Source: a bacterium (GTDB lineage Bacteria; UBP6; UBA1177; G963667425). From it: DNA of 64,000 nt. Positions 1 to 64,000 of this stretch are shown piece by piece. Positions within the stretch are counted from its first letter, which is position 1. The number at the start of each line of letters is the position of its first letter. Under the pieces are notes generated by a model. The model saw only the letters and a list, made by a program, of their open reading frames with translations, was not told the origin of the DNA and did not search any database. The DNA is taken from positions 2,009,226 through 2,073,225 of the forward strand of contig OY763407.1 of the NCBI GenBank assembly GCA_963667425.1, read 5' to 3'. The translations under genes and the position numbers were made by a program.

Positions 1-2896
1 AAGTGCTCTCACTGCTGCAATCTGAAAGAACAGAAAGTTCCGCATCAAAATTACCTTCTTCTCCTGATTTAGGTGTAACTTTAAAAACCATAGCACTTTT
101 TGCAGGAACAGAAACTTTGTAATAAAGATCAGGACCATAAGAATATCCGCCTGAGCAAGTGGTACTTCCATTCTGATCTGTTCCATTTTTTATACTTCTG
201 TCATATGTCCCGGCCGTTAAAGTTTCAGCTTTTTCGCAGCTGTTATTCTCATCAGGCTCAAACATGTTGAATTCAAGAGTATATGGAGAATTCATAAGCG
301 GTGTAACATACGGATGCTGGAAAACCTGAACATAAATAAAAGAATCAACATCGGAATGGTATTCTACGAACTCCGAAAAATAAGTCTGCTGATCATTACT
401 GTTTGCGATAACATCGCCGTTACTGTTGTAAATCACAACATAAGTTGCATTGCTTTTTTCGCCACAGAAAGGTCTTGTCCTTATGTTAAGATATTTTCCT
501 GCTTTTACTTCAAATTTATAAAAATCATTATCTCCATAGCCAAGTTTGCTTTCATGATAAAATGTTCCAAATATAAAGCCTTCCGTAACAAGCTGCGCCG
601 TTTCCAGCGTGTTGTTTGGTTCAATTTCCAGTGTTCCCTTTCTGCTGTCAGGAATACAGTCACCGGACACACATCTCATCATATCACAGTTACAGTCAGC
701 ATTTGTTACACAATATTCAGGCTGACATAAATTACTTCCGCAATCCTTACTGAAACATTCTCTGTTTTCAGCACATGCCCAGTAATCACGAACTGTAGGA
801 ACAGCACAAATACTGTTTCTGTTACAGAAAGCTCTTTCACTGCCGCATGAACTTCCGAAAGGATAGCAAACCTGACCGTTACAGTAAGTTCCTTCAGGAC
901 ATAATGCCGGATTATCCTGACAATCCTGAAGACAGAACTGCTCGCCTTCATACCCGATAACACATGAACCGTAATCATAGAAAACCACCTGACAATCGGT
1001 TTTAACTTCACATGAATTACAGGTTTTCTGATTTTCGGCAGGATCTACAGCATCATATCCTATACAGCCGGAATCTCCACTGCATTCTGTAGAACAGACA
1101 CCGTAAAGACATTGAGCATTCTTTTCACAATCATCATCAAACCTACAGACATTATAAAAACTTTGTCTCCATGGGTAGGCTTTTCTACAGACACCATCAA
1201 AACAACCACCTATGTCAAAACAATCAGCGTCAGATTCACAATTTACAGTACAATAGTAATCTTTTATTGTCTCATCTCCATAACAGATATCTTCACAAGA
1301 CCACACATACGGACAATTTTCTCCCGGCTTGAAATGCTTCTGTTCTTCAGCAACACAGAGACCCAAGTCCTTTGTTTCCGTCGTTCCATCTTCATTTTCA
1401 ACTTCATGGGAACCGTAAATATAACACGAACCTATTGCGCATTCACCATCTGTTTCACATGCTTTTGAGCAGAAAAGTCCATCCACGCATTCATATCCGT
1501 CACCGCACTGCCAGCTTGCGGTGCAGTCTTCACCAAATTCAAGGTGTCCCTTAACACTTTCAGGAAGACATGCATAATTGTTAGACGCCTTCACAAAGCC
1601 ACATTCCATATCTGTATTTGCTTCACATAAGTATGTTGTAACATTGTTTTCAGTTTTTTTAGTACAGTAATCACCGCAAATTTTCATATCAGAAAATTCT
1701 ATACAGTTACCGCTTGCACACTGAGAATCTTCTGAACACTCCTCTCCGTTAACCATATCAAATCTATTTGGATCATGGCAGGTTTTAACACCGTCCTGAT
1801 AAACATTCTCCATACATTCAAAACCTGAAGGACAAGGTGTAAGAATAGAAGAACAGGATGCAGTACAATAGCTGTCATAACATGCACCGCTACTGCAATC
1901 CATAACGGACTGACATGGTCCGCCAGTATCGACACTGCCTTTATGAACGCAATATTTTTCAAATTTAAAGCCACCGGCAGTTCCACCTTCCTTACATTTA
2001 CCACAACTTCCGCAGGAATCAGAAATAAGATTGGAAGTACACTCTTCGGAACAGAATCTTGCTTCGCCGCCATAACTAAGACAAAGACCACCTTCACAGT
2101 CATCATCAAGATTACACGGCTGAAAAGTTTTCATCTTGGGAGAAGGTCTTTTAAGCATTGAAACATACAATGGCCTGCACTGATAACCATACTCTTTAGA
2201 GTGATAATGGCAGTTCATACCGCCAGGACAATCTTCATCCTCTTTACATGTTCCGGTACAGACGCTTGCTTTTGTAAAAGCAGACATTCCATTTTCATCA
2301 GTTCCTGACCAGTCATATATAGTATCGCAAAAACCAGTTCCACATTCACTATTATAATTACAAGGCATTCCAGCCTTTAAACCATAAGGTCGGTTATCAC
2401 ATTCACCGAAACCATTACATGAACCATTTTTACACAGTCCACTACCCATAACACCGGAAACAGCTTCACATTCACTGTTCTCAGGTCTTGGACTCCAGCT
2501 GGTTTTTGATATATCCCTGTTACAGTAAGTACAAGTACTATCCGAATTAACTTCGCCATCCTTAATACATTTCCCATCAATTTCACAGGTAAGCCTGTCA
2601 CACAGACAAGTGAATCCGCCATTTTCATCAGGAACACACTGAGACCTGTTAGCTTCATTACATGGATTAGGATCACAAGGATTCTGAACAATCTGGTCAG
2701 CATCTTCAATTTCACCATCAGAATCAATAATTTCTGCATCCAAGTCATCTTCATCAGGTTCAGAATCTATAATAGAATCTGCATCCGATAAAATAGAATC
2801 CTCATCTGTAACATTTTTTTTACTGCTTCCATTATCACAAGAGACAGTAAAACAAAACAGGATAATACTAATAAAAAACAGGAATAATTTTTTCAT
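1..2896 (-). CDS. Very large secreted Cys-rich lipoprotein with acidic linker and C-terminal PPC (pre-peptidase C-terminal)-like domains; partial, 3' end runs off the window
   Basis: Absent from the ORF track because it has no stop in the window. My own translation from the ATG at 2894-2896 gives MKKLFLFFISIILFCFTVSCDNGSS (lipobox), then a D/E-rich linker, then many Cys modules (CNYNSECGTGFCD, CNLDDDCEGGLCL). Near the 3' part, GDNDFYKFEVKAGKYLNIRT (about 500-540) and DLYYKVSVPAKSAMVFKV match the PPC-domain pattern. The frame stays open to position 2. Confidence 0.8.
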   Translation of the reverse strand, partial: MKKLFLFFISIILFCFTVSCDNGSSKKNVTDEDSILSDADSIIDSEPDEDDLDAEIIDSDGEIEDADQIVQNPCDPNPCNEANRSQCVPDENGGFTCLCDRLTCEIDGKCIKDGEVNSDSTCTYCNRDISKTSWSPRPENSECEAVSGVMGSGLCKNGSCNGFGECDNRPYGLKAGMPCNYNSECGTGFCDTIYDWSGTDENGMSAFTKASVCTGTCKEDEDCPGGMNCHYHSKEYGYQCRPLYVSMLKRPSPKMKTFQPCNLDDDCEGGLCLSYGGEARFCSEECTSNLISDSCGSCGKCKEGGTAGGFKFEKYCVHKGSVDTGGPCQSVMDCSSGACYDSYCTASCSSILTPCPSGFECMENVYQDGVKTCHDPNRFDMVNGEECSEDSQCASGNCIEFSDMKICGDYCTKKTENNVTTYLCEANTDMECGFVKASNNYACLPESVKGHLEFGEDCTASWQCGDGYECVDGLFCSKACETDGECAIGSCYIYGSHEVENEDGTTETKDLGLCVAEEQKHFKPGENCPYVWSCEDICYGDETIKDYYCTVNCESDADCFDIGGCFDGVCRKAYPWRQSFYNVCRFDDDCEKNAQCLYGVCSTECSGDSGCIGYDAVDPAENQKTCNSCEVKTDCQVVFYDYGSCVIGYEGEQFCLQDCQDNPALCPEGTYCNGQVCYPFGSSCGSERAFCNRNSICAVPTVRDYWACAENRECFSKDCGSNLCQPEYCVTNADCNCDMMRCVSGDCIPDSRKGTLEIEPNNTLETAQLVTEGFIFGTFYHESKLGYGDNDFYKFEVKAGKYLNIRTRPFCGEKSNATYVVIYNSNGDVIANSNDQQTYFSEFVEYHSDVDSFIYVQVFQHPYVTPLMNSPYTLEFNMFEPDENNSCEKAETLTAGTYDRSIKNGTDQNGSTTCSGGYSYGPDLYYKVSVPAKSAMVFKVTPKSGEEGNFDAELSVLSDCSSEST

Positions 2897-3053
2897 TGAT
2901 AAATCCCTAACAAAAAATTTATAAACTGACAACAATTTGAGCCTAGCACAAAAAAGGGATAAATCAATAAAATCTCTACATTTTTCACACAATTAAAAAG
3001 AAAGGAAATTTCCCTGAAAAAGGGATAGATATTTAGAAATAAAAAAGAAATAT

Positions 3054-3608
3054 TTAGAATCTCAGACCTAAAAGAATATAAATATCTGGAATATATCGAG
3101 AAGTGTCTCCACAATATGTTCCATCTGGTTTTGCACAATCAGATTCTATAAATGCTTTATATGAAATAGGAAGTCCAACACCAATACGAAGCTGAAAAGC
3201 ACGATCATATGATAAATGGTTTATAAATGAAATTTCCGCTACAGCTTCATAGAAAGAAATTGTAGTATTAAAAATGTTTATACCTGTTCCAAAACCAGCG
3301 CCAATACGAATTTCATCTTTTTTATACCAGTTTAAAAAAATTGGAACCCCCACAACACTTTTCCCTTTTATTGAGAGTGAATCATAGAAATTACAAGCCC
3401 CTTGAATACTAATCATTTCCCAGAAAAAATACTTCCATCTGACTGTTGCAAAAGCAAAATTTGCTGTAGCACCATAAGTACTTCCACCAAGCGCAAAGGC
3501 AAACCACTCCGTTTTTTCATGACTATATCTGATAATTGGTTCATCCTCTGCAAAAAGCGAAAATGAAAGCACTGAAACTATAAAAAAAGCTAATATTCTA
3601 TTTTTCAT
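3054..3608 (-). CDS. Small signal-peptide protein, outer-membrane beta-barrel-like; paralog 1 of a tandem triplet
   Basis: Signal peptide MKNRILAFFIVSVLSFSLFAEDE. Shared motifs TEWF-FALG-YG and LRW--FFWE. Ends in GLRF (terminal Phe, typical of OMPs). GGAG lies upstream of the ATG. Confidence 0.7.
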   Translation of the reverse strand: MKNRILAFFIVSVLSFSLFAEDEPIIRYSHEKTEWFAFALGGSTYGATANFAFATVRWKYFFWEMISIQGACNFYDSLSIKGKSVVGVPIFLNWYKKDEIRIGAGFGTGINIFNTTISFYEAVAEISFINHLSYDRAFQLRIGVGLPISYKAFIESDCAKPDGTYCGDTSRYIPDIYILLGLRF

Positions 3609-3625
3609 CTGTTTTCTCCAACTAT

Positions 3626-4183
3626 TTAAAATCTTACGCCAGCAAATCCGTATATGTTTGGCATATAATAAATTTTATTGCAATTTTCTTCTCTTTCACC
3701 ACATTCAATTTCACCAAGTCTGCCTGTACCAAAAGGAAATTTTGCTGCTGCGCCAATCTGAAAAGCCATTTCATCAGAAATGTGAAAAACGTATGAAACT
3801 TCAGTCAAGGCATCGATAGAAGAAAAAGAATTTTTAAAGAACTCGGCACCTAAACTTAATCCAGCTGAAATTCTTATTTCATGTCTGTTATCATCCGTAA
3901 GAAAAAAAGGAATTCCGGAAGCAGTTTCAGCTCTCAGTGCAAAAGCATTCTGTGTAATAAAATCATAAGAACTCTGAATTCTTAAGGTTTCCCAAAAGAA
4001 AGAGTGCCATCTTAGCGTGCATACAGAAACATGCCCGCTTAAACCATAAGTTCCGTACCCTAAGGCAAATGAAAACCACTCCGTCTTTGTTTTGATAAAT
4101 CCGTGAGTATATTTCTGTTCTTCTGCAAAAAGTGAAAAAGAAAGCATAAAAATTATAAGAAAAGCTAATATTTTATTTTTCAT
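3626..4183 (-). CDS. Small signal-peptide protein, outer-membrane beta-barrel-like; paralog 2
   Basis: The track ORF 3626..4195 begins with TTG. The internal ATG at 4183 has GGAGG 5 nt upstream and gives MKNKILAFLIIFMLSFSLFAEE. Ends YMPNIYGFAGVRF. Confidence 0.7.
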   Translation of the reverse strand: MKNKILAFLIIFMLSFSLFAEEQKYTHGFIKTKTEWFSFALGYGTYGLSGHVSVCTLRWHSFFWETLRIQSSYDFITQNAFALRAETASGIPFFLTDDNRHEIRISAGLSLGAEFFKNSFSSIDALTEVSYVFHISDEMAFQIGAAAKFPFGTGRLGEIECGEREENCNKIYYMPNIYGFAGVRF

Positions 4184-4198
4184 ACATTCCTCCAACTA

Positions 4199-4807
4199 TT
4201 AAAATCTTACGCCAGCAAAACCATATATGTTGGGCATATAAACACTTTTATAATAATAACTCCCAAAAGCACTTGCAAACATTTCATCATCAGTAAAAAG
4301 TGGAAAATCGGCACTAACTCCCACCTGAATTGCAAATGAATCAAAAATTCGAGCAATATATGACAATTCAGTAGAAATATCTAAAAGATACCCATCTTTT
4401 TTATAACAGGATATTCCCAAACCTACTCCAGCACCAACTCTTATTTCATGCCTGTTATCAGCTGTAATAAAAAAAGGAAGGCCTGCTGAACTTTTAATTT
4501 TGAATGAAAATACACTATATTCAGAAGCGACACCAATTTCATTAATGATATTGTCGCGATCATTAGTTCTGGGATATGAAAAATCACGTGATGCATGAAG
4601 TTTCAATATTTCCCAGAAAGCATTTCTCCATCTTAAAGTAAATGCAGAAAAATTTAACGAATAGCCATAAGTTCCATAACCTGCTGAAAACGAGATCCAT
4701 TCTGTAGAAGTTCTTATAAAAACATGTTTATATTCAGTTTTTTCTTCTCCAAAGAGTTTAGCAGACAAAAACAGTATAAAAAATAAAAAAAACATTTTAC
4801 TTTTCAT
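4199..4807 (-). CDS. Small signal-peptide protein, outer-membrane beta-barrel-like; paralog 3
   Basis: The track ORF begins with GTG at 4828. The ATG at 4807 has GGGAGG upstream and gives MKSKMFFLFFILFLSAKLFGEE. Ends YMPNIYGFAGVRF, identical to paralog 2. Confidence 0.7.
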   Translation of the reverse strand: MKSKMFFLFFILFLSAKLFGEEKTEYKHVFIRTSTEWISFSAGYGTYGYSLNFSAFTLRWRNAFWEILKLHASRDFSYPRTNDRDNIINEIGVASEYSVFSFKIKSSAGLPFFITADNRHEIRVGAGVGLGISCYKKDGYLLDISTELSYIARIFDSFAIQVGVSADFPLFTDDEMFASAFGSYYYKSVYMPNIYGFAGVRF

Positions 4808-4954
4808 CAATACCCTCCCAACTGGCACAGCTTACAGCCTATATTTAATAGACGAATAAGCGAAGTCAAAATGTTCAATTTTTTTCAGACTATTTTAGAA
4901 CCAGCTGGTTTTACTAGGCTATTTTTTTATGAAAAGGACTGAAAAAGTGCTGTT

Positions 4955-5851
4955 TCAGATTTTATGAACAATTCTTTTACTGCTGCTTCTTGTAATTTTG
5001 CTTCCAATCATAATTACAAAAAGACCTGCTATGAAAAAAAGAGAAATTTTTTCACCATAAAACATAATTGAAAATAGAGTTGCAACTGCCGGTTTAAGAA
5101 AAAAGACAAGTGATGTCGAAGATGCGGAAAGTATTTTAAGCATGTTGAAAAAAACTATGTAGCTTATTCCGCTTACAACTATTCCGACATATAAAAATGA
5201 TGCCAGATATTGCTTATCGGCAAATATTTCATGCGGGATTGCTAATGAGTTTCCCTGAACGAGCAAAATTATAAGAGAAAATATAAGCCCGGAGGCAAAA
5301 CTTACAGTGTTAACTGTTATTGGTGAAATACCGTTTGAGTATTTTTTGCCAAGCACTGTATAAAGTGCAAAACTGACTGCACCAAGCATAGCATAAACGA
5401 TCCCTAAATCGAGCGACAAGCCTTTGTTCAGAGCAATAATCACAACACCCGTCATCCCTACCAGAAAACCTGCAAGTTTTTTCATAGAAAGTTTTTCAAT
5501 ATTAAGTATGTGGGAAAATCCAAGCACAAAAAGGGGATTTGATGAGAAAACAACTGCCGCTGTTGCAGGTGTGGTATTTTTTATAGCAAGCTGAAGCATT
5601 GTCATTGAAAATGTTATGTTAAGAAATCCAAGCCCTGCAAGATGAATCAGATCTTTTTTGCTTAATGCTTTTATTTCAGAGATTCTTTTTGTTGATATCT
5701 GAAAAACAGCAAGAACAGCAAAACCTATAACAAATCTGTAAAATGTAAGCAAAAACGGGTCAATAACACCCATAAGCGGTTTTGATGCAACTTCCATTGA
5801 ACTGAAAATTATAACGGCTGCAATAAAATATATCAGACCTTTTCTGTCCAT
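4955..5851 (-). CDS. EamA/DMT-superfamily permease
   Basis: 298 aa with about 10 hydrophobic helices in the two-repeat EamA-like layout. Overlaps the upstream gene by 19 nt, so probably the same operon. Confidence 0.8.
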   Translation of the reverse strand: MDRKGLIYFIAAVIIFSSMEVASKPLMGVIDPFLLTFYRFVIGFAVLAVFQISTKRISEIKALSKKDLIHLAGLGFLNITFSMTMLQLAIKNTTPATAAVVFSSNPLFVLGFSHILNIEKLSMKKLAGFLVGMTGVVIIALNKGLSLDLGIVYAMLGAVSFALYTVLGKKYSNGISPITVNTVSFASGLIFSLIILLVQGNSLAIPHEIFADKQYLASFLYVGIVVSGISYIVFFNMLKILSASSTSLVFFLKPAVATLFSIMFYGEKISLFFIAGLFVIMIGSKITRSSSKRIVHKI

Positions 5852-7050
5852 AATCTGCCATCCTTAACTCTGATTCTGATTGTTTTGCACTCTTTGAGCA
5901 CGCCTTCGCCAAAGTAATCAACTGTCAGATAGTTTGCTGCTGTTCCTGAAAAATGGTTCTTACCTTTTTCTTCTTCAAGAATCATTGTGGTTACCAATCC
6001 GTCACATTTATCAATATATTCTCTTCTTTTCACTTCAAAGAGCTCTCTCATTTTCCTTGCTCTCTCTTTTTTTATATCAGAAGGAACTGACTCCTTTTTC
6101 TCAAGCTCATAACCTTTTGTCCCTTTTCTAGGAGAAAACGGAAAAACATGACCATAAGCAAGAGGAAGCTTTTTTATAAGATTAAATGATGCCATGAAAT
6201 CTTCATCTGTCTCACCTGGAAAGCCGACAATAACATCTGTACCGACAGCCACACTGTTTGAGCCATCATCTGTAAGTCTCATTACTGCCTTTGCAAAATC
6301 TTCAGCCGGATATGGGCGGTTCATCTTTTTTAAAATGGAATCACTTCCGCTTTGCAGTGAAATGTGCCAATGCGGCAGCACTTTCCCCTCTTCAGCCATT
6401 TCAAAAAGCTTTTCTGAAATTTCAAGACACTCCATAGAGCCTAGCCTTACCCTTCCTATCTTTTCAAAAGCAAGATTGGCAACATCGGCAAGTGTTTCTC
6501 TGTAGTTATTATCTTTTCCATATCTTCCAATGTGTATACCTGTCAGAACAACTTCATTAAAATCTTTATTTTTAAGGTCATCAAGAACTTTTGAAATATC
6601 TGACATTGGAACACTTTTTATTTTACCGCCTCTGACATACGGAATTATGCAGTATGTGCAGAACTGATCGCAGCCGTCCTCAATTTTAAGAAAAGGTCTT
6701 GCTCTTGAAAAATCGACAGCAAAGAGTATTTCCGATTCAAAAAATGAGGCGACCTTTTCAATTGAATTTAAATAGAGCGCATCAGCATCTTCAGGCATAC
6801 TGCTGTATTCTTTTCTTGTTCCGCAGCCTGTAACTATGACTTTGCCTTTTTTTGAAAGGCGGCGAATCATATTTCTAACCTGCGAATCGGTTGCAGAAGT
6901 TACAGTACAGCTGTTTATGATATAAAAATCGGCATCTTCTTCAGGTGAAACTATTTCAATGTTCTTAAGAGACTCTTTCAGCTGCTCGGTCTCAAAGAGA
7001 TTGACTTTGCAGCCGAAAGTATAGAAGGCAACCTTAGGAATTCTGACCAT
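5833..7050 (-). CDS. Radical-SAM methylthiotransferase of the MiaB/MtaB family
   Basis: N-terminal UPF0004-type FYTFGCKVN, radical-SAM CDQFCTYCIIPYVRG, and a C-terminal TRAM-like region. Confidence 0.85.
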   Translation of the reverse strand: MVRIPKVAFYTFGCKVNLFETEQLKESLKNIEIVSPEEDADFYIINSCTVTSATDSQVRNMIRRLSKKGKVIVTGCGTRKEYSSMPEDADALYLNSIEKVASFFESEILFAVDFSRARPFLKIEDGCDQFCTYCIIPYVRGGKIKSVPMSDISKVLDDLKNKDFNEVVLTGIHIGRYGKDNNYRETLADVANLAFEKIGRVRLGSMECLEISEKLFEMAEEGKVLPHWHISLQSGSDSILKKMNRPYPAEDFAKAVMRLTDDGSNSVAVGTDVIVGFPGETDEDFMASFNLIKKLPLAYGHVFPFSPRKGTKGYELEKKESVPSDIKKERARKMRELFEVKRREYIDKCDGLVTTMILEEEKGKNHFSGTAANYLTVDYFGEGVLKECKTIRIRVKDGRLWTEKV

Positions 7051-7417
7051 TTTTTTCCATATATTCCTTTATTGCCTTGTGAAGAGCATCTGCCGCAAGG
7101 TTTGAGCAGTGAAGTTTTTCAGGCGGAAGACCGCCAAGTTCTTCAGCAACGAGGTCTCTTGTAACTTTTAAAGCCTCTTCAAGAGTTTTTCCCTTAACCA
7201 TTTCAGTTGTAACAGAGCTTGTAGCTATAGCGGCACCGCATCCGAAAGTCTGAAATTTAATATCTTCAATTATTCCGTCATTTATTTTAAGAGAAACCTG
7301 AATAATATCTCCGCATGAAGCATTTCCAACTTCACCGAAAGCATCTGGATTCTCTATTCTTCCGACATTTCTAGGATTCATGAAATGTTCCATAACTTTA
7401 TCGGTATAATCCTGCAT
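7034..7417 (-). CDS. nifU: NifU/IscU-type Fe-S cluster scaffold
   Basis: 127 aa. Has NPRNVG, GNASCGD, FGCGAAIA and LHCSNLA motifs, the three conserved Cys of IscU/NifU-N. Confidence 0.9.
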   Translation of the reverse strand: MQDYTDKVMEHFMNPRNVGRIENPDAFGEVGNASCGDIIQVSLKINDGIIEDIKFQTFGCGAAIATSSVTTEMVKGKTLEEALKVTRDLVAEELGGLPPEKLHCSNLAADALHKAIKEYMEKNGQNS

Positions 7418-7426
7418 GATTCACTC

Positions 7427-8605
7427 CTATTTTATATTGTTTATAAATCTGTCGTAAAGCGGTGAAAAACTTCTGAGAGTAACAATTGTCTTCTTAAGTT
7501 CTTCAACCGTATAATCTATATCTTCCTTTACTGTTTCACGTCCAAGTGAAAATCTTATTGTTGAATGAGCTTCATCTTCACCAACATGCATAGCCGTTAT
7601 TACATGACTTGGATCAAGAGTTCCTGATGAGCAGGCAGAACCTGTAGAAACAGCAATGCCGGCATAGTCAAGTTTAAGCTGAATACCTTCGCCTTCAACA
7701 AACTCAAAGCTTATATTTGTAGTTGTCGGAAGTCTATGCTCCTTGTCACCAAGCACTTTAACATAAGGAATCTCTGCAACAACTTTCTCTTCAAGATAGT
7801 CTCTTATAACAGAAACTCTTTTAGCCTCGCTATCCATCTCTTTTAATGCAAGTTCCAGAGCAGCGCCCATTGAAATAATTCCAATAACATTTTCTGTGCC
7901 CGCACGTCTGTTCTTTTCCTGATGTCCGCCGGTAAGATATGGAGTGAGTCTTTTCCCTTTTCTTATAACAAGTGCGCCGATTCCCTTAAGTGCATAAAAT
8001 TTATGACCGCTTATTGTCATAAAATCGACACCTAGATCATTAAAATCAACAGGAATCTTTCCAACAGCCTGAACAGCGTCAGTATGAACAAGAACATTGT
8101 GCTTGTGGGCAATTTCAGCAATCTCTTTTACAGGATAGATGTTTCCTATCTCATTATTTGCAAGCATTATTGAAACAAGACCGGTATTTTCCTTTATAAG
8201 AGCTTCAACATCGGCAGGATTTATCCTTCCTTTCTGATCTACCGGAACAATAGAAACTTCATAACCGTGCTTTGTAAGATATTTAGCAGTCTCAAGAACA
8301 GCAGGATGCTCAACTGCGCTAACAATTATATGATTTTTATTTTCTTTAAAGTTTACGCCGTAACCTCTTAAAACAGTATTGTTACCTTCAGTTGCACATG
8401 AAGTGAAAACAAGGTTCTTTGCTTCGGTTCCAATCGCTTTTGCAATAACCTCACGGCTACTTTCAACTGCATTCTTTACAATACGTCCCTCTTTATATCT
8501 GCTGGAAGCGTTTCCGTAATTTTCCATAAGGAAAGGGAGAACAGCATTTTTAACTTCCTCTCTTACAGGTGTCGTAGCATTGTTATCAAGATATATTCTT
8601 TTCAT
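7427..8605 (-). CDS. nifS: Cysteine desulfurase (NifS/IscS class)
   Basis: RIYLDNNATTP, PLP-Lys SGHKFYALKG, active-site STGSACSSG. I chose the ATG at 8605 because GGAG lies 7 nt upstream and it forms a TAATG stop/start overlap with the Rrf2 gene. The track ORF extends to 8620. Confidence 0.9.
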   Translation of the reverse strand: MKRIYLDNNATTPVREEVKNAVLPFLMENYGNASSRYKEGRIVKNAVESSREVIAKAIGTEAKNLVFTSCATEGNNTVLRGYGVNFKENKNHIIVSAVEHPAVLETAKYLTKHGYEVSIVPVDQKGRINPADVEALIKENTGLVSIMLANNEIGNIYPVKEIAEIAHKHNVLVHTDAVQAVGKIPVDFNDLGVDFMTISGHKFYALKGIGALVIRKGKRLTPYLTGGHQEKNRRAGTENVIGIISMGAALELALKEMDSEAKRVSVIRDYLEEKVVAEIPYVKVLGDKEHRLPTTTNISFEFVEGEGIQLKLDYAGIAVSTGSACSSGTLDPSHVITAMHVGEDEAHSTIRFSLGRETVKEDIDYTVEELKKTIVTLRSFSPLYDRFINNIK

Positions 8606-9027
8606 TATTCGACTCCGCAAACATGAGTTTTTAACAAATCTTCTATAGTTTTTAATTCAAGGAACGCTTTTACATGAAAATAAAAGTCATCCCACAAATG
8701 CTTTGCTTTACAGTGAGCACCAAAACATGTATTTGTCTGTTTTCTTTCACAGTCAGGAATATTTTCTATCTCACCGACAGCAAGTAAAACATCAAAAAGG
8801 GTTATCTCGGAAGGCTTTTTACTTAAAACATAGCCTCCTCCTGGACCTTTAACGCTCTTTACCAGTCCGGCTCTTCTAAGTTTATTAAAAAGCTGTTCGG
8901 TATATGAAACCGGAAGCTTTTCAAATTCGGACAGAGCTGAAAGAGAAACAGGATTTCCCTGCCTTTCCATACATGCAAGAGCTGTTATTGCCCTTACCGA
9001 ATATTTTCCTTTTTTAGAGATAAGCAT
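8605..9027 (-). CDS. Rrf2-family transcriptional regulator (IscR-like)
   Basis: N-terminal wHTH (KGKYSVRAITALACM, GPGGGYVL) and a C-terminal Cys cluster (CERKQTNTC-GAHC). First gene of the nifS-nifU operon. Confidence 0.85.
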   Translation of the reverse strand: MLISKKGKYSVRAITALACMERQGNPVSLSALSEFEKLPVSYTEQLFNKLRRAGLVKSVKGPGGGYVLSKKPSEITLFDVLLAVGEIENIPDCERKQTNTCFGAHCKAKHLWDDFYFHVKAFLELKTIEDLLKTHVCGVE

Positions 9028-9056
9028 ATTACCCTCACAAAAAGCTCACAACAGTG

Positions 9057-9084
9057 AATATAATTGCCCCACTATTTTTGTCAA
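9057..9084 (-). promoter_or_regulatory. Putative sigma70-type promoter of the Rrf2-nifS-nifU operon
   Basis: On the minus strand: TTGACA (9084-9079), 16 nt, TATATT (9062-9057). This is about 30 nt upstream of the ATG at 9027. Confidence 0.45.
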
Positions 9085-9140
9085 CTATTGAAATGATGAT
9101 TTTTTTAATAAAATAGAAATTATTTTATATCAGCCTGATT

Positions 9141-11318
9141 TTATTCTGAATCTTCGGTGTCTTTAAATTCCATATTAAGCTGATTCATAAAGAATCCGTA
9201 CTCAAGAGCAACCTCTTCCATTGCGGCGGCAACAGATTTTCCCTGACCGTGACCCGCTTTCATCTCAACTCTCAGGAAAATCGGATTATCAGATTTGTTT
9301 TCGTACTGAAGAAGTGCAGCCATCTTTTTTGCATGCATAGGATGAACACGGCTGTCACTCTCACCGGCAGTAAGAAAAACAGCAGGATACTTCACGCCGC
9401 TTTTAACATTCTGATAAGGAGAATATTTATAGATATATTTAAACTGCTCAGGATCATCAGCAGTTCCATATTCACTTACCCAGTAGCGACCGATAAGAAA
9501 CTTATCAAACTTAAGCATATCAAGGAGAGGAACAGCAACAAGAGCAGCCTTAAAAAGCTCAGGATACTGAACAACCATTGCACCGGTAAGAAGACCGCCA
9601 TTACTTCCGCCCCATATCGCAACTCTGTCAGGGTTAGTATACTTCTCACTGATAAGATACTTTATCGCCCAGGCAAAATCATCAAAAGTATTCTGCTTAT
9701 TCTCCATCATACCGGCTCTATGCCATTTCTCGCCATACTCGCCGCCGCCTCTTATATTTGCAATAGCAAGAACTCCACCCTGCTCAATCCATGCAACATT
9801 ACTTGAAGAGAAATAAAGAGGATAAGTAACATTAAAACCGCCGTAACCCTTAATAAGAACAGGATTATTTCCGTTAAGCTCAAGACCTTTCTTATAAACA
9901 AGGAACATCGGAACCTTTGTACCATCCTTTGAAGCAAAGAAAACCTGCTTCGTCTCTATACTGCCGCAGTCAACACCGACATTCGCCTGCCAGAACTGCT
10001 TAAGACCTTTCCCTTCGCTATATTTGAAAATAGTAGGAGGATACGCATAGGAAGAAAACTTAAAATAAACAAAAGCACCATCAGGATCAGCAGAAACAGA
10101 ATCAATTGAACCGAGAACAGGAAGACCAACAGAAACAGCCTTACCGTCATCAAGATTGTAAAACTTTATTTTAGAAGCGACATCATGCATATAGACAACA
10201 AGCATTCTTCCCGCAGCAACACCGAAATTACTGATAACATCACTATCATGTTCAGGAACAAGCGTCGACCACTCCAAAGTATCAGCATTGACCTTCATAA
10301 TCTTCCAGTTCAAAGCATTATCCTGAGCAGTTTTAAGATAAACATTATTTCTGTAAACCTCGCCCTCATAAATATTATCGTAATTATCGACAACAGTCTT
10401 CATCTTAGCTTCATTTATATCATAAAGAAGAACCTTAGCCTTACCGCTTGAACCCTTATACTCGAAAATAAGAAGCCAGTTACCATCAGGATCTATAGTT
10501 GAAACTAAAATAGCCTCCTTGATAGTAGACTTAGCCACAACAGCATCACTCTCAAAGTTATCACCAAGCTTATGGAAACGGATAGACTGAAGCATATCAA
10601 TCTCCTTAGGATCGTTCCCATCCATCTTTCTGCTGTAAAAGAAACCCGACTCATCCTTCTTCCAGCCGACACTCGCATATCTGCAACCGGGAATAGGGGC
10701 ATCAACAGCAGTTTTAGTTTCAGTATCTATAACATGAAGAACAGACTGCTCGCTTCCATTCTCAGAAAGACCATAAACAACATACTTACCGGAAGGCGAA
10801 ACACTCCACCAGTCCATAGCAGTCGTCCCCTCGCTGTTTATTTTGTTAGGATTAACAAGCTCATCCTTCTGACCATTGACATCCATATAAAGAACAGCCT
10901 GATTCTCAAGACCTCTGGTAAACTCATAAAAAATCTTACCGCCACGCTCGACAGGAAGATCCATCTTATCATAATTCCAGAGCTTCTTAAGTCTCTCCAT
11001 CAGTTTTGCAGTCTGAGGATAACCCTTGATAACCTTTTCGGAATACTCATTCTCAGCATTAGTCCAGGCCTTAACCTTCGGATCATCCGAATTCTCAAGC
11101 CAGCTGTAGTAATCGGTAATCTCAACACCGTGCAAAGTATATTTAGAATCAATACGCTCAGCATTAGGATAAAAAGGCTTATACTCAAGCATCTTCTTAT
11201 CAACCTTAACCATATCCTTGCTGTACTTAGTCTCTACATTAAGCTTTTTCACCTGACTATCCGTTGAACAGGCAAACACAAACATGAGAGAAACCGCTAA
11301 AAGAATCAACTTCTTCAT
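9141..11318 (-). CDS. Prolyl oligopeptidase (S9A), lipoprotein
   Basis: Lipobox LMFVFACS. Beta-propeller N-terminal region. Catalytic domain with GGSNGGLL (Ser) and AGHG (His). The ATG at 11318 has GGAG 6 nt upstream; the track start at 11321 is TTG. Confidence 0.9.
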   Translation of the reverse strand: MKKLILLAVSLMFVFACSTDSQVKKLNVETKYSKDMVKVDKKMLEYKPFYPNAERIDSKYTLHGVEITDYYSWLENSDDPKVKAWTNAENEYSEKVIKGYPQTAKLMERLKKLWNYDKMDLPVERGGKIFYEFTRGLENQAVLYMDVNGQKDELVNPNKINSEGTTAMDWWSVSPSGKYVVYGLSENGSEQSVLHVIDTETKTAVDAPIPGCRYASVGWKKDESGFFYSRKMDGNDPKEIDMLQSIRFHKLGDNFESDAVVAKSTIKEAILVSTIDPDGNWLLIFEYKGSSGKAKVLLYDINEAKMKTVVDNYDNIYEGEVYRNNVYLKTAQDNALNWKIMKVNADTLEWSTLVPEHDSDVISNFGVAAGRMLVVYMHDVASKIKFYNLDDGKAVSVGLPVLGSIDSVSADPDGAFVYFKFSSYAYPPTIFKYSEGKGLKQFWQANVGVDCGSIETKQVFFASKDGTKVPMFLVYKKGLELNGNNPVLIKGYGGFNVTYPLYFSSSNVAWIEQGGVLAIANIRGGGEYGEKWHRAGMMENKQNTFDDFAWAIKYLISEKYTNPDRVAIWGGSNGGLLTGAMVVQYPELFKAALVAVPLLDMLKFDKFLIGRYWVSEYGTADDPEQFKYIYKYSPYQNVKSGVKYPAVFLTAGESDSRVHPMHAKKMAALLQYENKSDNPIFLRVEMKAGHGQGKSVAAAMEEVALEYGFFMNQLNMEFKDTEDSE

Positions 11319-11405
11319 CAAACACTCCTCAGACAGTTAACAAAATATCGTAAGACTTTATAATCTGCGCTAAAGAGAGTCAAATTTATCTGGAAATTAA
11401 AGGAA
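11274..11405. repeat. Repeat A, copy 1 (5' end of the prolyl oligopeptidase gene plus its upstream region)
   Basis: About 130 bp, near-identical to 12283-12414. I saw 3 substitutions. Confidence 0.9.
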
Positions 11406-11424
11406 AGAAAATCAAAAGAAAAAA

Positions 11425-11910
11425 CTATTCGCTATCCCTTGTAAGCTCACAGTAATAAACCATTTCACCATCTTCACGTTTAAGCTTTTTAATCTTAGCA
11501 AGCCTTTCCGCATCACCCTTTACAGTAAAACGGATAACCTTCGGACACAAACACGAAGCCTGCTCACCATGATAATCTATTACTATTTCAAGATTAAGAA
11601 CCGATTCATCCTCCTCATCAAATGAAGTTGAAACATAAATATCCTGAGTATCAGAACAGTTAAAATCTTCCGCATACTCGATAACAAGACCGTTATCATC
11701 CATAGAAATAATCTCGGCAAAAGGCTCAACAATAAATCCTGATTCATTGGAGTGAGCTTTTATATCATCTTCCGTTATCTCCTTCATACTGAAACTGCCT
11801 ATAGAATCACTTTTCATACAGGCGGAAAGCTGCGCCTTCTGCATATTGCTTCCGTCACTGCATGAAAGGATAAAAAGGAAAGAAGAAAGAGTTAAAATAA
11901 GTTTTTTCAT
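11425..11910 (-). CDS. Small Cys-containing lipoprotein, function unknown (paralog of 17889-18368)
   Basis: MKKLILTLSSFLFILSCSDGS lipobox. About 85% aa identity by eye to the 17889-18368 product. The track ORF starts at 11919; the MKK start is at 11910. Confidence 0.75.
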   Translation of the reverse strand: MKKLILTLSSFLFILSCSDGSNMQKAQLSACMKSDSIGSFSMKEITEDDIKAHSNESGFIVEPFAEIISMDDNGLVIEYAEDFNCSDTQDIYVSTSFDEEDESVLNLEIVIDYHGEQASCLCPKVIRFTVKGDAERLAKIKKLKREDGEMVYYCELTRDSE

Positions 11911-11924
11911 GATTATCATTCCGA

Positions 11925-12292
11925 AACAATTTATAAAAACATAAGCATTGTAACCTCATGGAAACTGTTGTCAAGCAGACAAAAGCATTAAAGCCGATGT
12001 TTTTTATATAACTTAAAAAGAAAACAATTCCTTAATTCCTTTTTTTATACATCAGAGAAAAGAGAATCCTTTATACATCAAGGCTAAAAAAAAATAAGAG
12101 ATACTGGAATTTCACACTTTATGAAACAGCAGAAAATTATCTGAACAATGAAAACTCTTTATGATGAAATCATTTAAGCAGTACGCAAAAACAAAGTTAC
12201 CCTTAAAAAATTTGACATTTAACATCCGTAAGATAAGGTTTGATGTTTTATTAACCACATGTATAAAAAGGGTTTTAACATGAAACACAAAC
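11925..12292. repeat. Repeat R, copy 1 (divergent-promoter region plus the first 13 nt of the GDPD-like gene)
   Basis: 368 bp versus 369 bp at 16693-17061. I saw only 3 substitutions and one T-run length difference. Confidence 0.9.
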
Positions 12293-12414
12293 ATGAGAGA
12301 AACCGCTAAAAGAATCAACTTCTTCATCAAACACTCCTCAGACAGTTAACAAAATATCGTAAGACTTTATAATCTGCATTAAAGAGAGTCAAATTTATCG
12401 GGAAATTAAAGGGA
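12283..12414 (-). pseudogene. Repeat A, copy 2: duplicated 5' fragment (15 codons, MKKLILLAVSLMFVF) of the prolyl oligopeptidase gene plus its upstream region
   Basis: Near-identical to 11274-11405. It joins repeat R copy 1 through the shared 10-mer AAACACAAAC (12283-12292). The track ORF 12112..12330 is the resulting chimera. Confidence 0.8.
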
Positions 12415-12426
12415 AACTATCAGAAA

Positions 12427-13092
12427 CTAATCAACCGTGACATCCATATACATGAAAATATTTGCCACACCACTTTCATCTTTTCTCATAAAAAAAGCCT
12501 TGTTGTTGTCTCTTATGTAAAAACAAAGTGAACTGTCAGCACTTTGGAAACGTTCAAAAGAAGGAATATAGAGAGTTGGATTTTCTAAAATCTCTTTGTA
12601 ATTGTGAATAAATTTTGCCGACGTAAGTTTAAAATAATCATCTGAAGTTGAAAAGTAGATTATAGAATCATCAAGAATACAAGCATAGTTGTCAAAGTCA
12701 GGACTTTCAGTGTAAATAGTGCAGCCTGCAACATCTTCAACTGTAATTACAGAAGGGATATAATCAGGGCATGTCATCTCTTCTTTTGTAGAATAATCGT
12801 AGCACTTATCTCCAAAAGTAAACTTTGTTCCCGGATAAAGATTAAATGCCTGTTCAATCTCTTCTTTTGTATAGTTTTGATAGTAGTGAATTCCCCTTAT
12901 AGCTTCAGCGCACTCACCATTGTAAGAAGTCTCAGTCTGATAATCCTTCATCAAAGAATTTAAAGTTACATTTCCGTAATCAGAGGAATCAGAGCAGCCT
13001 GAACTTGATTCCTCTTTAGATTCATCAGAGCAGCCTGCAAAAAATAGAAACAGCATGCAGAAAACAAATAATATTCTTTTACTTCTCATCAT
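12427..13092 (-). CDS. Lipoprotein, function unknown (221 aa, 9 Cys)
   Basis: MMRSKRILFVFCMLFLFFAGCSDES lipobox. Overlaps the 3' end of the 1199-aa gene by 14 nt, suggesting translational coupling. I recognise no family. Confidence 0.7.
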   Translation of the reverse strand: MMRSKRILFVFCMLFLFFAGCSDESKEESSSGCSDSSDYGNVTLNSLMKDYQTETSYNGECAEAIRGIHYYQNYTKEEIEQAFNLYPGTKFTFGDKCYDYSTKEEMTCPDYIPSVITVEDVAGCTIYTESPDFDNYACILDDSIIYFSTSDDYFKLTSAKFIHNYKEILENPTLYIPSFERFQSADSSLCFYIRDNNKAFFMRKDESGVANIFMYMDVTVD

Positions 13093-16000
13093 CAGCCTCC
13101 ATAGATATTGTTAAAAATTCTTTATTTTGTTCATCAGGAACTACTTTTGATAAAGTTAAATTATTGTTTTCATCCAAAACATAAAAAAGAATTCCTTTCT
13201 CCTCTATCCCAAGTTTACTATAAATTTCTTCTGAAACCTCCGCATCACTCTTTATTTTAGACTCTTTTTCTAACTTTATTGAATATGGAACTCTTGATCT
13301 AACCTGGAATAATCCTTCTTCATCAAATTCCACTTCTATTTTTTCAGCAAAAATTGGAATACCATCGATCTTTGGTTTAAACACAAATGCAACAGAATTT
13401 ACTAAAGTTTTTACAGGAAGATCAGGTTCTTCAATAGAAAAAGAATGAATTGTGTCTCTGCTTGTTCCTGTATATTCCAAATAAAGTGTTGTTAAACTTT
13501 GAGCTATTTCCTTAGCCATTGCAAGCTTCTTTTCTAATCCATATTCCCAATCTTCTTGTTCACTAAAAGGTTCAAATTTTCTGTTTGCAGTCACAGAAAT
13601 GTTTTTGCCATCTTTTCTTATTTTAAAGTTTTCATTTAATGTTTTTGTACTATTAGTAAATAATTCTTCTAAATCCGAGTTGGAAACAGCTTCAAAAGAA
13701 TATTTCTTAAAACTGCTGGCAGATTGACTTGTACGACTTTTTGTATAGGTAGTAAGATTATCATTTTCTTTATCTCTAAAACAGTAATAATTATAGTTCT
13801 GAACATTTGTTTTTCTAGGTTTAACACCTACTGATGTGTTATACATATAATCAGTTTTCATATATGTTGAAGTGCAGCTTGACTGTGTGCAGTCACAAGT
13901 TTCAAGAGTTAAAAACCGTGCATCCCTTTCATAGATTCCTGTAAAATCAGCACTCCATGCATAAACCCATGCTTTTGAAATAGGCATATTATCGTTTGTT
14001 AAATAATTCCAGAAATTTTCATACTGATAGTTAGCTTCGGAGCGTCCCCACCAAGAAATATTTCTGTATCCGCCAATACCGTTTAAGCGAGTCAACAGAG
14101 GATAATACATATCTGCCACTCTACTCCATGGAAGCCCATCATATCCAAAAGAATAACAGGCCGTTGTAAGCAGCCAACGAGTTTTAAATTGTCCGAGTCT
14201 CTCTGTATACAAACTTTCATTAAACGCTTTTGTACTTAAGTCGTCTTCAGCAATACGAACAACATCTCTATCGTCGGGAGAATGGTTAAAATCATAATAG
14301 AAATAATTATCGGAATACTCCTGATAAGGTAAAGCTATTCTTAAATCATCATTTTGGTCCCAGACACTTAGATCGGTGTAGCGACCATGTCCAGATAAAA
14401 TAAGCATTTCATAATTATCTGTATATTTATTAAATTTCTGCTCATTTCCATAGTAAACTCTTTCATAAAATTCCTGATCATTATGCGTTGCACTTATATC
14501 ATAGGCGAAACTATCTTTATCATATTTTAAACACTCTATTCGGAAATTATTGCCCATCTGATTTACATCTCGAATTCCATTCAAACAAACTTCTTCTAGT
14601 TTATTAACACTAGTACTAGGAAAATCTGAAGCCATAAACCATCCAATAGAACGAGCTCTTACGGGATAAACTAAATTAACAGAATTATTATAGCTTCTAA
14701 AATCCAAGGAATTTGTACCATTTGTATAACCAAACCAACCTAAATTTCTATGAGAAGAATTTAATATTTTATAATCATTAGTGTCTTCGCCTAAATCTAA
14801 AGTAATATTTCCAAAAAGTTCAACCGAACTTATAGTATCATTTTTTATTATTAAATTAGAAAAATCATCTATTGCCAGAGATTGCGTTCCTACAAGCAGT
14901 AACCGTTTATAACTGGCAACAGCATTTGTCTGAGAACTAAACTGATATTCAGGCAAATCATAAAGATATGCAAAACCGAAAGGCTCAACTACAGCATCAT
15001 TAAAACCATGTATTCCATAATATTTTACCGCATAATCAAAAGATGCAGGTTGCGTTGTAATTGAATATGTATTGTTATTAATGTTTGCCGGCAGAGATGC
15101 ATATACTCCATCATTATAATAGTAACAAGAGCCATTATTGTTTGTATTATTACAAAGATACGCTTCCCAGCCTTCTGAAACTTTTATAGAAGAGACATTT
15201 ATTCTTTTTGAAAATAAATATGGTATATTAGGATTGCCTGAAGGAACCGTCCATCCATAATTATCTAAATCAAATTCTGTACCTTTTGTAACAGAACAAG
15301 AACGATTGCTATCCAGTGAACTATCACAAAATCTGATTCCTGAGAATTCACTTCTATACAGAGATTTAACATCATCTTCAGAAAGAGTTCTGTCGTAAAA
15401 TCTCACATTATCAATTTCACCCTTAAAAAAATCACTTTTTGAGTTGCCTGAATCCCAATCCTGAGCTAAGACCCAAGGTTTATCATTAGATAAAAACGTT
15501 CCCATTTTATCATTAATAGTTCCCGACCAAAGAACCTCTCCATTTTTGTAAACCACAACATTTGTAAAAGAAGTCCCTTCACTTCCCACAATTACATAAT
15601 GTGTCCATACAAGAGGCTCTGTTCCACTAGAAAAGAATTGAACATGATTAAGCAATCTTAGTGAAAGCTGATTATTCCAGTAACCAAAAAGAAAAGAATT
15701 ATCAACACCATTTGCGGTATGTTTTCCTATGTATGAATTATTATTTGATGATGTAGCTTGCTGATCAGATTTGACCCATAAACTTATTGAGTATCTGCCA
15801 GCTGAATTTCGAGGATCTGTAGTTCCTGTTCCAAACTCAACATAATCATTTACACCGTCAAAGTATGCAGCTCTATTTTCCATTCCTTCTTTAAAAACGA
15901 CTCCACCAGTTTGCGTACCATCTGCCTCGTCCCTATCATCCAAAAAATTATTATCAAAATTTAAATGCAGAATAGATGATTCTTTGTTATAAATTTCCTT

Positions 16001-16678
16001 TACCTCTTCTTCTGATAATTTTGTATTATAAAATCTAACACTATCCATTTGCCCCTTAAAGAAATCTGATGTAGCTGTAGAAGAATCCCAATCCTGACCT
16101 AAAACCCAAGATTTTCCAGAGGAATTACTATCCATAGTATCATTTATTATACCAGCCCAAACTTGTTCACCATTTTTATATAGATTTACATTCGTGATAC
16201 CATTAACTTCCTGTGCTGCAATAACATAATGAACCCAAGTATATAAAGGCTCTGAACCTAAAGATGAGAAGTATTCTATATCATTATTAATTGTTAGAGA
16301 AAGAGATCCATTCCAATAACCAAAAAGGAACTCATTGCCACCAGAAGATGTATGTTTTCCAATATAACTATTTGCATTAGATGAAGAAGCCCTTTCTGTA
16401 GAATAAACCCATAAAGAAATAGTATATGTTCCATTGTTTCCTCTTGGATCAAAAGAATCCAGACCAATTTCAAAATAATTCACACCATCAAATTTAAGAC
16501 TTTTATCAATCTGACCAAGAGAATAAAAATAATAATCATTTCCATTCCCAGCTCTTTTAGCATTGCTATTACCATAGCTGTCATCTAAATTACCATCAAA
16601 TTTAAGATGAGTTAACAAACTAGCTGATAAATGAAATGAAATAATAAAAAACAAAATAATAAAAACCATCTTTTTCAT
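13079..16678 (-). CDS. Secreted 1199-aa protein: 2x LamG/concanavalin-A-like lectin domains plus a large C-terminal region with a possible clan-CD (caspase/gingipain-like) His-Gly ... Ala-Cys dyad
   Basis: Signal peptide MKKMVFIILFFIISFHLSA. Two ~215-aa internal repeats share NSYIGKHT, FLFGYWN, W-HYVI, YKNGE, SDFFKG and VRFY (LamG_3-like). MLILSGHG has His764 (14387-14389) and WLLTTACYSFG has Cys841 (14156-14158); each follows a hydrophobic strand. Confidence 0.6.
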   Translation of the reverse strand: MKKMVFIILFFIISFHLSASLLTHLKFDGNLDDSYGNSNAKRAGNGNDYYFYSLGQIDKSLKFDGVNYFEIGLDSFDPRGNNGTYTISLWVYSTERASSSNANSYIGKHTSSGGNEFLFGYWNGSLSLTINNDIEYFSSLGSEPLYTWVHYVIAAQEVNGITNVNLYKNGEQVWAGIINDTMDSNSSGKSWVLGQDWDSSTATSDFFKGQMDSVRFYNTKLSEEEVKEIYNKESSILHLNFDNNFLDDRDEADGTQTGGVVFKEGMENRAAYFDGVNDYVEFGTGTTDPRNSAGRYSISLWVKSDQQATSSNNNSYIGKHTANGVDNSFLFGYWNNQLSLRLLNHVQFFSSGTEPLVWTHYVIVGSEGTSFTNVVVYKNGEVLWSGTINDKMGTFLSNDKPWVLAQDWDSGNSKSDFFKGEIDNVRFYDRTLSEDDVKSLYRSEFSGIRFCDSSLDSNRSCSVTKGTEFDLDNYGWTVPSGNPNIPYLFSKRINVSSIKVSEGWEAYLCNNTNNNGSCYYYNDGVYASLPANINNNTYSITTQPASFDYAVKYYGIHGFNDAVVEPFGFAYLYDLPEYQFSSQTNAVASYKRLLLVGTQSLAIDDFSNLIIKNDTISSVELFGNITLDLGEDTNDYKILNSSHRNLGWFGYTNGTNSLDFRSYNNSVNLVYPVRARSIGWFMASDFPSTSVNKLEEVCLNGIRDVNQMGNNFRIECLKYDKDSFAYDISATHNDQEFYERVYYGNEQKFNKYTDNYEMLILSGHGRYTDLSVWDQNDDLRIALPYQEYSDNYFYYDFNHSPDDRDVVRIAEDDLSTKAFNESLYTERLGQFKTRWLLTTACYSFGYDGLPWSRVADMYYPLLTRLNGIGGYRNISWWGRSEANYQYENFWNYLTNDNMPISKAWVYAWSADFTGIYERDARFLTLETCDCTQSSCTSTYMKTDYMYNTSVGVKPRKTNVQNYNYYCFRDKENDNLTTYTKSRTSQSASSFKKYSFEAVSNSDLEELFTNSTKTLNENFKIRKDGKNISVTANRKFEPFSEQEDWEYGLEKKLAMAKEIAQSLTTLYLEYTGTSRDTIHSFSIEEPDLPVKTLVNSVAFVFKPKIDGIPIFAEKIEVEFDEEGLFQVRSRVPYSIKLEKESKIKSDAEVSEEIYSKLGIEEKGILFYVLDENNNLTLSKVVPDEQNKEFLTISMEADDEK

Positions 16679-16692
16679 AGCTATTACCTACC

Positions 16693-17061
16693 AACAATTT
16701 ATAAAAACATACGCATTGTAACCCCATGGAAACTGTTGTCAAGCAGATAAAAGCATTAAAGCCGATGTTTTTTTATATAACTTAAAAAGAAAACAATTCC
16801 TTAATTCCTTTTTTTATACATCAGAGAAAAGAGAATCCTTTATACATCAAGGCTAAAAAAAAATAAGAGATACTGGAATTTCACACTTTATGAAACAGCA
16901 GAAAATTATCTGAACAATGAAAACTCTTTATGATGAAATCATTTAAGCAGTACGCAAAAACAAAGTTACCCTTAAAAAATTTGACATTTAACATCCGTAA
17001 GATAAGGTTTGATGTTTTATTAACCACATGTATAAAAAGGGTTTTAACATGAAACACAAAC
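16693..17061. repeat. Repeat R, copy 2 (native context: divergent promoter region of the 1199-aa gene and the GDPD-like gene)
   Basis: See 11925-12292. Confidence 0.9.
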
Positions 17062-17888
17062 TAATTCTTCTCATTATCCCGATTCTTCTTACAATACTTG
17101 GATGCAGTGAAGAAAAATGGTTCGTTCCGACAGAAAAGAACATTTTAATATCCCATGCCTTAGGCGGAATCAATTCCACTGTATATACAAATTCAAAAGA
17201 TGCTTTCATTCTCAACTATGATAAAGGCTACCGCTGGTTTGAAGTTGACATAACACTTTTAAAAGACGGCAACCTTGTCTGCTTTCATGAAGGACACGAA
17301 AAACATCTCGGCATCGGCAACAGAAAAATAACTGACCTGACCATCAAAGAATTTGAATCCTTAAAATATGACGGCAAATACCAGCAGATTTCATTTAAAA
17401 CATTCCTTGAAATTGCAAATCAAAAGAAAGGAATCTACATAGTTACCGATACAAAGTTATGGAACACGGAAATCATGGACAAGTTCATAAAGGAAGTAAA
17501 CGCCGTTGATTCAGACCTCTTTAAAAAGATAATTCCCCAGATATACAAAGAAGAAGATATGAACCTAATCGAAAAAGTGGATAAAAATCACACCAGATTC
17601 GCATCGCTGATTTTTACGCTATACGCAATGGACAGCAAAAAAATCCCTAATGAAAACATTCTTGCCGCAGTAAAAAAATACGGAATACCAATAGTTACAA
17701 TGCCGAGATGGGATTATATAAGACTTACGAAAGAATTTATAAAACAGCTCCATGACGAGCATATATATACCTTTACACACACGATAAACAACTCAAAAGA
17801 TGCCGGTAAAATGTATGAAATGGGAATTGACGGGCTATACACCGATTTTTATATGGAACAAAAAGATTCAGGAAACAGAAAAAAGTAG
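17049..17888 (+). CDS. Glycerophosphodiester phosphodiesterase (GDPD)-like lipoprotein
   Basis: MKHKLILLIIPILLTILGCSEE lipobox. ISHALGG ... WFEVDITLLKDGNLVCFHE matches the GDPD H..G / E.D / H(D/E) pattern. The ATG at 17049 has AAGGG upstream; the track ORF starts at 17028. Confidence 0.65.
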   Translation: MKHKLILLIIPILLTILGCSEEKWFVPTEKNILISHALGGINSTVYTNSKDAFILNYDKGYRWFEVDITLLKDGNLVCFHEGHEKHLGIGNRKITDLTIKEFESLKYDGKYQQISFKTFLEIANQKKGIYIVTDTKLWNTEIMDKFIKEVNAVDSDLFKKIIPQIYKEEDMNLIEKVDKNHTRFASLIFTLYAMDSKKIPNENILAAVKKYGIPIVTMPRWDYIRLTKEFIKQLHDEHIYTFTHTINNSKDAGKMYEMGIDGLYTDFYMEQKDSGNRKK

Positions 17889-18368
17889 CTAATCCCTTGT
17901 AAGCTCACAGTAATAGACCTGATCACCATCTTCACGTTTAAGCTTTTTAATCTTCGCAAGCCTTTCAGGATCACCCTTTACAGTAAAACGGATAACCTTC
18001 GGGCAAACGCATGTAGCCCACTCATTATGGTAATCTATCTCTATTTCAAGATTAAGAACCGATTCATCCTCTTCATCAAATGAAGTTGCAACATAGATAT
18101 CCTGAGTATTAGAGCAGTTAAAATCTTTTGCATACTCGATAACAAGACCGTTATCATCCAGAGAAATAATCTCGGCAAATGGTTCAGTTATTTTTATTGT
18201 ATCACCAGTATGAGCCTTTATATCATCTTCCGTTATCTCCTTCATACTGAAGCTGCCTGTAGAATCGCTTTTCATACAGGCGGAAAGCCGGGCCTTCTGC
18301 ATATCGCTTCCGTCACTGCATGAAAGGATAAAAAGGAAAGAAAAAAGAGTTAAAATAAGTTTTTTCAT
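17889..18368 (-). CDS. Small Cys-containing lipoprotein, function unknown (paralog of 11425-11910)
   Basis: The MKKLILTLFSFLFILSCSDGS start at 18368 has GAGGA upstream. The track ORF extends to 18449. Its stop directly abuts the GDPD stop (TAG|CTA at 17886-17891). Confidence 0.75.
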   Translation of the reverse strand: MKKLILTLFSFLFILSCSDGSDMQKARLSACMKSDSTGSFSMKEITEDDIKAHTGDTIKITEPFAEIISLDDNGLVIEYAKDFNCSNTQDIYVATSFDEEDESVLNLEIEIDYHNEWATCVCPKVIRFTVKGDPERLAKIKKLKREDGDQVYYCELTRD

Positions 18369-18378
18369 AAGACGTTCC

Positions 18379-19053
18379 TCACATACCAAGCTTACTGAAC
18401 CACTCATTGTTGCCCTTAAATGCAACTTTTGCAAGAAGTTTAAGATCACTTACAAAATCTTCAAGCTCGGCAATTCTGGCATCTCTTGCATCAGTTGCGG
18501 CAACAGCTTCAGCCTTTTCCTTTTCAGCTGTTATTCTCTTTTCTGAAACGTTATCAACAAGGGTTCTGCGACCTTTGAGCTTTTCATCTGTAAGACCAAA
18601 CTCGCTTAAAGTCTCGGTAACTTCACTGTTTCCAAGTGCATTGTCATAAAATGTTCTAAGCTCTGATATCCACGACGAATAGGCTCTGTTTCTTGAGCCT
18701 TTAAGATTTAAAAGAGTCTCTTTTTCACTGTCATTTTCAAATGCGATTCTTGCAATTTTAACATCTTTCATGTAAAGGGTGTCAAGCTCGCCTTTTGCAC
18801 TGTTAAATTCCTCAACTGCCTTATACTGCTCGGAGTATTCCTTTTTCTGGGCATTTACACTTTCAATTGTACGTTCCAGAATAAGCAGTGCATTGACAAG
18901 TTCGGTATCTCCTATTCCGTACTTTCCAATTGCGCTCTTCATTTCGGGGTTGTTTCTGATACCTTTGATGATGAGTTCTGCATTTGTGATTCTATCATCT
19001 ACAGAAATCGTTTTTACAGTTCTCTTTTTCGTTTCTTTTACTTCTTCAGCCAT
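18379..19053 (-). CDS. Hypothetical cytoplasmic, predicted all-helical protein (224 aa)
   Basis: Strong RBS (AGGAG 7 nt upstream of the ATG at 19053). No signal peptide. K/E-rich helical composition. I recognise no family. 10-nt gap to the next gene. Confidence 0.7.
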   Translation of the reverse strand: MAEEVKETKKRTVKTISVDDRITNAELIIKGIRNNPEMKSAIGKYGIGDTELVNALLILERTIESVNAQKKEYSEQYKAVEEFNSAKGELDTLYMKDVKIARIAFENDSEKETLLNLKGSRNRAYSSWISELRTFYDNALGNSEVTETLSEFGLTDEKLKGRRTLVDNVSEKRITAEKEKAEAVAATDARDARIAELEDFVSDLKLLAKVAFKGNNEWFSKLGM

Positions 19054-19103
19054 AAGTTACTCCTGCTTTATGATTGGTAAAACCGTTTATATGACAAAGT
19101 AAC

Positions 19104-19312
19104 GGCACTATGTCATGCCTGCAATGAAAAAAATGGTAAGTGGCAGTTGCAGTGTCATTCCCGCACTCAAAAGAATCATTAAGCGGCGCAGCAATGTCAT
19201 GCCTGCAATAAAATAAATGGTTCGTAACAGACGCAATGCCTTTTCTGCACGGGAAAAAACGCCCCGTGGCAGACGCAATGCCTTTTCTGCACGAAAAAAA
19301 TCGCTCTGCGGC
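19104..19312. repeat. Five degenerate, contiguous tandem repeats of about 41-43 bp, GC-richer than the flanks
   Basis: Units are 19104-19144, 19145-19187, 19188-19228, 19229-19270 and 19271-19312. Units 4 and 5 share an identical 22-mer, AGACGCAATGCCTTTTCTGCAC. Units 1 and 3 share ATGTCATGCCTGCAAT. Most units have a GGCA-loop-TGCC mini-hairpin and an A/T run. Confidence 0.85.
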
Positions 19313-19441
19313 GCTCCTTTGCTTTTCCTCTCTTTGCACCCATGACGTTGTAAAGGTAAAACGCCTTAAAATTTTGCTTACCTGCGACAATGTATCTCTG
19401 ATTTGTTCCATGCTACACACTTTTTGTAATCGTTTTGACTT

Positions 19442-19469
19442 ATTTTATTAAATGAGGCGGTGATGTAAA
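19442..19469 (-). promoter_or_regulatory. Possible sigma70-type promoter reading into the repeat array and the 224-aa gene
   Basis: On the minus strand: TTTACA (19469-19464), 16 nt, TAAAAT (19447-19442). It sits just downstream of the CARF-nuclease stop. Confidence 0.3.
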
Positions 19470-19485
19470 GAAAAAAGTTTATCTC

Positions 19486-21060
19486 TCAGAGATATCTTTC
19501 CGCTATTGAAAGGAGTTTTGTCTCTATCTGATCTAGCGGCGTGACTGTTTTGTCGGTCTGGGTGAGAAAATTTATCCATGTGCTTGTGTGTCTTACCCCT
19601 TTTTTGCGGAGCTGGCTCATGAAATGCTGGTCTTTTGTTTCGAGTTTTTCAATGTCTGTTGATGACCATGGAAAAACGATGTCCATTTCGACTGTTCTGC
19701 CGAGATATTTCCTTATTACAAGTAGTCTTGAGTTTATATCTTTGTTGTATGTCTGGCTGCTTTTGGCTTCAAAGATATGGATGTGTCCGTTTCCGAATAC
19801 GACCATTGTGTCGAGTTCTATCATTGTGCCGAGTTCTTTGTCTATTTTTACGTTCTGATAGACTGATGTTATGCTTTCTTTGAGTATGGGGTTCTTTTCG
19901 ATTGCTCTGCATACGGCGTAGCTTACAAGTTTTTCAAATACGTTTGCTATTGTTGTTCTGCTGGTAAGGAAAACCTTTTCGCCTGATTCATCTATTAATG
20001 GTTTGGAACTGTAGCTGTTATATAACTGTTCAGGAAAGCTTACCTGATTTATTTTTCTCATTGTCTTGCCGTACTGCATCATTGTGAATGTTGTGTCGGA
20101 TGCGAGTGCTGCGATTTTGCTTTTCACTTCGTTTGATATTTCCGCAAAGTTTCCGGTTATGATTTTATCAATGTTGTGATAAAGTTTTGTTTCTGATGCT
20201 TTTACAACTTCACTGTAGTCTTCAAAAAACTTGGGATCTGAAATGTACTCTTCCCTGAAGTAGTTTACAAAGGTGTTTTTAAGTTCCTTCACTGTGTTTT
20301 TTATGGCATCTAATGAGTCGTTTTCGTTTCTCGGTATTATTCCGGTGAGTGTGTCTTCTACTTCGGAGAGTTCTTTTTCTATGAATTTGTGAATTATCGA
20401 TTCGTCTCCGTATTTTGATGCGGCTTCTTTTATGTTTTCAAATGAGAGGAAGTAGGATCTGAGGTTTACGTCGCCGCATATTTCATCAAAGAGTCTGCTG
20501 TAGCTTTCCAGTCCTGTGAACCAGCAGTATTTGTCGTTATAGATTTCCTTGTATTCCCGAAGTGTTGCACCGTACATTTCGACTCTTTCCTTTATGTTCC
20601 AGTCGAATTTTACGGGGAAGGTTTCCTGTGCAAAGCTTTTTTCGTGTACTTTTATAAGGTATATTTTTCTCACGTCAGGGTCGAAGTATATCATTGAAAA
20701 GGAAATATTTACTTTTTCAGCGAGTCTTTTAAGGTAGTTCCCGGCTGTTATTCTGTGGATTCCCTTTCCTGAGCTTGCATCGAGCACCATGTTTGTCACT
20801 TTTTTCTCAGCTATGAGCTCTCTTGTGTGTATTTTTATGATGTCTACTATTGCTGTCATCGTGGATGTCTTGTCGATGAAGATGTTTTTGTATTCTATGG
20901 CTTTTCCGCTTAGTGAAACAAGTAGCGGAATCTGCTCGTACCATTTTTCTTCTGCCGCTTTGGGTGTTGTGAAAAAGAGTATGTAGTCGGGGTTTGCCTG
21001 TTTTATTATAGATGCCTGAACAACTGTCTGTCTTGAGACAAAAGCAATTAGTAGGTTCAT
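19486..21060 (-). CDS. Card1/Can2-like (DUF1887-type) protein: N-terminal CARF-like domain, long inserted helical region, C-terminal PD-(D/E)xK nuclease
   Basis: The ATG at 21060 has AGGAG 5 nt upstream; the track ORF starts at 21096. NLLIAFVSRQTVVQASIIKQ resembles the Card1 beta1 strand (LVSEQTIPN type). VLDASSGKG (aa 92-100) sits where Card1 has ITGGTK. The nuclease core is FEKLV (E376), ELD (D417) and IFEAKS (E431, K433), at 19762-19818. Confidence 0.6.
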   Translation of the reverse strand: MNLLIAFVSRQTVVQASIIKQANPDYILFFTTPKAAEEKWYEQIPLLVSLSGKAIEYKNIFIDKTSTMTAIVDIIKIHTRELIAEKKVTNMVLDASSGKGIHRITAGNYLKRLAEKVNISFSMIYFDPDVRKIYLIKVHEKSFAQETFPVKFDWNIKERVEMYGATLREYKEIYNDKYCWFTGLESYSRLFDEICGDVNLRSYFLSFENIKEAASKYGDESIIHKFIEKELSEVEDTLTGIIPRNENDSLDAIKNTVKELKNTFVNYFREEYISDPKFFEDYSEVVKASETKLYHNIDKIITGNFAEISNEVKSKIAALASDTTFTMMQYGKTMRKINQVSFPEQLYNSYSSKPLIDESGEKVFLTSRTTIANVFEKLVSYAVCRAIEKNPILKESITSVYQNVKIDKELGTMIELDTMVVFGNGHIHIFEAKSSQTYNKDINSRLLVIRKYLGRTVEMDIVFPWSSTDIEKLETKDQHFMSQLRKKGVRHTSTWINFLTQTDKTVTPLDQIETKLLSIAERYL

Positions 21061-21071
21061 TTTTTCTCCTT

Positions 21072-22814
21072 TTATGGAAGTATGATAAGAGAGCATCCGC
21101 TCGATTTTCTTGGTTTTTCTGCTGGAACGCCGCTGTCTTCGTCTGGAGTTTCTGATGAGTCATCGGTATCTTCGTCAGGCACTTCGATGTTTTCACATTC
21201 TGTTCCGCCCCAACCACCTATCGTGTCAATTTCAATTGATGTTTTTGATATATCGAAATCTATTTTACCTTTTACGCTTCCATTGTCCCAGTAGTTTTCG
21301 GTTGTAGATGGTACTCTGTATTTTGGTGCGTATGCATTTGCAAGGTGAACTCCCATTTTATGCCCTTTGTTGAATATTATTGATAGGTATCCGACGTTGA
21401 ATTCCATTTCTGTTAAAACGTCTGACTCTATTAGCTTTTCATTTTCGAGTCCGTCACGGAATCTTACTTTTCTTCCCCCTTCGAGCATGAGATATTCCGT
21501 GCCGTCAGGATAGATGTCGGTTATTACTGCAACTAAGTCAAAGTCTTTAAGCTCTGTTGTAAAAGCTGTTTTAACATTTATTGCACCTGTAAGTTCGGTC
21601 GGCTCATCGAATGGTTCTGTCTCAAATGATATTACATCTTTTCTTAATCTGTAGACTGAAACGTCGCATGGTCCTGGGTTTATTGTAAGGTTGTTGCCGC
21701 ATATCGTAGGGAAAGGGTTTGCGTAATCAAAGTTAAGAACGAAATTTCCCTTTCCGCATCTCCCTTTTTTAAGTTTAAGGTTTTCGTCTGCGGTAAGTAT
21801 AACTTTTACTGCATTTTCCGGTGGAAATGTTTCGGATGTTTTCCATTCGTTTCCCGGAGCGGATGTGTCTGAAACGTCTCCGATTGTATAGTATGTAACA
21901 GCTGCCAGTGCTGCTTTAGGCATAGTTGGGAAAAGGTAGTGAAAAAGAAGCATATATGCGGGATCATCTTCACCTTCAAAATATCTTGCCGCATTTTCGG
22001 GGAATGTGAGTGAGCCGGATTTGGAGGTTGAAATGGTTCCGTGAGACCATGGTCCTATTACAAGATGCTGATCAGGCGCACTACTTTCCTGATAGAGTTT
22101 AAAGGTGTCGATCTGCTCTCTTGTAAACATGTCGAACCAGCCTGAAATATGTGTTGCAGGAATGGTAAGGTTTGCTTTTCTTGTAAAGAGATCTGTATCA
22201 TTCCAATAGCTGTTTGTTTTGCTGTACATGTTGTCTTTCATGAGATCCTCTATGAAAAAAGAGGCTCCCTGATCCTGTAGCCATAATGTCATTGCATGTT
22301 CACGAAGCATTCCTCCGGGAAAAAATACGCCATCGTAAAGGTCTCCTGCGGCAATTGAGATAATCTGATAGACTAAAGAAGGTTTTTCATCGAGTCCTGC
22401 CATGAAGTACTGGGTAAGTCCTTCGGCTGATCCACCTATTGTAGCTATTTTCCCGTTGCACCATGTCTGAGCTGTTATCCATTTTAAAGTATCGTAGCCG
22501 TCTTTTTTTTCTCCCCAGCCATCTGAGTGCCAGACAGAATGGATTCCTTCCGATCCGAGCCTTCCGCGAACTGACTGTGCAACAAATATGACTCCGTTTG
22601 TGGAAAGTGTTTTTCCTATTTCTTCCTTATCTTCCCTGTTGTATGGTGAGCGGTTTAGAATAACAGGATATGTGTTTCCTTCCATGTTGTCAGGAAAATA
22701 TATATCAGCCGCGAGATTTGTTCCATCGTCCATAGGAATATCAAAAGTCTTTTTCTCAAATGCAGATAATACTGATACTAAAAGAAGAGTTACAATAATT
22801 AAAAGCTTTTTCAT
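21072..22814 (-). CDS. CocE/NonD-family hydrolase (S15 X-Pro dipeptidyl-peptidase-like), secreted, with acidic C-terminal tail
   Basis: Signal peptide MKKLLIIVTLLLVSVLSA. FDIPMDDGTNLAADIYFP...PVILNRSPY. GGSAEG nucleophile elbow. The ATG at 22814 has GGAG upstream. Confidence 0.8.
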   Translation of the reverse strand: MKKLLIIVTLLLVSVLSAFEKKTFDIPMDDGTNLAADIYFPDNMEGNTYPVILNRSPYNREDKEEIGKTLSTNGVIFVAQSVRGRLGSEGIHSVWHSDGWGEKKDGYDTLKWITAQTWCNGKIATIGGSAEGLTQYFMAGLDEKPSLVYQIISIAAGDLYDGVFFPGGMLREHAMTLWLQDQGASFFIEDLMKDNMYSKTNSYWNDTDLFTRKANLTIPATHISGWFDMFTREQIDTFKLYQESSAPDQHLVIGPWSHGTISTSKSGSLTFPENAARYFEGEDDPAYMLLFHYLFPTMPKAALAAVTYYTIGDVSDTSAPGNEWKTSETFPPENAVKVILTADENLKLKKGRCGKGNFVLNFDYANPFPTICGNNLTINPGPCDVSVYRLRKDVISFETEPFDEPTELTGAINVKTAFTTELKDFDLVAVITDIYPDGTEYLMLEGGRKVRFRDGLENEKLIESDVLTEMEFNVGYLSIIFNKGHKMGVHLANAYAPKYRVPSTTENYWDNGSVKGKIDFDISKTSIEIDTIGGWGGTECENIEVPDEDTDDSSETPDEDSGVPAEKPRKSSGCSLIILP

Positions 22815-22915
22815 TATAGTCTCCATATGAACGAAATATGAAAGATTCTAGCAGAAGAGGTATTTGTGTCAAGGAAAGCAATATTTCATAACAATAAAGA
22901 GTTGTTACATAAAAA

Positions 22916-22943
22916 TTGAATTGCAGAGTTCTATGGGTATAAT
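22916..22943 (+). promoter_or_regulatory. Putative sigma70-type promoter for the small ORF-rluD unit
   Basis: TTGAAT (22916-22921), 16 nt, TATAAT (22938-22943). Confidence 0.4.
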
Positions 22944-22961
22944 TCTGCCAGCATTTTGCGT

Positions 22962-23243
22962 ATGAAGAGAGGGCTTTTGAGCAAAACAAAAGATATCGAA
23001 AAGGCAAGAAGGCTTGCGAGAACCATTATTTCAGATATTGTTGCTTACAATCCTGAGAAAGTCGAAAAAGGCATTGTTGAAGATTCACTCTTTCAGCTTC
23101 TGGAAAAGGAATTTGAGGAGGGTTACGGCTTTTATAAGGATTCCGTTGATGATTCGATCCTTTCAAGGTATAACTTTTTTGATGATGCAATTCTGGAATT
23201 AGTTCTTCAGGGTTATAGTTATATAAATTCAAAAATTTGGTAA
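22962..23243 (+). CDS. Small hypothetical protein (about 93 aa), co-oriented 4 nt upstream of rluD
   Basis: ORF only. ATG at 22962; the track TTG is at 22956. Acidic, helical composition. Confidence 0.5.
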   Translation: MKRGLLSKTKDIEKARRLARTIISDIVAYNPEKVEKGIVEDSLFQLLEKEFEEGYGFYKDSVDDSILSRYNFFDDAILELVLQGYSYINSKIW

Positions 23244-23247
23244 AAAA

Positions 23248-24219
23248 ATGATTTGTAATGAAGATCTTTCTCTGATTTTTTCTCTTACTGAGCCTTGTCC
23301 TGTGAGGGCAGATAAACTTATTTCAGATCTTACTAGTTTTTCCAGAGAGAGAATCGCAAAAAATATAGAAGCTGGAAACATCCTTTTAAATGATGTAGTA
23401 ATAACAAAAAAGTCTTTCAGAAATTTTAAGAGAAAAGATATTATTGAAATAGAGATTGAACCACTTGAAGAACTTTCTCTTGAACCTCAGGATGTTAATA
23501 TAAGTGTGGTTTTTGAAAATGACGACTTTATAATAGTCAATAAACCGGCAGGTCTTGTCGTTCATCCTGCTCCGGGTCATCCTTCAGGAACACTTATGAA
23601 TGGTGTTATTTTCCATCTTAAACATCTGGCTCATAATTCGGATAATATCAGACCTGGACTTGTTCACAGAATCGATAAGGATACTTCAGGACTTCTTGTT
23701 ATTGCAAAGAATTCAAAAACTTTTGAAGAACTTGCTACTAAATTTGCTGTGCATGATATAAAAAGGACATATTATGCTCTGGTGTGGGGTCATCTTAAGG
23801 AAAAGAGCGGAACTGTTGAAACTTTTCACGGCAGAGACAGAACAAACAGACTGCGGTTTTCTCCAGATGCTTCAAACGGCAGAAAGGCTGTTACGCATTT
23901 TGCTGTTGAAGCTGAATTCAGCCATTCATCTCTTGTAAAGCTTAATCTTGAAACCGGAAGAACACATCAGATCAGAATGCATATGAAACATATTGGACAC
24001 CCTATTATTAATGATGAACTTTATGGAGGTATAAGAAAAACTGACGACGGAAATTTTAATCATCTTATAAATGGAAATAACAGACAGCTTCTTCATGCTG
24101 CGGTTTTAGGATTTAATCTTTTCGGTAGTGATTTTTATTTTGAATCACAGTTACCGGATGATTTTAACAGTGTACTTACATTTTTAAATAATGGAGAAAC
24201 ATACGCCTTATTCAGATAA
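23248..24219 (+). CDS. rluD: RluA-family 23S rRNA pseudouridine synthase (RluD-like)
   Basis: S4-like N-terminal domain, HRIDKDTSGLLV catalytic motif, GRTHQIRMH. Confidence 0.85.
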   Translation: MICNEDLSLIFSLTEPCPVRADKLISDLTSFSRERIAKNIEAGNILLNDVVITKKSFRNFKRKDIIEIEIEPLEELSLEPQDVNISVVFENDDFIIVNKPAGLVVHPAPGHPSGTLMNGVIFHLKHLAHNSDNIRPGLVHRIDKDTSGLLVIAKNSKTFEELATKFAVHDIKRTYYALVWGHLKEKSGTVETFHGRDRTNRLRFSPDASNGRKAVTHFAVEAEFSHSSLVKLNLETGRTHQIRMHMKHIGHPIINDELYGGIRKTDDGNFNHLINGNNRQLLHAAVLGFNLFGSDFYFESQLPDDFNSVLTFLNNGETYALFR

Positions 24220-24249
24220 TCAGGCGTGTTAATGTTTCTGGAGGATAGT

Positions 24250-25719
24250 TTGAAAAAAATATTTTTACTGATTCTTCTTTTCTGCATAACTGCGGAGCTT
24301 AATGCTTTCGCTATGCTTGAACTTGCAGGAGCTCCGGGAGATATAAATCCTCTTGCTGCAAGAGCCGGCGGAAATACTGCCGCACAGTCATTCTTTAATT
24401 CATCAAAACTTGCCGATCTTAATGATTCTCTTTCAATAGGTTTTATGCTTTTTGTTCCCAACATGAACATTTCTCTGATGGATAAGGATCCGAAATACGA
24501 TGTTCCAACATCTATAGGCTATGCTTCTTCTCCTAACGAAAGCCCTTTATGGAACAACTCTTCAAGTTATGTCCCTCTTTCAACTCAAAGCGTTGAAAAC
24601 CTTACTCCACGTGGCAGTAAGCAGTCTCAGGAAACTGTTCCCTATATTACAATTGGAGCTGTTACACATATTTATAAAAAAGATCTTGCTGTGGGGTTTT
24701 TCGCAATGCTCCCTGCATCAAATGTTGTAAGTATTTCGCCACATTATGTTGATGAAAGGGAACAGTATTTTACAAACTCTCTTCACTATGAACTTTATGA
24801 GGATGCTCTTACGTATCCTTTCATTTCCGTAGCTGTATCATACAGATTAAATGAAGCTGTTTCAATGGGTTTCGGAATGATGATAGGAGGAAAAGCCTTC
24901 GTAAATGCAGATGTTTATGTTCCTGAAGCAACCCATCAGGAAATTATTCTTGTTGGTCCGGATGTTGATTTCAGAGCCGATTTTTACCCTCATTTCGCCT
25001 TTCAGCTGACCCCTATCAACAATCTATCTCTAAGCGCAACTTTACAACTGACATCTCTCATAAAAGCTGATACAACTGTCGGAATGATAGTTAACGGTAT
25101 GCAGGATGAGAATGGAAATCAGAAAGTTACTGATACATCACTCCTTATTCAGGCGGCATATCAGCCACTTAAAACATCTTTGAATGGTTCATATAAAATA
25201 GATCTTGAAGATGCTTCTTCAATTTCTTTTATGATATCTCTCCTTTACAGCAGGTGGTCTGATTATTCAAACAGATTTGGTGAAAAACCTCTTGACACAT
25301 GGTATGACACAGTATCTGTAAGTTTCGGAAGCAGACTGGATCTTATTGAAAGATCTTTCGGATTTGATTTATCATATGTTCCGACCCCTGTTCCTGATCA
25401 GTATGGAAGAACTAATTATGTTGATAACGACAGGCTTGGAATGAATTTTTCATGGCAGGAATATTTCCAGCTTAAAAAATATTCTTTAACTCTTGGAATA
25501 AATGCCGGGATGACATACCTTTTCAAAAGAAGCGTAAAAAAATATCCTATGGCCAAAAATCCTGTAATAGATGAACTTCCTGATTATGCCATTGATTTCA
25601 GAACAGGAGAAATAATGACTGATGCGGCAGGTTTACAAACTAATAATCCAGGTTATCCAGGATTTTCAAGCAGCGGTTTCGCTGTTAACACAGGTATATC
25701 AATAACAATGGAGTTTTAA
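24250..25719 (+). CDS. Outer-membrane beta-barrel protein (possibly FadL/OmpP1-like transporter)
   Basis: The TTG at 24250 has GGAGG 5 nt upstream and gives MKKIFLLILLFCITAELNAFA. Alternative starts are GTG 24226 and ATG 24232. Beta-strand-rich; ends ISITMEF (terminal Phe). Confidence 0.6.
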   Translation: MKKIFLLILLFCITAELNAFAMLELAGAPGDINPLAARAGGNTAAQSFFNSSKLADLNDSLSIGFMLFVPNMNISLMDKDPKYDVPTSIGYASSPNESPLWNNSSSYVPLSTQSVENLTPRGSKQSQETVPYITIGAVTHIYKKDLAVGFFAMLPASNVVSISPHYVDEREQYFTNSLHYELYEDALTYPFISVAVSYRLNEAVSMGFGMMIGGKAFVNADVYVPEATHQEIILVGPDVDFRADFYPHFAFQLTPINNLSLSATLQLTSLIKADTTVGMIVNGMQDENGNQKVTDTSLLIQAAYQPLKTSLNGSYKIDLEDASSISFMISLLYSRWSDYSNRFGEKPLDTWYDTVSVSFGSRLDLIERSFGFDLSYVPTPVPDQYGRTNYVDNDRLGMNFSWQEYFQLKKYSLTLGINAGMTYLFKRSVKKYPMAKNPVIDELPDYAIDFRTGEIMTDAAGLQTNNPGYPGFSSSGFAVNTGISITMEF

Positions 25720-26675
25720 TGATGAAATATTTTATAATTTTATTAATTACATCTTTTTTGATGGTTTCATGCCAGATTGGTGATGAAACACAATTTATGA
25801 CCGAAGAAGAATATCAGCAGTGGCTTGCAGAACACGGTTCAAATCCTGTAACAGATAAAGACACTGAAACGTCCGATAAAGATAGTGTAACTGCTCCTGA
25901 TAATGAAACTGAAGATTTGGATACAACTATTGAAACAGATGAAGATACAGAAACACCGGATGAAGATATTCCTGTAGAAAAAACTCCTGATATAAGTGGA
26001 ATTTGGGCACAACTACAGATTCAGCATACTATCACTAAAGTTACTTCAATTATTACAACAACTCAAAACACTTTAACAAACAGATTAATGATCAGAAGAA
26101 TTGAACAGAATGGTGAAAGTCTTAAGATTGCAACTGAAATGTGTTATGTTGAAGTACAAACCGAAGACAATCCTGATCAGGGCGTAACATTTGAACCTGG
26201 ATACTGGGCAAATGCAACTGTTTTTGAAGAAGATTCAACAATAAGCAAAGTTGATGGCAACTGGTTATTTCACCAGCCTGTAAGATGGGAATTTCACGGA
26301 ATGAAAGATATGGTTCCCGGAGATGCTATGCCTAAAGACAAAAACGATTCCAGAGTATATGATGAAGATGAAGATGGCAATATAGGAGTAACTTTTCATA
26401 ATACCATAATACTTTCAGGAGATATGTATGTTGTTCAGAGAGGTTCCTTTGAACTTACATCTACAACGTTAACAGAAAATCATATTGACGGAAATCTTAA
26501 ATGGACAGAAGAACAGATTGTTCTTGATGCAAGCTCTTCTGTCTTAAAAGCAGCAAGAACAAGCTATATGAACCCTGCTTCAGGAAAAGAAAGTGTCTTT
26601 TACTCAACAAAACTGGATCATGATGTTGACTGCCAGTATATCATTGACAATCAGAATACTTTATTTCAGAGATAA
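25719..26675 (+). CDS. Lipoprotein with acidic T/D/E-rich linker, function unknown
   Basis: MMKYFIILLITSFLMVSCQ lipobox. The start overlaps the OMP stop (TAATG). Confidence 0.7.
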   Translation: MMKYFIILLITSFLMVSCQIGDETQFMTEEEYQQWLAEHGSNPVTDKDTETSDKDSVTAPDNETEDLDTTIETDEDTETPDEDIPVEKTPDISGIWAQLQIQHTITKVTSIITTTQNTLTNRLMIRRIEQNGESLKIATEMCYVEVQTEDNPDQGVTFEPGYWANATVFEEDSTISKVDGNWLFHQPVRWEFHGMKDMVPGDAMPKDKNDSRVYDEDEDGNIGVTFHNTIILSGDMYVVQRGSFELTSTTLTENHIDGNLKWTEEQIVLDASSSVLKAARTSYMNPASGKESVFYSTKLDHDVDCQYIIDNQNTLFQR

Positions 26676-26869
26676 AATCCCTTTTCAGAAAAGCTTCGAG
26701 AGTTTTTAAAGAAAAATTGTGATGAATGTTTGCAAAGAAATTTTAAAAGAAGCACAAAGTGCATTGAAGTTTAAAGAAACTCCCGAAGCAAAATAACCAA
26801 ACTTTTAAAAAGTCTAAAACTTCTTACGTTTATACTAACAACTGAACTGCGAAAAAATTCCAGAAAAAA

Positions 26870-27103
26870 TTAAAAAAATTCTTTTATGATATCATCTATG
26901 CTTCGTCTATCGTTTGGAAGTATTTCAGGAGGACACGAACCATATATTTCTGCAATTTGAAAACGCTTGCATTTACTCCAGTTTTCTTCCCCTGCATTAC
27001 AGAAAGAGTCCATATAAGCCTGTATTGTCATTTTCCTATTTCTTAATATTCCATTATAGATAGGACATCTTTCACTGTATTTACAAAGCATTTGTCTCTC
27101 CAA
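26870..27103 (-). CDS. Small Cys-rich hypothetical protein (77 aa, 5 Cys)
   Basis: ORF only. Cys spacing is C-x5-C ... C-x9-C-x11-C. Confidence 0.5.
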   Translation of the reverse strand: MERQMLCKYSERCPIYNGILRNRKMTIQAYMDSFCNAGEENWSKCKRFQIAEIYGSCPPEILPNDRRSIDDIIKEFF

Positions 27104-27123
27104 ATAAATTTATTTATTTTAAT

Positions 27124-27915
27124 CTATTTGGAGATTTTAGAAAGTTTTTCAGGAAAAAGTGGAAAATCATCTCTTATTCCAAACCTGGTAAGAGCAAAAT
27201 CATATTTAACGGGATCATCAGGCATTATAAGTTTAAATGACTCTGTTATTTCCCTCGCTGTCTTTATTCCGCAATCTTTTCTCCTGGTAAATCCAAGAGC
27301 TGTCGCCAGTCTAAACATATGTGTATCAAGAGGAACCAAAAGTTTATCTGCTGGATAATTTACCCAGCCTCCCGGATCTACATCATCTTTTCTTATCATC
27401 CATCTTAAGTACAGAGAAAATCTTTTACATGCGGAATTTTTATAAGGTCTTACAATAAGATTTGAAAAATCTCCAAACTGCCATAAAAAAGAAGAAAATT
27501 TTTCCATTCGAACTGTAACATCATCATTATCATTGATATCTGAAACAAAAAGTGCCTCAAGAGATCCATATTGAGTTACAGCATGCTTAATTGCATTAAT
27601 TAGTTGGGAAATTTGAACATCTGTCGTAAATCTGTACTTAAAACCAGCAAAATCTTTCTGAATTTCAGAAAAAGAACGGGTAAGAACATAATCATATGGA
27701 GATTTTCCCATAACAGATAAAACTTTTTTCACAGCATCAAGTATCAGCATAACTCGACCATAAGCCAGCGAAGAGGCAATTAGACCAACTATTTCTCTAT
27801 CTCTTATATTTTCATAGTTATATAAAAAAACTAATGGATCAGGGTTTACAAATTCTTTATGATTATATTTAAAATAAAGTTCTTCCAAAAAATCTTTATA
27901 GTTTAATTTCTGCAT
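27124..27915 (-). CDS. TIGR02757/DUF2400-family protein
   Basis: PDPLVFLYNY, DREIVGLIASSLAYGRV, PLDTHM ... LGF motifs as I remember them for this family. Confidence 0.6.
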   Translation of the reverse strand: MQKLNYKDFLEELYFKYNHKEFVNPDPLVFLYNYENIRDREIVGLIASSLAYGRVMLILDAVKKVLSVMGKSPYDYVLTRSFSEIQKDFAGFKYRFTTDVQISQLINAIKHAVTQYGSLEALFVSDINDNDDVTVRMEKFSSFLWQFGDFSNLIVRPYKNSACKRFSLYLRWMIRKDDVDPGGWVNYPADKLLVPLDTHMFRLATALGFTRRKDCGIKTAREITESFKLIMPDDPVKYDFALTRFGIRDDFPLFPEKLSKISK

Positions 27916-28670
27916 CAGATAATTTCTCCAATAGAGATTGCGGCAGTTTTTAAGAGTGTTCCATCAATTTCGACAATTACAGAAGAAAAATCGTCAGAAA
28001 AACCTTTGATAATTGAATCTTTCCAGGAATTGCCATCTATAGAAACTTTTGCTTTTCTTTCTATCATCCATGCAAAAGAATCTTTTACTTTGTCTAAAAT
28101 AAGTTCTTTTTCCATATTAAGGGCTTGTTCAAAATTTTCTTTCAGCTTTACAGCCACATCCATTTTATTCAACTGCTGTGATACTATTTCCTGCAATCCT
28201 GAAGGTTTTAGAGGAAAGACATCTATGTTAGGAGCTAAAATATTAAACCCTATACCGGCAATATAAAATAAAGATCTGTTATGTTCCAGTGTTTTCCCAA
28301 GAAAACCGGAACATTTTCCCCCATTTACAATTAAGTCGTTTGGCCACTTCAGAAAAGAATCTGAAGATGATGCAAAACTATCAGCAGTCATTTTTACAGC
28401 AAGAGCTATTGAAAGAGGAAGGGTTTCAATAGCTTCACATTTACCAAAAAAAGAAATATAAACATTTCCTGAAGTCTGGCTATTCCATACATGATCACGG
28501 CGACCTCTTCCCGCTGTCTGAAGATCAGCCATAACTATTCCTGAAGAAACACCTTTTCCTATAAAATATTCAGCAACTGAATTTGTGGAATCGACTTCAG
28601 GATAATCATAAAAATTTCGCCATGCCCCTTCACGCATTTTGAAAAAGAAATCAGTTTCAGAAAATACCAT
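27915..28670 (-). CDS. birA: Biotin-[acetyl-CoA-carboxylase] ligase (class I, no HTH)
   Basis: QTAGRGRRDHVWNS signature, KWPNDL. Confidence 0.8.
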   Translation of the reverse strand: MVFSETDFFFKMREGAWRNFYDYPEVDSTNSVAEYFIGKGVSSGIVMADLQTAGRGRRDHVWNSQTSGNVYISFFGKCEAIETLPLSIALAVKMTADSFASSSDSFLKWPNDLIVNGGKCSGFLGKTLEHNRSLFYIAGIGFNILAPNIDVFPLKPSGLQEIVSQQLNKMDVAVKLKENFEQALNMEKELILDKVKDSFAWMIERKAKVSIDGNSWKDSIIKGFSDDFSSVIVEIDGTLLKTAAISIGEII

Positions 28671-28701
28671 AGTGTCTCCGAAAAAGAGTTAAAAGAAAGA
28701 A

Positions 28702-31185
28702 TTATGATTTGGAATTTATATTTTTAGAAAATGAAATTATATCAGAAAGACCTGTAAAATTTTTCGTAATATTACCACTTTTTATAACAAGAGAAGGAAC
28801 TGAACGAATTCCATAAATTCTTGCAAGTTCAATATTTTCCTGAGCATCTACAACTGTAACATTTTCTCTTGTCTGCAATAAAACTTCTTTAGCCTTTGGG
28901 CAGTTAGGACATGATTTGCTTGTAAAGAGCAGCACCTGTTTTTCTTCATCGTATCTAACCTCTTTAAATGGAGCCACATCCGGAGCAGCAGCTGAAGCTT
29001 CCGGCCTTATTTCCTCACATTTAGGAACAGAAACCTGTTCTGCAACAAACTGTCTTGATGTTTCAGATACCGGCTTTGAAACTGATTTATTCTGTTTTTT
29101 CATAGACGCAGAAACGACATATTCTTTTCTCTTTTCAAATTCCTGCTGTTTTCCATCATTCCAATGCTGAACAGGTCTGTAATATCCTGTAATTCTGCTA
29201 TATACTTCTGTTTTTTCTCCGCATTTTTCACAAGTATAAATCTCTCCGGCAATATATCCGCAGTTTTTACAAATGCTGTATGTTGGAGACATAGTAAAAT
29301 AAGGAAGATGAAATCTTTCTGCTATTTTCTTTACAAGATTTGCAGTATTTTCCCAGCTATCTATTTTTTCACCGAGGAAAGTATGAAAAACTGTTCCGCC
29401 TGTAAATTTTGTCTGAAGAGTATCTTCTATTTCAAGAGCTTCAAACATATCTTCCGTAAAATCAACAGGCAAGTGACAACTGTTAGTATAAAATGGAGTT
29501 TCGCTATCATTGGCAGCAGTTCTTATGTCTCTGTAGCGCTCTCTATCCATTTTTGCAAGGCGATATGTAGTAGATTCTGCAGGAGTAGCTTCCAGATTGT
29601 AAAGATTTCCTGTTTCTTCCTGATAATCGCTAAGACGATTTCTCATATAGTTAAGAACTTTTATAGTAAAATCTTTCCCGTTATCTGCATAAATAGGTTT
29701 CTTTATCCATGAAGCATTAAGACACATTTCATTGAGTCCAACTAAACCTATTGTACTGAAATGGCTGTCAAAATTACCCAGGTATTTTTTGCTGTACGGA
29801 TAAAAATCATGATCCAGAAGATCTGTAACAACTTTTCTTTTTATCTCAAGACTTCTTTTTGCCACATCCATAAGTCTGTCAAGTTTGTCAAAAAATCTTT
29901 TCTCATTTTTGGCAAGGTACGCAATTCTAGGCATATTGATAGTTACAACACCAACACTTCCTGTTTTTTCTCCGCTTCCAAAAAGTCCACCAGTCTTTTT
30001 CCTGAGCTCTCTTTTATCAAGCTGTAAACGACAGCACATTGAACGAACATCTCCGGGTTTCATATCTGAATTTATGAAATTCTGAAAATAAGGAGTTCCA
30101 TATTTTGCAGTCATTTCAAAAAGAAGTTTTGCATTCTCTGTATCCCACATAAAATCCTTTGTAATATTGTACGTAGGAATTGGATACTGAAAACCTCTAC
30201 CGGAAGCATCACCTTCAATCATAATTTCAATAAAAGCCTTGTTTACCATATCCATTTCTTTCTGACAGTCACCATAAGTGAAATCCTTCTCATTTCCACC
30301 TACAACAGCCTTAAGATTCTGCAAATCATCAGGGCAAACCCAATCAAGAGTAATATTACTGAAAGGACTTTGAGTTCCCCATCTACTTGGAGTATTTACG
30401 CCGAAAATAAAACTCTGGATACACTGTTTAACATCTTTGTATGAAAGATTGTCAATTTTTACAAATGGAGCAAGATAAGTATCAAAACTTGAAAAAGCCT
30501 GAGCGCCAGCCCATTCATTCTGCATAATACCCAGGAAATTTACCATCTGATTACACAAAGTGTGAAGATGTTTTGCCGGAGCAGAAGTTATCTTACCAGT
30601 AACACCGCCAAGTCCCATTTCTATAAGCTGTTTTAATGACCAACCGGCACAATATGCAGTAAGCATGGAAAGATCATGTATATGAAAATCACCTTCTTTA
30701 TGGGCATTTGCAATTTCATGATCATAAACTTCTGAAAGCCAGTAGTTTGCAGTCACAGCACCGGAGTTGTGAAGAATAAGCCCGCCGACAGAATATGTTA
30801 CAGTAGAATTTTCCTTTACACGCCAGTCACTTGATTTGACATAACTATTTACAGTGTTTTTATAATCTATATATGTGGATTCCATATTTCTTATCTTTTC
30901 ACGCTGCTTTCTATATAAGATATATGCCTTAGCAACATTTGTGAAACCTGTTTCTTCAAGAGTCTGTTCAACACTGTCCTGAACAGATTCTATGCCTATT
31001 TTCATATCAACTATTTTATCCTGAAAATTTGCAGAAACTCTCAAAGCAAGAAGATCAAGAATCTCTGATGTATGTGCTGTTTCGGTTGCTATAAAAGCCT
31101 TTTCTATAGCATCACGAACTTTTTTTAAATTGAATTTGACTTCTTCCTTGTCTCTTTTAATGATGATAAGTTCCACATTAACCAT
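28702..31185 (-). CDS. nrdD: Anaerobic (class III) ribonucleoside-triphosphate reductase with N-terminal ATP-cone and a C-terminal thioredoxin-fold (CPNC) fusion
   Basis: ATP-cone IIKRDKEEVKFNLKKVRDAIEKAF. Zn ribbon CKNCGY...CEKCG. Glycyl-radical motif SRITGYYRPV. Then a linker of about 70 aa and LLFTSKSCPNCPKAKEVL...SVPSLVI (redoxin fold). Confidence 0.9.
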   Translation of the reverse strand: MVNVELIIIKRDKEEVKFNLKKVRDAIEKAFIATETAHTSEILDLLALRVSANFQDKIVDMKIGIESVQDSVEQTLEETGFTNVAKAYILYRKQREKIRNMESTYIDYKNTVNSYVKSSDWRVKENSTVTYSVGGLILHNSGAVTANYWLSEVYDHEIANAHKEGDFHIHDLSMLTAYCAGWSLKQLIEMGLGGVTGKITSAPAKHLHTLCNQMVNFLGIMQNEWAGAQAFSSFDTYLAPFVKIDNLSYKDVKQCIQSFIFGVNTPSRWGTQSPFSNITLDWVCPDDLQNLKAVVGGNEKDFTYGDCQKEMDMVNKAFIEIMIEGDASGRGFQYPIPTYNITKDFMWDTENAKLLFEMTAKYGTPYFQNFINSDMKPGDVRSMCCRLQLDKRELRKKTGGLFGSGEKTGSVGVVTINMPRIAYLAKNEKRFFDKLDRLMDVAKRSLEIKRKVVTDLLDHDFYPYSKKYLGNFDSHFSTIGLVGLNEMCLNASWIKKPIYADNGKDFTIKVLNYMRNRLSDYQEETGNLYNLEATPAESTTYRLAKMDRERYRDIRTAANDSETPFYTNSCHLPVDFTEDMFEALEIEDTLQTKFTGGTVFHTFLGEKIDSWENTANLVKKIAERFHLPYFTMSPTYSICKNCGYIAGEIYTCEKCGEKTEVYSRITGYYRPVQHWNDGKQQEFEKRKEYVVSASMKKQNKSVSKPVSETSRQFVAEQVSVPKCEEIRPEASAAAPDVAPFKEVRYDEEKQVLLFTSKSCPNCPKAKEVLLQTRENVTVVDAQENIELARIYGIRSVPSLVIKSGNITKNFTGLSDIISFSKNINSKS

Positions 31186-31258
31186 GCAATCCCTCCAGAT
31201 TTGTCATTTTGTTACGAGGCGAGTATACAGACAAGCAAAGTTAAGGTCAAGAAAAAAA

Positions 31259-31307
31259 CCACTATATATTGTGTTTTCAAGACAACATCAGACACAATAT
31301 ATTGCAA
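31259..31307 (-). promoter_or_regulatory. Two NrdR-box-like palindromes upstream of nrdD
   Basis: CCACTATATATTGTGT (31259-31274) and ACACAATATATTGCAA (31292-31307), compared with the consensus acaCwAtATaTwGtgt. Start-to-start distance is 33 bp; I recall 31-32 bp as usual. Confidence 0.5.
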
Positions 31308-31366
31308 GTGACTAAAAATATTAAATTTTATTTTCATAAAAAATCTCAAAAAATTTTAAGATATCA

Positions 31367-32659
31367 TCAGGAATGCTTTTCTTCGAAACCTTCAACGCTG
31401 TAGCCTAGTTTTTCAATTTCTGAAACAATTTTTTCTTCACTTATTTTGCCAGCAACAACAACTTTGTTTTCCTTTGCATGGGCTTCAACAAAAGCTACAT
31501 TATTTAATTGAGATATTGTTCTTACCACACTTGCTTCACAATGGGAGCATCTCATTCCAGCCACATTAAAAACCACGGTTTTTGAAACATCAGAATCTTC
31601 TTCATGAGAGTTGTTTTTATGAGAATGTTTGCCATAAAACTTACCGACAATTATCATAAAAAGAAGAAATATGGCAGACGCATAATTAACATAAAACATA
31701 AAAGAAGAAGAATGTTCATGTGCTTTAGAAATCATAGAAGGCAAAACAAACCACTCCGAAGGAAGCATATTCATAATAACACCAAAAACGAGAGCACCTG
31801 CAACAATTGAAAACAGATATGTAAAAAGAGTTTTTTTACCCAATGTTTTTCCAAGCAGAATAATGGTGGCAGCATTTGTTGCCGGTCCAGCCATAAGAAA
31901 AACCAGTGCAGCTCCAGGAGAAAGTCCCTTCATCATAAGAGCAACAGCAACAGGAACACTTGAAGTCGCGCATATATAAAGAGGAACGGAAGCTATAAGC
32001 ATGATAAGCATTCCAAGAAAAGAGTTATTTATATATTCTGTGAAAAAATTCTGCGGAAGAACAGCCGAAATAAGAGCAGCAAGAAGAAGCCCTATGATAA
32101 GCCATTTTGAAATATCCTGCAGAAAATCGATAAAGGCATAATCAAAAAAAGTTTTGAATTTGCTTTTCTTTTCTGAAATGTTGCAGTGTCCATCCTCACA
32201 TGAACAAGAGGTTAAATTAAATGCCTTTTCATGATTGATATTTTCATTATCAGCAATTTTATTAGTAAGAAGTCCGCCAAATATTCCTGTAACAAAAGCA
32301 ATAAAAGGTCTAAGCAATGCAAAAGGCAATCCCAACATTGAATATGTTACAAGAATAGAATCCAAACCTGTTTGAGGTGTCGATATCAGAAAAGAAACAG
32401 TTGCCCCTTTTGATGCACCGTTTCTATTTAATGAAACACCTGTAGGAACAACACCACAGGAACATAACGGCAATGGAACACCTATCAAAGATGCCATAAA
32501 AACCGATTTTACGTTTTTCTTACCAAGAAAAGACGATGTTATGCTTGTCGGTACAAAAATTTTTAACAATCCGGCAAAAACAAGACCCAGTAAAAGATAC
32601 GGGGACATCTCTCCGGAAAGTCTTATAAATTCATTAAAAAATACTTTTATAAATTCCAC
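31367..32659 (-). CDS. SO_0444/DUF318-type permease (putative metal transporter) fused to a C-terminal HMA domain
   Basis: Multi-TM protein with PLPLCSCGVVP. C-terminal FNVAGMRCSHCEASV carries the GMxCxxC heavy-metal-associated motif. Confidence 0.75.
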   Translation of the reverse strand: MEFIKVFFNEFIRLSGEMSPYLLLGLVFAGLLKIFVPTSITSSFLGKKNVKSVFMASLIGVPLPLCSCGVVPTGVSLNRNGASKGATVSFLISTPQTGLDSILVTYSMLGLPFALLRPFIAFVTGIFGGLLTNKIADNENINHEKAFNLTSCSCEDGHCNISEKKSKFKTFFDYAFIDFLQDISKWLIIGLLLAALISAVLPQNFFTEYINNSFLGMLIMLIASVPLYICATSSVPVAVALMMKGLSPGAALVFLMAGPATNAATIILLGKTLGKKTLFTYLFSIVAGALVFGVIMNMLPSEWFVLPSMISKAHEHSSSFMFYVNYASAIFLLFMIIVGKFYGKHSHKNNSHEEDSDVSKTVVFNVAGMRCSHCEASVVRTISQLNNVAFVEAHAKENKVVVAGKISEEKIVSEIEKLGYSVEGFEEKHS

Positions 32660-32774
32660 ATTTTCCTCCTAAAATTATAAAGAACTAAATTGATAGTATA
32701 TACCTGACAAAAATAGTCAAGTACTAAATTGATTAAAAAAAGCTGTCTTTGAAATATTTTAAGGAAATTTTTTA

Positions 32775-33455
32775 TTAAAGGACAAACTTGTAACCAGTAC
32801 CATAAACAGAATCAATTATGGTTCTATTTGGAACTGATTTTTCTATTTTTCTTCTAAGATTCTTAATATGACTGTCAATTGCCCTATCATAACCTTCATA
32901 ATCATATCCCATTGCCATTTCTAAAAGCTCATGTCTGGAAAAAACTCTTTCAGGATGCGGCATCATAACTTTAAGAAGGTTAAATTCTGTAGGGGTTATT
33001 GATATTTCACTTTCTCCAATTATCAACAATCTTCTTGCTGTATCTAAAAGAATATCTCCAATCTTAATTTCAAGATCATGAAATGCTTTTTTGGTTCTTC
33101 TCAAAAGAGACTTTACTCTGGCAACCATTTCTCTCGGACTGAAAGGTTTACATATATAATCATCTGCTCCAGCATCAAGACCTATAAGACGGTCTATTTC
33201 ATCAATTCTGGCAGTCAGCATAATTACAGGTATATCAGAAAACTGTCTGATTTCTTTAAGTATCGAAATCCCATCTTTACCTGGGAGCATAATATCAAGC
33301 AAAATAAGATCCGGCTTATTAGTTTTAACAATCTCAACCACATTTGTTCCATCATTTTCAGTAAGCACAGAATAGTTTGAAGCTATCAGATAATCTTTTA
33401 CAAGATTTGCTATCTGAAATTCATCTTCAACTATCAAAATTTTTTCTTTTGCCAT
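32775..33455 (-). CDS. OmpR-family response regulator
   Basis: Receiver domain (ILIVEDE, DLILLDIMLPGKDG, K at CKPF) plus a winged-helix output domain (GTGYKF). Confidence 0.9.
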   Translation of the reverse strand: MAKEKILIVEDEFQIANLVKDYLIASNYSVLTENDGTNVVEIVKTNKPDLILLDIMLPGKDGISILKEIRQFSDIPVIMLTARIDEIDRLIGLDAGADDYICKPFSPREMVARVKSLLRRTKKAFHDLEIKIGDILLDTARRLLIIGESEISITPTEFNLLKVMMPHPERVFSRHELLEMAMGYDYEGYDRAIDSHIKNLRRKIEKSVPNRTIIDSVYGTGYKFVL

Positions 33456-34866
33456 GACTCTCTCCTTTATATAAAGGTATTTTTATGATTATTCTAAGAC
33501 CGCCCAATGGAGAAGCCGCACCTTCTATAGTTCCATTTAAAGCTTCAATATGTGTTTTACAGGTTGCAAGCCCAAGCCCGCTTCCTCCATGTTTTCTGCT
33601 CCTTGAAGAATCAACTCTGAAAAGCCTGTCAAAAATTCTGTCAATATATTCTTCCGGAACAGCAGGAGGCGTATCATCAAAAACAATAACCGCCATGGAA
33701 TCTTCTTTATAGCTGTTTACGTTTAACTGACCAGGTTTATCTGTATACCGCAGTGTGTTTTCCATTAAATTATTCACCACAGTTCTTAAAAGGTAAGCAT
33801 CAGCCAAAACGAATATATTACTATATTTATATGGTTCAGATTCGAAGCCTATGCCGGCAGATTTAAATTTTTCCTTAAAACGCTCAGCAGCATCATTTAA
33901 AAGACTGTAAACAGAAATTTCTTCAAGATTTAATGTAAGACCTTTACTCTCCGCAACAGATAAAAGATGAAGCTCATTCACTGTTTTTGCAAGATAAATT
34001 ATTTCTCCATGAAGGTGATCCATTGTTTTCATACTCAAAGGCCATACCGAATCCTGTACGGCTTCTATTTCTGCCTGCATTATAGATAATGGAGTCCTAA
34101 GCTCATGCGCTATATCGGCAATCCACTGTTTTCTCATTTTTTCGTATTTATCCAGCCGATCTGCCATTTCATTAAAATCTTTAGCAAGCATTCCTATTTC
34201 ATCTTTTCTATCCAAAGTTATCCTTGAACTAAAATCATATTCTGAAAACTTCTTTGTTGCATTTGCAAGCTTAGATACAGGGAGTAAGAAATATTTGGAA
34301 AGAAAATTGGCAATCAGAAAAGAGATAGCTATTGCTATCACTGCAACAAATATAAGTGCCAGCCCTATCTCTGTGAAAAGTTTTTTTAATGGAGGAGGAA
34401 TCATCTCACGAGCTTTGATTGAAAGCGTTCCTATTTTCTCTCCATTATATTTAAGTACTCTGGAAAAAAGCATCTTTGCATCTTTATCTTTTCCAAAAAC
34501 AAGGTTCCCGTCAGAATCCAGCAGCACTGTTTTATGAATAAAAAATCTATCATGGTCACGATTTGGCGGAGCATCATGCGGAGCCGGGAGCTTTCTTTTA
34601 AACAAAAGATCCGGGTTATCTTTCAATTTATCAAAACTTCCATGTTTGCCATAAAACATAGATAAGTTATATGCAATGCTTTTCATATTATTTTTTTCAA
34701 ATTCCATAAAATTCTCATGCGGCATTTCAGGAGGCGGAGCTTCTCTTGAAGTCACAATTGCCACAGCAATGATTATTATTACAATGACAGCTAAAGAATA
34801 AGTAAGAAATATTACAAAAAATCTCAATGTAAGCTTTGAGCCATTAAACAACTTAAGTGCAGACAT
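33427..34866 (-). CDS. Sensor histidine kinase (2 TM segments, HAMP, HisKA, HATPase_c)
   Basis: H-box IADIAHELRTPL. HAMP region IGMLAKDFNEMADRL. G-box GGSGLGLA. Overlaps the regulator gene by 29 nt. Confidence 0.9.
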   Translation of the reverse strand: MSALKLFNGSKLTLRFFVIFLTYSLAVIVIIIIAVAIVTSREAPPPEMPHENFMEFEKNNMKSIAYNLSMFYGKHGSFDKLKDNPDLLFKRKLPAPHDAPPNRDHDRFFIHKTVLLDSDGNLVFGKDKDAKMLFSRVLKYNGEKIGTLSIKAREMIPPPLKKLFTEIGLALIFVAVIAIAISFLIANFLSKYFLLPVSKLANATKKFSEYDFSSRITLDRKDEIGMLAKDFNEMADRLDKYEKMRKQWIADIAHELRTPLSIMQAEIEAVQDSVWPLSMKTMDHLHGEIIYLAKTVNELHLLSVAESKGLTLNLEEISVYSLLNDAAERFKEKFKSAGIGFESEPYKYSNIFVLADAYLLRTVVNNLMENTLRYTDKPGQLNVNSYKEDSMAVIVFDDTPPAVPEEYIDRIFDRLFRVDSSRSRKHGGSGLGLATCKTHIEALNGTIEGAASPLGGLRIIIKIPLYKGESHGKRKNFDS

Positions 34867-35075
34867 TTACCCCTCCATTTCAATTAAGAAGTATATTCCT
34901 AATTATGGATAAAAAATGTTCATAAATAGATAGTTTTAAAATTTCCATATTACTTCCTATTTATTTTCACGACCCCGCAAATAATATCTTATAAAAGAAA
35001 ATAAATGAATAATTTGGAAAAAAAAGTATATTGTAGAAAGAAAAATTGTTGTTTGTTAATTTTGGCTTTTATCTC

Positions 35076-37232
35076 ATGAAAAAAATAGAACTTTTATCTC
35101 CTGCCGGTTCTTTTGAATCGGGCTACTATGCAATAAAAAATGGAGCTGATGCAGTTTATCTCGGCGTTCAGAATTTCTCGGCACGTAAATCGGCAAGGAA
35201 CTTTAACTTTGATGAAATACGTTCATTAAAAACTGTAGCATCAGAAAAAAATGCAAGAATCTTTGCCGCATTAAACACTGTGATTGAAGAAAAAAACACA
35301 GATCTTCTTATAGAAACCATATATAATACATCAAACTGCGGGATAGATGGATTTATAATTCAGGATCCTGCAATAATTGAAATAACAAAAAAGCTGAATC
35401 TTGACATAGAGCTTCACGCATCAACACAAATGGCGGTTCATAACATTGAAGGAGCAGCATTTTTAGCAGATCAGGGAATAAAAAGAGCTGTTCTTTCAAG
35501 AGAACTTCCTCTCAAAGATATTGAGAAAATAAAAAAAACATTACCGGATCTGGAACTTGAAGTTTTCATTCATGGCGCTCTCTGTTATTCATTTTCAGGA
35601 CTTTGTCTTGCATCAGGACTTCTTTTAGACCGCTCAGGCAATCAGGGAGAGTGTGCACAACTTTGCAGAAGCTTTTACAAATGGAATAAAAAAGCAGGAT
35701 ATCCTTTTTCATGTAACGATCTGAATATGTCACAGCATATTCATGAACTTATATCAATAGGTGTTGATTCTTTAAAAATAGAAGGGCGAATGAAATCACC
35801 TGAATATGTTGCAAATGTAACAGCATATTACAGAAAACTGATTGATTCCAACTTTGATGACAGGGCAATTAAAGATACTATAAAAACTATATTTTCAAGA
35901 AAAGAAAATGATAGTTATGCAAAAGAAAGAAGCGGAAAAGAGCTGATTTCAGCAGATTATCCTGGTCACAGAGGTCTTTTTATCGGGAAGTCGGGAAAAA
36001 AGACAAAAACAACTTTTGAATTAATACCGTCAGAAAATATTTCGATAAAAGATGGAATTATGTTTTTCAAGGAACAGATAAATGAGCCTTTCCGTGTTTC
36101 CATAGAAATGCTCACAGAAAAAAGCGGAAAAGAAAGACGCTTTGCAGAAAAAGGAAAACCTATATTCATAAAATCAGAATATCTGCCTGAAGAAAATTCT
36201 CCAATATATTTAATATCAAGCAGAAACAATGATCTCAAACAAGTTTCTTCCGCATCTTTCAGATTATGGAAAAAGCCCATCAGGCTGGACATCTTTATAA
36301 ATAATTCAGAAATAATAACAAAAGCAGATGGATTTCCCCCGTTTTCAGAACAAGTAAAAACAGAAACCTCTGAGAATTCTATAGAAAATGTTATAAAAAG
36401 CATCTATATGAAATCGGATAAATCACTTTTCATACCATCAGAAATTAACATAACCTCTGAAAACACCAATATATTTATAAATCCATCGGATTTAAAAACT
36501 GCAAAAAGAAATTTTTATGAATTCCTTGAATCAGAAACAAGAAACAAAATAAAAAAAGCAATTTCTGAATTAAATACCAAAACAGATTCAACGGAAAAAA
36601 AAGAGCTTAACTCAAAAATACTATTATTCATGAGTAAAAGAGAAAACCTGAATCCTGTTAACAAAATAAATAATTCAGAAAGCAGAGAAATACCTTTTAT
36701 TACACATCAAAATCTTAAAGATATAAATACCATTTCCAATTATATGGGAACTTTTTTTCTCCCTCTTATTCCAGTAATCTATTCAGATGAAAATTATCTA
36801 GATAAAATAAAAAAACTTTTAGAACAAAACCCTGATAAGAACTTTATACTGGGATTAAACAATATCGGACATCTTAATTTTGCCAATAAAGTGTCATCAT
36901 TAAATAACGTTTCTTTTTTTATAGATTTTTATCTCTATATTGCAAACAGATTTTCGGCAAACTATTACACTAAACAATCGCCTAAAATTGTTGCAGCTTA
37001 CAAATGGCTTGAAAAAAAATCTGATTTTTATTCTGAAATTCCTCTGATTGAAACAGGTAAAACATTTAACCCGCCTCTGTTTTTATCTGTCGGATGTTTT
37101 CGGAAACATAATGAAGACGGATGTGCAAACTGTTTAAAATCCTATGCATACAATATAGATGGAGACAAATTCAGATTCAGAATAATTGGCAAAGAGTGTA
37201 AAACATATTTATTTAAGGAAACACAAAAATGA
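35076..37232 (+). CDS. U32-family peptidase-like protein with long C-terminal extension
   Basis: [53 protein letters not shown]. Confidence 0.85.
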
Positions 37233-37645
37233 AAAGTTATAGAAAAGAATTATGGTTCAACACATCAAAAAGACGTGATTACATAAATATAACACACACA
37301 GTTCAGGAAGAACTTAATAAAAGTGGAATCAGGGAAGGATTATGTCTTGTAAATGCAATGCATATAACAGCTTCAATTTTTATCAATGATGATGAATCGG
37401 GGCTTCACTCTGATTTTGAAAAATGGCTTGAAAACCTGGCTCCCGAGAAACCATACTCACAATACAATCATAACGGATATGAAGATAATGCGGACGCGCA
37501 CTTAAAACGTCAGATAATGGGCAGAGAATGTGTTGTTGCCATTACAGATGGAAAACTGGACCTGGGGCCATGGGAACAGATTTTTTACGGTGAATTTGAC
37601 GGGATGAGAAAAAAACGTGTTTTACTAAAAATTATTGGAGAATAA
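37229..37645 (+). CDS. yjbQ: YjbQ/UPF0047-family protein (secondary thiamine-phosphate synthase family)
   Basis: 138 aa. Has [22 protein letters not shown] and [18 protein letters not shown] overlap with the U32 gene. Confidence 0.8.
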
Positions 37646-40609
37646 CTAAAAATTCTCTTCCGAATATTTTCCAAAATCAGCATCATCAAGTGAAATCATT
37701 TCTGAATCATTATTTTTGTTTTTATCTTCAAGAACTGCCGCTGCATTTTTCTGATTTATCATCATTCTTTCAGAACGTGAACTTGTATTTCTGTAATTAT
37801 AGGCATTAACTTCAAATTCTTTTAATTTAAATTTTTTCATCATTGATTTAAGGTTTACAGCCTGACTGCTTAACTGCTCGGAGGCTGCAGCACTCTCTTC
37901 CGCACTTGCAGTATTTGTCTGAGTTACAGTTTCTATCTGCTGAAGTGCCTGACTTATCTGGCTGAGCCCCACCGCCTGCTCTTTTGAAGATTGAGCTATT
38001 TCAGTAACGACAGAAGTAACTTTGGAAGATTCCAACACTATTTTATCAAGTATTTTAGCCGTTTTGTCAGAAAGCTCAGCTCCAGCTTTTGCTTTATAAA
38101 CAGCATCACCAATCATATCAGCCGTTTCCTTGGCTGCACTGGCACTTCTTGCAGCCAGACTCCTGACCTCTTCAGCAACAATAGCAAAACCTTTCCCATG
38201 AATACCTGCTCTTGCAGCTTCAACAGCGGCATTAAGCGCAAGTAGATTAGTCTGAAATGCTATTTCATCAATAACCTTTATTACCTTTGAAATATTATCA
38301 CTTGATTTTTTAATATCGTCCATAGCATTTTTCAGCTCCATCATCTCTATGTTACCATTTTCAGCAGCATTAAACGCTTCTGTTGAGAGCTTTCTGGCTT
38401 CCTGAGCATTATGAGAATTATCATTTGTCCGTTTCTCAACTTCCTGAAGAGAACTTGTGATTTCTTCAAGACTGGCCGCCTGCTCTGTTGCACCCTGAGA
38501 AAGAGACTGTGCAGCTCCTGACACTTGCTGAGAACCACCTTCAACTTGCTCAGAAGCTGTAACAATATTAGCAATAATACTGTTAAGATTATCAGTTGCC
38601 GTCTGGGCAGAATTTTTTATATCCATAAACTGCCCTTTGTAGCTTCCAACAATATTTTCTGTAAGATCTCCTTCAGCCAAAGCACCAAGCATCATGGTTA
38701 TTTCATTTAAAGGAGCATTATAAGCATCACTTACATCATTAATACTCTGAACCATGTTTTTCCAGTTGCCCTGAAATTTTGAGACATCTGCTTTATTGTT
38801 AATATTACCGTTTCTAACAGCCTGAGCCTGAAGCGTAATTGCATTGACAAGTAAATAAAGAGTATCTACAAGCGTGTTGATAGAATCTTTAACCTTTTCA
38901 TATTCACCTTTATAATGGTCATCTATTTTTTTCAAAGGTTTACCGGCTGAAGCTTCATTTAAAAATATAATAACCCGTTCAAAGGGACCAACTATTGCAT
39001 CAAGAAGATTATTAAGACCTGTTATAAGTTCTTTGTAAGCTCCTTCATATTTAAAAGCGTCTCCTCGTTTGGAAAGATTGCCGTTTGTACCTGCTTCTGC
39101 AAGCATACGGATATCTTTTGAAAGCGACTTAAGATTATTCATACATTTAACTGAAGCAGGAATAAGTTTATCTTCGTCACTTTTCCTTCCCATTCTCTCA
39201 AATCTTTCAAAAATATTAAAACGTCCTTTTGAAAGCTCTTCAAACCCATCTGTTATCTCTTCAAGCTTTTCGACAATGCCATTAATATCATTTTTAAGTT
39301 CTCCAAAAACGCCCGAATACTTCCCTGCAACTTTTTTCTCAAAATTATTAACAGCAATTTTCCCACAAACAATTTTAACTTCATTTATTGGTTCATTAAC
39401 AGCTTTTACAAGATTATTTGCGCCATCAATAAGTGCAGCAAACGAACCATGGAATCTGGAAACATCAGCCTTAACAGAAAGATTCCCCTTCTGAACACTT
39501 TCAATTACAGATGACATTTCAGCAATCAACCCTTTAATCACATTCTGCATATCTCTGAATTTATCTGCCATAATACCAATCTCATCTTCCTGATCGATGT
39601 TGATTGCTTTACCCATATCTCCTTTTGCAATTAATTCAGCACTGGAAACAAGTTCTTCAAGCGGCACTGTAATAGATTTTGAAAGCATATACGCAATAAC
39701 AATAATAAAAACAGCAGAAAAGAAAAGAACCAGCAAAATAACCGTTGATGCCACCTTTGATGCTGTACTCATTTTTTTGTCAATATCATTGTTTATTGAA
39801 TTCATAAGATTCTGAGATTCTGTACCGACTTTAGTCAATCCCGCCATTATTTCCGACTGCTTATCAACAAGATCTGTATAGGCTAGAAATGCCGTTTTTA
39901 ATTCTTCAAGAGAATTTATTATATTGTTTGTCAGAGCAACCCCGGCAGCAGTTGCCATTTGAGATCTCAGCTCTGTCATATATTTTTTAGAAGCATCAAT
40001 ATTATTAAGAGCAGCCTCTTTATCTGCAACTCTCAAAAAACCACGGTAAATCGCAATATTTTCTTTAGCTACAGCAAAATATTCTCCGGCATTAACAATA
40101 TTCATATAACGAATAACAGCAGAACGATCTGAAGGATGTAACTTTAAAAAATCCTTTGCAACAGTTTGAAACTTTGTCAGTGATTTCTCTGTAATACTCT
40201 GATTTTTCTGAAACACTGAAACCAGCTCAACTCTTTTCTTATAAGAATCGGCATATTCTCTGAATTCTGAATTATATTTTGTAAGAAGCCCCTCTATTTT
40301 CTTTAATTCGGCATCTGTTTCCGAATCCACCCTTCCATTTAGAAGCTTTATCTTTTTTACGGCTTTAGTAAATTCCTCTTCCGATTTTTGAATATCCTCT
40401 TCAGAATGAGAAGATTTATAGGAGACAACACGCATACGCATTGCCCCTGTAATGCTGTTTAATTCAGAGATCTCTTTAGACCTTGCATTGTATTCCTGAC
40501 TCTTGTTTAAAGATAAATAGCCTGCCATACCTATAATCAAAGCAAAAAAGAATATTGCTGAAAATGTAACAACAAGTCGATTTTTGATTTTTAAATTCTT
40601 AAATTTCAT
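37646..40609 (-). CDS. Methyl-accepting chemotaxis protein with a repeated HAMP-like array
   Basis: TM segment, helical sensor, second TM segment, and a canonical HAMP ([13 protein letters not shown]). At least 3 further GN(L/I)-x-(K/R)-AD-x-S-x-F-x-G repeats follow. The signalling domain contains [21 protein letters not shown]. Confidence 0.9.
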
Positions 40610-40927
40610 AACGCCTCCAATATATTTCTAACATTTATCTAATATTTACATTATGTATCTTTAAAATTCAAATAACATAATAATAATATTTAAATTAAGA
40701 AACTTCAAATTTCAAACATCTAAAATAAAACTTAAAGAAAAGAATACATTGCAAGCGTAAAATAGTCAAGCAATATTTATATATTACAAAAGAAGTGGAA
40801 AATATCAGGTTAAAAGCTATTTGCATCATTTTCAGACTTTTAGTATTAAAAAAAATGAGTTTTACAAAAGAATTATTTAAAGATGCAATATCAGATAAAT
40901 TAACATTTTAGATTAAAAAACAACTAG

Positions 40928-41731
40928 TTAAGAACAGCCAGCTTTTATAAAAAAATCCTTTAAAGCATTTTTTCTTACATCAGGAGCGACAACTTCATAT
41001 ACATCACAAATATCCTTCAAAGAAAGACCTTTGTTTTTTAATATCAAAGCAAGCTTAAAAACTTCATCATCAGGCAGTTTCTCTTTATCCGAAGGCTCAA
41101 CAAGAATTGCAAATTCACCTTTTTCGGTTACAGCCTGATCCTTGTAAACAAAAACCTCTTCAAACTTTTTGGTAAGCTCTCTTCCAACAACAACTCTTTT
41201 AGTTTTTCCCTCCAGAAGAGATAGTAAATTTGTAATCCTTTTAGGACTTTCATACAGCACAAAAGGGACACCTGAAGAAAAAAGCTTATCCAGCACCTGA
41301 TTCCGCACACTGCCGGTTGAAGGGAGAAAACCTCCGAAAAGAAAAACATCGCTTTCCGAACCTGAGACAGAAAAAAGAGAAATTGCAGCCGAAGCACCCG
41401 GCACAGGAACAACCTTCATCGATTTTTCCAAAACCTCTCTTACAAGAAACTTACCTGGATCTGAAACACACGGTGTTCCGGCATCAGAAACCATTGCAAG
41501 GTCTTTTCCTTCCTCAAGCATTGTAACAAACTTTTCAAGATCCTTCTTTTCTGAAAATTTATGATAAGAATTGAGCGACGTTCTTATGTTAAAATAATCA
41601 AGAAGCTTCTTTGTCTCTCTGGTATCTTCCGCAAGAATAAGATCCACATCAGATAAAATTCTTTTTGCTCTTTCAGTAATATCCTCAAGATTTCCAATAG
41701 GTGTGGCAACAACATAAAGAATCCCTTCCAT
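40928..41731 (-). CDS. rsmI: 16S rRNA (cytidine1402-2'-O)-methyltransferase
   Basis: LYVVATPIGNLEDIT, ILAEDTR, SDAGTP. Confidence 0.9.
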   Translation of the reverse strand: MEGILYVVATPIGNLEDITERAKRILSDVDLILAEDTRETKKLLDYFNIRTSLNSYHKFSEKKDLEKFVTMLEEGKDLAMVSDAGTPCVSDPGKFLVREVLEKSMKVVPVPGASAAISLFSVSGSESDVFLFGGFLPSTGSVRNQVLDKLFSSGVPFVLYESPKRITNLLSLLEGKTKRVVVGRELTKKFEEVFVYKDQAVTEKGEFAILVEPSDKEKLPDDEVFKLALILKNKGLSLKDICDVYEVVAPDVRKNALKDFFIKAGCS

Positions 41732-41733
41732 TA

Positions 41734-42117
41734 TTAAAACTCCGCATCAAAAGCATTTTCAATATAATCTATATCCGCCGAACCATTTTCGCTGAAAACG
41801 ACACCTGCAACATCAAATCTGAAATCCTTATCCTTATCAAACAAACGATTCTTCTGTATGTAATAATTTGCAGTTCTGACAATATGTCTGATTTTTACCC
41901 GGTCAATAGTCTCGATCGGAGAACCATCTTTCCACATAACCCTTGACCAGCTTCTAACCTCAACAAAAACTATGAGCGATTCTTTTTCAGCAATAATATC
42001 AATCTCGCCACCCTTCATATAAAAGTTTCTGTCAAGAATTTTAAAACCATCGCCAGCAAGCTTTTCAGCTACAAGTTTTTCAGCTTCATTTCCTTTGCTG
42101 CGACTGTTTTCCATCAT
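41734..42117 (-). CDS. yraN: YraN-family (UPF0102) endonuclease-like protein
   Basis: GNEAEKLVAEKL...GGEIDIIA...VFVEVRS. Confidence 0.85.
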   Translation of the reverse strand: MMENSRSKGNEAEKLVAEKLAGDGFKILDRNFYMKGGEIDIIAEKESLIVFVEVRSWSRVMWKDGSPIETIDRVKIRHIVRTANYYIQKNRLFDKDKDFRFDVAGVVFSENGSADIDYIENAFDAEF

Positions 42118-42566
42118 CTATACCTTTCGGTCATTCTCCGAACATCTCTTTCCTGATCCTTCTTTTTCAGAGCCTCTCTTTTATCATAAAGAGCCTTACC
42201 CTTCACAAGAGCAATAGTAATCTTTGCACGACCATCTTTAAGATAAATCTCCAGAGGCGTAAGAGTAAAACCCCTTTCCTTTATTTTCTGATAAAGCTTA
42301 AGAATCTCCTTTTTATGCAGAAGAAGTTTTCTCGCGCGCTCTTCATCATGATTCCAAATATTTCCATGACTATAAACAGAAATACTAAAACCCATAAGCC
42401 ACATCTCGCCATTTTTTACAATAGCAAAACTATCCTTAAAATTAACCTTCCCGTCTCTTATAGACTTAATTTCCGTCCCCGTAAGAACCAAACCAGCTTC
42501 AACTTTTTCAATCACTTCATAATTATGCCAAGCTTTTCTGTTTCTGGCAACACTTTTTATTCCCAT
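42114..42566 (-). CDS. smpB: SsrA-binding protein
   Basis: ARNRKAWHNYEV, TGTEIKSIR, HDEERARKLLLHKKEI. The start could instead be 42596 (track). Confidence 0.95.
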   Translation of the reverse strand: MGIKSVARNRKAWHNYEVIEKVEAGLVLTGTEIKSIRDGKVNFKDSFAIVKNGEMWLMGFSISVYSHGNIWNHDEERARKLLLHKKEILKLYQKIKERGFTLTPLEIYLKDGRAKITIALVKGKALYDKREALKKKDQERDVRRMTERYR

Positions 42567-42957
42567 AACAATCCCATCCTCTAAGTTCCGCACCATTTTA
42601 TGTCAGAGTGCAGAAATATCAAACAAAACTGTAAAAATGATTTTTATAGTGTATTAATCAGCAATTTTGAAAATGAATTTTTATTAGAAAATAATATTTA
42701 AGAATCTTTTATAAAAAAAATATTCAAAATGTTCAGCGTTTCAAAAAGTGTGGAAATCAGCGCTATCAATTTTCTCTAAACATTAATACACAAGGAAAAT
42801 GACTTCTCCAGTATTTAAAAAAGTCAGAAAGAAGAAGCATCAACCTCTAAAACCCATCAAAAAAAAACTTCGATTACTTGACAACTATTTAAAATGATAA
42901 AAAAAATTGTCGCTACAATAAATTGATACTTTATTAATTTTATTTGGAGTAGAAATT

Positions 42958-43424
42958 ATGAAGAATTTTTGTTGTTTTTATTATTTGTTCTGATTGCAAA
43001 CATTACGTTAGCTTTTGGTCCAATTGTTATTCCACCAATTAATACGGATTTACTTCCTGTTAATTTTTCTGATTCAGAATTTGAAGCATGTGTAAGAGAG
43101 AATCTTGGTTTATCTTCCTCGAATCTTATGGTGACAGTTGGTGCAGCTAGAGATATTACAGAACTATATTGTTCAGAATATAATATTGTTAATTTTGAAG
43201 ATGTTGCAAAACTTCCAAATTTAAATCAAATAGAGTTAAGCGATTTAGTTATAAATGTCTTAGATGAAACAAATGATGACGATGATGAACCATGTCCTAA
43301 CGATCCTCCTATTGGTCCAGATGATGACAATATTTACATTCATAGAAACATCTTAATTAACTTGGTAATGTATCAGATTAGATCTTATATTAATCAGAAT
43401 ATTTTTATTATTATTCAGCCTTAA
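42958..43424 (+). pseudogene. Frameshifted or truncated secreted LRR-like protein fragment
   Basis: The GGAG+ATG at 42958 opens only 11 codons. The long ORF (42969..43424, TTG start) is in another frame. Adding one T to the T5 run (42966-42970) would give MKNFLLFLLFVLIANITLAFG, a clean signal peptide. The 3' end degenerates into low-complexity sequence and overlaps the next gene. Confidence 0.4.
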
Positions 43425-45350
43425 AATAATCAAACTCAAGTGTCTTAACAAAGAATTCAATTAACATTTCCTGATTTTTCCACATTGAATGTCCTTTGTC
43501 AGGATCCATATAAAGATAAACATCTCTATCCTTTGAAAGATTGTTTTCTTTTAGCTTCATTGCAAATTTTTCAGCATGTATTGCCCCTACAAGACTATCC
43601 TGCACCCCTCCTTTTATTAAAATATCAGGATAATATGTTTTTTTTATGTTATGGTATGGCGAATACGTAAGAATATTTTTCAGATTTTCTTCATTGGCAG
43701 GATCACCATAATCTGCTGTCCAGTATTTTCCGCTTTTTATATTTGTATAGTTGACCATATCTGTAAGAGGCGTTCCTATAATTGCCGATCTTATCATATC
43801 TGCATCTCTGGTTACAGCAACGGATGTAAGTAATCCTCCCTGACTTGAGCCAATAATTCCCAGCTTTTCTTTTGAAGTGTAGCCTTTGTCAATAAGAAAT
43901 TGCATTGCATAATGAAAATCTCTGAAAGTTGTATTTTTATTCTTACCTGCTCCGGTTTTATACCACCTGTCGCCATATTCTCCTCCGCCTCTTAAATGTA
44001 CAACAGCATAAATACCACCTTTTAGAGCCCATAAATTGAAAAATGAAGAAAATTGAGGAAACAATATCATCCTAAAACCGCCGTAACCATAAAGAATTAA
44101 AGGATTGTTGCCATCAAATTTCATATCATCCCTGTAAATTACGTCAATTGGTATCTGCGTTCCATCAAACGAAGGATAAAATAAAAGTTCGTGACGTAAT
44201 CGTCCTAGATCTGCTTTAATTTTTATTTCAGATTCCTTTTTTAAACCTTCTTTTTCTGTATAACTGTATAAAATACCTTTATCCAGATATGATGTCCAGT
44301 AGATATAAAGTTTACCGCCTACTGTTTTATAATCAGTAACTGTTCCCCCTTCGGGTATGCCGACATTTTTTAATGTACTTTTTTCAGTATAGTAAATATA
44401 AAATTGATGCGAGACATTTTCAAACATTTTAAAAACAAGATTTTTATCTGAAGTACCAAATGCTTCAATTATATGCTTTTCATCATTTTCAATAATAGTC
44501 TCACTCTTTAAAGTTTCAGGACTTACTTTTAATATTTTATAGTTATAGGCATTACCTTCATTTGTTCTAATATAAAGAATATCATTTGAAAAAAATCCTG
44601 AATAGTTATCTTTATATTCATTTACAAAAGGTTTAAATTCCTCCCTTTCAATATTATAGAAAAAACCTTTGTCTTTTTTGATGTACCAAGGTTATCAAAA
44701 ATTGCCAGCCATTTTTTGCTTTCAGATATTTTATAAGTAACAAAAGATGTTTCTTCCTTGCTTTTATATATCAGCTTGTCATTACTTGTTCCAACTGTTT
44801 TGAGATAGAGAACATATCTAAACTCTTCTTTTGTTGTATAAAAATATCTTGTATCATCAAGCCATTTAATTCCACATTTGTTCCAGAAATGCTCTTTTAC
44901 TTCTATCTCTTTTTTATTTTCAATATCAAAAAGAATTAATTTAGAAAAATCACCTTCCTTGTTGTCCCTGTAAAGAACATATTTGTAAGTGGGAGATATT
45001 TCTGGCAATAAAATAGTGTGGTTTTCTTTGGCTTTTAAGATAAGTTCGCTATTTTTTTCAGTAATTAAATAAAGCTCCCTCCCGTTTTCAACCTTGACCG
45101 CTTTTTCTTCAGACATAATCCTTGAATGCTTATTTAAAGGATTAAACAGGTCAAAATCTTTCTTTATCTTTTCTGAAAGCTCTGTATGAAAAATTTGTTC
45201 CGCTTTTTCTCTCTCTTTTTTGACAAAATTATGAACTTTATTTTCATCAACCTCTATTGCATTATATATCTTATATCTGCTTTTATTATTTATATTTAGT
45301 AATAAGACTCCTAAAAATATTAAAATACATATTAAAAAAAACTTTCTCAT
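43411..45350 (-). pseudogene. Second S9A prolyl oligopeptidase paralog, interrupted by one frameshift
   Basis: ORF 44622..45350 is the N-terminal/propeller part. ORF 43411..44427 is the catalytic part (GYGGF, HLRGGGEYG, GSSQGGLL, GHS). The catalytic frame stays open upstream to about 44693. The frames meet at an A6 run (T6 on plus, 44674-44679). An A7 there would read ...GTSKKDKGFFY, matching WKKDESGFFY in the intact paralog. Confidence 0.7.
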
Positions 45351-45511
45351 TTATAACTCTTTATAAAAAAATCGCTCATGTTTATATCACAATAAAAATA
45401 GTTGCACAAGAAACAATTCCAAAACTCTGTATACAAGTAAAAAATAACCACTTTGAATAAAATTTAGAAATTATATCGAATTCTGCAAGTAAAAAAAACA
45501 GTGTCACATAG

Positions 45512-46333
45512 AATATAAATAATTTTCTTATTACCAAAGGCGGAAACTATCTTTACATCTATTATGACAAGCTATTCAAAACAGGAACCAGTTATGAAAA
45601 CCTTACATGGAACTGGATAAGTCTTGGAGAAGGTAAAGCATATAATCCAAATATAGTTGATAACAGGTTGGCATTTTACCTTGATAATTTTAAAGGTTAT
45701 ATATGCGATCTTGATAAGACACCAAAATCACTTGATGAATGCAGATTAATAAACAGAACAGTTGATGGAGCAGATGAAAAAATAAGACATTTAATAATTG
45801 ATAAAAACAACAAAGATATTCTTTATTTTAATCCTTTAGGAATGACAGATGGCTTTATGAGAGTTGACACATCTAAAACGCCATGGGAATATACAAAATT
45901 TGAAATGCAGGATAATGAGCCAAACACATATAGTCTGGCAATGACTCAAATAAAAGATTCTTTTGTTACATATTTAAACATTTATCTTCCAGATGAAACG
46001 ATGGATAGCAGGACAGGTAAAGTCTGTTTTTACAGACTGGATAAAAAGAAAAGTTACTGTTCCAAGCCGATAACATGGATAGATGCAGAAACAGGCAAAG
46101 AAGAATCAAAATATGATCAGTCACATGCAGAATTTTGGGGACATTACCTTGCATGGTAGGACTCTGATACACCATCAGTCTATTTAAGAGATATGGAGTG
46201 CTACTGCGACCTTCACCCGGAAATCTGCCCTTATGATGATTACACCCCAAATCCCCAGTGCCCTAAAAACATAAAGACAGGTGAACATGAATGCATTGAT
46301 GCTGACACTGAATCACCTGATGAAGATATTTAA
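45512..46333 (+). pseudogene. Remnant of a secreted Cys-rich protein: no credible start, in-frame TAG
   Basis: The frame is open from 45512 with no ATG or RBS; the track uses TTG at 45668. There is a TAG at 46157-46159. After it, 57 more in-frame codons read CYCDLHPEICPYDDYTPNPQCP...DADTESPDEDI, up to the TAA at 46331-46333. Confidence 0.55.
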
Positions 46334-46398
46334 ATTTATTCCAAAGAATCTCGGTTAAATGATATAGAACTTCAAGAACTTTAAATCAATGTTCTTAG

Positions 46399-46905
46399 TT
46401 ACCCTTTCTTTTCTGATATTTTTTTCTTAATGTAGTTATTGAGTCCACCGGCGTCCATGATGCCTGCTACTTCAGGCGGGAGTGGCGGAAATGAAAAGAC
46501 TTCTCCTGATGAAATTGTAAGTGTTCCTTTTTCGGTATCTATTGTAACAACATCACCTCTTCTTACTTTGTCTTTGACATTTCTAACTTCAAGGGTTGGG
46601 AGTCCTGCATTTATGCAGTTTCTGAAATATATTCTCGAAAAGCTTTCTGCAACTACAGCTCCCATTTCAAGGTATTTAAAGCAGAAGGCGGCCTGTTCTC
46701 TGCTTGAACCGCATCCGAAATTTTTACCTGCAATGATTATATCGCCTTTTGAAACTTCTTTAATAAATGCAGGATCTTCATCTTCAAGTGCATGAAGAGC
46801 CATTTCTTTAGGATCTGTAACTGTGTAGGTATATTTCCCGGGAAAAATAACATCTGTATTTACATCATCGCCATAAATAAAAACTCTTCCTTTTATAACT
46901 GACAT
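46399..46905 (-). CDS. Aconitase-family dehydratase small subunit (LeuD/HacB-like)
   Basis: The MSVIKGRVFIYGDDVNTDVIFPGKY start at 46905 has AAGGAGG upstream. GCGSSREQA motif. The track ORF's N-terminal extension overlaps the large-subunit gene. Confidence 0.85.
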   Translation of the reverse strand: MSVIKGRVFIYGDDVNTDVIFPGKYTYTVTDPKEMALHALEDEDPAFIKEVSKGDIIIAGKNFGCGSSREQAAFCFKYLEMGAVVAESFSRIYFRNCINAGLPTLEVRNVKDKVRRGDVVTIDTEKGTLTISSGEVFSFPPLPPEVAGIMDAGGLNNYIKKKISEKKG

Positions 46906-46915
46906 GGTTACCTCC

Positions 46916-48172
46916 TTATATTTCATCCGGTGTTGCGATTCTTCCCTTAAGTGCAGATGCCGCTGCCACATAGGGCGATGCCAGATATATGTATGCTGTG
47001 TTGCACCCCATTCTGCCTCTGAAGTTTCTGTTTGCAGTTGAAACTGTAACTTCACCAGGAGCCATTACTCCTTCATGGGCACCTAAGCATGGTCCGCATC
47101 CTGGGTTTAGTATGATTCCGCCTGCTTCAACAAAGACTTTTAGAAGACCTTCTTCCATAGCCTGTAAATATATTTCACTGCTTGCAGGGAGTACCAGAAG
47201 TCTTGTGTTTTTGTTAATTTTTTTGCCTTTAAGAAGCTCGGCAGCCATTCTGAAATCTTCAATACGACCATTCGTACATGTTCCAAGAAGAACCTGATGT
47301 ACTCTGACATTTTTGAGTTCATCAGCATTTTTAGCATTATCAACACTGTCAGGGCATGCAATTGTAAAAGGAACATTTTCAACGTTTATTTCTATTGTCT
47401 CGGCATATTCAGCATCAGGATCAGGATATATAGGGTTATAGGAGCCAGCGTTTATATTTCTCTCCTCAAGGTATTTGAAAACCTTTTCATCGGGTGCACA
47501 GTAGCCATTTTTAGCTCCAAGTTCAACAGCCATATTTGTTAAAACGAGCCTGTCTGCCAGAGAGAGGGATTCAACATATTCTCCGCTGAATTCTATTGAT
47601 TTGTAAAGTGCACCATCAGCTTTTATCCTGCCTGCAATATAAAGAAGAACGTCTTTGGATGTAAGATATTTTGATGGTTTACCGCTTATAACTATTTTCA
47701 TTGATTCAGGAACTTTAAGCCAAATCTCGCCTGTTGCCCATATTCCGGCAGCTTCACTTCTTCCGATACCTGTCGAAAATGCACCTAAAGCGCCATAAGT
47801 TGTGGTATGGGAATCGGAGCCGACAATGAATTTTCCTGGTAGAGCAAAGCCTTCTTCAACCATAACCTGATGGCATACACCTCTGCCGCAGTCATAAAAA
47901 CTTTCTATTTCCTGTTCTGCAACAAACATTCTTATTTTCTGATGATTAGCTGCAGCTTTTTCATTTGCTGCAGGAACTATATGGTCAAGAATAATCACAG
48001 CCTGATTTTTATCATAAAGATTTTCTCCTCCCATTTTTTGAAATGTTCCAAGAATTGCGGCAGCATTGTCATGAGTGAGAACATAATCAGGTTTGACTGA
48101 AACAATTGTTCCCGCCGTAAGATCTTTGCCTAATTTCATTGAAAAGATTTTTTCTGCAAAACTCTTTCCCAT
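46916..48172 (-). CDS. Aconitase-family dehydratase large subunit (LeuC/HacA-like, short archaeal-type)
   Basis: GSDSHTTTYGALGAF, LGTCTNGRIEDF, NPGCGPCLG (Fe-S Cys ligands). Confidence 0.85.
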   Translation of the reverse strand: MGKSFAEKIFSMKLGKDLTAGTIVSVKPDYVLTHDNAAAILGTFQKMGGENLYDKNQAVIILDHIVPAANEKAAANHQKIRMFVAEQEIESFYDCGRGVCHQVMVEEGFALPGKFIVGSDSHTTTYGALGAFSTGIGRSEAAGIWATGEIWLKVPESMKIVISGKPSKYLTSKDVLLYIAGRIKADGALYKSIEFSGEYVESLSLADRLVLTNMAVELGAKNGYCAPDEKVFKYLEERNINAGSYNPIYPDPDAEYAETIEINVENVPFTIACPDSVDNAKNADELKNVRVHQVLLGTCTNGRIEDFRMAAELLKGKKINKNTRLLVLPASSEIYLQAMEEGLLKVFVEAGGIILNPGCGPCLGAHEGVMAPGEVTVSTANRNFRGRMGCNTAYIYLASPYVAAASALKGRIATPDEI

Positions 48173-48195
48173 AAGTCTCTCCTTTTAAAAGGTTT

Positions 48196-48834
48196 TTATC
48201 GTCCCATTAATGTATCTATAGCTGCTAGCTGTTCAGGCAGCATTTTTCTCTGTGTTCCCATAATATCGGTTATAAGTGTAAGACGTGCAGAAGATTCTAT
48301 AAGTTCAAGTTTATTAAATGCAGAAAGAAGAGATGAGCCAACTGCAAGTATTCCATGGTGTTCCATAACTACTGTATCTGCATTTAAAGTGTGCTCGGAA
48401 ACTATTTCTGCAAGTTCTGGTGTTCCCATAAGCGCATACGGTGCAAAAGCCGGTTTTCCTGTAAGAGCCCATGTTTCACCTGCAAGGTCTGTCCTTATCT
48501 CTTTTTCCGGAGAAACTGCAAAAGCTGTTGCTGTTGAAGGATGAGCATGTACTACAGCTTTAACATCACTGCGTTTTCTGTAAATAGCCAGATGCATTCC
48601 TGTTTCCATACTTAATTTAAACTGCGGTGTCAGATTTTCTCCATCAAGAGTAACAACACCTATTTCATCTCCCTGAAGTCTGCATTTATCGGTTTGAGAA
48701 GGTGTAATAAGAACATGTGTTTCATTTATTCTAAAACTTATATTTCCACCTGATGTCGTTGTAAGTTTCTGGGCATAAAGCCTTCTCATGAAGTATGCAA
48801 CTTCTTCCATATCTTTTTTATAGCTATTAAACAT
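48196..48834 (-). CDS. Class II aldolase/adducin-family protein
   Basis: TSGGNISFR, VVHAHPSTATAFA, MEHHGILAVG. Confidence 0.8.
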   Translation of the reverse strand: MFNSYKKDMEEVAYFMRRLYAQKLTTTSGGNISFRINETHVLITPSQTDKCRLQGDEIGVVTLDGENLTPQFKLSMETGMHLAIYRKRSDVKAVVHAHPSTATAFAVSPEKEIRTDLAGETWALTGKPAFAPYALMGTPELAEIVSEHTLNADTVVMEHHGILAVGSSLLSAFNKLELIESSARLTLITDIMGTQRKMLPEQLAAIDTLMGR

Positions 48835-48922
48835 AAATACCTCCTAATTCAATATTGCAATAAAGTTATAGCTTTTTAATTATGTTTTTGTCAAATTAAT
48901 AGAAATTATCATGAAAAAAGAT

Positions 48923-50221
48923 TTAAGGCATAAGTTCGGTGTTTTTCAAAATGATTTTTTTTAAAATAATCTCATCTCTGTTTTCATAGGAATTTTCAGA
49001 AGTTTTTTCTATGGAACCTATAATGTAAGCAACATCATCTTCTGAAATTTTTATTTTATAAAAGGAACTGTTTTCATCTGCTTCGATTTTCATCTCAGCA
49101 GCAATTTCGCCGTAATTATCCAGCCGGACAATAACAGAATAAGAATCATCAGAATCATATTTATAAGCCAAGACATAGGCATTGCCTTTACTGTCAAAAG
49201 AAATATCGTATAAAAAATAATAAGGGAAACTATTAGAATAAATATTTCTCCACACGTTATTGCCTTCAGAATCCATTTTCATCATAAATGGATACTTTTG
49301 TGATGAATATTCTTTATAATCATATAGCAATACAGAATACTTCCAATCATCATCCGCTTCTCCAAGTAGATAAATATTACCGAACTTATCTTGTCTTACT
49401 CTATAAAAAAATTCATCAAGTTGCGTTTTAAAAACTCTTTCCTTTTTAATTTTGTATGAAGAATCCATTTTTAAGAAAGAAATATCATAGGCAGGATAAT
49501 CAGAGCTCTTATTATAATATACAGTTCTTTGAACACGCCTTAAAAATATAAAATCGTTATTTGATGTCTTAAAAAATTTAGAGACCGTTGATCCTTTTTC
49601 AAAAACAAATTTATTTAACATTTTACCTTCAGACCCTATTTTATATATAAAAGAAGAATCTTTGGCATCATTATAAAATCCGACATAAAGATTATTCTGG
49701 CTGTCATATAGTATAGAAGAAGCATAGGATTCATAAGCTTCGTCAACATATGTCGTCCATAATGAATCACCGGAAGAAGTAACCTTTAAGACAAAGAACT
49801 TATTAAAACCTGGAGGATCAGCATAAGGATTAACCCAAACAAATCTTTTAAGAAACAAAAAAACGGATCCATTCTCATCCATTGACATAGCGAGTGCAGT
49901 ATCGTCATCTTCTGAACCGAACTGCTTTTCCCAAATTAAATTTCCATTAACATCCAGTTTCTGTATAAAGGCATCTTTGCCCCCGATGTTAAATGTATCA
50001 TGAAAATGACCATAAGTACTTCCACTCAAATAGAGATACCCATTATTATCAATAAGCAGATCAGAAGCAACGTTATCTCCGTCTGTAAAAATATTTATGC
50101 TCCAATCCTGACCATTATCAGCAATTTTATTTATTAATTCAGGATTATTATCAACTGAATCATCACAGGCAGTTAACAAAAAAAAACAAAAAAATGCGTA
50201 AAGCAAAAACAAACGTTTCAT
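48923..50221 (-). CDS. Lipoprotein with beta-propeller-like repeats, function unknown
   Basis: The MKRLFLLYAFFCFFLLTACDDS start at 50221 has GAGGTG upstream; the track GTG start is at 50248. It has a recurring D-x-NG/GN-hydrophobic-Y-hydrophobic-hydrophobic-G strand motif. Confidence 0.7.
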   Translation of the reverse strand: MKRLFLLYAFFCFFLLTACDDSVDNNPELINKIADNGQDWSINIFTDGDNVASDLLIDNNGYLYLSGSTYGHFHDTFNIGGKDAFIQKLDVNGNLIWEKQFGSEDDDTALAMSMDENGSVFLFLKRFVWVNPYADPPGFNKFFVLKVTSSGDSLWTTYVDEAYESYASSILYDSQNNLYVGFYNDAKDSSFIYKIGSEGKMLNKFVFEKGSTVSKFFKTSNNDFIFLRRVQRTVYYNKSSDYPAYDISFLKMDSSYKIKKERVFKTQLDEFFYRVRQDKFGNIYLLGEADDDWKYSVLLYDYKEYSSQKYPFMMKMDSEGNNVWRNIYSNSFPYYFLYDISFDSKGNAYVLAYKYDSDDSYSVIVRLDNYGEIAAEMKIEADENSSFYKIKISEDDVAYIIGSIEKTSENSYENRDEIILKKIILKNTELMP

Positions 50222-50287
50222 TTGATACACCTCGACATTTATTTTCACAATAACATACTAGTTAATAAACCTTTTGTCAAATAAGCA

Positions 50288-50314
50288 CTGGATGCGGAGT
50301 TTATCCACATCCAG
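50288..50314 (-). terminator. Rho-independent terminator candidate downstream of the methyltransferase gene
   Basis: The minus-strand RNA forms CUGGAUGUGG-AUAAACU-CCGCAUCCAG, a 10-bp stem with one G.U pair. UGCUUAUUU follows it. Confidence 0.55.
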
Positions 50315-50325
50315 CTATTTACGAA

Positions 50326-51093
50326 CTATTTTTCAGCAATAATAAGCATTTCAAAATCTTCTGTAGTAAGAGTATCTTCTCTTGAGTATGCGCCAAGTTT
50401 CGCACCAAAAATATCTATTTTCTTAAATCCTAATGTTTTAAGAAGCCATGTTATTTCACTTGGAACATAATATCTCTGATTTGTATCAAGAACCAGATTC
50501 TTACCCGAATCATCCTTTATTTCAGTAATATCATAATTACGAAAGGTCATAAGATCGAACCTGTTGTTACTGTAAGTTGCGCCTCCGTCTTTTTTTGATG
50601 CTGCACAAAATTTCTGTACAGAATAATAAAGAGGAAAAAGTCCATTTAGAGTTGTAAAAATAATTTTACCTTTGCTCTTTAAAGATTTTGCAACATTTTT
50701 AAGTATTTCAAAATTCATTTCATCTGTTTCCATCAGAGAAAAACCGCCTTCACAAAGCATAATAGCAACATCAAATTCTGAATTAAAAGGAAGATTCCTT
50801 GCATCCTGCTTTAAAAAATTAATGCTGAGTCCATTTTTTTCTGCATTTTCCCTGGCTCTTTCAAGCTGATTTTCTGAAAGATCTATTCCCATAATGTCAT
50901 AACCTCTTTTAGAAAGTTCAACTGAATGTCTTCCAGTACCACAGCCTACATCAAGTATTTTTAAACTTTTATTGTAACTGATTTCTTTTTCTATGAAATC
51001 ACATTCACCGAAAGTGCCTTGAGTAAAACATTCTTTTTCGTAAGTTTTTGCGTAATTTTCAAAAAGAGTTTCGTACCATTGTTTTTTGGTCAT
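50326..51093 (-). CDS. Class I SAM-dependent methyltransferase
   Basis: ILDVGCGTGRHSVEL motif I, GIDLS, acidic motif II. Confidence 0.85.
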   Translation of the reverse strand: MTKKQWYETLFENYAKTYEKECFTQGTFGECDFIEKEISYNKSLKILDVGCGTGRHSVELSKRGYDIMGIDLSENQLERARENAEKNGLSINFLKQDARNLPFNSEFDVAIMLCEGGFSLMETDEMNFEILKNVAKSLKSKGKIIFTTLNGLFPLYYSVQKFCAASKKDGGATYSNNRFDLMTFRNYDITEIKDDSGKNLVLDTNQRYYVPSEITWLLKTLGFKKIDIFGAKLGAYSREDTLTTEDFEMLIIAEK

Positions 51094-51134
51094 AATATTC
51101 TCCTAAACAACTTTAATTTTATATTTTATTAATT

Positions 51135-51153
51135 ATGAGACTTTAAGTCTCAT
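51135..51153. promoter_or_regulatory. 9+9 bp palindrome in a divergent intergenic region
   Basis: ATGAGACTT-T-AAGTCTCAT, between the methyltransferase gene (start 51093) and the porin gene (start 51407). Confidence 0.25.
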
Positions 51154-51406
51154 GCTCCCAGCTTTAATAAATTACAATATAACCCTTAGTTATATTGACT
51201 GAGACACACGATCCTTTTTAGTTGAGTGAGAAAGCTTCAAAAAACCTCTTTTGTTTCATCACGTAAAAACTTAGTAAGATTAACTTCAAATAAAAATTTG
51301 TCAATAAATGTTTTTTTTCACAATTAACAATTAACTAACATTTAACTCATTACCTTCTCAATTTTAAACTGTACTTTCAGCTAACAACTTTTTTGCAGGA
51401 GATTTT

Positions 51407-52678
51407 ATGAAGTCATCGCTGTTGTCTTTTTTAGTTATAACTATTTTCTCTTTTTCTCTTTTTGCAGGAATAACTATCTGGGAAGATAAAGAACAAAAAT
51501 CAAAACTGGAAATATCAGGATACACACAAACAAGATTTGAGCATATTAATAATGACGGAAATAATGAAGAACAAAGTTATGATGAATTTACTTTAAATAA
51601 GGCAAGACTGGGTTTTCAGGGAAACTTTACTAAATGGCTCACTTTCAAAACAGAGTTCGATATTTGGGATTTTTATGCACCAATGCAGCCTACAGAAGTT
51701 TATGCCGGATTCCCATTAAGTCGTCATTTTTATCCTAAAATAGGTTATGTAAAAACACCTGTCATTTATCTTAATATGATGTCAGGTTCAAAAACATTAT
51801 TTGCAGACAAACCAATGATTATTTCAGGACACATCGGTAAAAGCGGAAGTACACATTCAGGACAAAAAATGTTTCCGGCTAATAACACAGGTGTTGTTGT
51901 CGAGGGAGATTTATTTCCTTTTGAAGGTTTTGATTTTGGAAAATATATAAAGAAAGGACTTGTTCATTACAATGTAGGTGTTCAGAATGGAGACAAAACT
52001 ACAGGAAAAAATGAAGAATTCATGTACAGCGGCAGACTTTCAATTAATCCTTTTGGCTATAATGAGATAAAAGATTCATGCAAATATGATGATAATCCTT
52101 ATTTTTCTATTGCTGTAAACTATGGAACAAATATTGATGCTGAAGTTACTCCTCCCAAAGATGCAACAATGTGGGGTTTTGATGGCTATGCAGGCTGGAA
52201 AGGAATATCACTAGGTGGCGGATGGTATGTTTTCAGAAGTAAAGCTGATTCTTCCAAAGTTGATGAATATACAGAATATCCATGGCAATCTGAAGGTTTT
52301 TTCATTCAGGCTGGAGCATACATACCAATATGGAAGTTAAAAGATACTCTTCAGCTTAAATTCAGATATGAAATTTATGATCCTTATGCAGAAGTTCCAA
52401 GTGAAAGGCCTGACCATGCTGAAGGAAAAGATGCATATGAAAAATATTACGATTTTTTTATACCTAAAACTCTTAATGATCGTAAATCATCAAAAATATC
52501 AATGGGCTTTGATTTTCATATATCTCCTCTTCTCGGAATTAAACAAAATGTGAAAGCCACATTTGAATATAATATAAAAAATGAACTTGAAGATTTTCAG
52601 GATCCTTCGACTGGTGAATTAAAAGATACTCAAATTAGAGACAACAATTTTATAATGCAACTTCAGTTTGCTTTGTGA
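51407..52678 (+). CDS. Outer-membrane porin (phosphate-selective OprO/OprP-like)
   Basis: Signal peptide, beta-strand pattern throughout, terminal QFAL. The family call rests on length, composition and the phosphatase neighbour. Confidence 0.55.
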   Translation: MKSSLLSFLVITIFSFSLFAGITIWEDKEQKSKLEISGYTQTRFEHINNDGNNEEQSYDEFTLNKARLGFQGNFTKWLTFKTEFDIWDFYAPMQPTEVYAGFPLSRHFYPKIGYVKTPVIYLNMMSGSKTLFADKPMIISGHIGKSGSTHSGQKMFPANNTGVVVEGDLFPFEGFDFGKYIKKGLVHYNVGVQNGDKTTGKNEEFMYSGRLSINPFGYNEIKDSCKYDDNPYFSIAVNYGTNIDAEVTPPKDATMWGFDGYAGWKGISLGGGWYVFRSKADSSKVDEYTEYPWQSEGFFIQAGAYIPIWKLKDTLQLKFRYEIYDPYAEVPSERPDHAEGKDAYEKYYDFFIPKTLNDRKSSKISMGFDFHISPLLGIKQNVKATFEYNIKNELEDFQDPSTGELKDTQIRDNNFIMQLQFAL

Positions 52679-52686
52679 GGTGACAA

Positions 52687-54270
52687 ATGAATAAGAAATT
52701 ATTATTACTTTTCTTTGTTTTGCTTTTTATGGTTTTTGGCTGCGATGTTCAGGACAGCGCAACATTACCTGATCCGTCCGAATATGAGGATGATATTGCA
52801 GAACAGCCGGATAACACGCCTGAGCCTAAACAGGACAAAGATATAACAGACAATGACACTTCTTCTCCAGATTTGAGTAATGACAATGATGAAGAGACTT
52901 CAGATTCCACAGAAGAAGATCCTGATATTGATGATGTTGAAGAAGACAAAATTATAGATGAAACATGCGGATTACATAAGGGCGATGAATCTGTTTTTTC
53001 TAAAGTTCCGGCACTTGAGCCTATGAATGCTGAAGAGACACTTGGAGACTCTCCTGAACCAAGATTTGTCCACTTAAGCTGGCAGAGCAACCCTGCTATT
53101 TCAATGTCTTTCACATGGCAGACAAAAGATTCAGGTAGTGGAAACATGACAAAATCAACCATTGTAAAAGTATGTAAAAACGAAGACATGAATGACTCAT
53201 GTACAGAAATCAATAGCACAAATAACGGCAAAATGATAGGATCTGCAACAATTCTTCCTTATAGTAGTGATTATAAAACCATGCACGTTGCTGAAATATG
53301 CGGTCTTGAACCTTCAACAAAATATTACTATCAGGTAGGCGGAAGAGACGGTTCAGGCAATGAAGCTTTTTCAAAGGTTTATCATTTCAGAACTGGAATA
53401 GATCCAAGGCTTCCTTCCGAACAAAGCTCTTATAAATTCGTTGCCATGGGAGACAGCAGAGGAGCTCCTGATAAACTTGCTCAAACTATAAAAGCAGCTC
53501 TTGATGAAGATCCTGATTTCATTATTCACAGTGGAGATTTCTGTTCTGACGGCAGGACCCAGTCAGATTGGGAAAATCTTTTCACTGCTTCAGAAGAACT
53601 TCTTCCATATGTTCCAATAATGGGTATTCATGGAAATCACGAGTACAGCGGCGTAAACTATTATGCACAAATGGCTTTCCCCGGTAACGAACAATGGTAT
53701 TCCATGGAATATGGCAATGCTGAATTTGTTATGCTCAACGATATTTCAGGTGGAATTTTTGCTATAGGCCAGAATTCAGATCTTGTAAAAAACAATTCTA
53801 TATCAAATGAACAAAAAGCTTTTATATCTGATACATTCGCAGCACACACCGACAAAACATGGAGATTTGTTGCGCATCATAGACCAATAAAAAGTGAAAC
53901 CAGCGATCTAACTCATGGTGGTAAAATGAATACAGATCTTCGTGATGCATGGGGACCTGTTTTTGAACAATATAAAGTAAATATGGTCTTTAATGGACAT
54001 GATCATTTCTACCAGAGATCAAAACCTCTTATAAACGTAAAATCAGGTGGAACAGTTACATCAGCGGATAAAGGGGTTAATTATATAGTTACAGCTGGTG
54101 CAGGTGCGTCTCTTTATGACACAAAAGAGACAGATCTTGTTGCAAAAACAGCAAAAGCTATTCATTTTTGTCTCATAGAAATAAATGGTTCATCTATAGA
54201 TCTTACAGTTAAACAACTTAGTGATGGAACAGTTTCAGGTATTATTGACACCTTAAGCTTTAGTAAATAA
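52687..54270 (+). CDS. Purple-acid-phosphatase-like metallophosphoesterase lipoprotein
   Basis: Lipobox FGCD, acidic linker, N-terminal FN3-like domain. Calcineurin-like motifs GDSRG, GDFCSDG, GNHE, HH and GHDH. Confidence 0.85.
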   Translation: MNKKLLLLFFVLLFMVFGCDVQDSATLPDPSEYEDDIAEQPDNTPEPKQDKDITDNDTSSPDLSNDNDEETSDSTEEDPDIDDVEEDKIIDETCGLHKGDESVFSKVPALEPMNAEETLGDSPEPRFVHLSWQSNPAISMSFTWQTKDSGSGNMTKSTIVKVCKNEDMNDSCTEINSTNNGKMIGSATILPYSSDYKTMHVAEICGLEPSTKYYYQVGGRDGSGNEAFSKVYHFRTGIDPRLPSEQSSYKFVAMGDSRGAPDKLAQTIKAALDEDPDFIIHSGDFCSDGRTQSDWENLFTASEELLPYVPIMGIHGNHEYSGVNYYAQMAFPGNEQWYSMEYGNAEFVMLNDISGGIFAIGQNSDLVKNNSISNEQKAFISDTFAAHTDKTWRFVAHHRPIKSETSDLTHGGKMNTDLRDAWGPVFEQYKVNMVFNGHDHFYQRSKPLINVKSGGTVTSADKGVNYIVTAGAGASLYDTKETDLVAKTAKAIHFCLIEINGSSIDLTVKQLSDGTVSGIIDTLSFSK

Positions 54271-54276
54271 AAAAAT

Positions 54277-54948
54277 ATGAAAAATCTATACTTTTTATTA
54301 ATTTTTCCTCTCATTTTCCTTTCCTGTACAAAAAAAACCGTTCTCATTAATGAAAATCTTGATGAGAACGGTCGTTCAATTCTTTTTAAAGCAGTTGAAA
54401 ATTCTGATGAAAATGAAACCTCAAAACTTATTTCTGAAGGATACGATGTCAACAGAACAGATCTAAATGGGTTTACACCGTTAATGGTTGCTGTAACCAA
54501 AAAAAACTCAGCAATAATAAGAAAGCTTATAAAAGCAGGGGCAGATATCGACAAACTTGACACAAAAAACAACACTTCACCACTTCTTTACGCATTTCAT
54601 TTTGATAATTTGAAAGCTGTGGAAATTTTAGTAAATTCAGGAGCTGATGTTTCAATTAAAGACTATTATGGTAAAAATGCATTAATGTACGCATGTGTTT
54701 CTCTTGATGATTCAGAAATTTCTCTTTTAAAAAAAATTATTAGAAAAAAAGACATAAACAGCAAAGATAGTGGTAATTCAACACCTTTAATGCATGCAGC
54801 AGGAACAGGTCACCTTGAAGCAGTCAAACTGCTTATTAAAAAAGGGGCTGATATAAATGCTGTAGACAACAAAGGGTGGACTGCTTATGATTATTCTTTT
54901 GGTGAAGATAAAAAAGCTGTGAGAGAATACTTTGACAGTTTAAAATAA
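54277..54948 (+). CDS. Ankyrin-repeat lipoprotein
   Basis: Lipobox FLSC. About 5 ANK repeats (G-TPLM-A, LIKAGADI). Confidence 0.85.
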   Translation: MKNLYFLLIFPLIFLSCTKKTVLINENLDENGRSILFKAVENSDENETSKLISEGYDVNRTDLNGFTPLMVAVTKKNSAIIRKLIKAGADIDKLDTKNNTSPLLYAFHFDNLKAVEILVNSGADVSIKDYYGKNALMYACVSLDDSEISLLKKIIRKKDINSKDSGNSTPLMHAAGTGHLEAVKLLIKKGADINAVDNKGWTAYDYSFGEDKKAVREYFDSLK

Positions 54949-54951
54949 AAA

Positions 54952-55659
54952 CTATTTTAATTTATTTAGAATTTCAATTGGTATATCTTTTATTATATCA
55001 GGTCTCTGTTTTATTGTATTTTCAATGGAATTAATCAGCTTCCATTTTTCTATTTTAGAATGATTTCCTGATGTTAGAACATTGGGAACTTTTAAGTCTT
55101 TGTAAATCCTAGGCATTGTATACTGATCATGCTCAAGCAGAGAAACTGAAAAGCTTTCTTCTTCTGCAGAATGTTCATTGCCTAAAACACCCGGCACAAG
55201 TCTTGAAACTGCATCAATTACAGTAAGAATACCTATTTCTCCGCCTGTAAGAACAAAATCGCCAATGGAAAGCTCTTCTGCATCAGTAAGCTCTAAAAAC
55301 CGCTGATCTATCCCTTCATAATGTCCGGCAATTAAGATTATCTGCTCATAGCTGTTTAGAAAATTACGTGCCATTTTCTGATTAAAAACTTTTCCTCGAG
55401 GGGAAAGATAAAAAGTTTTGACCTTTTCAAGTTTTTCTATTGAAGTGTAACAATTATATAACGGTTCGGCCATCAAGATCATTCCTGCGCCACCGCCGAA
55501 AGGGTAGTTGTCAACTCTTTTATAGCCGCCAAGTCCAAAATCTCTAAGCTGATGAAAATGAATTTCACAGAAATTTTCCTGAAAAGCTCTTTTCATCATA
55601 CTTGTAGAAAGAGGTGAGTCAAAAAAGGAAGGAAAAAGTGTTATAACATCAAATCTCAA
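54952..55659 (-). CDS. trmD: tRNA (guanine37-N1)-methyltransferase
   Basis: MRFDVITLFP, GGGAGMIL, GHYEGIDQR. Confidence 0.95.
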   Translation of the reverse strand: MRFDVITLFPSFFDSPLSTSMMKRAFQENFCEIHFHQLRDFGLGGYKRVDNYPFGGGAGMILMAEPLYNCYTSIEKLEKVKTFYLSPRGKVFNQKMARNFLNSYEQIILIAGHYEGIDQRFLELTDAEELSIGDFVLTGGEIGILTVIDAVSRLVPGVLGNEHSAEEESFSVSLLEHDQYTMPRIYKDLKVPNVLTSGNHSKIEKWKLINSIENTIKQRPDIIKDIPIEILNKLK

Positions 55660-56116
55660 GGAGTTCCTCCTTTAAAAGGATAACTTTATCCTTAAGAACT
55701 TTCGTTATTTTATCTCTATGCGGAATAATAATGTCTACATCATCATTTATGACTGAAAGCAAATAATAGTCTTTTATTTTGGAGAAAGAAGCTATTTCAC
55801 CAACAAACTTTCCATTTAAAGTTTCCATTTTCATTCCAATAAGATAATCAACTGTATTATTACAAATTTCATTTTCAGGAAGAGCAAAATTTTCATTTTC
55901 AAAAAAAGCCGCATCATGTTCATTATCAACGGAATCAATCCGAATATGAAAACCTTTAGAAACTTTTATTATTGATTTTAAGACAAACTCTGTTCCAAGT
56001 TCAGCATGAAAAAGATGTTTTATATCTAAAAGAAAGTCGGCATCATTCAGAGACGAAATAAAAAGAAGAGTACCATCACTTTTTATTACTCTGCTAAACT
56101 TGCCGACAGTAAACAT
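55649..56116 (-). CDS. rimM: 16S rRNA processing protein RimM
   Basis: Position between the KH gene and trmD. N-terminal VGKF--V-K-DG motif. PRC-barrel-like C-terminus. Confidence 0.8.
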   Translation of the reverse strand: MFTVGKFSRVIKSDGTLLFISSLNDADFLLDIKHLFHAELGTEFVLKSIIKVSKGFHIRIDSVDNEHDAAFFENENFALPENEICNNTVDYLIGMKMETLNGKFVGEIASFSKIKDYYLLSVINDDVDIIIPHRDKITKVLKDKVILLKEELLEI

Positions 56117-56122
56117 AACTTA

Positions 56123-56353
56123 CTATTCTATAATCTCAAGAATTGTCTTCTTTTGATCTCTGCTGCTTGCCGCACTGAGAACAACTCTAAGTGCTTTAGC
56201 TATTCTACCTTCACGACCAATAACTTTACCGAGATCCTCTTTCGCAACTCTAAGTTCAATAACGGTTGTTGTATCTCCAACAACTTCTTCAACTGAAATC
56301 TGATCAGGATGATCAACGAGATAACTTGCGATGTTTGCAATAAGCTCTTTCAT
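56123..56353 (-). CDS. KH-domain RNA-binding protein (YlqC-like)
   Basis: 76 aa with VIGREGRIAKALR (a GxxG KH motif). Conserved position after rpsP. Confidence 0.85.
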   Translation of the reverse strand: MKELIANIASYLVDHPDQISVEEVVGDTTTVIELRVAKEDLGKVIGREGRIAKALRVVLSAASSRDQKKTILEIIE

Positions 56354-56369
56354 ATAAGCCTCCAGAATA

Positions 56370-56615
56370 TCAGAGTCCTTTTTTTACTTTTTTTGCAAGA
56401 GAAGCAACTGTATCTGAACATGTAGCTCCCTTTGCAAGCCAACTGTTAAGTTTTTCAAGATCTATATTGATTTCAGCAGGATCTGTGTTAGGGTTGTAGT
56501 GACCAAGTCTGTCAAGGAAAAGTGTATCTCTTTTCTTTCTGCTATCAACAGCAACAACACCGTAAACAGGTTTCTTTTTGCATCCGCCTCTTGTCAATCT
56601 AATACTTACGCTCAT
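56370..56615 (-). CDS. rpsP: 30S ribosomal protein S16
   Basis: [25 protein letters not shown]. Confidence 0.95.
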
Positions 56616-56650
56616 TTTTAATAAAACCTCCGAACAAAAATAATTTATTA

Positions 56651-57988
56651 TTACATTCCGCCAAATTTTTTCATAAGGTTGCCAAGACCAAATTTATTGA
56701 TCTTTTTAAGCATTTTTTTCATCTGAAGATACTGATTTATAAAAGTATTTATATCTTTTACTTCAGTTCCGCTACCAAGCGCTATTCTTCTTCTTCTTGA
56801 AGCATTGAGAATTTCAGGATTTCGTCTTTCTTTTTTAGTCATTGAACATATTATAGCTTCAATTCTCTTAAGCTCTTTGTCCATGTCTACTTTTCCTTCC
56901 ATTTTCTTGAGCTGAGACCCCATACCAGGAAGCATTCCAAGTACATTTTCCATTGGTCCCATTTTTTTCATCATCTTCATTTGTGAAAGGAAATCTTCAA
57001 GATCGAAATTATTATTCCGCATCTTTTTCTGCATTTTAATAGCTTCATCCTGATCTATCGTTTCCTTTGCTTTTTCAACAAGAGAAAGGACATCTCCCAT
57101 ACCTATTATTCTTGAAGCTATACGGTCCGGATGAAAAAGCTCTAAAGCATCTGTTTTTTCACCAACACCTACAAATTTCACAGGAGCCCCTGTTACAGCA
57201 TTAATTGAAAGAGCTGCACCACCTCTGGCATCACCATCCATTTTTGTGAGGACGACACCTGTTATAGTAAGTCTTTTATGAAATTCTTCTGCAACGTTAA
57301 CAGCGTCCTGACCGGTCATGGCATCTGCAACAAAAAGAATATCTGAAGGATTAACAGCTTTCTTTATGTTGGTGATTTCATCCATAAGGACCTCATCCAC
57401 CTGCATACGTCCTGCTGTATCAACGATTACCACATCGTAAGCCATATTTTTTGCATGAGCGACAGCTTTTAAAGCTATATCGACAGGATCCATACTAGTG
57501 TTGGACTCAAAAACATCAACACTGATAGATGATGCAAGTTTTTTAAGCTGATCTATAGCTGCAGGTCTGTAAACATCGGCAGGAACAAGAAATACGCTTT
57601 TTCTAAGCTTGTTTTTTATATATACTGCAAGTTTTGCAGCAGAGGTGGTTTTTCCGCTACCCTGAAGCCCTGCCATAAGTATAACTGCCGGAGGTCTTAC
57701 ACTAAAGTTTAAAGAATGATCTCCTTTTCCAAGTGCAGCAACAAGCTCATCATGAAATATTTTAACAAACTGCTGGCCCGGAGTTATGCTTTTCATAACC
57801 TCTTCACCAACAGCTCTTTCAGAAACTCTTTTTATAAAATCTCTTACGACTTTATAATTAACATCCGCCTCAAGCAGACTGAGTTTTATTTCACGGGAAG
57901 CTTCTTTTATATTTTCTTCAGAAAGCTTTCCCATTCCTCTTAATTTTTTAAATGTATTTTCCAGCCTATCTGTAAGCTGATCAAACAT
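56651..57988 (-). CDS. ffh: Signal recognition particle protein Ffh
   Basis: [24 protein letters not shown], and a Met-rich M domain. Confidence 0.95.
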
Positions 57989-58017
57989 AGACGAACCCTC
58001 TCAAAAAAAGCGAATAA

Positions 58018-58045
58018 ATTATACAAATGGACTCTTCATAGTCAA
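58018..58045 (-). promoter_or_regulatory. Putative sigma70-type promoter of the ffh operon
   Basis: On the minus strand: TTGACT (58045-58040), 16 nt, TATAAT (58023-58018). Confidence 0.5.
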
Positions 58046-58097
58046 GGTTTTAAAGAAAAAGGAGCCAAAAACACAATAATAAAAAGTATTTAATTAA

Positions 58098-60224
58098 TTA
58101 TTCACTTCTTAGCTGTTGTTGTACTCCGTTATTTCCCTTATTACCATCACTCTCTCCACCTTTACCAGCAGCTCCCAAAACAAAGGATGCTTTAGAAACA
58201 TCTATTTGTGAAGATTCTATCATAATTACACCAATAGAAGGACCGCCGCCACCGCCGCCGCCAGCTCCACCAGCTCCACCAGCTCCACCGTTGCCTCCAA
58301 AACCGCCGCAACCTGCATCGTCCTGATCAGAACTATATGCACCTGGAATACCGCCATTGCCACCTGTACCACCTGTGCCACCAACGCCACCTGTGCCGCC
58401 ATTACCACCTGTACCGGTTTTTATTTCTGTGTAATCAAAATATATTTTCATAGACGAATTTACCCATACAGCAAATGAACCGCCACCACCAGCTCCACCA
58501 GTACCGCCAGCTCCACCACATCCAGCTCCTCCACCACCACCGCCGGCAGAACCGTATGTTGAACAGTCACTAAAAGCATTGTTATCTTTGTGTCCTTTTC
58601 CACCGCCACCGCCGCCACCGGAAACACCTCTCGTTCCTTCCAAACCATCCCCTCCTTTAGAGGGAATATATGAAGAAGAATCGGCATAACCAAAAGCACT
58701 GCCAGCCTGACCATCATCACCTGCATCTCCATTATGACCATTTCTTCCATTTGCAGCATATGTGGGAATTGGGTTTCCATCCGTTGAACAGGAAAGATCA
58801 CTAGTCAAAGTTCCGCCTGTACCAGTATTTATTCCATTATCCTGACCCTGAAGATTGTTGTTTGAACCTTCAACACCTTCTGAACCGTCGTAGCCAGGGT
58901 ATCCGCCATCGCCACCTTTTGTTCCACATGCCGAATAACCTCCCGAACCGTAAGCAGGCTGACTACAGTTTCCACCACAACCAATAAGGTCATCATCACT
59001 TTCACAGCCTGGAGCTCCAGTTCCACCATTACTACCAGAAGCTCCTGTAGCACCTGTAATACCGTCAAGACCTTTTTTGCCATTTCCTGAAACTATATAG
59101 GAATGTCTTATGGAAATGTTCATACTACTGTTTATAAAAATACCATAGGAAGATTCCCCATTTTCCTCAGCATCATCAGCATTAATAGAAATATATGTCA
59201 TTTCAATATTTTCACATTGAGAAATTATAACAGGTTTGTTAGAACCTTTAATTGTAACAAAATTTGAAGTAGATCTTACCCAATCAGGATAACCGCTATA
59301 GCCACCATAAAGGGATACATTGCTTTTTAGCGTTACTGGTCCGTCATATTCACCTTTTGCAATAAGTATTGCAGGTTTATATTCAGCTGTTGCAAGCACT
59401 AAAGCTTTTGTTATACTTCTGACAGGAAGATCTTTTGTTCCTTCATTAAGGTCACTGCCATAAACTGAATCTACAAAAATAGATTTTTCAATGTTTCCAT
59501 CTATTCCGTCACCATTACTGTCTATAAAGTTATCGTCAGGTTTGTCTTCTGTTATATTAGGTTTTGTTTCACATGTTGATGTGTCAAATCTAACGCAGTT
59601 TGCTGTACAGTAGGCTGTTCCTCCTGAAAATGTGGAAGAATCTATCAGCGTGCATAGTCTGGAATTTCCATCACAAACCTCATTAGCCTGAATTGTACCG
59701 TCACCACAGGTAGTAACAACAACATCACTGTCTGGAAGAGCATTGTCATCATCAGAAAAATCTTCATCAGATTCTATATCTAAATCAGGATCAATATCAG
59801 TAAAAATATCAAGATCATCTTTTTCAATATCTGAATCCATATCGTTTTCAGAATCTGAAACAGGTATATCTTCATCGTTCATATAATCTTCATCATCAAT
59901 CAAAGAATCATTATCAATATCAGGAATTTCAGCATAGTCAGCATCAAAAACGGCTATATCTTCATCATTTCTTTCTCCAGGTCTGCAATAGCCATCTGTT
60001 GCACAATAAAAACCATCAAGGCATGCATCGTTTGTCATGCATGTATACAATGTTGAACATTCTCCTTCTTTCACACCTGTGTCATTAACCTTTCCAGCAG
60101 AAAAATCACAGTATGTTCCTGTTTTGCATTCGGTATCATTAAGGCATGTGTTATCTGTTTTTTTATCATCACATGCAGAAACAAAAAATAAAAGCAATGT
60201 GATAAAAACTAAATAAAACTTCAT
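58098..60224 (-). CDS. Lipoprotein: Cys-rich N-terminus, acidic linker, Myxococcus-type Cys-rich repeat, right-handed beta-helix region, long Gly-rich C-terminus
   Basis: The MKFYLVFITLLLFFVSACDDK start at 60224 has GAGG upstream. TTCGDGTIQANEVCDGN matches the CGDG..E.CD repeat. IFVDSVYGSDLNEGTKDLPVRSITKAL is a beta-helix N-cap. C-terminal GGxGG runs end in GGAGGAGGAGGGGGGGP. Confidence 0.7.
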   Translation of the reverse strand: MKFYLVFITLLLFFVSACDDKKTDNTCLNDTECKTGTYCDFSAGKVNDTGVKEGECSTLYTCMTNDACLDGFYCATDGYCRPGERNDEDIAVFDADYAEIPDIDNDSLIDDEDYMNDEDIPVSDSENDMDSDIEKDDLDIFTDIDPDLDIESDEDFSDDDNALPDSDVVVTTCGDGTIQANEVCDGNSRLCTLIDSSTFSGGTAYCTANCVRFDTSTCETKPNITEDKPDDNFIDSNGDGIDGNIEKSIFVDSVYGSDLNEGTKDLPVRSITKALVLATAEYKPAILIAKGEYDGPVTLKSNVSLYGGYSGYPDWVRSTSNFVTIKGSNKPVIISQCENIEMTYISINADDAEENGESSYGIFINSSMNISIRHSYIVSGNGKKGLDGITGATGASGSNGGTGAPGCESDDDLIGCGGNCSQPAYGSGGYSACGTKGGDGGYPGYDGSEGVEGSNNNLQGQDNGINTGTGGTLTSDLSCSTDGNPIPTYAANGRNGHNGDAGDDGQAGSAFGYADSSSYIPSKGGDGLEGTRGVSGGGGGGGKGHKDNNAFSDCSTYGSAGGGGGGAGCGGAGGTGGAGGGGSFAVWVNSSMKIYFDYTEIKTGTGGNGGTGGVGGTGGTGGNGGIPGAYSSDQDDAGCGGFGGNGGAGGAGGAGGGGGGGPSIGVIMIESSQIDVSKASFVLGAAGKGGESDGNKGNNGVQQQLRSE

Positions 60225-60303
60225 ATAAGACCTCATAAATTTAAATTATGCAGAGAAATTATACGGATATAAAGAAGAATCTCAATAACTTTATACAAAA
60301 TTA

Positions 60304-62037
60304 TTATTTAGGACGAATACCGGGAGTTACCTCTTTTTCATACCACTGAAAATTATCAAGAAGAACTGTTGTGTCATATGAATGATCCGGTCCATATGGT
60401 ACTGAGCCTGTTTCCCATACTGCAAATCTAAGTGTGATTTCTTCTCCTGGAACTACGTTTCCTGAAGCAGCAAACCAACCGGTTCCACCATGTCCATCAC
60501 ATTGTTTTCCTATTATAGGAATTGTTGTACATTCATACTGAAAACCTGTTCCAGCAAGTTCTTCAGGCTGTTCACATGCGTCACATTCGCCATTTTTGTT
60601 TCCACCGCCAATTCCTCCAATGCCTGAACCAGAGCAACCTTCTTTATCACATCTTCTGAAAATTCCATTAGGAGCTATGCTAACACCCATTGGATTTTTC
60701 TTATCATCAACAGCCATATTTTTATCCCAGTTATTTTTTCTTTCACTATTGGGGTTAACTTCATTAAATGTTGAATCCAGAAGCGCTATAAAGAAATCGT
60801 TATATTCTGTGCAGACAAGACCGGGAAATTCAATTGAAAAAAAGTAAAAATCAAAAGAAAAAGCATTGGCATTTATTGGAACCTTCATTTTAACTGTCAG
60901 CATTATAGGATCCTGAACTGAAGGACTTTCTGTTCCACTACATTGATCGTCAAGCTCTTCAGTTGAAATAACACCTTCACCTTTACATGCTTCAGATTCA
61001 GGAAATTTACAATTTTTCTGACGATTTATCCAGTCTGTTGGCACTTTACTTGCTGTTTTCATATCTCCGGCATCCAATGTAGCTTCACTGGCATTCATTG
61101 TAGGAGAATTGTAAGGACCAGTTGAAAGTATTGTCAAAAGGTCACTCTTATTTGCGGTTATAACATTACCAAATTTATTTGCAACGGCATATGTTTTATA
61201 TTTGTCATCAAAATATGGTTCCGTAAGACTTGGTCTCTGAATTTCAGGAGGCAGCTGTGAGTTTCCATCTGAACCCTGTGTGGCAGGACCATCACAGATA
61301 CTTTCAGTAACAGGATCTCCTGCCAGAGAAAGTGTTGCTGAAATATAACCTTCACAAGTATCCATTGCTTTAGCTAAATACTCTCCATTGTTTTTAATTC
61401 CGGACATTGAAACACCTGAATCACAGGTTACTACTTCATCTATTTCACCATTACTATTATCATCAAGTCCATTATTTGGCACTTCAAAAGCATTTGGATT
61501 TATTAATGCAGGATCATGTCCCGGACACTCTTCCGGAATGTCACAGGCATCATTTTCACATCTTATATAACCGTCACCATCCTGATCGGTATGTGCAGGA
61601 AGATTATCAGGATTACCATCACAATCAGAATCAATACCATCCACTTCACATGCTTCAGGTTCCGGATTAATTTGCTCACTACATTCAGTCCATCTTCCAT
61701 CAGCACCGCAAAGAGATGTTCCTGCTTTACAAATGCCTACGTTTTCCATTTCCGCTGTACCAACCCACTCGCATTTTTTTGTTTCTCCAGGGGTACATTC
61801 CATTGTCTGAGGATCATTATCCGGTTGAGTGTTTGAATCATTATCAGATGTATCATCAGGATTTTCTATGATAGCATCAGCATCACTTAAAACTTTTTCG
61901 CAAACATTTGTACTTTGATTACACACTTCATTTGTGCCACAATCTTCATTTGTTTCACATTCCAGCGCATCATCTGATGATGCACAGGATAATGTAAAGA
62001 CTAAAAAAAACAGTGTAAAAATAAGACCTAACTTCAT
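60304..62037 (-). CDS. Lipoprotein paralog 1: Cys-rich N-terminus, acidic linker, MopE-like putative metal-binding motifs, choice-of-anchor-L-like domain
   Basis: Lipobox TLSC. DGIDSDCDGNPDN...DQDGDGY...NPNAFEVPNNGLDDNSNGEIDE. FSFDFYFFSIEFPGLVCTEYNDFFIALLDS resembles the choice-of-anchor-L core. Confidence 0.6.
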   Translation of the reverse strand: MKLGLIFTLFFLVFTLSCASSDDALECETNEDCGTNEVCNQSTNVCEKVLSDADAIIENPDDTSDNDSNTQPDNDPQTMECTPGETKKCEWVGTAEMENVGICKAGTSLCGADGRWTECSEQINPEPEACEVDGIDSDCDGNPDNLPAHTDQDGDGYIRCENDACDIPEECPGHDPALINPNAFEVPNNGLDDNSNGEIDEVVTCDSGVSMSGIKNNGEYLAKAMDTCEGYISATLSLAGDPVTESICDGPATQGSDGNSQLPPEIQRPSLTEPYFDDKYKTYAVANKFGNVITANKSDLLTILSTGPYNSPTMNASEATLDAGDMKTASKVPTDWINRQKNCKFPESEACKGEGVISTEELDDQCSGTESPSVQDPIMLTVKMKVPINANAFSFDFYFFSIEFPGLVCTEYNDFFIALLDSTFNEVNPNSERKNNWDKNMAVDDKKNPMGVSIAPNGIFRRCDKEGCSGSGIGGIGGGNKNGECDACEQPEELAGTGFQYECTTIPIIGKQCDGHGGTGWFAASGNVVPGEEITLRFAVWETGSVPYGPDHSYDTTVLLDNFQWYEKEVTPGIRPK

Positions 62038-62164
62038 AGCCGGACTCCTGCCTAAATATTATAAGAGTAAAACACCAATTATTGATGAGTATATAACATT
62101 AATAAATAAATTCAACATGAAAAAATAATATTTTTTACAGAAATGTTGAAAAATATTTGATTTT

Positions 62165-63802
62165 TTATTTAGGGCTTATACCTGGCTCAACTTCTTTTTC
62201 ATACCATTTAAAATTATCAAGAAGAACTGTAGAATCAAAAATGTGATCCGTTCCGCCATCCCATATTGCAAATCTAAGAGTTATCTCTTCACCAGGAACG
62301 ACATTACCAGAAGCCGAGAACCAGCCTGTACCGCCATAATTTATAGTGTCCATTCCAAAGAGACCGCCTGTTTCACTCTCAAAACCGGTTCCTTTAAGCT
62401 CTTCAGGCTTCTCACAGGCATTACATTCGCCATGAGTATTACCACCTACACCAATAATTCCAGCAGAACCTGAACAAACATCTTTATTACATCTTCTAAA
62501 AATACCGTTAGGTGCAATGTTTACACCCATTGGATTTCCTTTATCATCAACAGCCATATTTTTATCCCAGTTATTCTTTTTATCACTATCAGGATTTACA
62601 TCATTAAATGTTGAATCTAAAAGAGCAATAAAAAAATCGTTAAAAGCTGAACAGACGTAACCAGGGAATTCTATTGATAAAAAGTAAAAATCAAAAGAAA
62701 AGGCATTGGCATTGATAGGAACTTTTACTTTTACAGTAAGCATTACAGGATCCTGTACTGAAGGAGCATCTGTACCTGTACACTGATTATCAAGCTCTTC
62801 TGTAGAAATTGTTTCTCCACAGGCTTCTGATCCTGGAAATTCACAATTTTTCTGTCTATTCATCCAATCAGAAGGAACTTTACTGGCTGTTCCAAGGTCT
62901 CCTGAAGAATCCGATGTAGGAGAATCATAATCTCCAGAGGAAAGAATTGTCATCAGAGAACTTCTAGCAGGCATTATTGAATTACCAAATTTATTAGCCA
63001 CAGCATAGGATTTTGAAGAACTATCAAATTTAGGCATTGAAGCACTTCCTGAGTCGGCTTCTCCTGCTAACGAAATTGTTGCAGAAACGTAGCCTTCACA
63101 AATATCCATGGCTTTAGCAAGATATTCACCATTTCCTTCAAGCCCTGTCATTGAAACACTGCTGTCACATGTTACAACTTCATCAATTTCACCATTGCTG
63201 TTATCATCTATACCATTATCAGCAACTTCAAAAGCATTCGGATTTATCATTGCAGGATCAAATCCAGGACACTCTTCAGAAATATCACAGGCATCATCTT
63301 CACATCTAAGAAAACCATCGCCGTCCGCATCTGTATGTGCAGGAAGATTATCAGCTTCACCATTACAATCAGAATCAATATCATCGGCTGTACATGCCTC
63401 TGGCTCTGGATTTACCTGACCGGTACATTCAGTCCACCTTGCGTCAGCTCCGCATACAGAAGTTCCGGCTTTACATATTCCAACATTTTCCAGCTCTTCA
63501 CTCCCAATCCAAGCACATTTCTTTGTTGTTCCAGGAGTACAAGGTTCATCTGAATTATCAATATCAGGAGTTTCAGAAACAGCATCTGCATCCGGCAAGG
63601 ATTCATTATCAGCAACGACATCCAAGTCCTCAGAAGCCTGATCATAGTCTGAAACCTCAGCAATATTTTCACAAATATTTAATGAGAGATTACATACTTT
63701 CTCTGAAGGACAATCTTCATTGGATTCACATTCAAGATTATCTTCTGAAGGTGCACAAGAAACGACACCTATAAAAAATAAAATCAAAAAAACATATTTC
63801 AT
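62165..63802 (-). CDS. Lipoprotein paralog 2 of the same family
   Basis: Collinear with 60304-62037. Long identical blocks include NVGICKAGTS, NPNAFEV, VPINANAFSFDFYF and NWDKNMAVDDK. Confidence 0.6.
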   Translation of the reverse strand: MKYVFLILFFIGVVSCAPSEDNLECESNEDCPSEKVCNLSLNICENIAEVSDYDQASEDLDVVADNESLPDADAVSETPDIDNSDEPCTPGTTKKCAWIGSEELENVGICKAGTSVCGADARWTECTGQVNPEPEACTADDIDSDCNGEADNLPAHTDADGDGFLRCEDDACDISEECPGFDPAMINPNAFEVADNGIDDNSNGEIDEVVTCDSSVSMTGLEGNGEYLAKAMDICEGYVSATISLAGEADSGSASMPKFDSSSKSYAVANKFGNSIMPARSSLMTILSSGDYDSPTSDSSGDLGTASKVPSDWMNRQKNCEFPGSEACGETISTEELDNQCTGTDAPSVQDPVMLTVKVKVPINANAFSFDFYFLSIEFPGYVCSAFNDFFIALLDSTFNDVNPDSDKKNNWDKNMAVDDKGNPMGVNIAPNGIFRRCNKDVCSGSAGIIGVGGNTHGECNACEKPEELKGTGFESETGGLFGMDTINYGGTGWFSASGNVVPGEEITLRFAIWDGGTDHIFDSTVLLDNFKWYEKEVEPGISPK

Positions 63803-63835
63803 ATCAGATGCTCCATAAAAATAATTAAATATTTT

Positions 63836-64000
63836 TTATTTAGGGCTTATACCAGGTTCAACCTCTTTTTCGTACCATTTAAAATTATCGAGCAAAACGG
63901 TCGTATCATATGAATGATCTGTGCCATATTCAACAGATCCTGTTTCCCATAGAGCAAACCTGAGTGTTATTTCTTCACCAGGGACAACGTTTCCGGAAGC
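63836..64000 (-). CDS. Lipoprotein paralog 3 of the same family; C-terminal 54 codons only, 5' end beyond the window
   Basis: My own translation gives ASGNVVPGEEITLRFALWETGSVEYGTDHSYDTTVLLDNFKWYEKEVEPGISPK*. The stop is at 63836-63838. It is not in the track because there is no start in the window. Confidence 0.75.
   Translation of the reverse strand, partial: ASGNVVPGEEITLRFALWETGSVEYGTDHSYDTTVLLDNFKWYEKEVEPGISPK

Follow-up and report, generated by a model that had tools for sequence, protein, structure and literature searches.

The window, the stretch of 64,000 nucleotides of DNA analyzed here, probably holds two independent features that lie side by side, namely an orphan gene for a nuclease with a CARF domain and a PQLLE-family gene with a tandem repeat array in its leader. 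The gene order and coordinates given for this locus in the preliminary description were reproduced, and every gene is on the minus strand. A gene for a secreted S15 (CocE/NonD-type) peptidase (21072..22826; Peptidase_S15 at 7e-43 and PepX_C in Pfam) lies upstream of the CARF nuclease gene (19486..21060; 524 aa plus the stop codon), with a gap of 11 nt, and the ribosome-binding site AAAGGAGAAAAAATG is found before the nuclease start codon at 21060. The spacer between the nuclease and PQLLE genes is 432 nt long (19054-19485) and has a GC content of 45% compared with 35% for the window. Within the spacer, a consensus scan found a sigma-70-like site on the minus strand, TTTACA-16-TAAAAT (19469-19442), that matches 10 of 12 consensus positions and is a candidate promoter by consensus match alone; it lies upstream of five head-to-tail 42-nt repeats (19094..19303, minus strand). 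A Shine-Dalgarno sequence, AGGAG (19060..19064), was read 6 nt before the PQLLE ATG at 19053, and the PQLLE gene (18379..19053; 224 aa) is followed after 10 nt by a small lipoprotein gene (17889..18368). The latter is a neighbor that is not conserved as a partner; it belongs to a duplicated segment, with an 88%-identical paralog at 11414-11910, and it was not found at other PQLLE loci. No tRNA genes were found in the 64-kb window.

By its predicted structure, the 524-aa protein is related to Can2, Card1, and VC1899 but has diverged from them. The PADLOC model CARF_PDDEXK matches residues 162-455 (5.7e-9). When the AlphaFold2 model of the protein (mean pLDDT 79) was compared with the PDB by Foldseek, the top matches were Can2, VC1899, and Card1, and Cdn1 was also recovered (E 1e-12 to 1e-10), with TM-scores that are low (0.4-0.58). 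The matches include full-length Can2 and Card1, and also the CARF-only protein Cam1. The structure prediction and the Foldseek search thus agree with the CARF plus PD-(D/E)xK fold that had been proposed from the sequence. At the sequence level, the Pfam DUF1887/Card1 endonuclease model did not match the protein at E up to 1, and neither phmmer nor a family profile search recovered Can2 or Card1 chains among PDB sequences; Pfam NERD matched weakly at residues 394-435.

An alignment of 12 full-length homologs (35-82% identity), read together with the model, divides the protein into three parts. The first, at about residues 1-175 (20536..21060, minus strand; boundaries inferred from model and alignment), is a predicted Rossmann-like CARF domain in which strands and helices alternate over residues 1-150. 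Its loop after strand 1 carries invariant Q11, T12, and Q15 (QTVxQ), and its loop after strand 4 carries invariant D94-x-S96-x-G98-K99-G100-I-H-R103 (DxSxGKGIHR); these two motif positions follow PMC4012209, where they are tied to nucleotide binding. Between the CARF and nuclease domains, the model places an all-helical insert of ∼185 aa (about residues 180-365; 19966..20523, minus strand; helices H184-H352), and this is where the alignment varies most. The remainder, about residues 366-524 (19489..19965, minus strand), is assigned to a PD-(D/E)xK nuclease domain by its fold match and by the invariant residues F375-E376-K377, Q402-N403-V404, E415, D417, and E431-A432-K433. All homologs are 524-533 aa long, and none has the compact size (∼340-440 aa) of Can2, Card1, or VC1899; these three proteins (342-437 aa) are too short to hold the ∼185-aa insert.

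Homologs of the 524-aa protein were found at 25 other loci, all from one uncultivated lineage; 21 of these loci come from species-representative genomes. The genome records are labeled UBP6, "Candidatus Sumerlaeota," or "Spirochaetales," and many are from rumen. No relative of the protein was found on IMG/VR viral contigs. The gene occurs in three types of context, and the settings are housekeeping ones. In the first, the S15 peptidase gene is upstream; this is seen in the window and in the closest relative (locus L001, 82% identity) and is missing from the other 24 loci. In the second, the nuclease gene is flanked by a chemoreceptor gene and thyX. In the third, found in 14 genomes, the gene for endonuclease IV (nfo) comes immediately before the nuclease gene, and the two either overlap or lie no more than 24 nt apart. 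In addition, an NrdD gene, whose product is 68.7% identical, is upstream and in the same orientation in both the window and L002/L009.

CARF nucleases are usually regarded as CRISPR accessories. In keeping with the preliminary description, no cas or cyclase match was present among the annotated ORFs of the 64-kb window, and no CRISPR-like array was found there; this search covered 64 kb of a 2.95-Mb genome and so describes the local context only. The same holds for the annotated neighbors of the nuclease homologs, which included neither cas nor cyclase genes in any of the three context types (25 loci; the PADLOC scan of neighboring genes is represented by the best 25 of 207 matched families). 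From these results, we conclude that one uncultivated lineage has kept the CARF nuclease gene in the chromosome, in syntenic positions and with no cas or cyclase genes close by.

We propose that the CARF nuclease would act as a dimer and that the pocket formed by its conserved CARF loops, at Q11/T12 and K99/R103, would take up a nucleotide-type ligand. Ligand binding would switch on the metal-dependent nuclease site (E415, D417, E431, and K433), and the activated protein would then nick or degrade DNA or RNA. The signal may be made elsewhere in the genome, or it may be an endogenous metabolite. The housekeeping neighbors, including the nfo operon, suggest a domesticated role for the protein, possibly in a DNA damage response.

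It is possible, although we think it rather unlikely, that the 524-aa protein is instead an ordinary type III CRISPR accessory effector that responds to cyclic oligoadenylates made by a Cas10 complex, or by a minimal Cas10-like cyclase, whose genes would lie elsewhere in the genome. Its fold matches the cA4-activated proteins Can2 and Card1, and its CARF loops, with their invariant Ser/Thr (after strand 1) and Lys/Arg (after strand 4), hold the motifs that PMC4012209 ties to nucleotide binding. Moreover, CARF effectors that work with non-CRISPR cyclases have a precedent outside CRISPR-Cas in type II Panoptes, which combines the mCpol cyclase with a CARF-TM effector (PMC13577387). There, however, the cyclase adjoins an effector that is a membrane protein, whereas the window encodes a soluble nuclease and no adjoining cyclase was seen, nor was an adjoining cas or cyclase gene seen in any of the 25 loci. 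The syntenic housekeeping positions of the gene across deep divergence, including the overlapping nfo operon in 14 genomes, also argue against an ordinary accessory effector, as such retention would be unlike the patchy, island-borne spread that is typical of defense effectors.

Orphan CARF nucleases are already documented, for example in VC1899 (PMC7969007) and in the survey PMC4012209, and the window nuclease is a variant of this kind. The suggestion that it could belong to an undescribed unit was not upheld. VC1899 of Vibrio cholerae (PDB 1XMX), an orphan of the DUF1887/Can2 family, has the same CARF plus PD-(D/E)xK arrangement and was the fifth Foldseek match (E 9e-12); its catalytic residues are intact, and its gene is not accompanied by a type III CRISPR locus (PMC7969007). 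The two proteins differ in that VC1899 has 380 aa and the window protein has 524 aa with the ∼185-aa helical insert, and there is no sequence-level match between them. In addition, the CARF loops of the window protein keep the Ser/Thr and Lys/Arg residues, whereas the VC1899 pocket is largely acidic and unresponsive to cA4 (PMC7969007), and the window protein is conserved lineage-wide at housekeeping positions. Can2 and Card1, which are cA4-activated type III accessory nucleases, share with the window protein the two-domain architecture and fold and the ExD...ExK catalytic pattern. Can2 and Card1 are encoded at or next to type III CRISPR-Cas loci; VC1899 is not, and no cas genes were found near the nuclease gene in the window or in the 25 other loci. 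The window protein is also set apart from Can2 and Card1 by the lack of a Pfam or PDB sequence match and by its large insert, and its ligand and activity are predicted ones.

The second feature centers on the 224-aa protein, which had been described as belonging to no recognizable family. This description was mistaken, as the protein belongs to NCBIfam NF052641, "PQLLE family protein" (4.6e-54; 183.3 bits against a cut-off of 80), with residues 16-224 covering positions 3-211 of the 211-position model. The family contains 1,578 clusters at 50% identity. The protein is predicted to be all-helical, as had been proposed, and its AlphaFold2 model (pLDDT 96.6) is an elongated, internally duplicated helical bundle in which a pattern of helices of 17, 8, 56, and 6 residues occurs in two copies. 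No fold match for this model was found in the PDB or BFVD (best E values, 0.09 and 0.04), and the same searches showed no winged-helix, ribbon-helix-helix, or other recognizable DNA-binding fold. PQLLE proteins are acidic (median pI 5.2). The literal C-terminal PQLLE motif is missing from the window protein, which has NNEWFSKLG in place of the PQLLExLG of most members; several close relatives share this variant (NPGWLKRLG and NTEWLKAVG), indicating that the variant is a subgroup trait. Genes of the family are widespread and were found in Bacteroidota, Fibrobacterota, Ignavibacteriota, loci with cyanobacterial-looking neighbors, and the lineage of the window. PQLLE cassettes were not found on plasmids, phages, or IMG/VR viral contigs, and the known ones are chromosomal.

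The five ∼42-bp repeats noted in the spacer were confirmed at 19303-19262, 19261-19220, 19219-19178, 19177-19136, and 19135-19094. The self-identity of the array at a lag of 42 is 67.6%, a value that none of 1000 dinucleotide shuffles reached (maximum 48.6%), and no other short-period repeat in the 64 kb is as strong; Tandem Repeats Finder fails to report the array. The array has a period of 42 with no period-21 signal and ends ∼33 nt from the PQLLE start codon. A CRISPR array was considered as the identity of these repeats and rejected, as the units are head to tail and have no spacers.

The repeat element belongs with the 224-aa gene, as shown by a comparison of PQLLE loci. In an unbiased scan of periods of 9-70 nt, with arrays called at 21, 42, or 63 nt (within 1 nt) and at least 55% self-identity, such an array was present within 600 nt upstream of the PQLLE gene at 58 of 66 non-redundant, independent loci, and it was present in none of the control regions downstream (0/63) or within the coding sequence (0/81). 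Periods of 41 and 62 nt occur and are rare. The arrays have a median length of 248 nt (∼12 units), and the distance from array end to start codon, with a median of 68 nt, ranges from 0 to 530 nt and is 0-22 nt in some loci. The core AGAAAT[C/G]ATT is common to 53 arrays, and the aligned profile holds 5.06 bits compared with 2.2-2.4 bits in permuted controls; the window array fits this core weakly. Otherwise identical loci differ in length by whole units: a single 21-nt indel is all that separates L028 from L029 (100% identity elsewhere), and between L055 and L056 there are indels of 42 and 21 nt. The arrays also attract spurious ORF calls from gene finders, among them a 124-aa ORF in the window and 99- and 106-aa genes in L029 and L028, respectively. 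Based on the association, the core motif, the lack of coding capacity, and the whole-unit changes in length, we conclude that the arrays and the PQLLE gene form a self-contained cassette. We found no literature on the PQLLE family and likewise no RNA family, and the pairing of a PQLLE gene with a phased array appears to be undescribed.

We propose that the array would act as a cis-regulatory DNA element that sets PQLLE expression. Because 21 nt is about two helical turns, the repeated sites (spaced by 42 nt in the window) would fall on one face of the helix, where they may adjoin the PQLLE promoter or overlap with it, and expression would be tuned as units are gained or lost. Against this proposal, PQLLE proteins are acidic and lack a recognizable DNA-binding fold, and the window array has no period-21 signal and fits the shared core weakly. 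The array end also lies so near the start codon (0-22 nt in some loci and ∼33 nt in the window) that no promoter could fit in between, which favors a transcribed leader. There is a minor but real chance that the array works as RNA, giving the PQLLE mRNA a long 5' leader without structure and with 5-20 copies of a protein-binding motif, which might control translation or stability or might titrate a factor, possibly PQLLE itself. The best promoter-like site of the window is upstream of the array, and no terminator is evident between array and gene (terminator-like sites were found in 4 of 44 loci, the same as in the control). The arrays also have an A-over-T skew on the gene strand (47/64 arrays, p = 2e-4), and this strand specificity fits a function at the RNA level. 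Nor do they have predicted structure, which would suit single-stranded binding sites: folding z-scores are -1.0 for the window leader and, on the gene strand, 0.1 at the median of 30 arrays. These values and the lack of an Rfam match to PQLLE leader arrays ruled out a structured regulatory RNA. Against action as RNA are this same lack of an Rfam family, the acidity of PQLLE, the spread of array-gene distances from 0 to 530 nt, and a period of almost exactly two DNA helix turns or a multiple of them (21, 42, and 63, rarely 41 or 62), for which RNA has no obvious need.

A more speculative proposal, which we hold to be improbable, is that the array, as either DNA or leader RNA, would serve as a scaffold on which the elongated, duplicated PQLLE protein assembles in register, and that the two together constitute a new self-contained element. 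The two 56-residue helices of the model would span ∼84 Å, compared with ∼71 Å for 21 bp of DNA, and the number of units would set the state of the element; the acidity of the protein argues against such an assembly.

The proposed DNA element resembles the iterons and centromere arrays of plasmids (bound by Rep and, at parC, by ParR), which are also head-to-tail direct repeats of ∼20 bp, phased with the helix and located beside the gene for their binder; both kinds of array keep a core while the unit sequence differs between loci. In contrast to these systems, PQLLE cassettes are chromosomal, their protein is acidic and without a winged-helix or ribbon-helix-helix fold, and their arrays are longer. 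Identity with a plasmid iteron or centromere array was rejected, as neither a DNA-binding neighbor nor a plasmid or phage location was found. The whole-unit differences between otherwise identical strains are shared with the promoter-proximal variable-number tandem repeats of contingency loci. However, the helical phase is preserved when a PQLLE array changes by units of 21 or 42 nt, so that promoter spacing would not be switched on and off, and the units are degenerate.

Within 10 kb of the nuclease gene, all 25 homolog loci lack both a PQLLE gene and similar repeats. This result, which the preliminary description had itself named as refuting, decides against its view that the nuclease, the repeats, and the 224-aa protein could be one stand-alone signaling, defense, or regulatory module. 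That view drew on the adjacency of the three parts on the same strand in the window, where no other nuclease partner is visible in 64 kb, and it could call on the PQLLE genes that lie elsewhere in variable, defense-rich islands (with ParE, DndB, TIR, AAA_35, and Macro domain neighbors). We now regard it as very improbable, as no neighbor gene is conserved among 88 PQLLE loci, homology between the window and L001 stops at the nuclease stop codon despite 82% identity, and a promoter-like site lies between the two genes. Still less credible is a coding role for the repeats, in which the 124-aa ORF that runs in frame through them (19046..19420, minus strand) would encode 14-aa units (FFxCRxxIA) and be coupled in translation to the PQLLE gene: this ORF has no stop codon in any of the five units and reaches 5 nt past the PQLLE ATG, periods of 21, 42, and 63 nt are multiples of three, and forward frames are open in 46/65 arrays compared with 35/65 in reverse, but the ORF is probably not a gene, because it has no Shine-Dalgarno sequence, all three forward frames are closed in 19/65 arrays (L053 is one), and some periods are 41 or 62 nt; unit differences within open frames are also mostly non-synonymous.

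The joining of a CARF nuclease gene in an operon with endonuclease IV in 14 genomes makes this family a case in which to ask by what signal a CARF effector is controlled when it has no Cas10 nearby, and whether DNA-damage or housekeeping functions have co-opted effectors of this type. The repeat-gene pairing is a strong comparative signal for a family of ∼1,600 clusters whose confidently predicted fold matches nothing solved. If the PQLLE protein does assemble on its array, then the two would be an autoregulated or sensor-type nucleoprotein filament without a described counterpart. The array also gives an experimental handle on the PQLLE family, as it supplies a known cis element whose units are countable and whose length shows natural variation.

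On the minus strand, an S15/PepX peptidase gene (21072-22826; Pfam matches at 7e-43 and 5e-19) is followed, across an 11-nt gap that contains the ribosome-binding site AAAGGAG, by the 524-aa ORF of the CARF nuclease (19486-21060). A 432-nt spacer separates this ORF from the 224-aa ORF of the PQLLE gene (18379-19053), which has AGGAG 6 nt ahead of its ATG, and a lipoprotein gene (about 17874/17889-18368) lies 10 nt downstream, also on the minus strand. Within the spacer, an array of five head-to-tail 42-nt units occupies 19094-19303 on the minus strand. The remaining genes in the window are housekeeping genes (Ffh, TrmD, IscS, a MiaB-like enzyme, aconitase, NrdD, chemoreceptors, and a histidine kinase), and no cas or cyclase match, CRISPR-like array, or tRNA was found within its 64 kb. 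Based on this gene order, the array, and the lack of cas, cyclase, and CRISPR sequences, the preliminary description of the gene order and of the absence of local CRISPR-Cas context was therefore accurate for the 64-kb window.

Other features of the window were also recorded. A segmental duplication with rearranged order spans 11414-12292 and 16693-18368. In it, the lipoprotein gene (about 17874-18368) is 88% identical to a second copy at 11414-11910, with homology that stops exactly at the start codon, adjoining the PQLLE gene, and a 369-nt segment (16693-17061) is 99% identical to 11925-12292. These two repeat pairs flank genes for 221-aa and 1199-aa (LamG-type) secreted proteins and a GDPD gene. 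No Pfam or PADLOC match was found for three large minus-strand ORFs in succession at 58098-63802 (712, 577, and 545 aa); the N terminus of the first is similar to the S15 peptidase signal peptide.

The nuclease, the repeat element, and the 224-aa protein had been proposed to form one module. The data available to assess this covered 64 kb of the source genome and 3-10-kb flanks at other loci. When the 224-aa protein was compared by tblastn with all 26 nuclease loci (up to 10 kb of flank each), no match was found, and the window spacer showed no similarity to the same 26 loci. In addition, the homology between the window and L001, the locus of the closest nuclease relative, stops at the nuclease stop codon. 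Co-occurrence of nuclease homologues with the 224-aa gene or the repeats, which had been set beforehand as the test that could refute the proposal, was absent at these 26 loci. What was proposed as a three-part module is a pair of unrelated neighbours.

The window array was detected by a repeat search and lag autocorrelation. Over 105 nt, it is 67.6% identical to itself at lag 42, compared with a maximum of 48.6% among 1000 dinucleotide shuffles, no higher score occurs anywhere in the 64 kb, and its GC content is 45% (35% for the window). Tandem Repeats Finder reported nothing between 17 and 22 kb at a minimum score of 30, the units being too degenerate for it. A short coding tandem repeat (reported period 21, consensus unit 24 nt, 2.6 copies) is present at 25854-25913, inside a 318-aa ORF (25719-26675) that also has a 45-nt periodicity (59% self-identity) and no Pfam or PADLOC match.

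A long upstream spacer was present at all of the first four unrelated PQLLE loci examined. Clear 21-nt units were found at L033 (about 15) and L028 (about 16), CCCGG motifs at about 21-nt spacing were seen by eye at L032, and L035 has a period-42 array that was seen in lag scans only. With a sub-alignment of 11 sequences, we then drew 80 further PQLLE loci from metagenomes, and we performed an unbiased scan of every period between 9 and 70 nt at a threshold of at least 55% self-identity over 105 nt. In the 600 nt upstream of the gene, 58 of 66 loci reached this threshold, all at 21, 42, or 63 nt (±1), with a median best self-identity of 70%; the best-match period was no more than 1 nt from one of these values in 63 of the 66. 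When the PQLLE coding sequences were scanned, the threshold was reached in 0 of 81 (median best 45%, periods scattered), and in the 600 nt downstream it was reached in 5 of 63, none at 21, 42, or 63 nt (median best 43%, periods again scattered). These data uphold the earlier claim that the repeats and the 224-aa gene go together, and they assign the repeats to the PQLLE gene.

The arrays have a median length of 248 nt (about 12 units), and the median distance from their end to the downstream start codon is 68 nt. Rotational alignment of 53 arrays gave a common core, AGAAAT[C/G]ATT followed by a C six positions on, with a profile of 5.06 bits compared with 2.2-2.4 bits in position-permuted controls; the window array fits this core weakly. 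Near-identical PQLLE loci differ by whole array units: L028 and L029 are 100% identical except for one 21-nt indel, and L055 and L056 are 99.9% identical except for 42-nt and 21-nt indels.

The array is most likely a cis-regulatory DNA element with a variable number of units, in which the repeated sites would be aligned on a single face of the DNA adjoining the PQLLE promoter, and the unit number would be able to change. The placement of sites on one face is suggested by the period, which is near two turns of B-DNA and is kept across phyla while the unit sequences drift. The main competing explanation is an unstructured leader that is transcribed and carries repeated protein-binding motifs. 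It is favoured by the position of the best promoter-like site of the window upstream of the array (a consensus match), by the finding that several arrays end too near the start codon for a promoter to lie in between, and by a strand-specific excess of A over T in 47 of 64 arrays (p = 2e-4). Between these two explanations, we favour the DNA element by a modest edge.

Other candidates were rejected. The array is not a known or structured RNA, as there was no Rfam match and folding z-scores were near zero, nor is it a separately terminated small-RNA gene, as terminator-like sites are not enriched between the array and the gene. Units such as GGCATGACATTGC contain GG-N9-GC and not the GG-N10-GC required of sigma-54 promoters, as read from the sequence. 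The array is not a CRISPR array because its units have no spacers. A coding repeat was rejected since no forward frame is open in 19 of 65 arrays and some periods are 41 or 62 nt; therefore, the 124-aa ORF that runs through the window array (19046-19420) was rejected as a gene and is best treated as spurious. ORFs of 99-124 aa are predicted by gene callers across the leader arrays of PQLLE genes, both in the window and at L028 and L029 (5653-5973), where the called products differ by exactly 7 aa because of the 21-nt unit indel. Such ORFs are likely systematic false gene calls.

The 224-aa protein, which the preliminary description had placed in no recognised family, matches the NCBIfam model NF052641, "PQLLE family protein," at 4.6e-54. 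An exhaustive search found 1,578 clusters of this family at 50% identity, mostly of 210-235 aa, with named members in Chitinispirillaceae, Ignavibacteria, Chitinophagaceae, and Sphingobacteriales; none was found in phage, plasmid, and viral-contig collections, and a full-text literature search for "PQLLE" returned no paper on the family. A second PQLLE gene, P0016 (231 aa, 36% identical), lies elsewhere on the 2.95-Mb (2,951,302-nt) contig of the window. The AlphaFold2 model of the 224-aa protein (pLDDT 96.6, pTM 0.84) shows an internal duplication, in which a helix pattern of about 17, 8, 56, and 6 residues occurs twice and echoes the duplicated motifs EYGEQxxAT and EKGEAQxATxxRD, and fold searches of PDB and BFVD returned generic long-helix bundles only. 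The family is acidic (median pI 5.2), and no protein-coding neighbour is conserved across 88 PQLLE loci. PQLLE is the only locus-specific element, and its acidity and predicted fold give no support for nucleic-acid binding.

Several PQLLE cassettes (L028-L033) are located in variable regions where defence or mobile genes are abundant. Their neighbours include TIR, guanylate-cyclase, AAA_35, and Macro domain proteins, Uma2 nucleases, a ParE toxin, a DDE transposase, and DndB with PAPS reductase.

The 524-aa protein has no significant match in Pfam or NCBIfam. A structure prediction was run on its proposed identity as a CARF and PD-(D/E)xK protein, which is supported by a match to the PADLOC CARF_PDDEXK model (5.7e-9) and by Foldseek matches of the AlphaFold2 model (mean pLDDT 79, built on 12 homologues) to Can2 (8q42, 8q3z), VC1899 (1xmx), Card1 (6xl1, 6wxw), and Cdn1 in the PDB (E = 1e-12 to 1e-10), followed by Csm6, Csx1, and Cam1 over the CARF part. 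The model predicts an N-terminal domain in which strands and helices alternate, a long central section made up entirely of helices (roughly residues 180-365), and a C-terminal domain of mixed helix and strand. In the homologue alignment, the invariant residues are Q11, T12, and Q15 after strand 1; D94, S96, G98, K99, G100, I101, H102, and R103 after strand 4; and E376-K377, Q402-N403, E415, D417, and E431-A-K433 in the nuclease domain, the last set yielding the pattern ExD...ExK. The sites after strands 1 and 4 match the positions of CARF ligand-pocket motifs (PMC4012209). A search of PDB chains with the single sequence did not recover Can2 or Card1, and a family profile gave only weak Psb27 matches, which we dismissed as noise. 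With about 100-180 aa more than Can2 and Card1, the protein is interpreted here as a divergent form of the CARF-nuclease architecture and not as a member of the curated family.

A large protein database contained 13 relatives of this protein, and a species-representative genome collection contained 21 loci with homologues, all from uncultivated bacteria labelled UBP6, "Candidatus Sumerlaeota," or "Spirochaetales," many from ruminant guts; none was found in the viral contigs searched. Three contexts were seen: an S15 peptidase gene upstream, in the window and the 82%-identical L001; a divergent chemoreceptor gene and a convergent thyX flanking the nuclease gene; and, in 14 rumen-clade genomes, an endonuclease IV gene (nfo; Pfam AP_endonuc_2, 2.7e-62) directly upstream, at spacings from a one-base overlap to 24 nt (for example, 9147-10004 and 10001-11599 in L006). 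The last arrangement suggests an operon that pairs a base-excision-repair enzyme with a CARF nuclease. When 148 genes adjoining nuclease homologues were scanned with PADLOC, no prominent Cas family appeared among the matches listed (the first 25 of 207 matched families).

Both the window and L002/L009 have an NrdD gene that precedes the nuclease gene by a few kb and is oriented the same way; their NrdD sequences are 68.7% identical, and the arrangement is a remnant of conserved gene order. NrdD of the window (28702-31185) and of L002, a MAG labelled "Sumerlaeota" (1232-3784), has a C-terminal thioredoxin/glutaredoxin-like domain. The retained identity, position, and orientation of NrdD point to vertical retention of the nuclease as a chromosomal gene, which would set it apart from defence genes, whose occurrence is typically patchy and associated with islands.

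There are precedents for orphan CARF nucleases: VC1899 is described as neither associated with type III CRISPR nor regulated by cA4 (PMC7969007). In type II Panoptes, CARF effectors work with non-CRISPR cyclases (PMC13577387). The nuclease is a new, insert-bearing, lineage-conserved variant of the known orphan CARF-nuclease theme, of moderate interest mainly for the nfo operon and the intact CARF loops. The repeat and PQLLE cassette, for which we found no description, is statistically very strong and widespread, and it is the more unusual result.

Follow-up and report, generated by a model that had tools for sequence, protein, structure and literature searches.

Tandem arrays phased at 21 bp and located upstream of a gene of the PQLLE family form, together with this gene, a conserved two-part module that occurs across phyla. 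In this module the array is the non-coding cis element. Unit size, array length (~200 bp) and position (array end ~50-100 nt ahead of the start codon) are kept between loci whereas the repeat sequence is not. The window analysed here, a 64,000-nt stretch of bacterial DNA lying on a 2.95-Mb contig, carries one array that we assign to this PQLLE-linked class with little doubt. As to its role, the reading that we place first, although with less than even confidence, is that its units serve as DNA binding sites set in phase with the helix, to which the pseudo-dimeric PQLLE protein would probably bind.

The repeat array and its partner gene in the window

The original prediction, made from the sequence alone, had described five contiguous, degenerate tandem repeats of ~42 bp, and a repeat search, TRF run at lenient settings and a scan of all 64 kb bear this out. 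The array spans window positions 19105-19323 and comprises ~4.6-5 copies of 42 bp showing 65-74% identity, arranged without spacers. Four in-register copies were recovered by the repeat search at 19110-19301 (spacing 42/42/42, 65-74% identical to the reference copy), and the fifth unit is partial, extending to ~19319. Lenient TRF gave two descriptions of the span 19105-19327, period 42 with 4.6 copies (score 197) and period 84 with 2.7 copies (score 215); at default stringency the array was undetected by this program. When periodicity was scanned over the whole window (lags 9-129, 126-nt windows, match ≥0.58), only the array and one 9-bp coding repeat at 58242 passed, which places the array far beyond chance. 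The coding repeat lies in an ORF at 58098-60236 on the minus strand, whose segment 58242-58620 contains 9- and 18-bp coding repeats (CCAGCTCCA and CCACCTGTA) and an ACC-type triplet run, suggesting a Gly-rich repeat protein.

The words reported as shared between units are present as well: the 16-mer ATGTCATGCCTGCAAT is common to units 1 and 3, and units 4 and 5 hold an identical 24-mer. Two other descriptions held only in part. The array had been called GC-rich in an AT-rich genome and some enrichment does exist, but at 45.5% GC vs 36-41% in the flanks it is modest and was overstated. Short GC stems had been proposed for the units; the hairpin CACGGG-N9-CCCGTG is indeed found in unit 4 but is absent from the other units, and GC stems are neither kept from unit to unit nor accompanied by extra folding energy. 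The 21-nt sub-units of the array show as matches to the family PWM spaced ~21 nt apart on the plus strand; lag 21 is not prominent in the plain autocorrelation.

The features of the locus, in window coordinates, are:

18379..19053, minus strand: gene for a 224-aa PQLLE-family protein (NCBIfam NF052641) and conserved array partner (profile match, codon score +0.46).
19054..19104, minus strand: non-repeated gap of ~51 nt from array to start codon, with a weak promoter-like match TTGTCA-16-AATCAT (9/12).
19060..19064, minus strand: Shine-Dalgarno sequence AGGAG, 6 nt before the PQLLE ATG (read from the sequence).
19105..19323, no strand assigned: tandem array of five 42-bp units, or about ten 21-bp sub-units of two alternating types (repeat search, TRF).
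~19110, 19152, 19194, 19236 and 19278, plus strand: starts of the array units.
19046..19420, minus strand: 124-aa ORF spanning the array, not regarded as a gene (no homologue, codon usage).
19442..19469, minus strand: best sigma-70-like match, TTTACA-16-TAAAAT (10/12), upstream of the array (consensus only).

The 224-aa gene had been described as unknown and the array had been tied to its CARF neighbour; instead, this gene proved to be the conserved partner of the array. Its product matches NF052641 over the full length (E 4.6e-54, 183 bits vs a cut-off of 80), and its ATG at 19053 lies ~52 nt beyond the array in the reading direction of the minus strand. An exhaustive HMMER search (E<1e-3) showed a large family, of 1578 or more clusters at 50% identity. 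Its named members belong to Cyanobacteria, Bacteroidota (Reichenbachiella, Draconibacterium, Parabacteroides, Capnocytophaga) and Ignavibacteria, and cultured carriers include Reichenbachiella versicolor, Draconibacterium halophilum and Capnocytophaga cynodegmi. Within the family, the window protein is a divergent member: its identity to any cluster representative is ≤36%, and it carries no literal C-terminal PQLLE motif, ending in ...GNNEWFSKLGM. The NF052641 model carries no function, and the term 'PQLLE' in this sense is absent from the literature searched.

An AlphaFold2 model based on a 75-sequence alignment (pLDDT 97.5) predicts an all-alpha, internally duplicated protein, in which a module composed of a 17-residue helix, an 8-residue helix, a 56-residue helix and a short helix occurs twice. 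The two halves are homologous as judged by BLASTP (E 3e-4). Family members are mildly acidic (median pI 5.6). Pfam, PHROGs and PADLOC gave no match to the PQLLE protein; Foldseek against PDB and BFVD and a PDB profile search retrieved only generic long helical bundles (best E 0.04-0.1), and no known DNA- or RNA-binding fold was recognised by Pfam, PDB sequence search or Foldseek. A tblastn search of plasmids and phages with one member, and an IMG/VR scan, returned nothing from the family.

The CARF neighbour (19486-21096, minus strand) encodes a stand-alone 536-aa CARF and PD-(D/E)xK nuclease-like protein (PADLOC CARF_PDDEXK 6e-9, Csx1 3e-5), and no CRISPR array or cas genes were seen beside this gene. 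The repeat array itself was rejected as a CRISPR array: its units are contiguous, without spacers, and only the stand-alone CARF-PD(D/E)xK gene is adjacent.

Array-gene pairing across the PQLLE family

Scans with a single protein found one relative in genome contigs (L001) and none in metagenome contigs. This relative, 29% identical and from a cyanobacterium-like MAG, has a tandem array of at least 10 units of 21 bp directly upstream. A wider set was assembled from 11 loci obtained by exact protein look-up and 80 from metagenomes, the latter recovered with an 8-sequence sub-alignment, as a 62-sequence alignment was too diverse for the pattern search. After removal of duplicates, 63 loci with ≥250 nt upstream were retained; the sources are Cyanobacteria, Bacteroidota, Ignavibacteria and metagenomes. 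For each region we recorded whether the best lag fell in the set 21/42/63/84 (±1), where 13% is expected by chance, and whether the match was also ≥0.55:

Upstream, 63 loci: best lag in the set, 58; also match ≥0.55, 51.
Coding (control), 69 loci: best lag in the set, 13; also match ≥0.55, 0.
Downstream (control), 55 loci: best lag in the set, 10; also match ≥0.55, 1.

A periodicity of 21 bp or a small multiple is thus the strongest one upstream of 58 of 63 non-redundant PQLLE loci, and the controls are practically free of it. The sole downstream control match, L047, looks like the start of a second module. Its second array (~1175-1389, period 42 bp, match 0.79) starts 55 nt past the PQLLE stop and may be a tandem second module, the contig ending before any gene is visible.

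The arrays typically have 6-16 units and a median length of 207 bp, and lie 44-293 nt (10th-90th percentile; median 78) from the ATG. The window array, with its 219 bp, period of 42 and end at -52, falls inside these ranges. Arrays are built on a period of 21 (in some cases 20-20.5) that is compounded into 42, 63 and 84, and units commonly alternate between 2-3 subtypes; TRF scored 42 highest in 23 loci, 63 in 14 and 21 in 8. By contrast with this regular layout, repeat sequences differ almost completely between loci, and that of the window is unrelated to the other PQLLE-linked arrays. Comparison of repeat number between relatives, as proposed originally, showed that near-identical loci differ in copy number (12.5 in L019 vs 16.5 in L020; 13.3 in L031 vs 10.3 in L032; L081 and L084 also differ).

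Circular alignment of 21-nt profiles yielded a weak sense-strand consensus, G-A-A-A-T-(G/C)-(A/G)-T-T, then A and C ~10-12 nt on, with ~5.5 bits in total. Fit to this consensus was better in the sense orientation for 53 of 55 arrays, and a leave-one-out k-mer strand classifier assigned 55 of 57 correctly, showing that the arrays possess a polarity of their own, which as a rule agrees with that of the gene. In 50 of 61 arrays the sense strand is rich in A. The clear exceptions are the window array and L002, both of which score strongly as inverted (for the window, -0.73, -0.54 and -0.40 at k = 2, 3 and 4, against family means of +0.57, +0.44 and +0.35). In the window, the family-type A-rich strand with the consensus G-A-A-A-T-S-R-T-T...C is the plus strand, antisense to the PQLLE gene, and not the sense strand of the gene. 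The window copy is unusual by its inverted polarity, as it is by its clean 42-bp organisation.

Within the unit, conservation is anticorrelated at lag 5 (-0.23) and reaches +0.06 (SEM 0.04) at lag 10, which indicates two conserved patches about one helical turn apart. A half-period of ~10.5 bp is visible in some arrays, for instance as GAAC in L006 and L074. Six moderately diverged pairs show array change at ~0.4-0.85 times the rate of third codon positions; between very close strains the arrays outpace the gene, chiefly because units are gained or lost.

No conserved neighbour gene besides PQLLE was found, only scattered Uma2, IS200, DUF559, PD-(D/E)xK and toxin-antitoxin genes, which leaves PQLLE as the one gene constantly found with the array. 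The loci often lie in variable or defence-type regions (KAP NTPase, type I restriction system, HepT/MNT, Uma2, DUF559). In L010 (ERZ22147072 ctg24714l, 1-6700), the PQLLE gene and a 41-bp-period array are located inside a type II CRISPR-Cas locus, in the order cas9, PQLLE module, a 207-aa gene, then cas1-cas2. Two PQLLE paralogues occur in MAG GCA_964542005.1, and the 21-bp repeat differs from one to the other. One apparent exception is L092, whose protein is among the closest to the window protein (33% identity): the 239 nt available upstream (1-239) hold no 21-bp array, only A-rich GCAAAAA runs.

Other elements occur around the arrays. In the MAG GCA_964542005.1, perfect short-unit arrays are present a few hundred nt upstream of the 21-bp arrays, in L003/L004 (545-596, GCAGTTCC x 6.5) and in L093 (1-48, a (GGTCGCT)n array). 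In L006, three 56-nt repeats with an inverted repeat (CCCTCTCC...GAGGGA) lie at ~3490-3660, ~110 nt upstream of the 21-bp array. Between array and ATG, the cyanobacterial-type loci L042, L050, L054, L058 and L023 share a conserved motif of ~45 nt, GTGTACAACyyTACAGACrTCGGGCAyCyTAAACrCGCAA, which could be a promoter, operator or leader element. The near-identical L027 and L028 differ by ~160 nt of inserted small palindromic elements between array and gene; the array-to-gene distance is thus not tightly fixed in that lineage.

Possible roles of the array

In the arrangement that we tentatively favour, each 21-bp unit, corresponding to two turns of B-DNA, would be a binding site and all sites would face the same side of the helix. 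The PQLLE protein made from the adjacent gene, elongated, helical and made of two homologous halves, would bind its own upstream array, either as one protein per 42-bp A/B dimer or with one half per 21-bp unit. Assembly of the protein along the array would then produce a nucleoprotein complex controlling at least its own promoter. Four features favour such a DNA array: the 10-nt sub-periodicity, the 42-bp A/B alternation, the absence of any other conserved partner and the survival of the array when inverted. The lag-5/lag-10 pattern fits contacts made once per helical turn, and the A/B alternation parallels the two homologous halves of the protein. We also counted in its favour the slower change of arrays relative to third codon positions in the six pairs, which implies constraint.

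Other observations count against DNA sites of this kind. By Pfam, PDB and Foldseek, the PQLLE protein resembles no DNA-binding fold, and the median pI of the family is mildly acidic. The array comes within 3-30 nt of the ATG in L003 (-3), L067 (-9) and L093, and must there lie inside the transcript. Sigma-70-like matches amount to 2.4 per kb upstream of arrays vs 1.0 in the array-gene gap. The faster-than-gene change in very close pairs and the lack of an array upstream of the L092 gene were also counted on this side, and the polarity kept in 55 of 57 loci would equally fit a role as RNA. Two other DNA-level candidates were rejected. Stacked sigma-70 or ECF promoters do not account for the arrays, inside which promoter-like matches are rarest and whose spacing is unfit for the general consensus; nor can phased A-tract curvature be the sole explanation, several arrays (L006, L031, L042) being without A-tracts.

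Several of the same observations point to an unstructured repeated mRNA leader, the main alternative, which we take seriously although we hold it somewhat less probable than DNA sites. Here a promoter upstream of the array would give the PQLLE mRNA a long 5' UTR, whose repeated motif could be bound by the PQLLE protein itself (autoregulation of translation or stability) or by a host RNA-binding protein, or could act as a sponge. Such a leader would explain arrays that abut the ribosome-binding site or ATG, as in the three loci just mentioned, and several others that end 30-45 nt before the ATG, leaving no room for a promoter. It would also be consistent with the kept polarity, with the A-rich sense strand and with the absence of folding (mean z ~0, see below), as expected of a single-stranded binding platform. 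Promoter-like matches are ~2.4-fold denser upstream of arrays than in the gap, and the best match of the window (19442..19469) is likewise upstream; if this promoter is used, the array would be transcribed in a ~380-nt leader. However, the placement of promoters by consensus is weak and not decisive: three sigma-70-like matches were found at the locus vs 2.1 expected in shuffles. Against a leader stands the inversion of the array in the window and in L002, where the mRNA would bear the complement of the repeats. A DNA site still works when inverted, so the presence of inverted arrays at these two loci favours DNA sites over a sequence-specific leader. Moreover, a period of two DNA turns with a 10-nt sub-periodicity has no obvious RNA rationale. 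A CsrA-type GGA sponge was rejected, GGA motifs being present in only some arrays.

A functionless satellite, formed where an intergenic site permits replication slippage or unequal crossing-over and retained although it does nothing, appears improbable. It would account for the variation in copy number between the near-identical loci (L019/L020, L031/L032, L081/L084), for the lack of sequence conservation between loci and for the higher-order structure of 42, 63 and 84, which is typical of satellite dynamics. It would not account for arrays of the same unit size, similar length and polarised consensus that accompany one family, at 58 of 63 loci across phyla, with none in controls.

We regard as very unlikely a guide-RNA array of TIGR or CRISPR type, whose variable segments would be processed to ~21- or 42-nt guides for the PQLLE protein. 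Some arrays (L012, L038, L009) do consist of a 5-8-nt invariant core and 13-16 variable nt, the neighbourhoods are variable and rich in defence genes, with one locus within cas9-cas1, and TIGR arrays likewise have two alternating short repeats beside a gene for a small helical coiled-coil protein (PMC12045711). Yet the 'variable' parts recur, as in the 24-mer of window units 4 and 5 and in an 84-bp repeat of four units in L005, and many arrays are nearly homogeneous (L001, L019, L029). The PQLLE protein, in addition, has no similarity to Nop-domain or Cas proteins by Pfam, PDB sequence search or Foldseek.

The array had further been proposed to be a structured RNA array or a 14-aa Cys-repeat micro-protein. 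Two of the underlying observations are correct: the minus-strand ORF at 19046..19420 is open through all units, and its stop overlaps the start of the 224-aa gene in ATGGCTGA. These, the upstream ORFs called by gene finders in L003 (125 aa) and L006 (63 aa) and the unit 4 hairpin are what speaks for a 124-aa Cys-repeat protein whose translation is coupled to that of the 224-aa gene, or for an array of RNA hairpins. The ORF has no homologue among 5.8 billion (5.8e9) proteins except itself, as a gene-finder call recorded as a 121-aa protein. Its codon-usage log-odds of -0.14 per codon is lower than that of all 103 real-gene chunks of the window (mean +0.40) and falls inside the distribution of non-coding frames, whereas the 224-aa gene scores +0.46. 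Stops occur in all three sense frames in 16 of 61 family arrays, the other 45 having at least one open sense frame, and some arrays have a period of 20, 41, 62 or 82, one cyanobacterial array holding a 20-nt unit; translation is therefore not the conserved property. Since 42 = 3 x 14, a unit free of stops in one frame leaves this frame open through every copy, and the ORF is an expected by-product of the repeat. It is very probably spurious, and the 125-aa and 63-aa ORFs of L003 and L006 are probably artefacts too. A repeat peptide or RiPP-like precursor was rejected on the same grounds, with no conserved ORF of coding signature running through the repeats. For annotation, this means that ORFs called through such arrays are artefacts and that the arrays can be used as a marker of PQLLE genes.

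RNA structure fares no better. No Rfam match was obtained in the window at gathering score, nothing meaningful at a permissive threshold (E up to 10) in 18900-19600, and none on nine related loci. Folding of the window array gave z-scores of -1.0 (minus strand) and -0.56 (plus strand) against dinucleotide shuffles, and the mean z over 53 related arrays is +0.11 in sense and -0.14 in antisense. With a mean z of ~0 across 53 arrays, RNA structure is not conserved: the arrays neither fold nor are conserved ORFs, and neither strand beats shuffled sequence. With the unit 4 hairpin not kept elsewhere in the array, the coupled protein and the hairpin array are the least credible of the readings considered and can practically be set aside.

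Comparison with known systems

Helix-phased direct repeats of 11-22 bp are known from iterons associated with a Rep gene (theta plasmids, the phage lambda origin) and from the parC-ParR and tubC-TubR systems. Such iteron- or centromere-like repeats adjoin the gene of their binder, upstream of it, and serve both as binding platform and as operator. The likeness of these systems to the PQLLE module concerns the proposed mode of action, as their defining proteins are absent here. Unlike Rep, ParR and TubR, the PQLLE protein has no winged-helix or ribbon-helix-helix similarity, and the adjacent gene gave no match to a Rep-type initiator in Pfam or PDB sequences and no Foldseek match better than E 0.1. 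PQLLE loci also appear to be chromosomal and, in contrast to the iteron, parC and tubC systems, are without a partner ATPase or replication genes. Among the three readings of the original prediction, a protein-binding iteron set comes nearest to the evidence.

TIGR arrays are composed of two alternating short repeats in units of ~36-42 nt, with unique 9-nt spacers, and give rise to 36-nt RNAs (PMC12045711). TIGR-Tas and PQLLE loci resemble each other in having ~5-15 short units with alternating sub-repeats, an adjacent gene for a small helical protein and poor sequence conservation. They differ in that TIGR-Tas has a Nop domain and unique 9-nt spacers, whereas no Nop, Nop5 or TasR match was found here and non-core segments are duplicated. 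Both the 24-mer of units 4 and 5 and the 16-mer of units 1 and 3 recur in the window array, which therefore lacks the unique spacers characteristic of TIGR.

A further resemblance is to the 'enigmatic' bacterial tandem repeats, which have a constant unit of 20-21 nt (also 40-41 or 52) and a variable sequence and are present in many groups including Cyanobacteria (PMC8161180). Arrays of this constant-size class are abundant in Bacillus, with up to ~29 per genome, and Subirana and Messeguer proposed either that proteins polymerise on the DNA or that the repeats are transcribed into small RNAs (Int J Mol Sci 2021, PMC8161180). The window array fits this class: in both cases the repeats are non-coding, the unit covers about two DNA turns and the sequence is species-specific with a short core kept. 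The difference lies in the partner, since no associated gene or protein was named for the earlier class whereas PQLLE-linked arrays accompany a single gene family, at a set position and in a set polarity.

No report linking such an array to a PQLLE gene, or 20-21-nt repeats to a protein, was found in the literature searched. Whether the PQLLE protein and its phased array make up an undescribed, autonomous two-component system, a nucleoprotein or ribonucleoprotein filament or sensor in which the protein would be the dedicated partner of 20-21-nt repeats and which would have spread through Cyanobacteria, Bacteroidota and further phyla, is a question on which we are evenly divided. Such a system would often reside in defence or other variable islands, and once inside a cas9-cas1 locus. 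The pairing in any case merges two puzzles, the constant-size repeats and the large PQLLE family, into one testable question, namely whether PQLLE proteins recognise their own repeats and, if so, in DNA or in RNA form. If PQLLE proteins bind their own repeats, they would represent a new, compact and sequence-diversifying system of protein-repeat recognition, which may act in gene control or in genome conflict.

Follow-up and report, generated by a model that had tools for sequence, protein, structure and literature searches.

The gene described here probably encodes an effector of the Can2/Card1 type, in which a CARF sensor is followed by a helical insertion and a metal-dependent PD-(D/E)xK nuclease. 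Among the outputs of type III CRISPR signalling, CARF nucleases are those understood best. As part of the same explanation, which we regard as probable rather than certain, the gene would belong to a long-form family that is an uncharacterised sister of Can2; the deeper branches of this family would be ancillary effectors encoded within CRISPR-Cas loci of type III-D, and the clade represented here would be a derived, orphan branch that has departed from the CRISPR locus, is now surrounded by housekeeping genes and is vertically inherited. The stretch of bacterial DNA that was analysed, referred to throughout as the window, is 64,000 nucleotides (64 kb) long, and the features relevant to the gene are collected in Table 1.

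Table 1. Coordinates of the gene, its encoded domains and motifs, and the adjacent features, by position in the window.
Feature	Position	Strand	Description	Basis
CDS of the CARF-INS-PD-(D/E)xK protein	19486..21060	-	Complete, 524 aa; stop codon 19486-19488	ORF list and translation
Ribosome-binding site AGGAG	21066..21070	-	5 nt ahead of the ATG at 21060	Read from the sequence
CARF-like sensor domain, aa 1-175	20536..21060	-	Rossmann-like beta1-beta5, with beta-hairpins at aa 132-175	AF2, Foldseek, profile alignments
CARF motif-II loop, D94-A-S-S-G-K-G-I-H-R-I104	20749..20781	-	Counterpart of Can2 NxTGGTK	Highly conserved block of the sensor domain
All-helical insertion (INS), aa 176-367	19960..20535	-	192 aa; R201 invariant across the family	AF2 helices in full-length and INS-only models
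PD-(D/E)xK nuclease domain, aa 368-524	19489..19959	-	30% of columns invariant	Foldseek to the Can2, Card1 and VC1899 nuclease domains
Helix glutamate E376	19933-19935	-		Invariant in 25/25 family members
Catalytic core, E415-L-D417 ... E431-A-K433	19762..19818	-		Invariant in 25/25 family members
Peptidase_S15 (X-Pro dipeptidyl peptidase) gene	21072..22826	-	Upstream of the nuclease gene; stop codon 21072-21074	Pfam, E = 7e-43
Sigma-70-like promoter match, TTGACA-16-TAGAAT with TG	22845..22872	-	Upstream of the peptidase-nuclease pair; best match, 11/12 consensus	Pattern match only

Results

Gene structure

The initial annotation placed an open reading frame of 524 aa at 19486-21060; the frame is real and its size as given, but the strand had been left unstated and is the minus strand. 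With M1 at 21060 the numbering of the proposed catalytic residues D417, E431 and K433 is right, and the strings quoted from the protein (NLLIAFVSRQTVVQASIIKQ, FEKLV, ELDTMVVFGNGHIHIFEAKS and VLDASSGKG) all occur in the translation. A mechanical call produces a longer frame with its start at 21096, which would overlap the upstream gene; the ATG at 21060 is served by a strong ribosome-binding site (Table 1) and lies 11 nt past the stop codon of that gene. The full-length homologues (n = 12) measure 524-533 aa.

Fold and family assignment

In a single-chain AlphaFold2 model (AF2; pLDDT 79), an alpha/beta domain at aa 1-175, with a Rossmann-like beta-alpha core at aa 1-127, is separated by an all-helical region (aa 184-352) from an alpha/beta nuclease domain at aa 368-524. 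The best 15 Foldseek matches to this model comprise only Can2, VC1899, Card1 and Cdn1 structures (E = 1e-12 to 5e-10), and those to Can2, Card1 and VC1899 are full-length, covering both domains (E = 1e-12); they are followed by CARF-only structures (Cam1, Csm6 and Csx1), of which Cam1 has a target-normalised TM-score of 0.57-0.60. The PADLOC profiles CARF_PDDEXK (E = 5.7e-9) and CARF4--CARF_PDDEXK (E = 1.6e-7) match the protein, and across 25 family members the Csx1 model matches 18, CARF4-PDDEXK 16 and CARF_PDDEXK 11, the best at 3.8e-13. Profile alignments to solved CARF domains (Csx1-Crn2, Cdn1, TbrCan2 and SthCan2) are weak and mutually consistent, each being below significance (E = 0.003-0.8; Csx1-Crn2, 0.0027). 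The PADLOC matches, Foldseek and the profile alignments support the original description of the protein as Card1/Can2-like, with CARF and PD-(D/E)xK domains.

When the single protein was searched against Pfam at E <= 10, only four sub-threshold, unrelated matches were returned and models of the DUF1887/Card1 type were absent; ten distant long-form family members had no match in Pfam, and the protein itself had none in NCBIfam. A phmmer search of PDB sequences gave no useful match, nor did Foldseek against viral structures (BFVD) give a meaningful one. Profile HMMs, by which the initial annotation would have had its assignment judged, are divided: PADLOC's CARF_PDDEXK recognises the protein and Pfam, including DUF1887/Card1, does not.

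Nuclease domain and helical insertion

In an HMM alignment the catalytic region (ElDtLvlf.nG.l.vfEaKt) is set against ELDVVFLYHN-KLHVIECKT of SthCan2. The nuclease motif of Can2 has been given as E-ExD-(E/S)CK (PMC10783487), and the protein fits it with Ala in place of Cys. The D417/E431/K433 triad, the conservation of which had been singled out as a check, is invariant in 12/12 close homologues and throughout the 25 family members, down to approximately 20% identity.

A long helical segment had been placed at roughly aa 190-370, which the AF2 model matches. Its characterisation as 'K/E/D-rich' is weakly true, these residues constituting 26.5% of the insertion against 21-22% of the flanking domains, with the excess being acidic. 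That the insertion is unusually long holds for its greater length, but an inter-domain insertion as such is already known: in Can2 the CARF and nuclease domains have been described as flanking an alpha-helical INS domain, the TbrCan2 CARF occupying residues 1-145 and its REase 290-437 (PMC10783487). What is new is therefore the length of the insertion and the fact that it has no recognisable similarity, rather than its presence. The protein is indeed longer than any characterised dimeric member matched in the PDB search (342-437 aa), and 317 residues separate its motif-II loop from the catalytic Asp, against ~179 in SthCan2 and ~240 in TbrCan2. Modelled alone (pLDDT 74), INS, a possible homologue of the Can2 INS, gave no significant match in a search of PDB structures, TbrCan2 included (best E = 0.25). 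R201 is invariant in 25/25 family members, though within the orphan clade only 5% of INS columns are fully conserved.

The long-form family and its CRISPR-linked members

The long-form family is rare, with 36 clusters among 1.84 billion representatives, and is distinguished by D-x-T-T-G-x-G for NxTGGTK and by E...ExD...E-x-K in the nuclease; a profile search of a 5.8-billion-sequence database with the wide family alignment recovered only the orphan clade. Four sampled distant members are found in or beside CRISPR loci (P0017, P0018, P0019 and possibly P0021), two of them adjoining a Cas10d that has GGDD and lacks HD. The neighbours of P0017 are Cas6, such a Cas10d and fused Cas7 genes; P0019 is situated within a Cas10d/Cas7/Cas6/Cas1/Cas2 locus, with a CARF-HEPN effector adjacent; and P0018 is accompanied by an array of ~47 repeats, RT-Cas1, Cas2 and a Csm3/Cas7-IIId gene. 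Occurrence in type III-D loci is a feature that these distant members share with the TbrCan2 clade. In a tree built on Poisson distances 300/300 bootstraps recover the orphan clade as monophyletic and 298/300 join it to P0016, P0017 and P0018, the other CRISPR-linked members lying across the split. Neither the relatives linked to type III loci nor the orphan, housekeeping context had featured in the initial annotation.

Genomic context of the orphan clade

Neither cas genes nor CRISPR arrays nor CD-NTases were found in the 64-kb window. Around 19 distinct orphan-clade relatives no cas gene was detected in six Pfam-annotated loci and shared neighbour clusters, and a k-mer scan of the relatives' flanks (up to 10 kb per side) found no CRISPR array. 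Gene-by-gene Pfam annotation covers the six loci only (L001-L006, from three of the 19 relatives). PADLOC was applied to 140 flank ORFs and is represented here by the best 25 of 208 families by members matched, which single cas matches in individual flanks could escape; hence, the absence of cas genes rests on the Pfam loci, the shared synteny clusters and the k-mer scan. We also considered whether the ORFs at 0.3-2.8 kb of the window were spurious calls over an RNA gene, and rejected this since Rfam and ARAGORN found nothing.

With the Peptidase_S15 gene immediately upstream, across a gap of 11 nt, the nuclease gene is probably co-transcribed, and the same pair is found in a relative that is 82% identical (L038). 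In 16 species-level genomes the homologue comes after nfo, on the same strand and at a spacing of -4 to +9 nt, and is translationally coupled to it. The partner is unmistakably endonuclease IV (E = 2.7e-126 against E. coli Nfo), the pair is kept while both outer flanks vary, and the two proteins diverge in step (Pearson 0.94; median identity 87% for both). The nfo link is limited to one sub-clade, other sub-clades residing beside MCP/ThyX or peptidase genes.

This context bears on a rival explanation, which we regard as possible but not likely: that the orphan clade was domesticated from CRISPR signalling to chromosomal housekeeping (for example, DNA repair or nucleotide-stress sensing), responds to an endogenous nucleotide and not to Cas10-made cOA, and is often carried on the endonuclease IV transcript. 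The tight nfo pairing, its persistence despite changing outer flanks and the parallel divergence all favour it, as do the position of the gene downstream of a housekeeping peptidase in the window and in the 82%-identical relative, the failure to find cas genes near any orphan-clade locus, and clade-fixed substitutions in the presumptive ligand pocket (Q11, K99, H102 and R131). However, only one sub-clade has the nfo link, which may thus be inherited gene order instead of functional coupling; the retained residues S9, Q11, T32 and Y125 are similar to those with which Cdn1 and Can2 contact cOA; type III effectors are able to act in trans from distant loci; and the GC3 of the gene is the highest among the credible genes of the 64-kb window (z = +1.9), which is untypical of an old core gene. 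A more specific version, a shade less likely again, holds that the orphan clade is deaf to Cas10, that its remodelled pocket (Q11, K99, H102 and R131) would sense an endogenous or stress nucleotide, and that with endonuclease IV it would constitute a ligand-gated chromosomal DNA-processing enzyme. If true, domestication would represent a vertically inherited, housekeeping use of a CARF effector.

The sensor domain and its variant loop

DASSGKG pairs exactly with NVTGGTK of SthCan2 and Cdn1, and with the DLTHG loop of a Csx1 CARF domain, in profile-to-PDB alignments, and is therefore the CARF motif-II loop. The initial annotation was correct that the usual TGGTK-type ligand loop is altered (NxTGGTK to DASSGKG): G100 falls at the position of the NxTGGTK Lys in three independent HMM alignments (SthCan2, Cdn1 and TbrCan2). 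Relative to CARF motif II, [DN]x[ST]xxx[RK], D94-x-S96 is kept, the basic residue stands at +5 (K99, which is clade-specific) and +6 is Gly. The cOA-binding motif NxTGGTK, which every Can2 clade is said to carry (PMC10783487), occurs in 0/34 sequences of the extended long-form family; D94 and G98 are invariant family-wide (25 sequences, ~20% identity). The further suggestion that the altered loop signifies a non-cOA trigger or a different ligand does not follow from it, for the same variant pattern is found in members beside a GGDD-bearing, HD-less Cas10; D-x-[ST]-[ST]-G-x-G is common to the whole family, including the members embedded in type III-D loci, and the loop alone is thus no argument for a non-cOA ligand.

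Elsewhere in the domain, T32 aligns with T42 of SthCan2 and T37 of Cdn1, and Y125 with Y118 of SthCan2 and Y128 of TbrCan2; the aligned counterparts of T32, Y125 and the NxTGGTK Lys are named cOA-contact residues (PMC7969007, PMC10783487, PMC12825302). S9 occupies the place of CARF motif I (Ser/Thr where beta1 ends) and is Ser in 22/25 family sequences, and S9 and Q11 resemble T9 and Q11 of Cdn1 by position. Five pocket-adjacent residues (Q11, T12, K99, H102 and R131) are fixed in the orphan clade as its own.

These residues bear on a second and decidedly unlikely alternative, that of a decayed or ligand-independent orphan, in which signal binding by the CARF domain has been lost and what remains is a nuclease that is weak, constitutive or regulated in some other way, or a protein with a structural role only. 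The precedent is VC1899 of Vibrio cholerae (DUF1887; PDB 1xmx; Foldseek E = 9e-12), which is likewise an orphan CARF-PD-(D/E)xK protein off type III loci with intact nuclease residues, and is a weak RNase without regulation by cA4 (PMC7969007); the lack of the canonical NxTGGTK Lys and of a signal synthase nearby is consistent with such a fate. Yet few parts of the protein are as well conserved as the motif-II loop, 9/11 positions of DASSGKGIHRI being invariant across an orphan clade of 35-40% overall identity (A95 is nearly so, and S97 is replaced by Cys in two members), and 20% of CARF columns are invariant in this clade against 5% of those in the insertion. Moreover, VC1899 has lost its polar cA4 contacts to acidic or hydrophobic residues (Asp9, Asp34 and Val115) and shows no response to cA4, whereas our protein keeps S9, T32, Y125 and a conserved loop, its contacts remaining polar or basic and common to CRISPR-embedded relatives. 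VC1899 also differs in being 380 aa long, without the long insertion.

Discussion

The protein resembles the Can2/Card1 effectors of type III CRISPR (SthCan2, TresuCard1, TbrCan2 and Cdn1; DUF1887) in its order of CARF, helical insertion and PD-(D/E)xK, in the E...ExD...E-x-K catalytic signature, in a motif-II loop that aligns residue for residue, in the Thr after beta2 (T32) and the Tyr after beta5 (Y125), and in that these are its best structural matches (E about 1e-12). It differs from them in having no Pfam match, DUF1887/Card1 models included; in DASSGKG, with Gly at the Lys position, instead of NxTGGTK; in length (524 against 342-437 aa); in an insertion for which, taken alone, no structural similarity is detectable in the PDB; and in that it and its clade do not adjoin any CRISPR-Cas locus, in the 64-kb window or in the relatives' flanks. 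Can1 (PDB 6sce), a monomeric two-CARF nuclease, also combines CARF with PD-(D/E)xK at a comparable length (~600 aa), but it is long because of duplication, with two CARF domains and a nuclease-like domain where our protein has one CARF and a helical insertion, and the match is weaker (E = 6e-5). That the protein is no CARF effector but a PD-(D/E)xK nuclease of NERD or restriction-like type, whose N-terminal Rossmann domain is unrelated, is very improbable: E1-enzyme Rossmann folds occur among the Foldseek matches, and the sole Pfam signal in its favour, NERD (PF08378; aa 394-435), was rejected at 14.3 bits, below the gathering threshold of 22.1, while the full-length matches to Can2, Card1 and VC1899 across both domains (E = 1e-12), the PADLOC CARF-family HMM matches throughout the family and the location of relatives inside type III loci amid other CARF effectors all contradict it.

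As a Can2/Card1-type effector, and by analogy with the solved Can2, Card1 and Cdn1 structures, the protein would most likely be a homodimer that accommodates a cyclic oligoadenylate-type ligand, cA4 or cA6 being most plausible, in a pocket between its two CARF domains; S9, Q11, T32, Y125 and, with its K99, the D94-G100 loop are candidates for contacting the ligand. Ligand binding would reorient the nuclease domains such that E376, E415, D417, E431 and K433 form an Mg2+/Mn2+ site, and the assembled site would then cut DNA and/or RNA non-specifically, with the insertion and its invariant R201 probably helping to hold the substrate. The signal may come from a synthase encoded elsewhere in the genome, whether of a type III system or of another kind. 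Several observations count against this explanation: the single protein has no Pfam, NCBIfam or PDB sequence match, and its alignments to solved CARF domains are each below significance; Gly occupies the canonical phosphate-binding Lys position of NxTGGTK and the clade has pocket residues of its own; no cas gene, array or CD-NTase is present in the window and none was detected beside relatives; VC1899, the one studied orphan relative of Can2, is unresponsive to cA4 (PMC7969007); and vertical, nfo-coupled inheritance is atypical of a defence gene.

The long-form family shows that a Can2-like effector can use a different loop, without the canonical Lys, and a much larger insertion, beside a cyclase-only Cas10d. 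In the orphan clade the sensor loop and active site are strongly constrained, yet inheritance resembles that of core genes and, in many genomes, the gene is coupled to nfo. Either such effectors persist far from the CRISPR locus over long periods of evolution, or a CARF sensor has been turned to a use other than immunity.

Gene and family

The minus-strand gene for the CARF nuclease is real at the coordinates of the initial annotation (see the table). Its longest mechanical open reading frame extends to an ATG at 21096; we prefer the start at 21060, giving 524 aa, because AGGAG with a 5-nt spacer precedes this codon and the stop of the upstream gene lies at 21072-21074. The start and length first chosen are therefore sensible, and all peptide strings quoted at that time occur in the translation.

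Neither Pfam nor NCBIfam gave a significant match, nor did PDB sequences searched with the single protein, the sole Pfam signal being a sub-threshold NERD match over the catalytic strands. PADLOC models matched the protein (CARF_PDDEXK, 5.7e-9; CARF4--CARF_PDDEXK, 1.6e-7; Csx1, 2.6e-5). An AlphaFold2 model (pLDDT 79.4, pTM 0.56) was built from an alignment of 12 full-length homologues of 524-533 aa, alignable end to end, and comprises three parts. The best 15 Foldseek matches to this model in the PDB are all Can2 (from three organisms), VC1899, Card1 or Cdn1 (E 1e-12 to 5e-10), with alignments covering both terminal domains, with Csm6, Csx1-Crn2 and Cam1, matched in the CARF domain only, ranking next and Can1 after them. 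As judged from the predicted fold, kinship with Can2, VC1899, Card1 and Cdn1 is unambiguous, and together with the CARF_PDDEXK match this shows that the original Card1/Can2-like assignment was right.

When 1.84 billion representative proteins were scanned exhaustively with HMMER, just 36 clusters reached E<=1e-3, mostly of 510-610 aa, and hence this long-form family is rare. Twenty-five full-length members can be aligned over all three parts, in which the clade of our nuclease, comprising close relatives away from CRISPR-Cas loci (the orphan clade), shares ~20% identity with the rest; PADLOC CARF-nuclease or Csx1 models match 11-18 of the 25 (best E 3.8e-13). D94, G98, R201, E376, E415, D417, E431, K433, K440, G454 and P464 are invariant throughout, and P24, T32, W40, D129, R159, S206 and W495 nearly so. 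Among the 91 invariant columns of the 12-homologue alignment are Q11, T12, D94, S96 and G98-I104 in the N-terminal part, and F375-E376-K377, E415, D417, E431-A432-K433 and S435 in the nuclease. The catalytic triad first proposed, D417/E431/K433, is thus invariant at both depths, and ExD...E-x-K occurs in nearly all family members.

Features of the CARF nuclease, residue equivalences and the linked nfo gene
Feature	Position	Strand	Description or equivalent	Basis
CARF nuclease CDS	19486-21060 (window)	minus	524 aa	
Part 1	aa 1-175		Rossmann-like alpha/beta domain, extra beta-hairpins	AlphaFold2 model
Part 2	helices across aa 184-352		all-helical segment	AlphaFold2 model
Part 3	aa 368-524		alpha/beta domain	AlphaFold2 model
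Motif-II loop	D94-A-S-S-G-K-G		N-V-T-G-G-T-K of SthCan2 and Cdn1; D-L-T-H-G of Csx1-Crn2	weak profile alignments
Loop glycine	G100		Lys of NxTGGTK	weak profile alignments
Putative pocket threonine	T32		SthCan2 T42; Cdn1 T37	weak profile alignments
Putative pocket tyrosine	Y125		SthCan2 Y118; TbrCan2 Y128	weak profile alignments
Catalytic strands	E415-K433		ELDVV...HVIECK of SthCan2	weak profile alignments
nfo	L005:9146-9991	same as orthologue	equivalents in L006-L009, L011-L014, L016, L017, L019-L022, L025	

The helical insertion

The invariant proportion of columns within the clade falls from 30% in the nuclease domain to 20% in the sensor domain and 5% in the insertion. The segment had been described as K/E/D-rich and helical; the model upholds its helical nature, and the enrichment is mild (26.5% K+E+D against 21-22% in the flanks) and mainly acidic. 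Its length is likewise upheld, 317 residues separating the motif-II loop from the catalytic Asp, compared with ~240 in TbrCan2 and ~179 in SthCan2 (numbering of PMC7969007 and PMC10783487). An insertion as such is not new, since the published architecture of Can2 comprises CARF, an alpha-helical INS and REase, with CARF at residues 1-145 and REase at 290-437 of TbrCan2, and INS absent from one Can2 clade (PMC10783487). Modelled by itself, the insertion forms a bundle of seven helices (pLDDT 73.6) with no significant structural match in the PDB, Can2 included (best E=0.25). Close to its start lies R201, invariant family-wide; R213 and K217 of the TbrCan2 INS bind substrate (PMC10783487), and by analogy R201 could plausibly do likewise.

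Genomic setting and coupling to nfo

No CRISPR array was found in the 64-kb window, which has 56 ORFs of 100 aa or longer; none of their PADLOC matches is to Cas10, Csm, Cmr or CD-NTase. The nuclease is the only notable defence-type match, an SspA/DndA match being most likely an IscS-type cysteine desulfurase, and its neighbours are housekeeping genes. A Peptidase_S15 gene, itself preceded by a good promoter match, ends 11 nt upstream, an arrangement repeated in an 82%-identical relative. GC3 of the nuclease gene (0.44) is the highest among credible window genes (z=+1.9), within a mildly raised block at 17.0-22.8 kb. This block (17028-22826) holds six genes with GC3 of 0.32-0.44, against ~0.20-0.27 around it: a GDPD phosphodiesterase, a 186-aa unknown, a PQLLE-family gene, a 124-aa unknown, the nuclease and Peptidase_S15. 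The window averages a GC3 of 0.28, and five short ORFs (101-138 aa) at 314-2754 reach 0.45-0.49, which is equally unusual. No Rfam family or tRNA was found there, and the stretch is possibly foreign or non-coding. Inside a minus-strand 712-aa ORF (58098-60236), several tandem repeats with units of 9 bp and 18 bp (CCAGCTCCA, CCACCTGTA) at 58261-58536 would encode a short-period repeat protein.

Orthologues with 35-47% identity occur at 21 loci of species-representative genomes, from rumen MAGs labelled 'Spirochaetales' or 'bacterium', UBP6 MAGs and sediment 'Sumerlaeota' MAGs. At these loci no CRISPR array was found; four 20-mer copies at 60-bp spacing, matched by the k-mer scan at L017:15395-15575, fall inside a predicted ORF (15138-16049) and so are probably a coding repeat. 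One synteny pattern is MCP(<) gene(>) ThyX(<). The other, at 16 loci, is cluster-1(>) gene(>). Cluster 1 clearly encodes endonuclease IV (matching E. coli Nfo at E=2.7e-126) and lies directly upstream on the same strand, separated by -4 to +9 nt. The two genes remain together even as the outer flanks change on either side, suggesting a two-gene operon in which a CARF nuclease is tied to an enzyme of base-excision repair. Pairwise identities of Nfo and the orthologue are correlated (Pearson 0.94; median 87% for each). In the second sub-clade, ThyX (Thy1) is convergent with the orthologue and unusually long, at 484-493 aa (L001:11601-13082, L004:11597-13051). The 2.83-Mb contig carrying the family protein P0008 also has genes for AIPR (abortive infection) and AAA_14/DUF4143 ~8 kb upstream of the orthologue (L004:1-2690), and ~5 kb downstream (L004:16893-17690) one for a Lactamase_B protein that weakly matches Anti-Pycsar Apyc1.

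CRISPR-linked relatives

Several of the distant family members sampled lie within or beside CRISPR loci. P0017 adjoins Cas6, a 591-aa Cas10 (best models Cas10/Cas10d) and two large fused RAMP proteins, and on its other side a 961-aa protein with a CARF-Lon-like match (L036:11606-14491). P0019 is embedded among Cas10d, fused Cas7/Csm3, Cas6, Cas2, Cas1 and RT, and is directly followed by a 495-aa CARF_m10-HEPN (Csm6-like) effector (L037:11746-13233); these type III-D loci thus hold multiple adjacent CARF effectors. In the two Cas10 proteins examined GGDD is present and the N-terminal HD motif is lacking; these systems are signalling-dependent, needing effectors activated by cyclic oligoadenylate (cOA). 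P0018 adjoins an array of ~47 copies of GTTTCAACAATTCTCGAGAATTCACTTACTGAAAG (L030:2183-about 6000), beyond which are Cas2, a 977-aa RT-Cas1 fusion and a fused Csm3/Cas7-IIId gene, and P0021 is near WYL, NYN and ThiF genes and a Cas1 fragment. Two genes downstream of P0015 is a 296-aa fusion of a CARF7/Cas_APE2256-type sensor to GGDEF, with GGEEF intact (L028:2913-3803; L029:2840-3798). Next come an ABC_ATPase, a sigma-54 activator and a 1073-aa protein weakly matching RNA polymerase beta/beta' domains, and the group is a candidate module for nucleotide signalling without Cas10.

In a distance tree the orphan clade is a single branch (300/300 bootstraps), grouping with P0016, P0017 and P0018 (298/300), with P0019 and P0021 across that split. 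Since CRISPR-linked members stand on both sides, parsimony favours an ancestral linkage, with the orphan state arising later.

The sensor pocket and its probable ligand

Single matches between family profiles and PDB sequences are weak (E 0.003-0.8), yet mutually consistent. Published cOA contacts are Ser19, Thr42, Lys99 and Tyr118 in SthCan2 (PMC7969007), the NxTGGTK residues with Thr12 and Tyr128 in TbrCan2 (PMC10783487), and T9, Q11, T37, K104 and Y124 in Cdn1 (PMC12825302). Their counterparts here are S9, Q11, T32, K99 (one position off) and Y125, the equivalences of T32 and Y125 being alignment-based and those of S9 and Q11 inferred from position only. With these residues the pocket seems polar or basic and suited to cOA binding. 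The divergent loop had been taken to suggest a non-cOA trigger, a view that finds no support: all family members with an intact N-terminal domain have D-x-T-[TS]-G-x-[GSN] and none has NxTGGTK, and the loop type is thus common to CRISPR-embedded relatives. We consider it probable that the nuclease is still gated by a cOA-type ligand.

Four changes near the pocket are fixed in the orphan clade, at positions 11 (D to Q), 99 (Q/R/L to K), 102 (F/L/Y to H) and 131 (G/Q to R). Combined with core-gene-like inheritance and coupling to nfo, they leave room for a changed ligand or role, although domestication to a different signal seems to us unlikely beside retained gating by cOA. Least credible is an uncoupled protein resembling VC1899, whose pocket positions have turned acidic or hydrophobic and which cA4 does not activate (PMC7969007), quite unlike the apparently polar or basic pocket here.

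The long-insertion family is not described in the literature searched, the Makarova 2020 CARF census lying outside that search. The PADLOC CARF_PDDEXK models presumably stem from this census, and so relatives may already be catalogued there without characterisation. As two defining features of Can2, the NxTGGTK motif and a match to the curated family model, are both lacking, and CRISPR adjacency fails for the orphan clade, we do not file the protein as Can2; we place it in a sister family, marked by the long insertion, whose mode of action is probably that of Can2.
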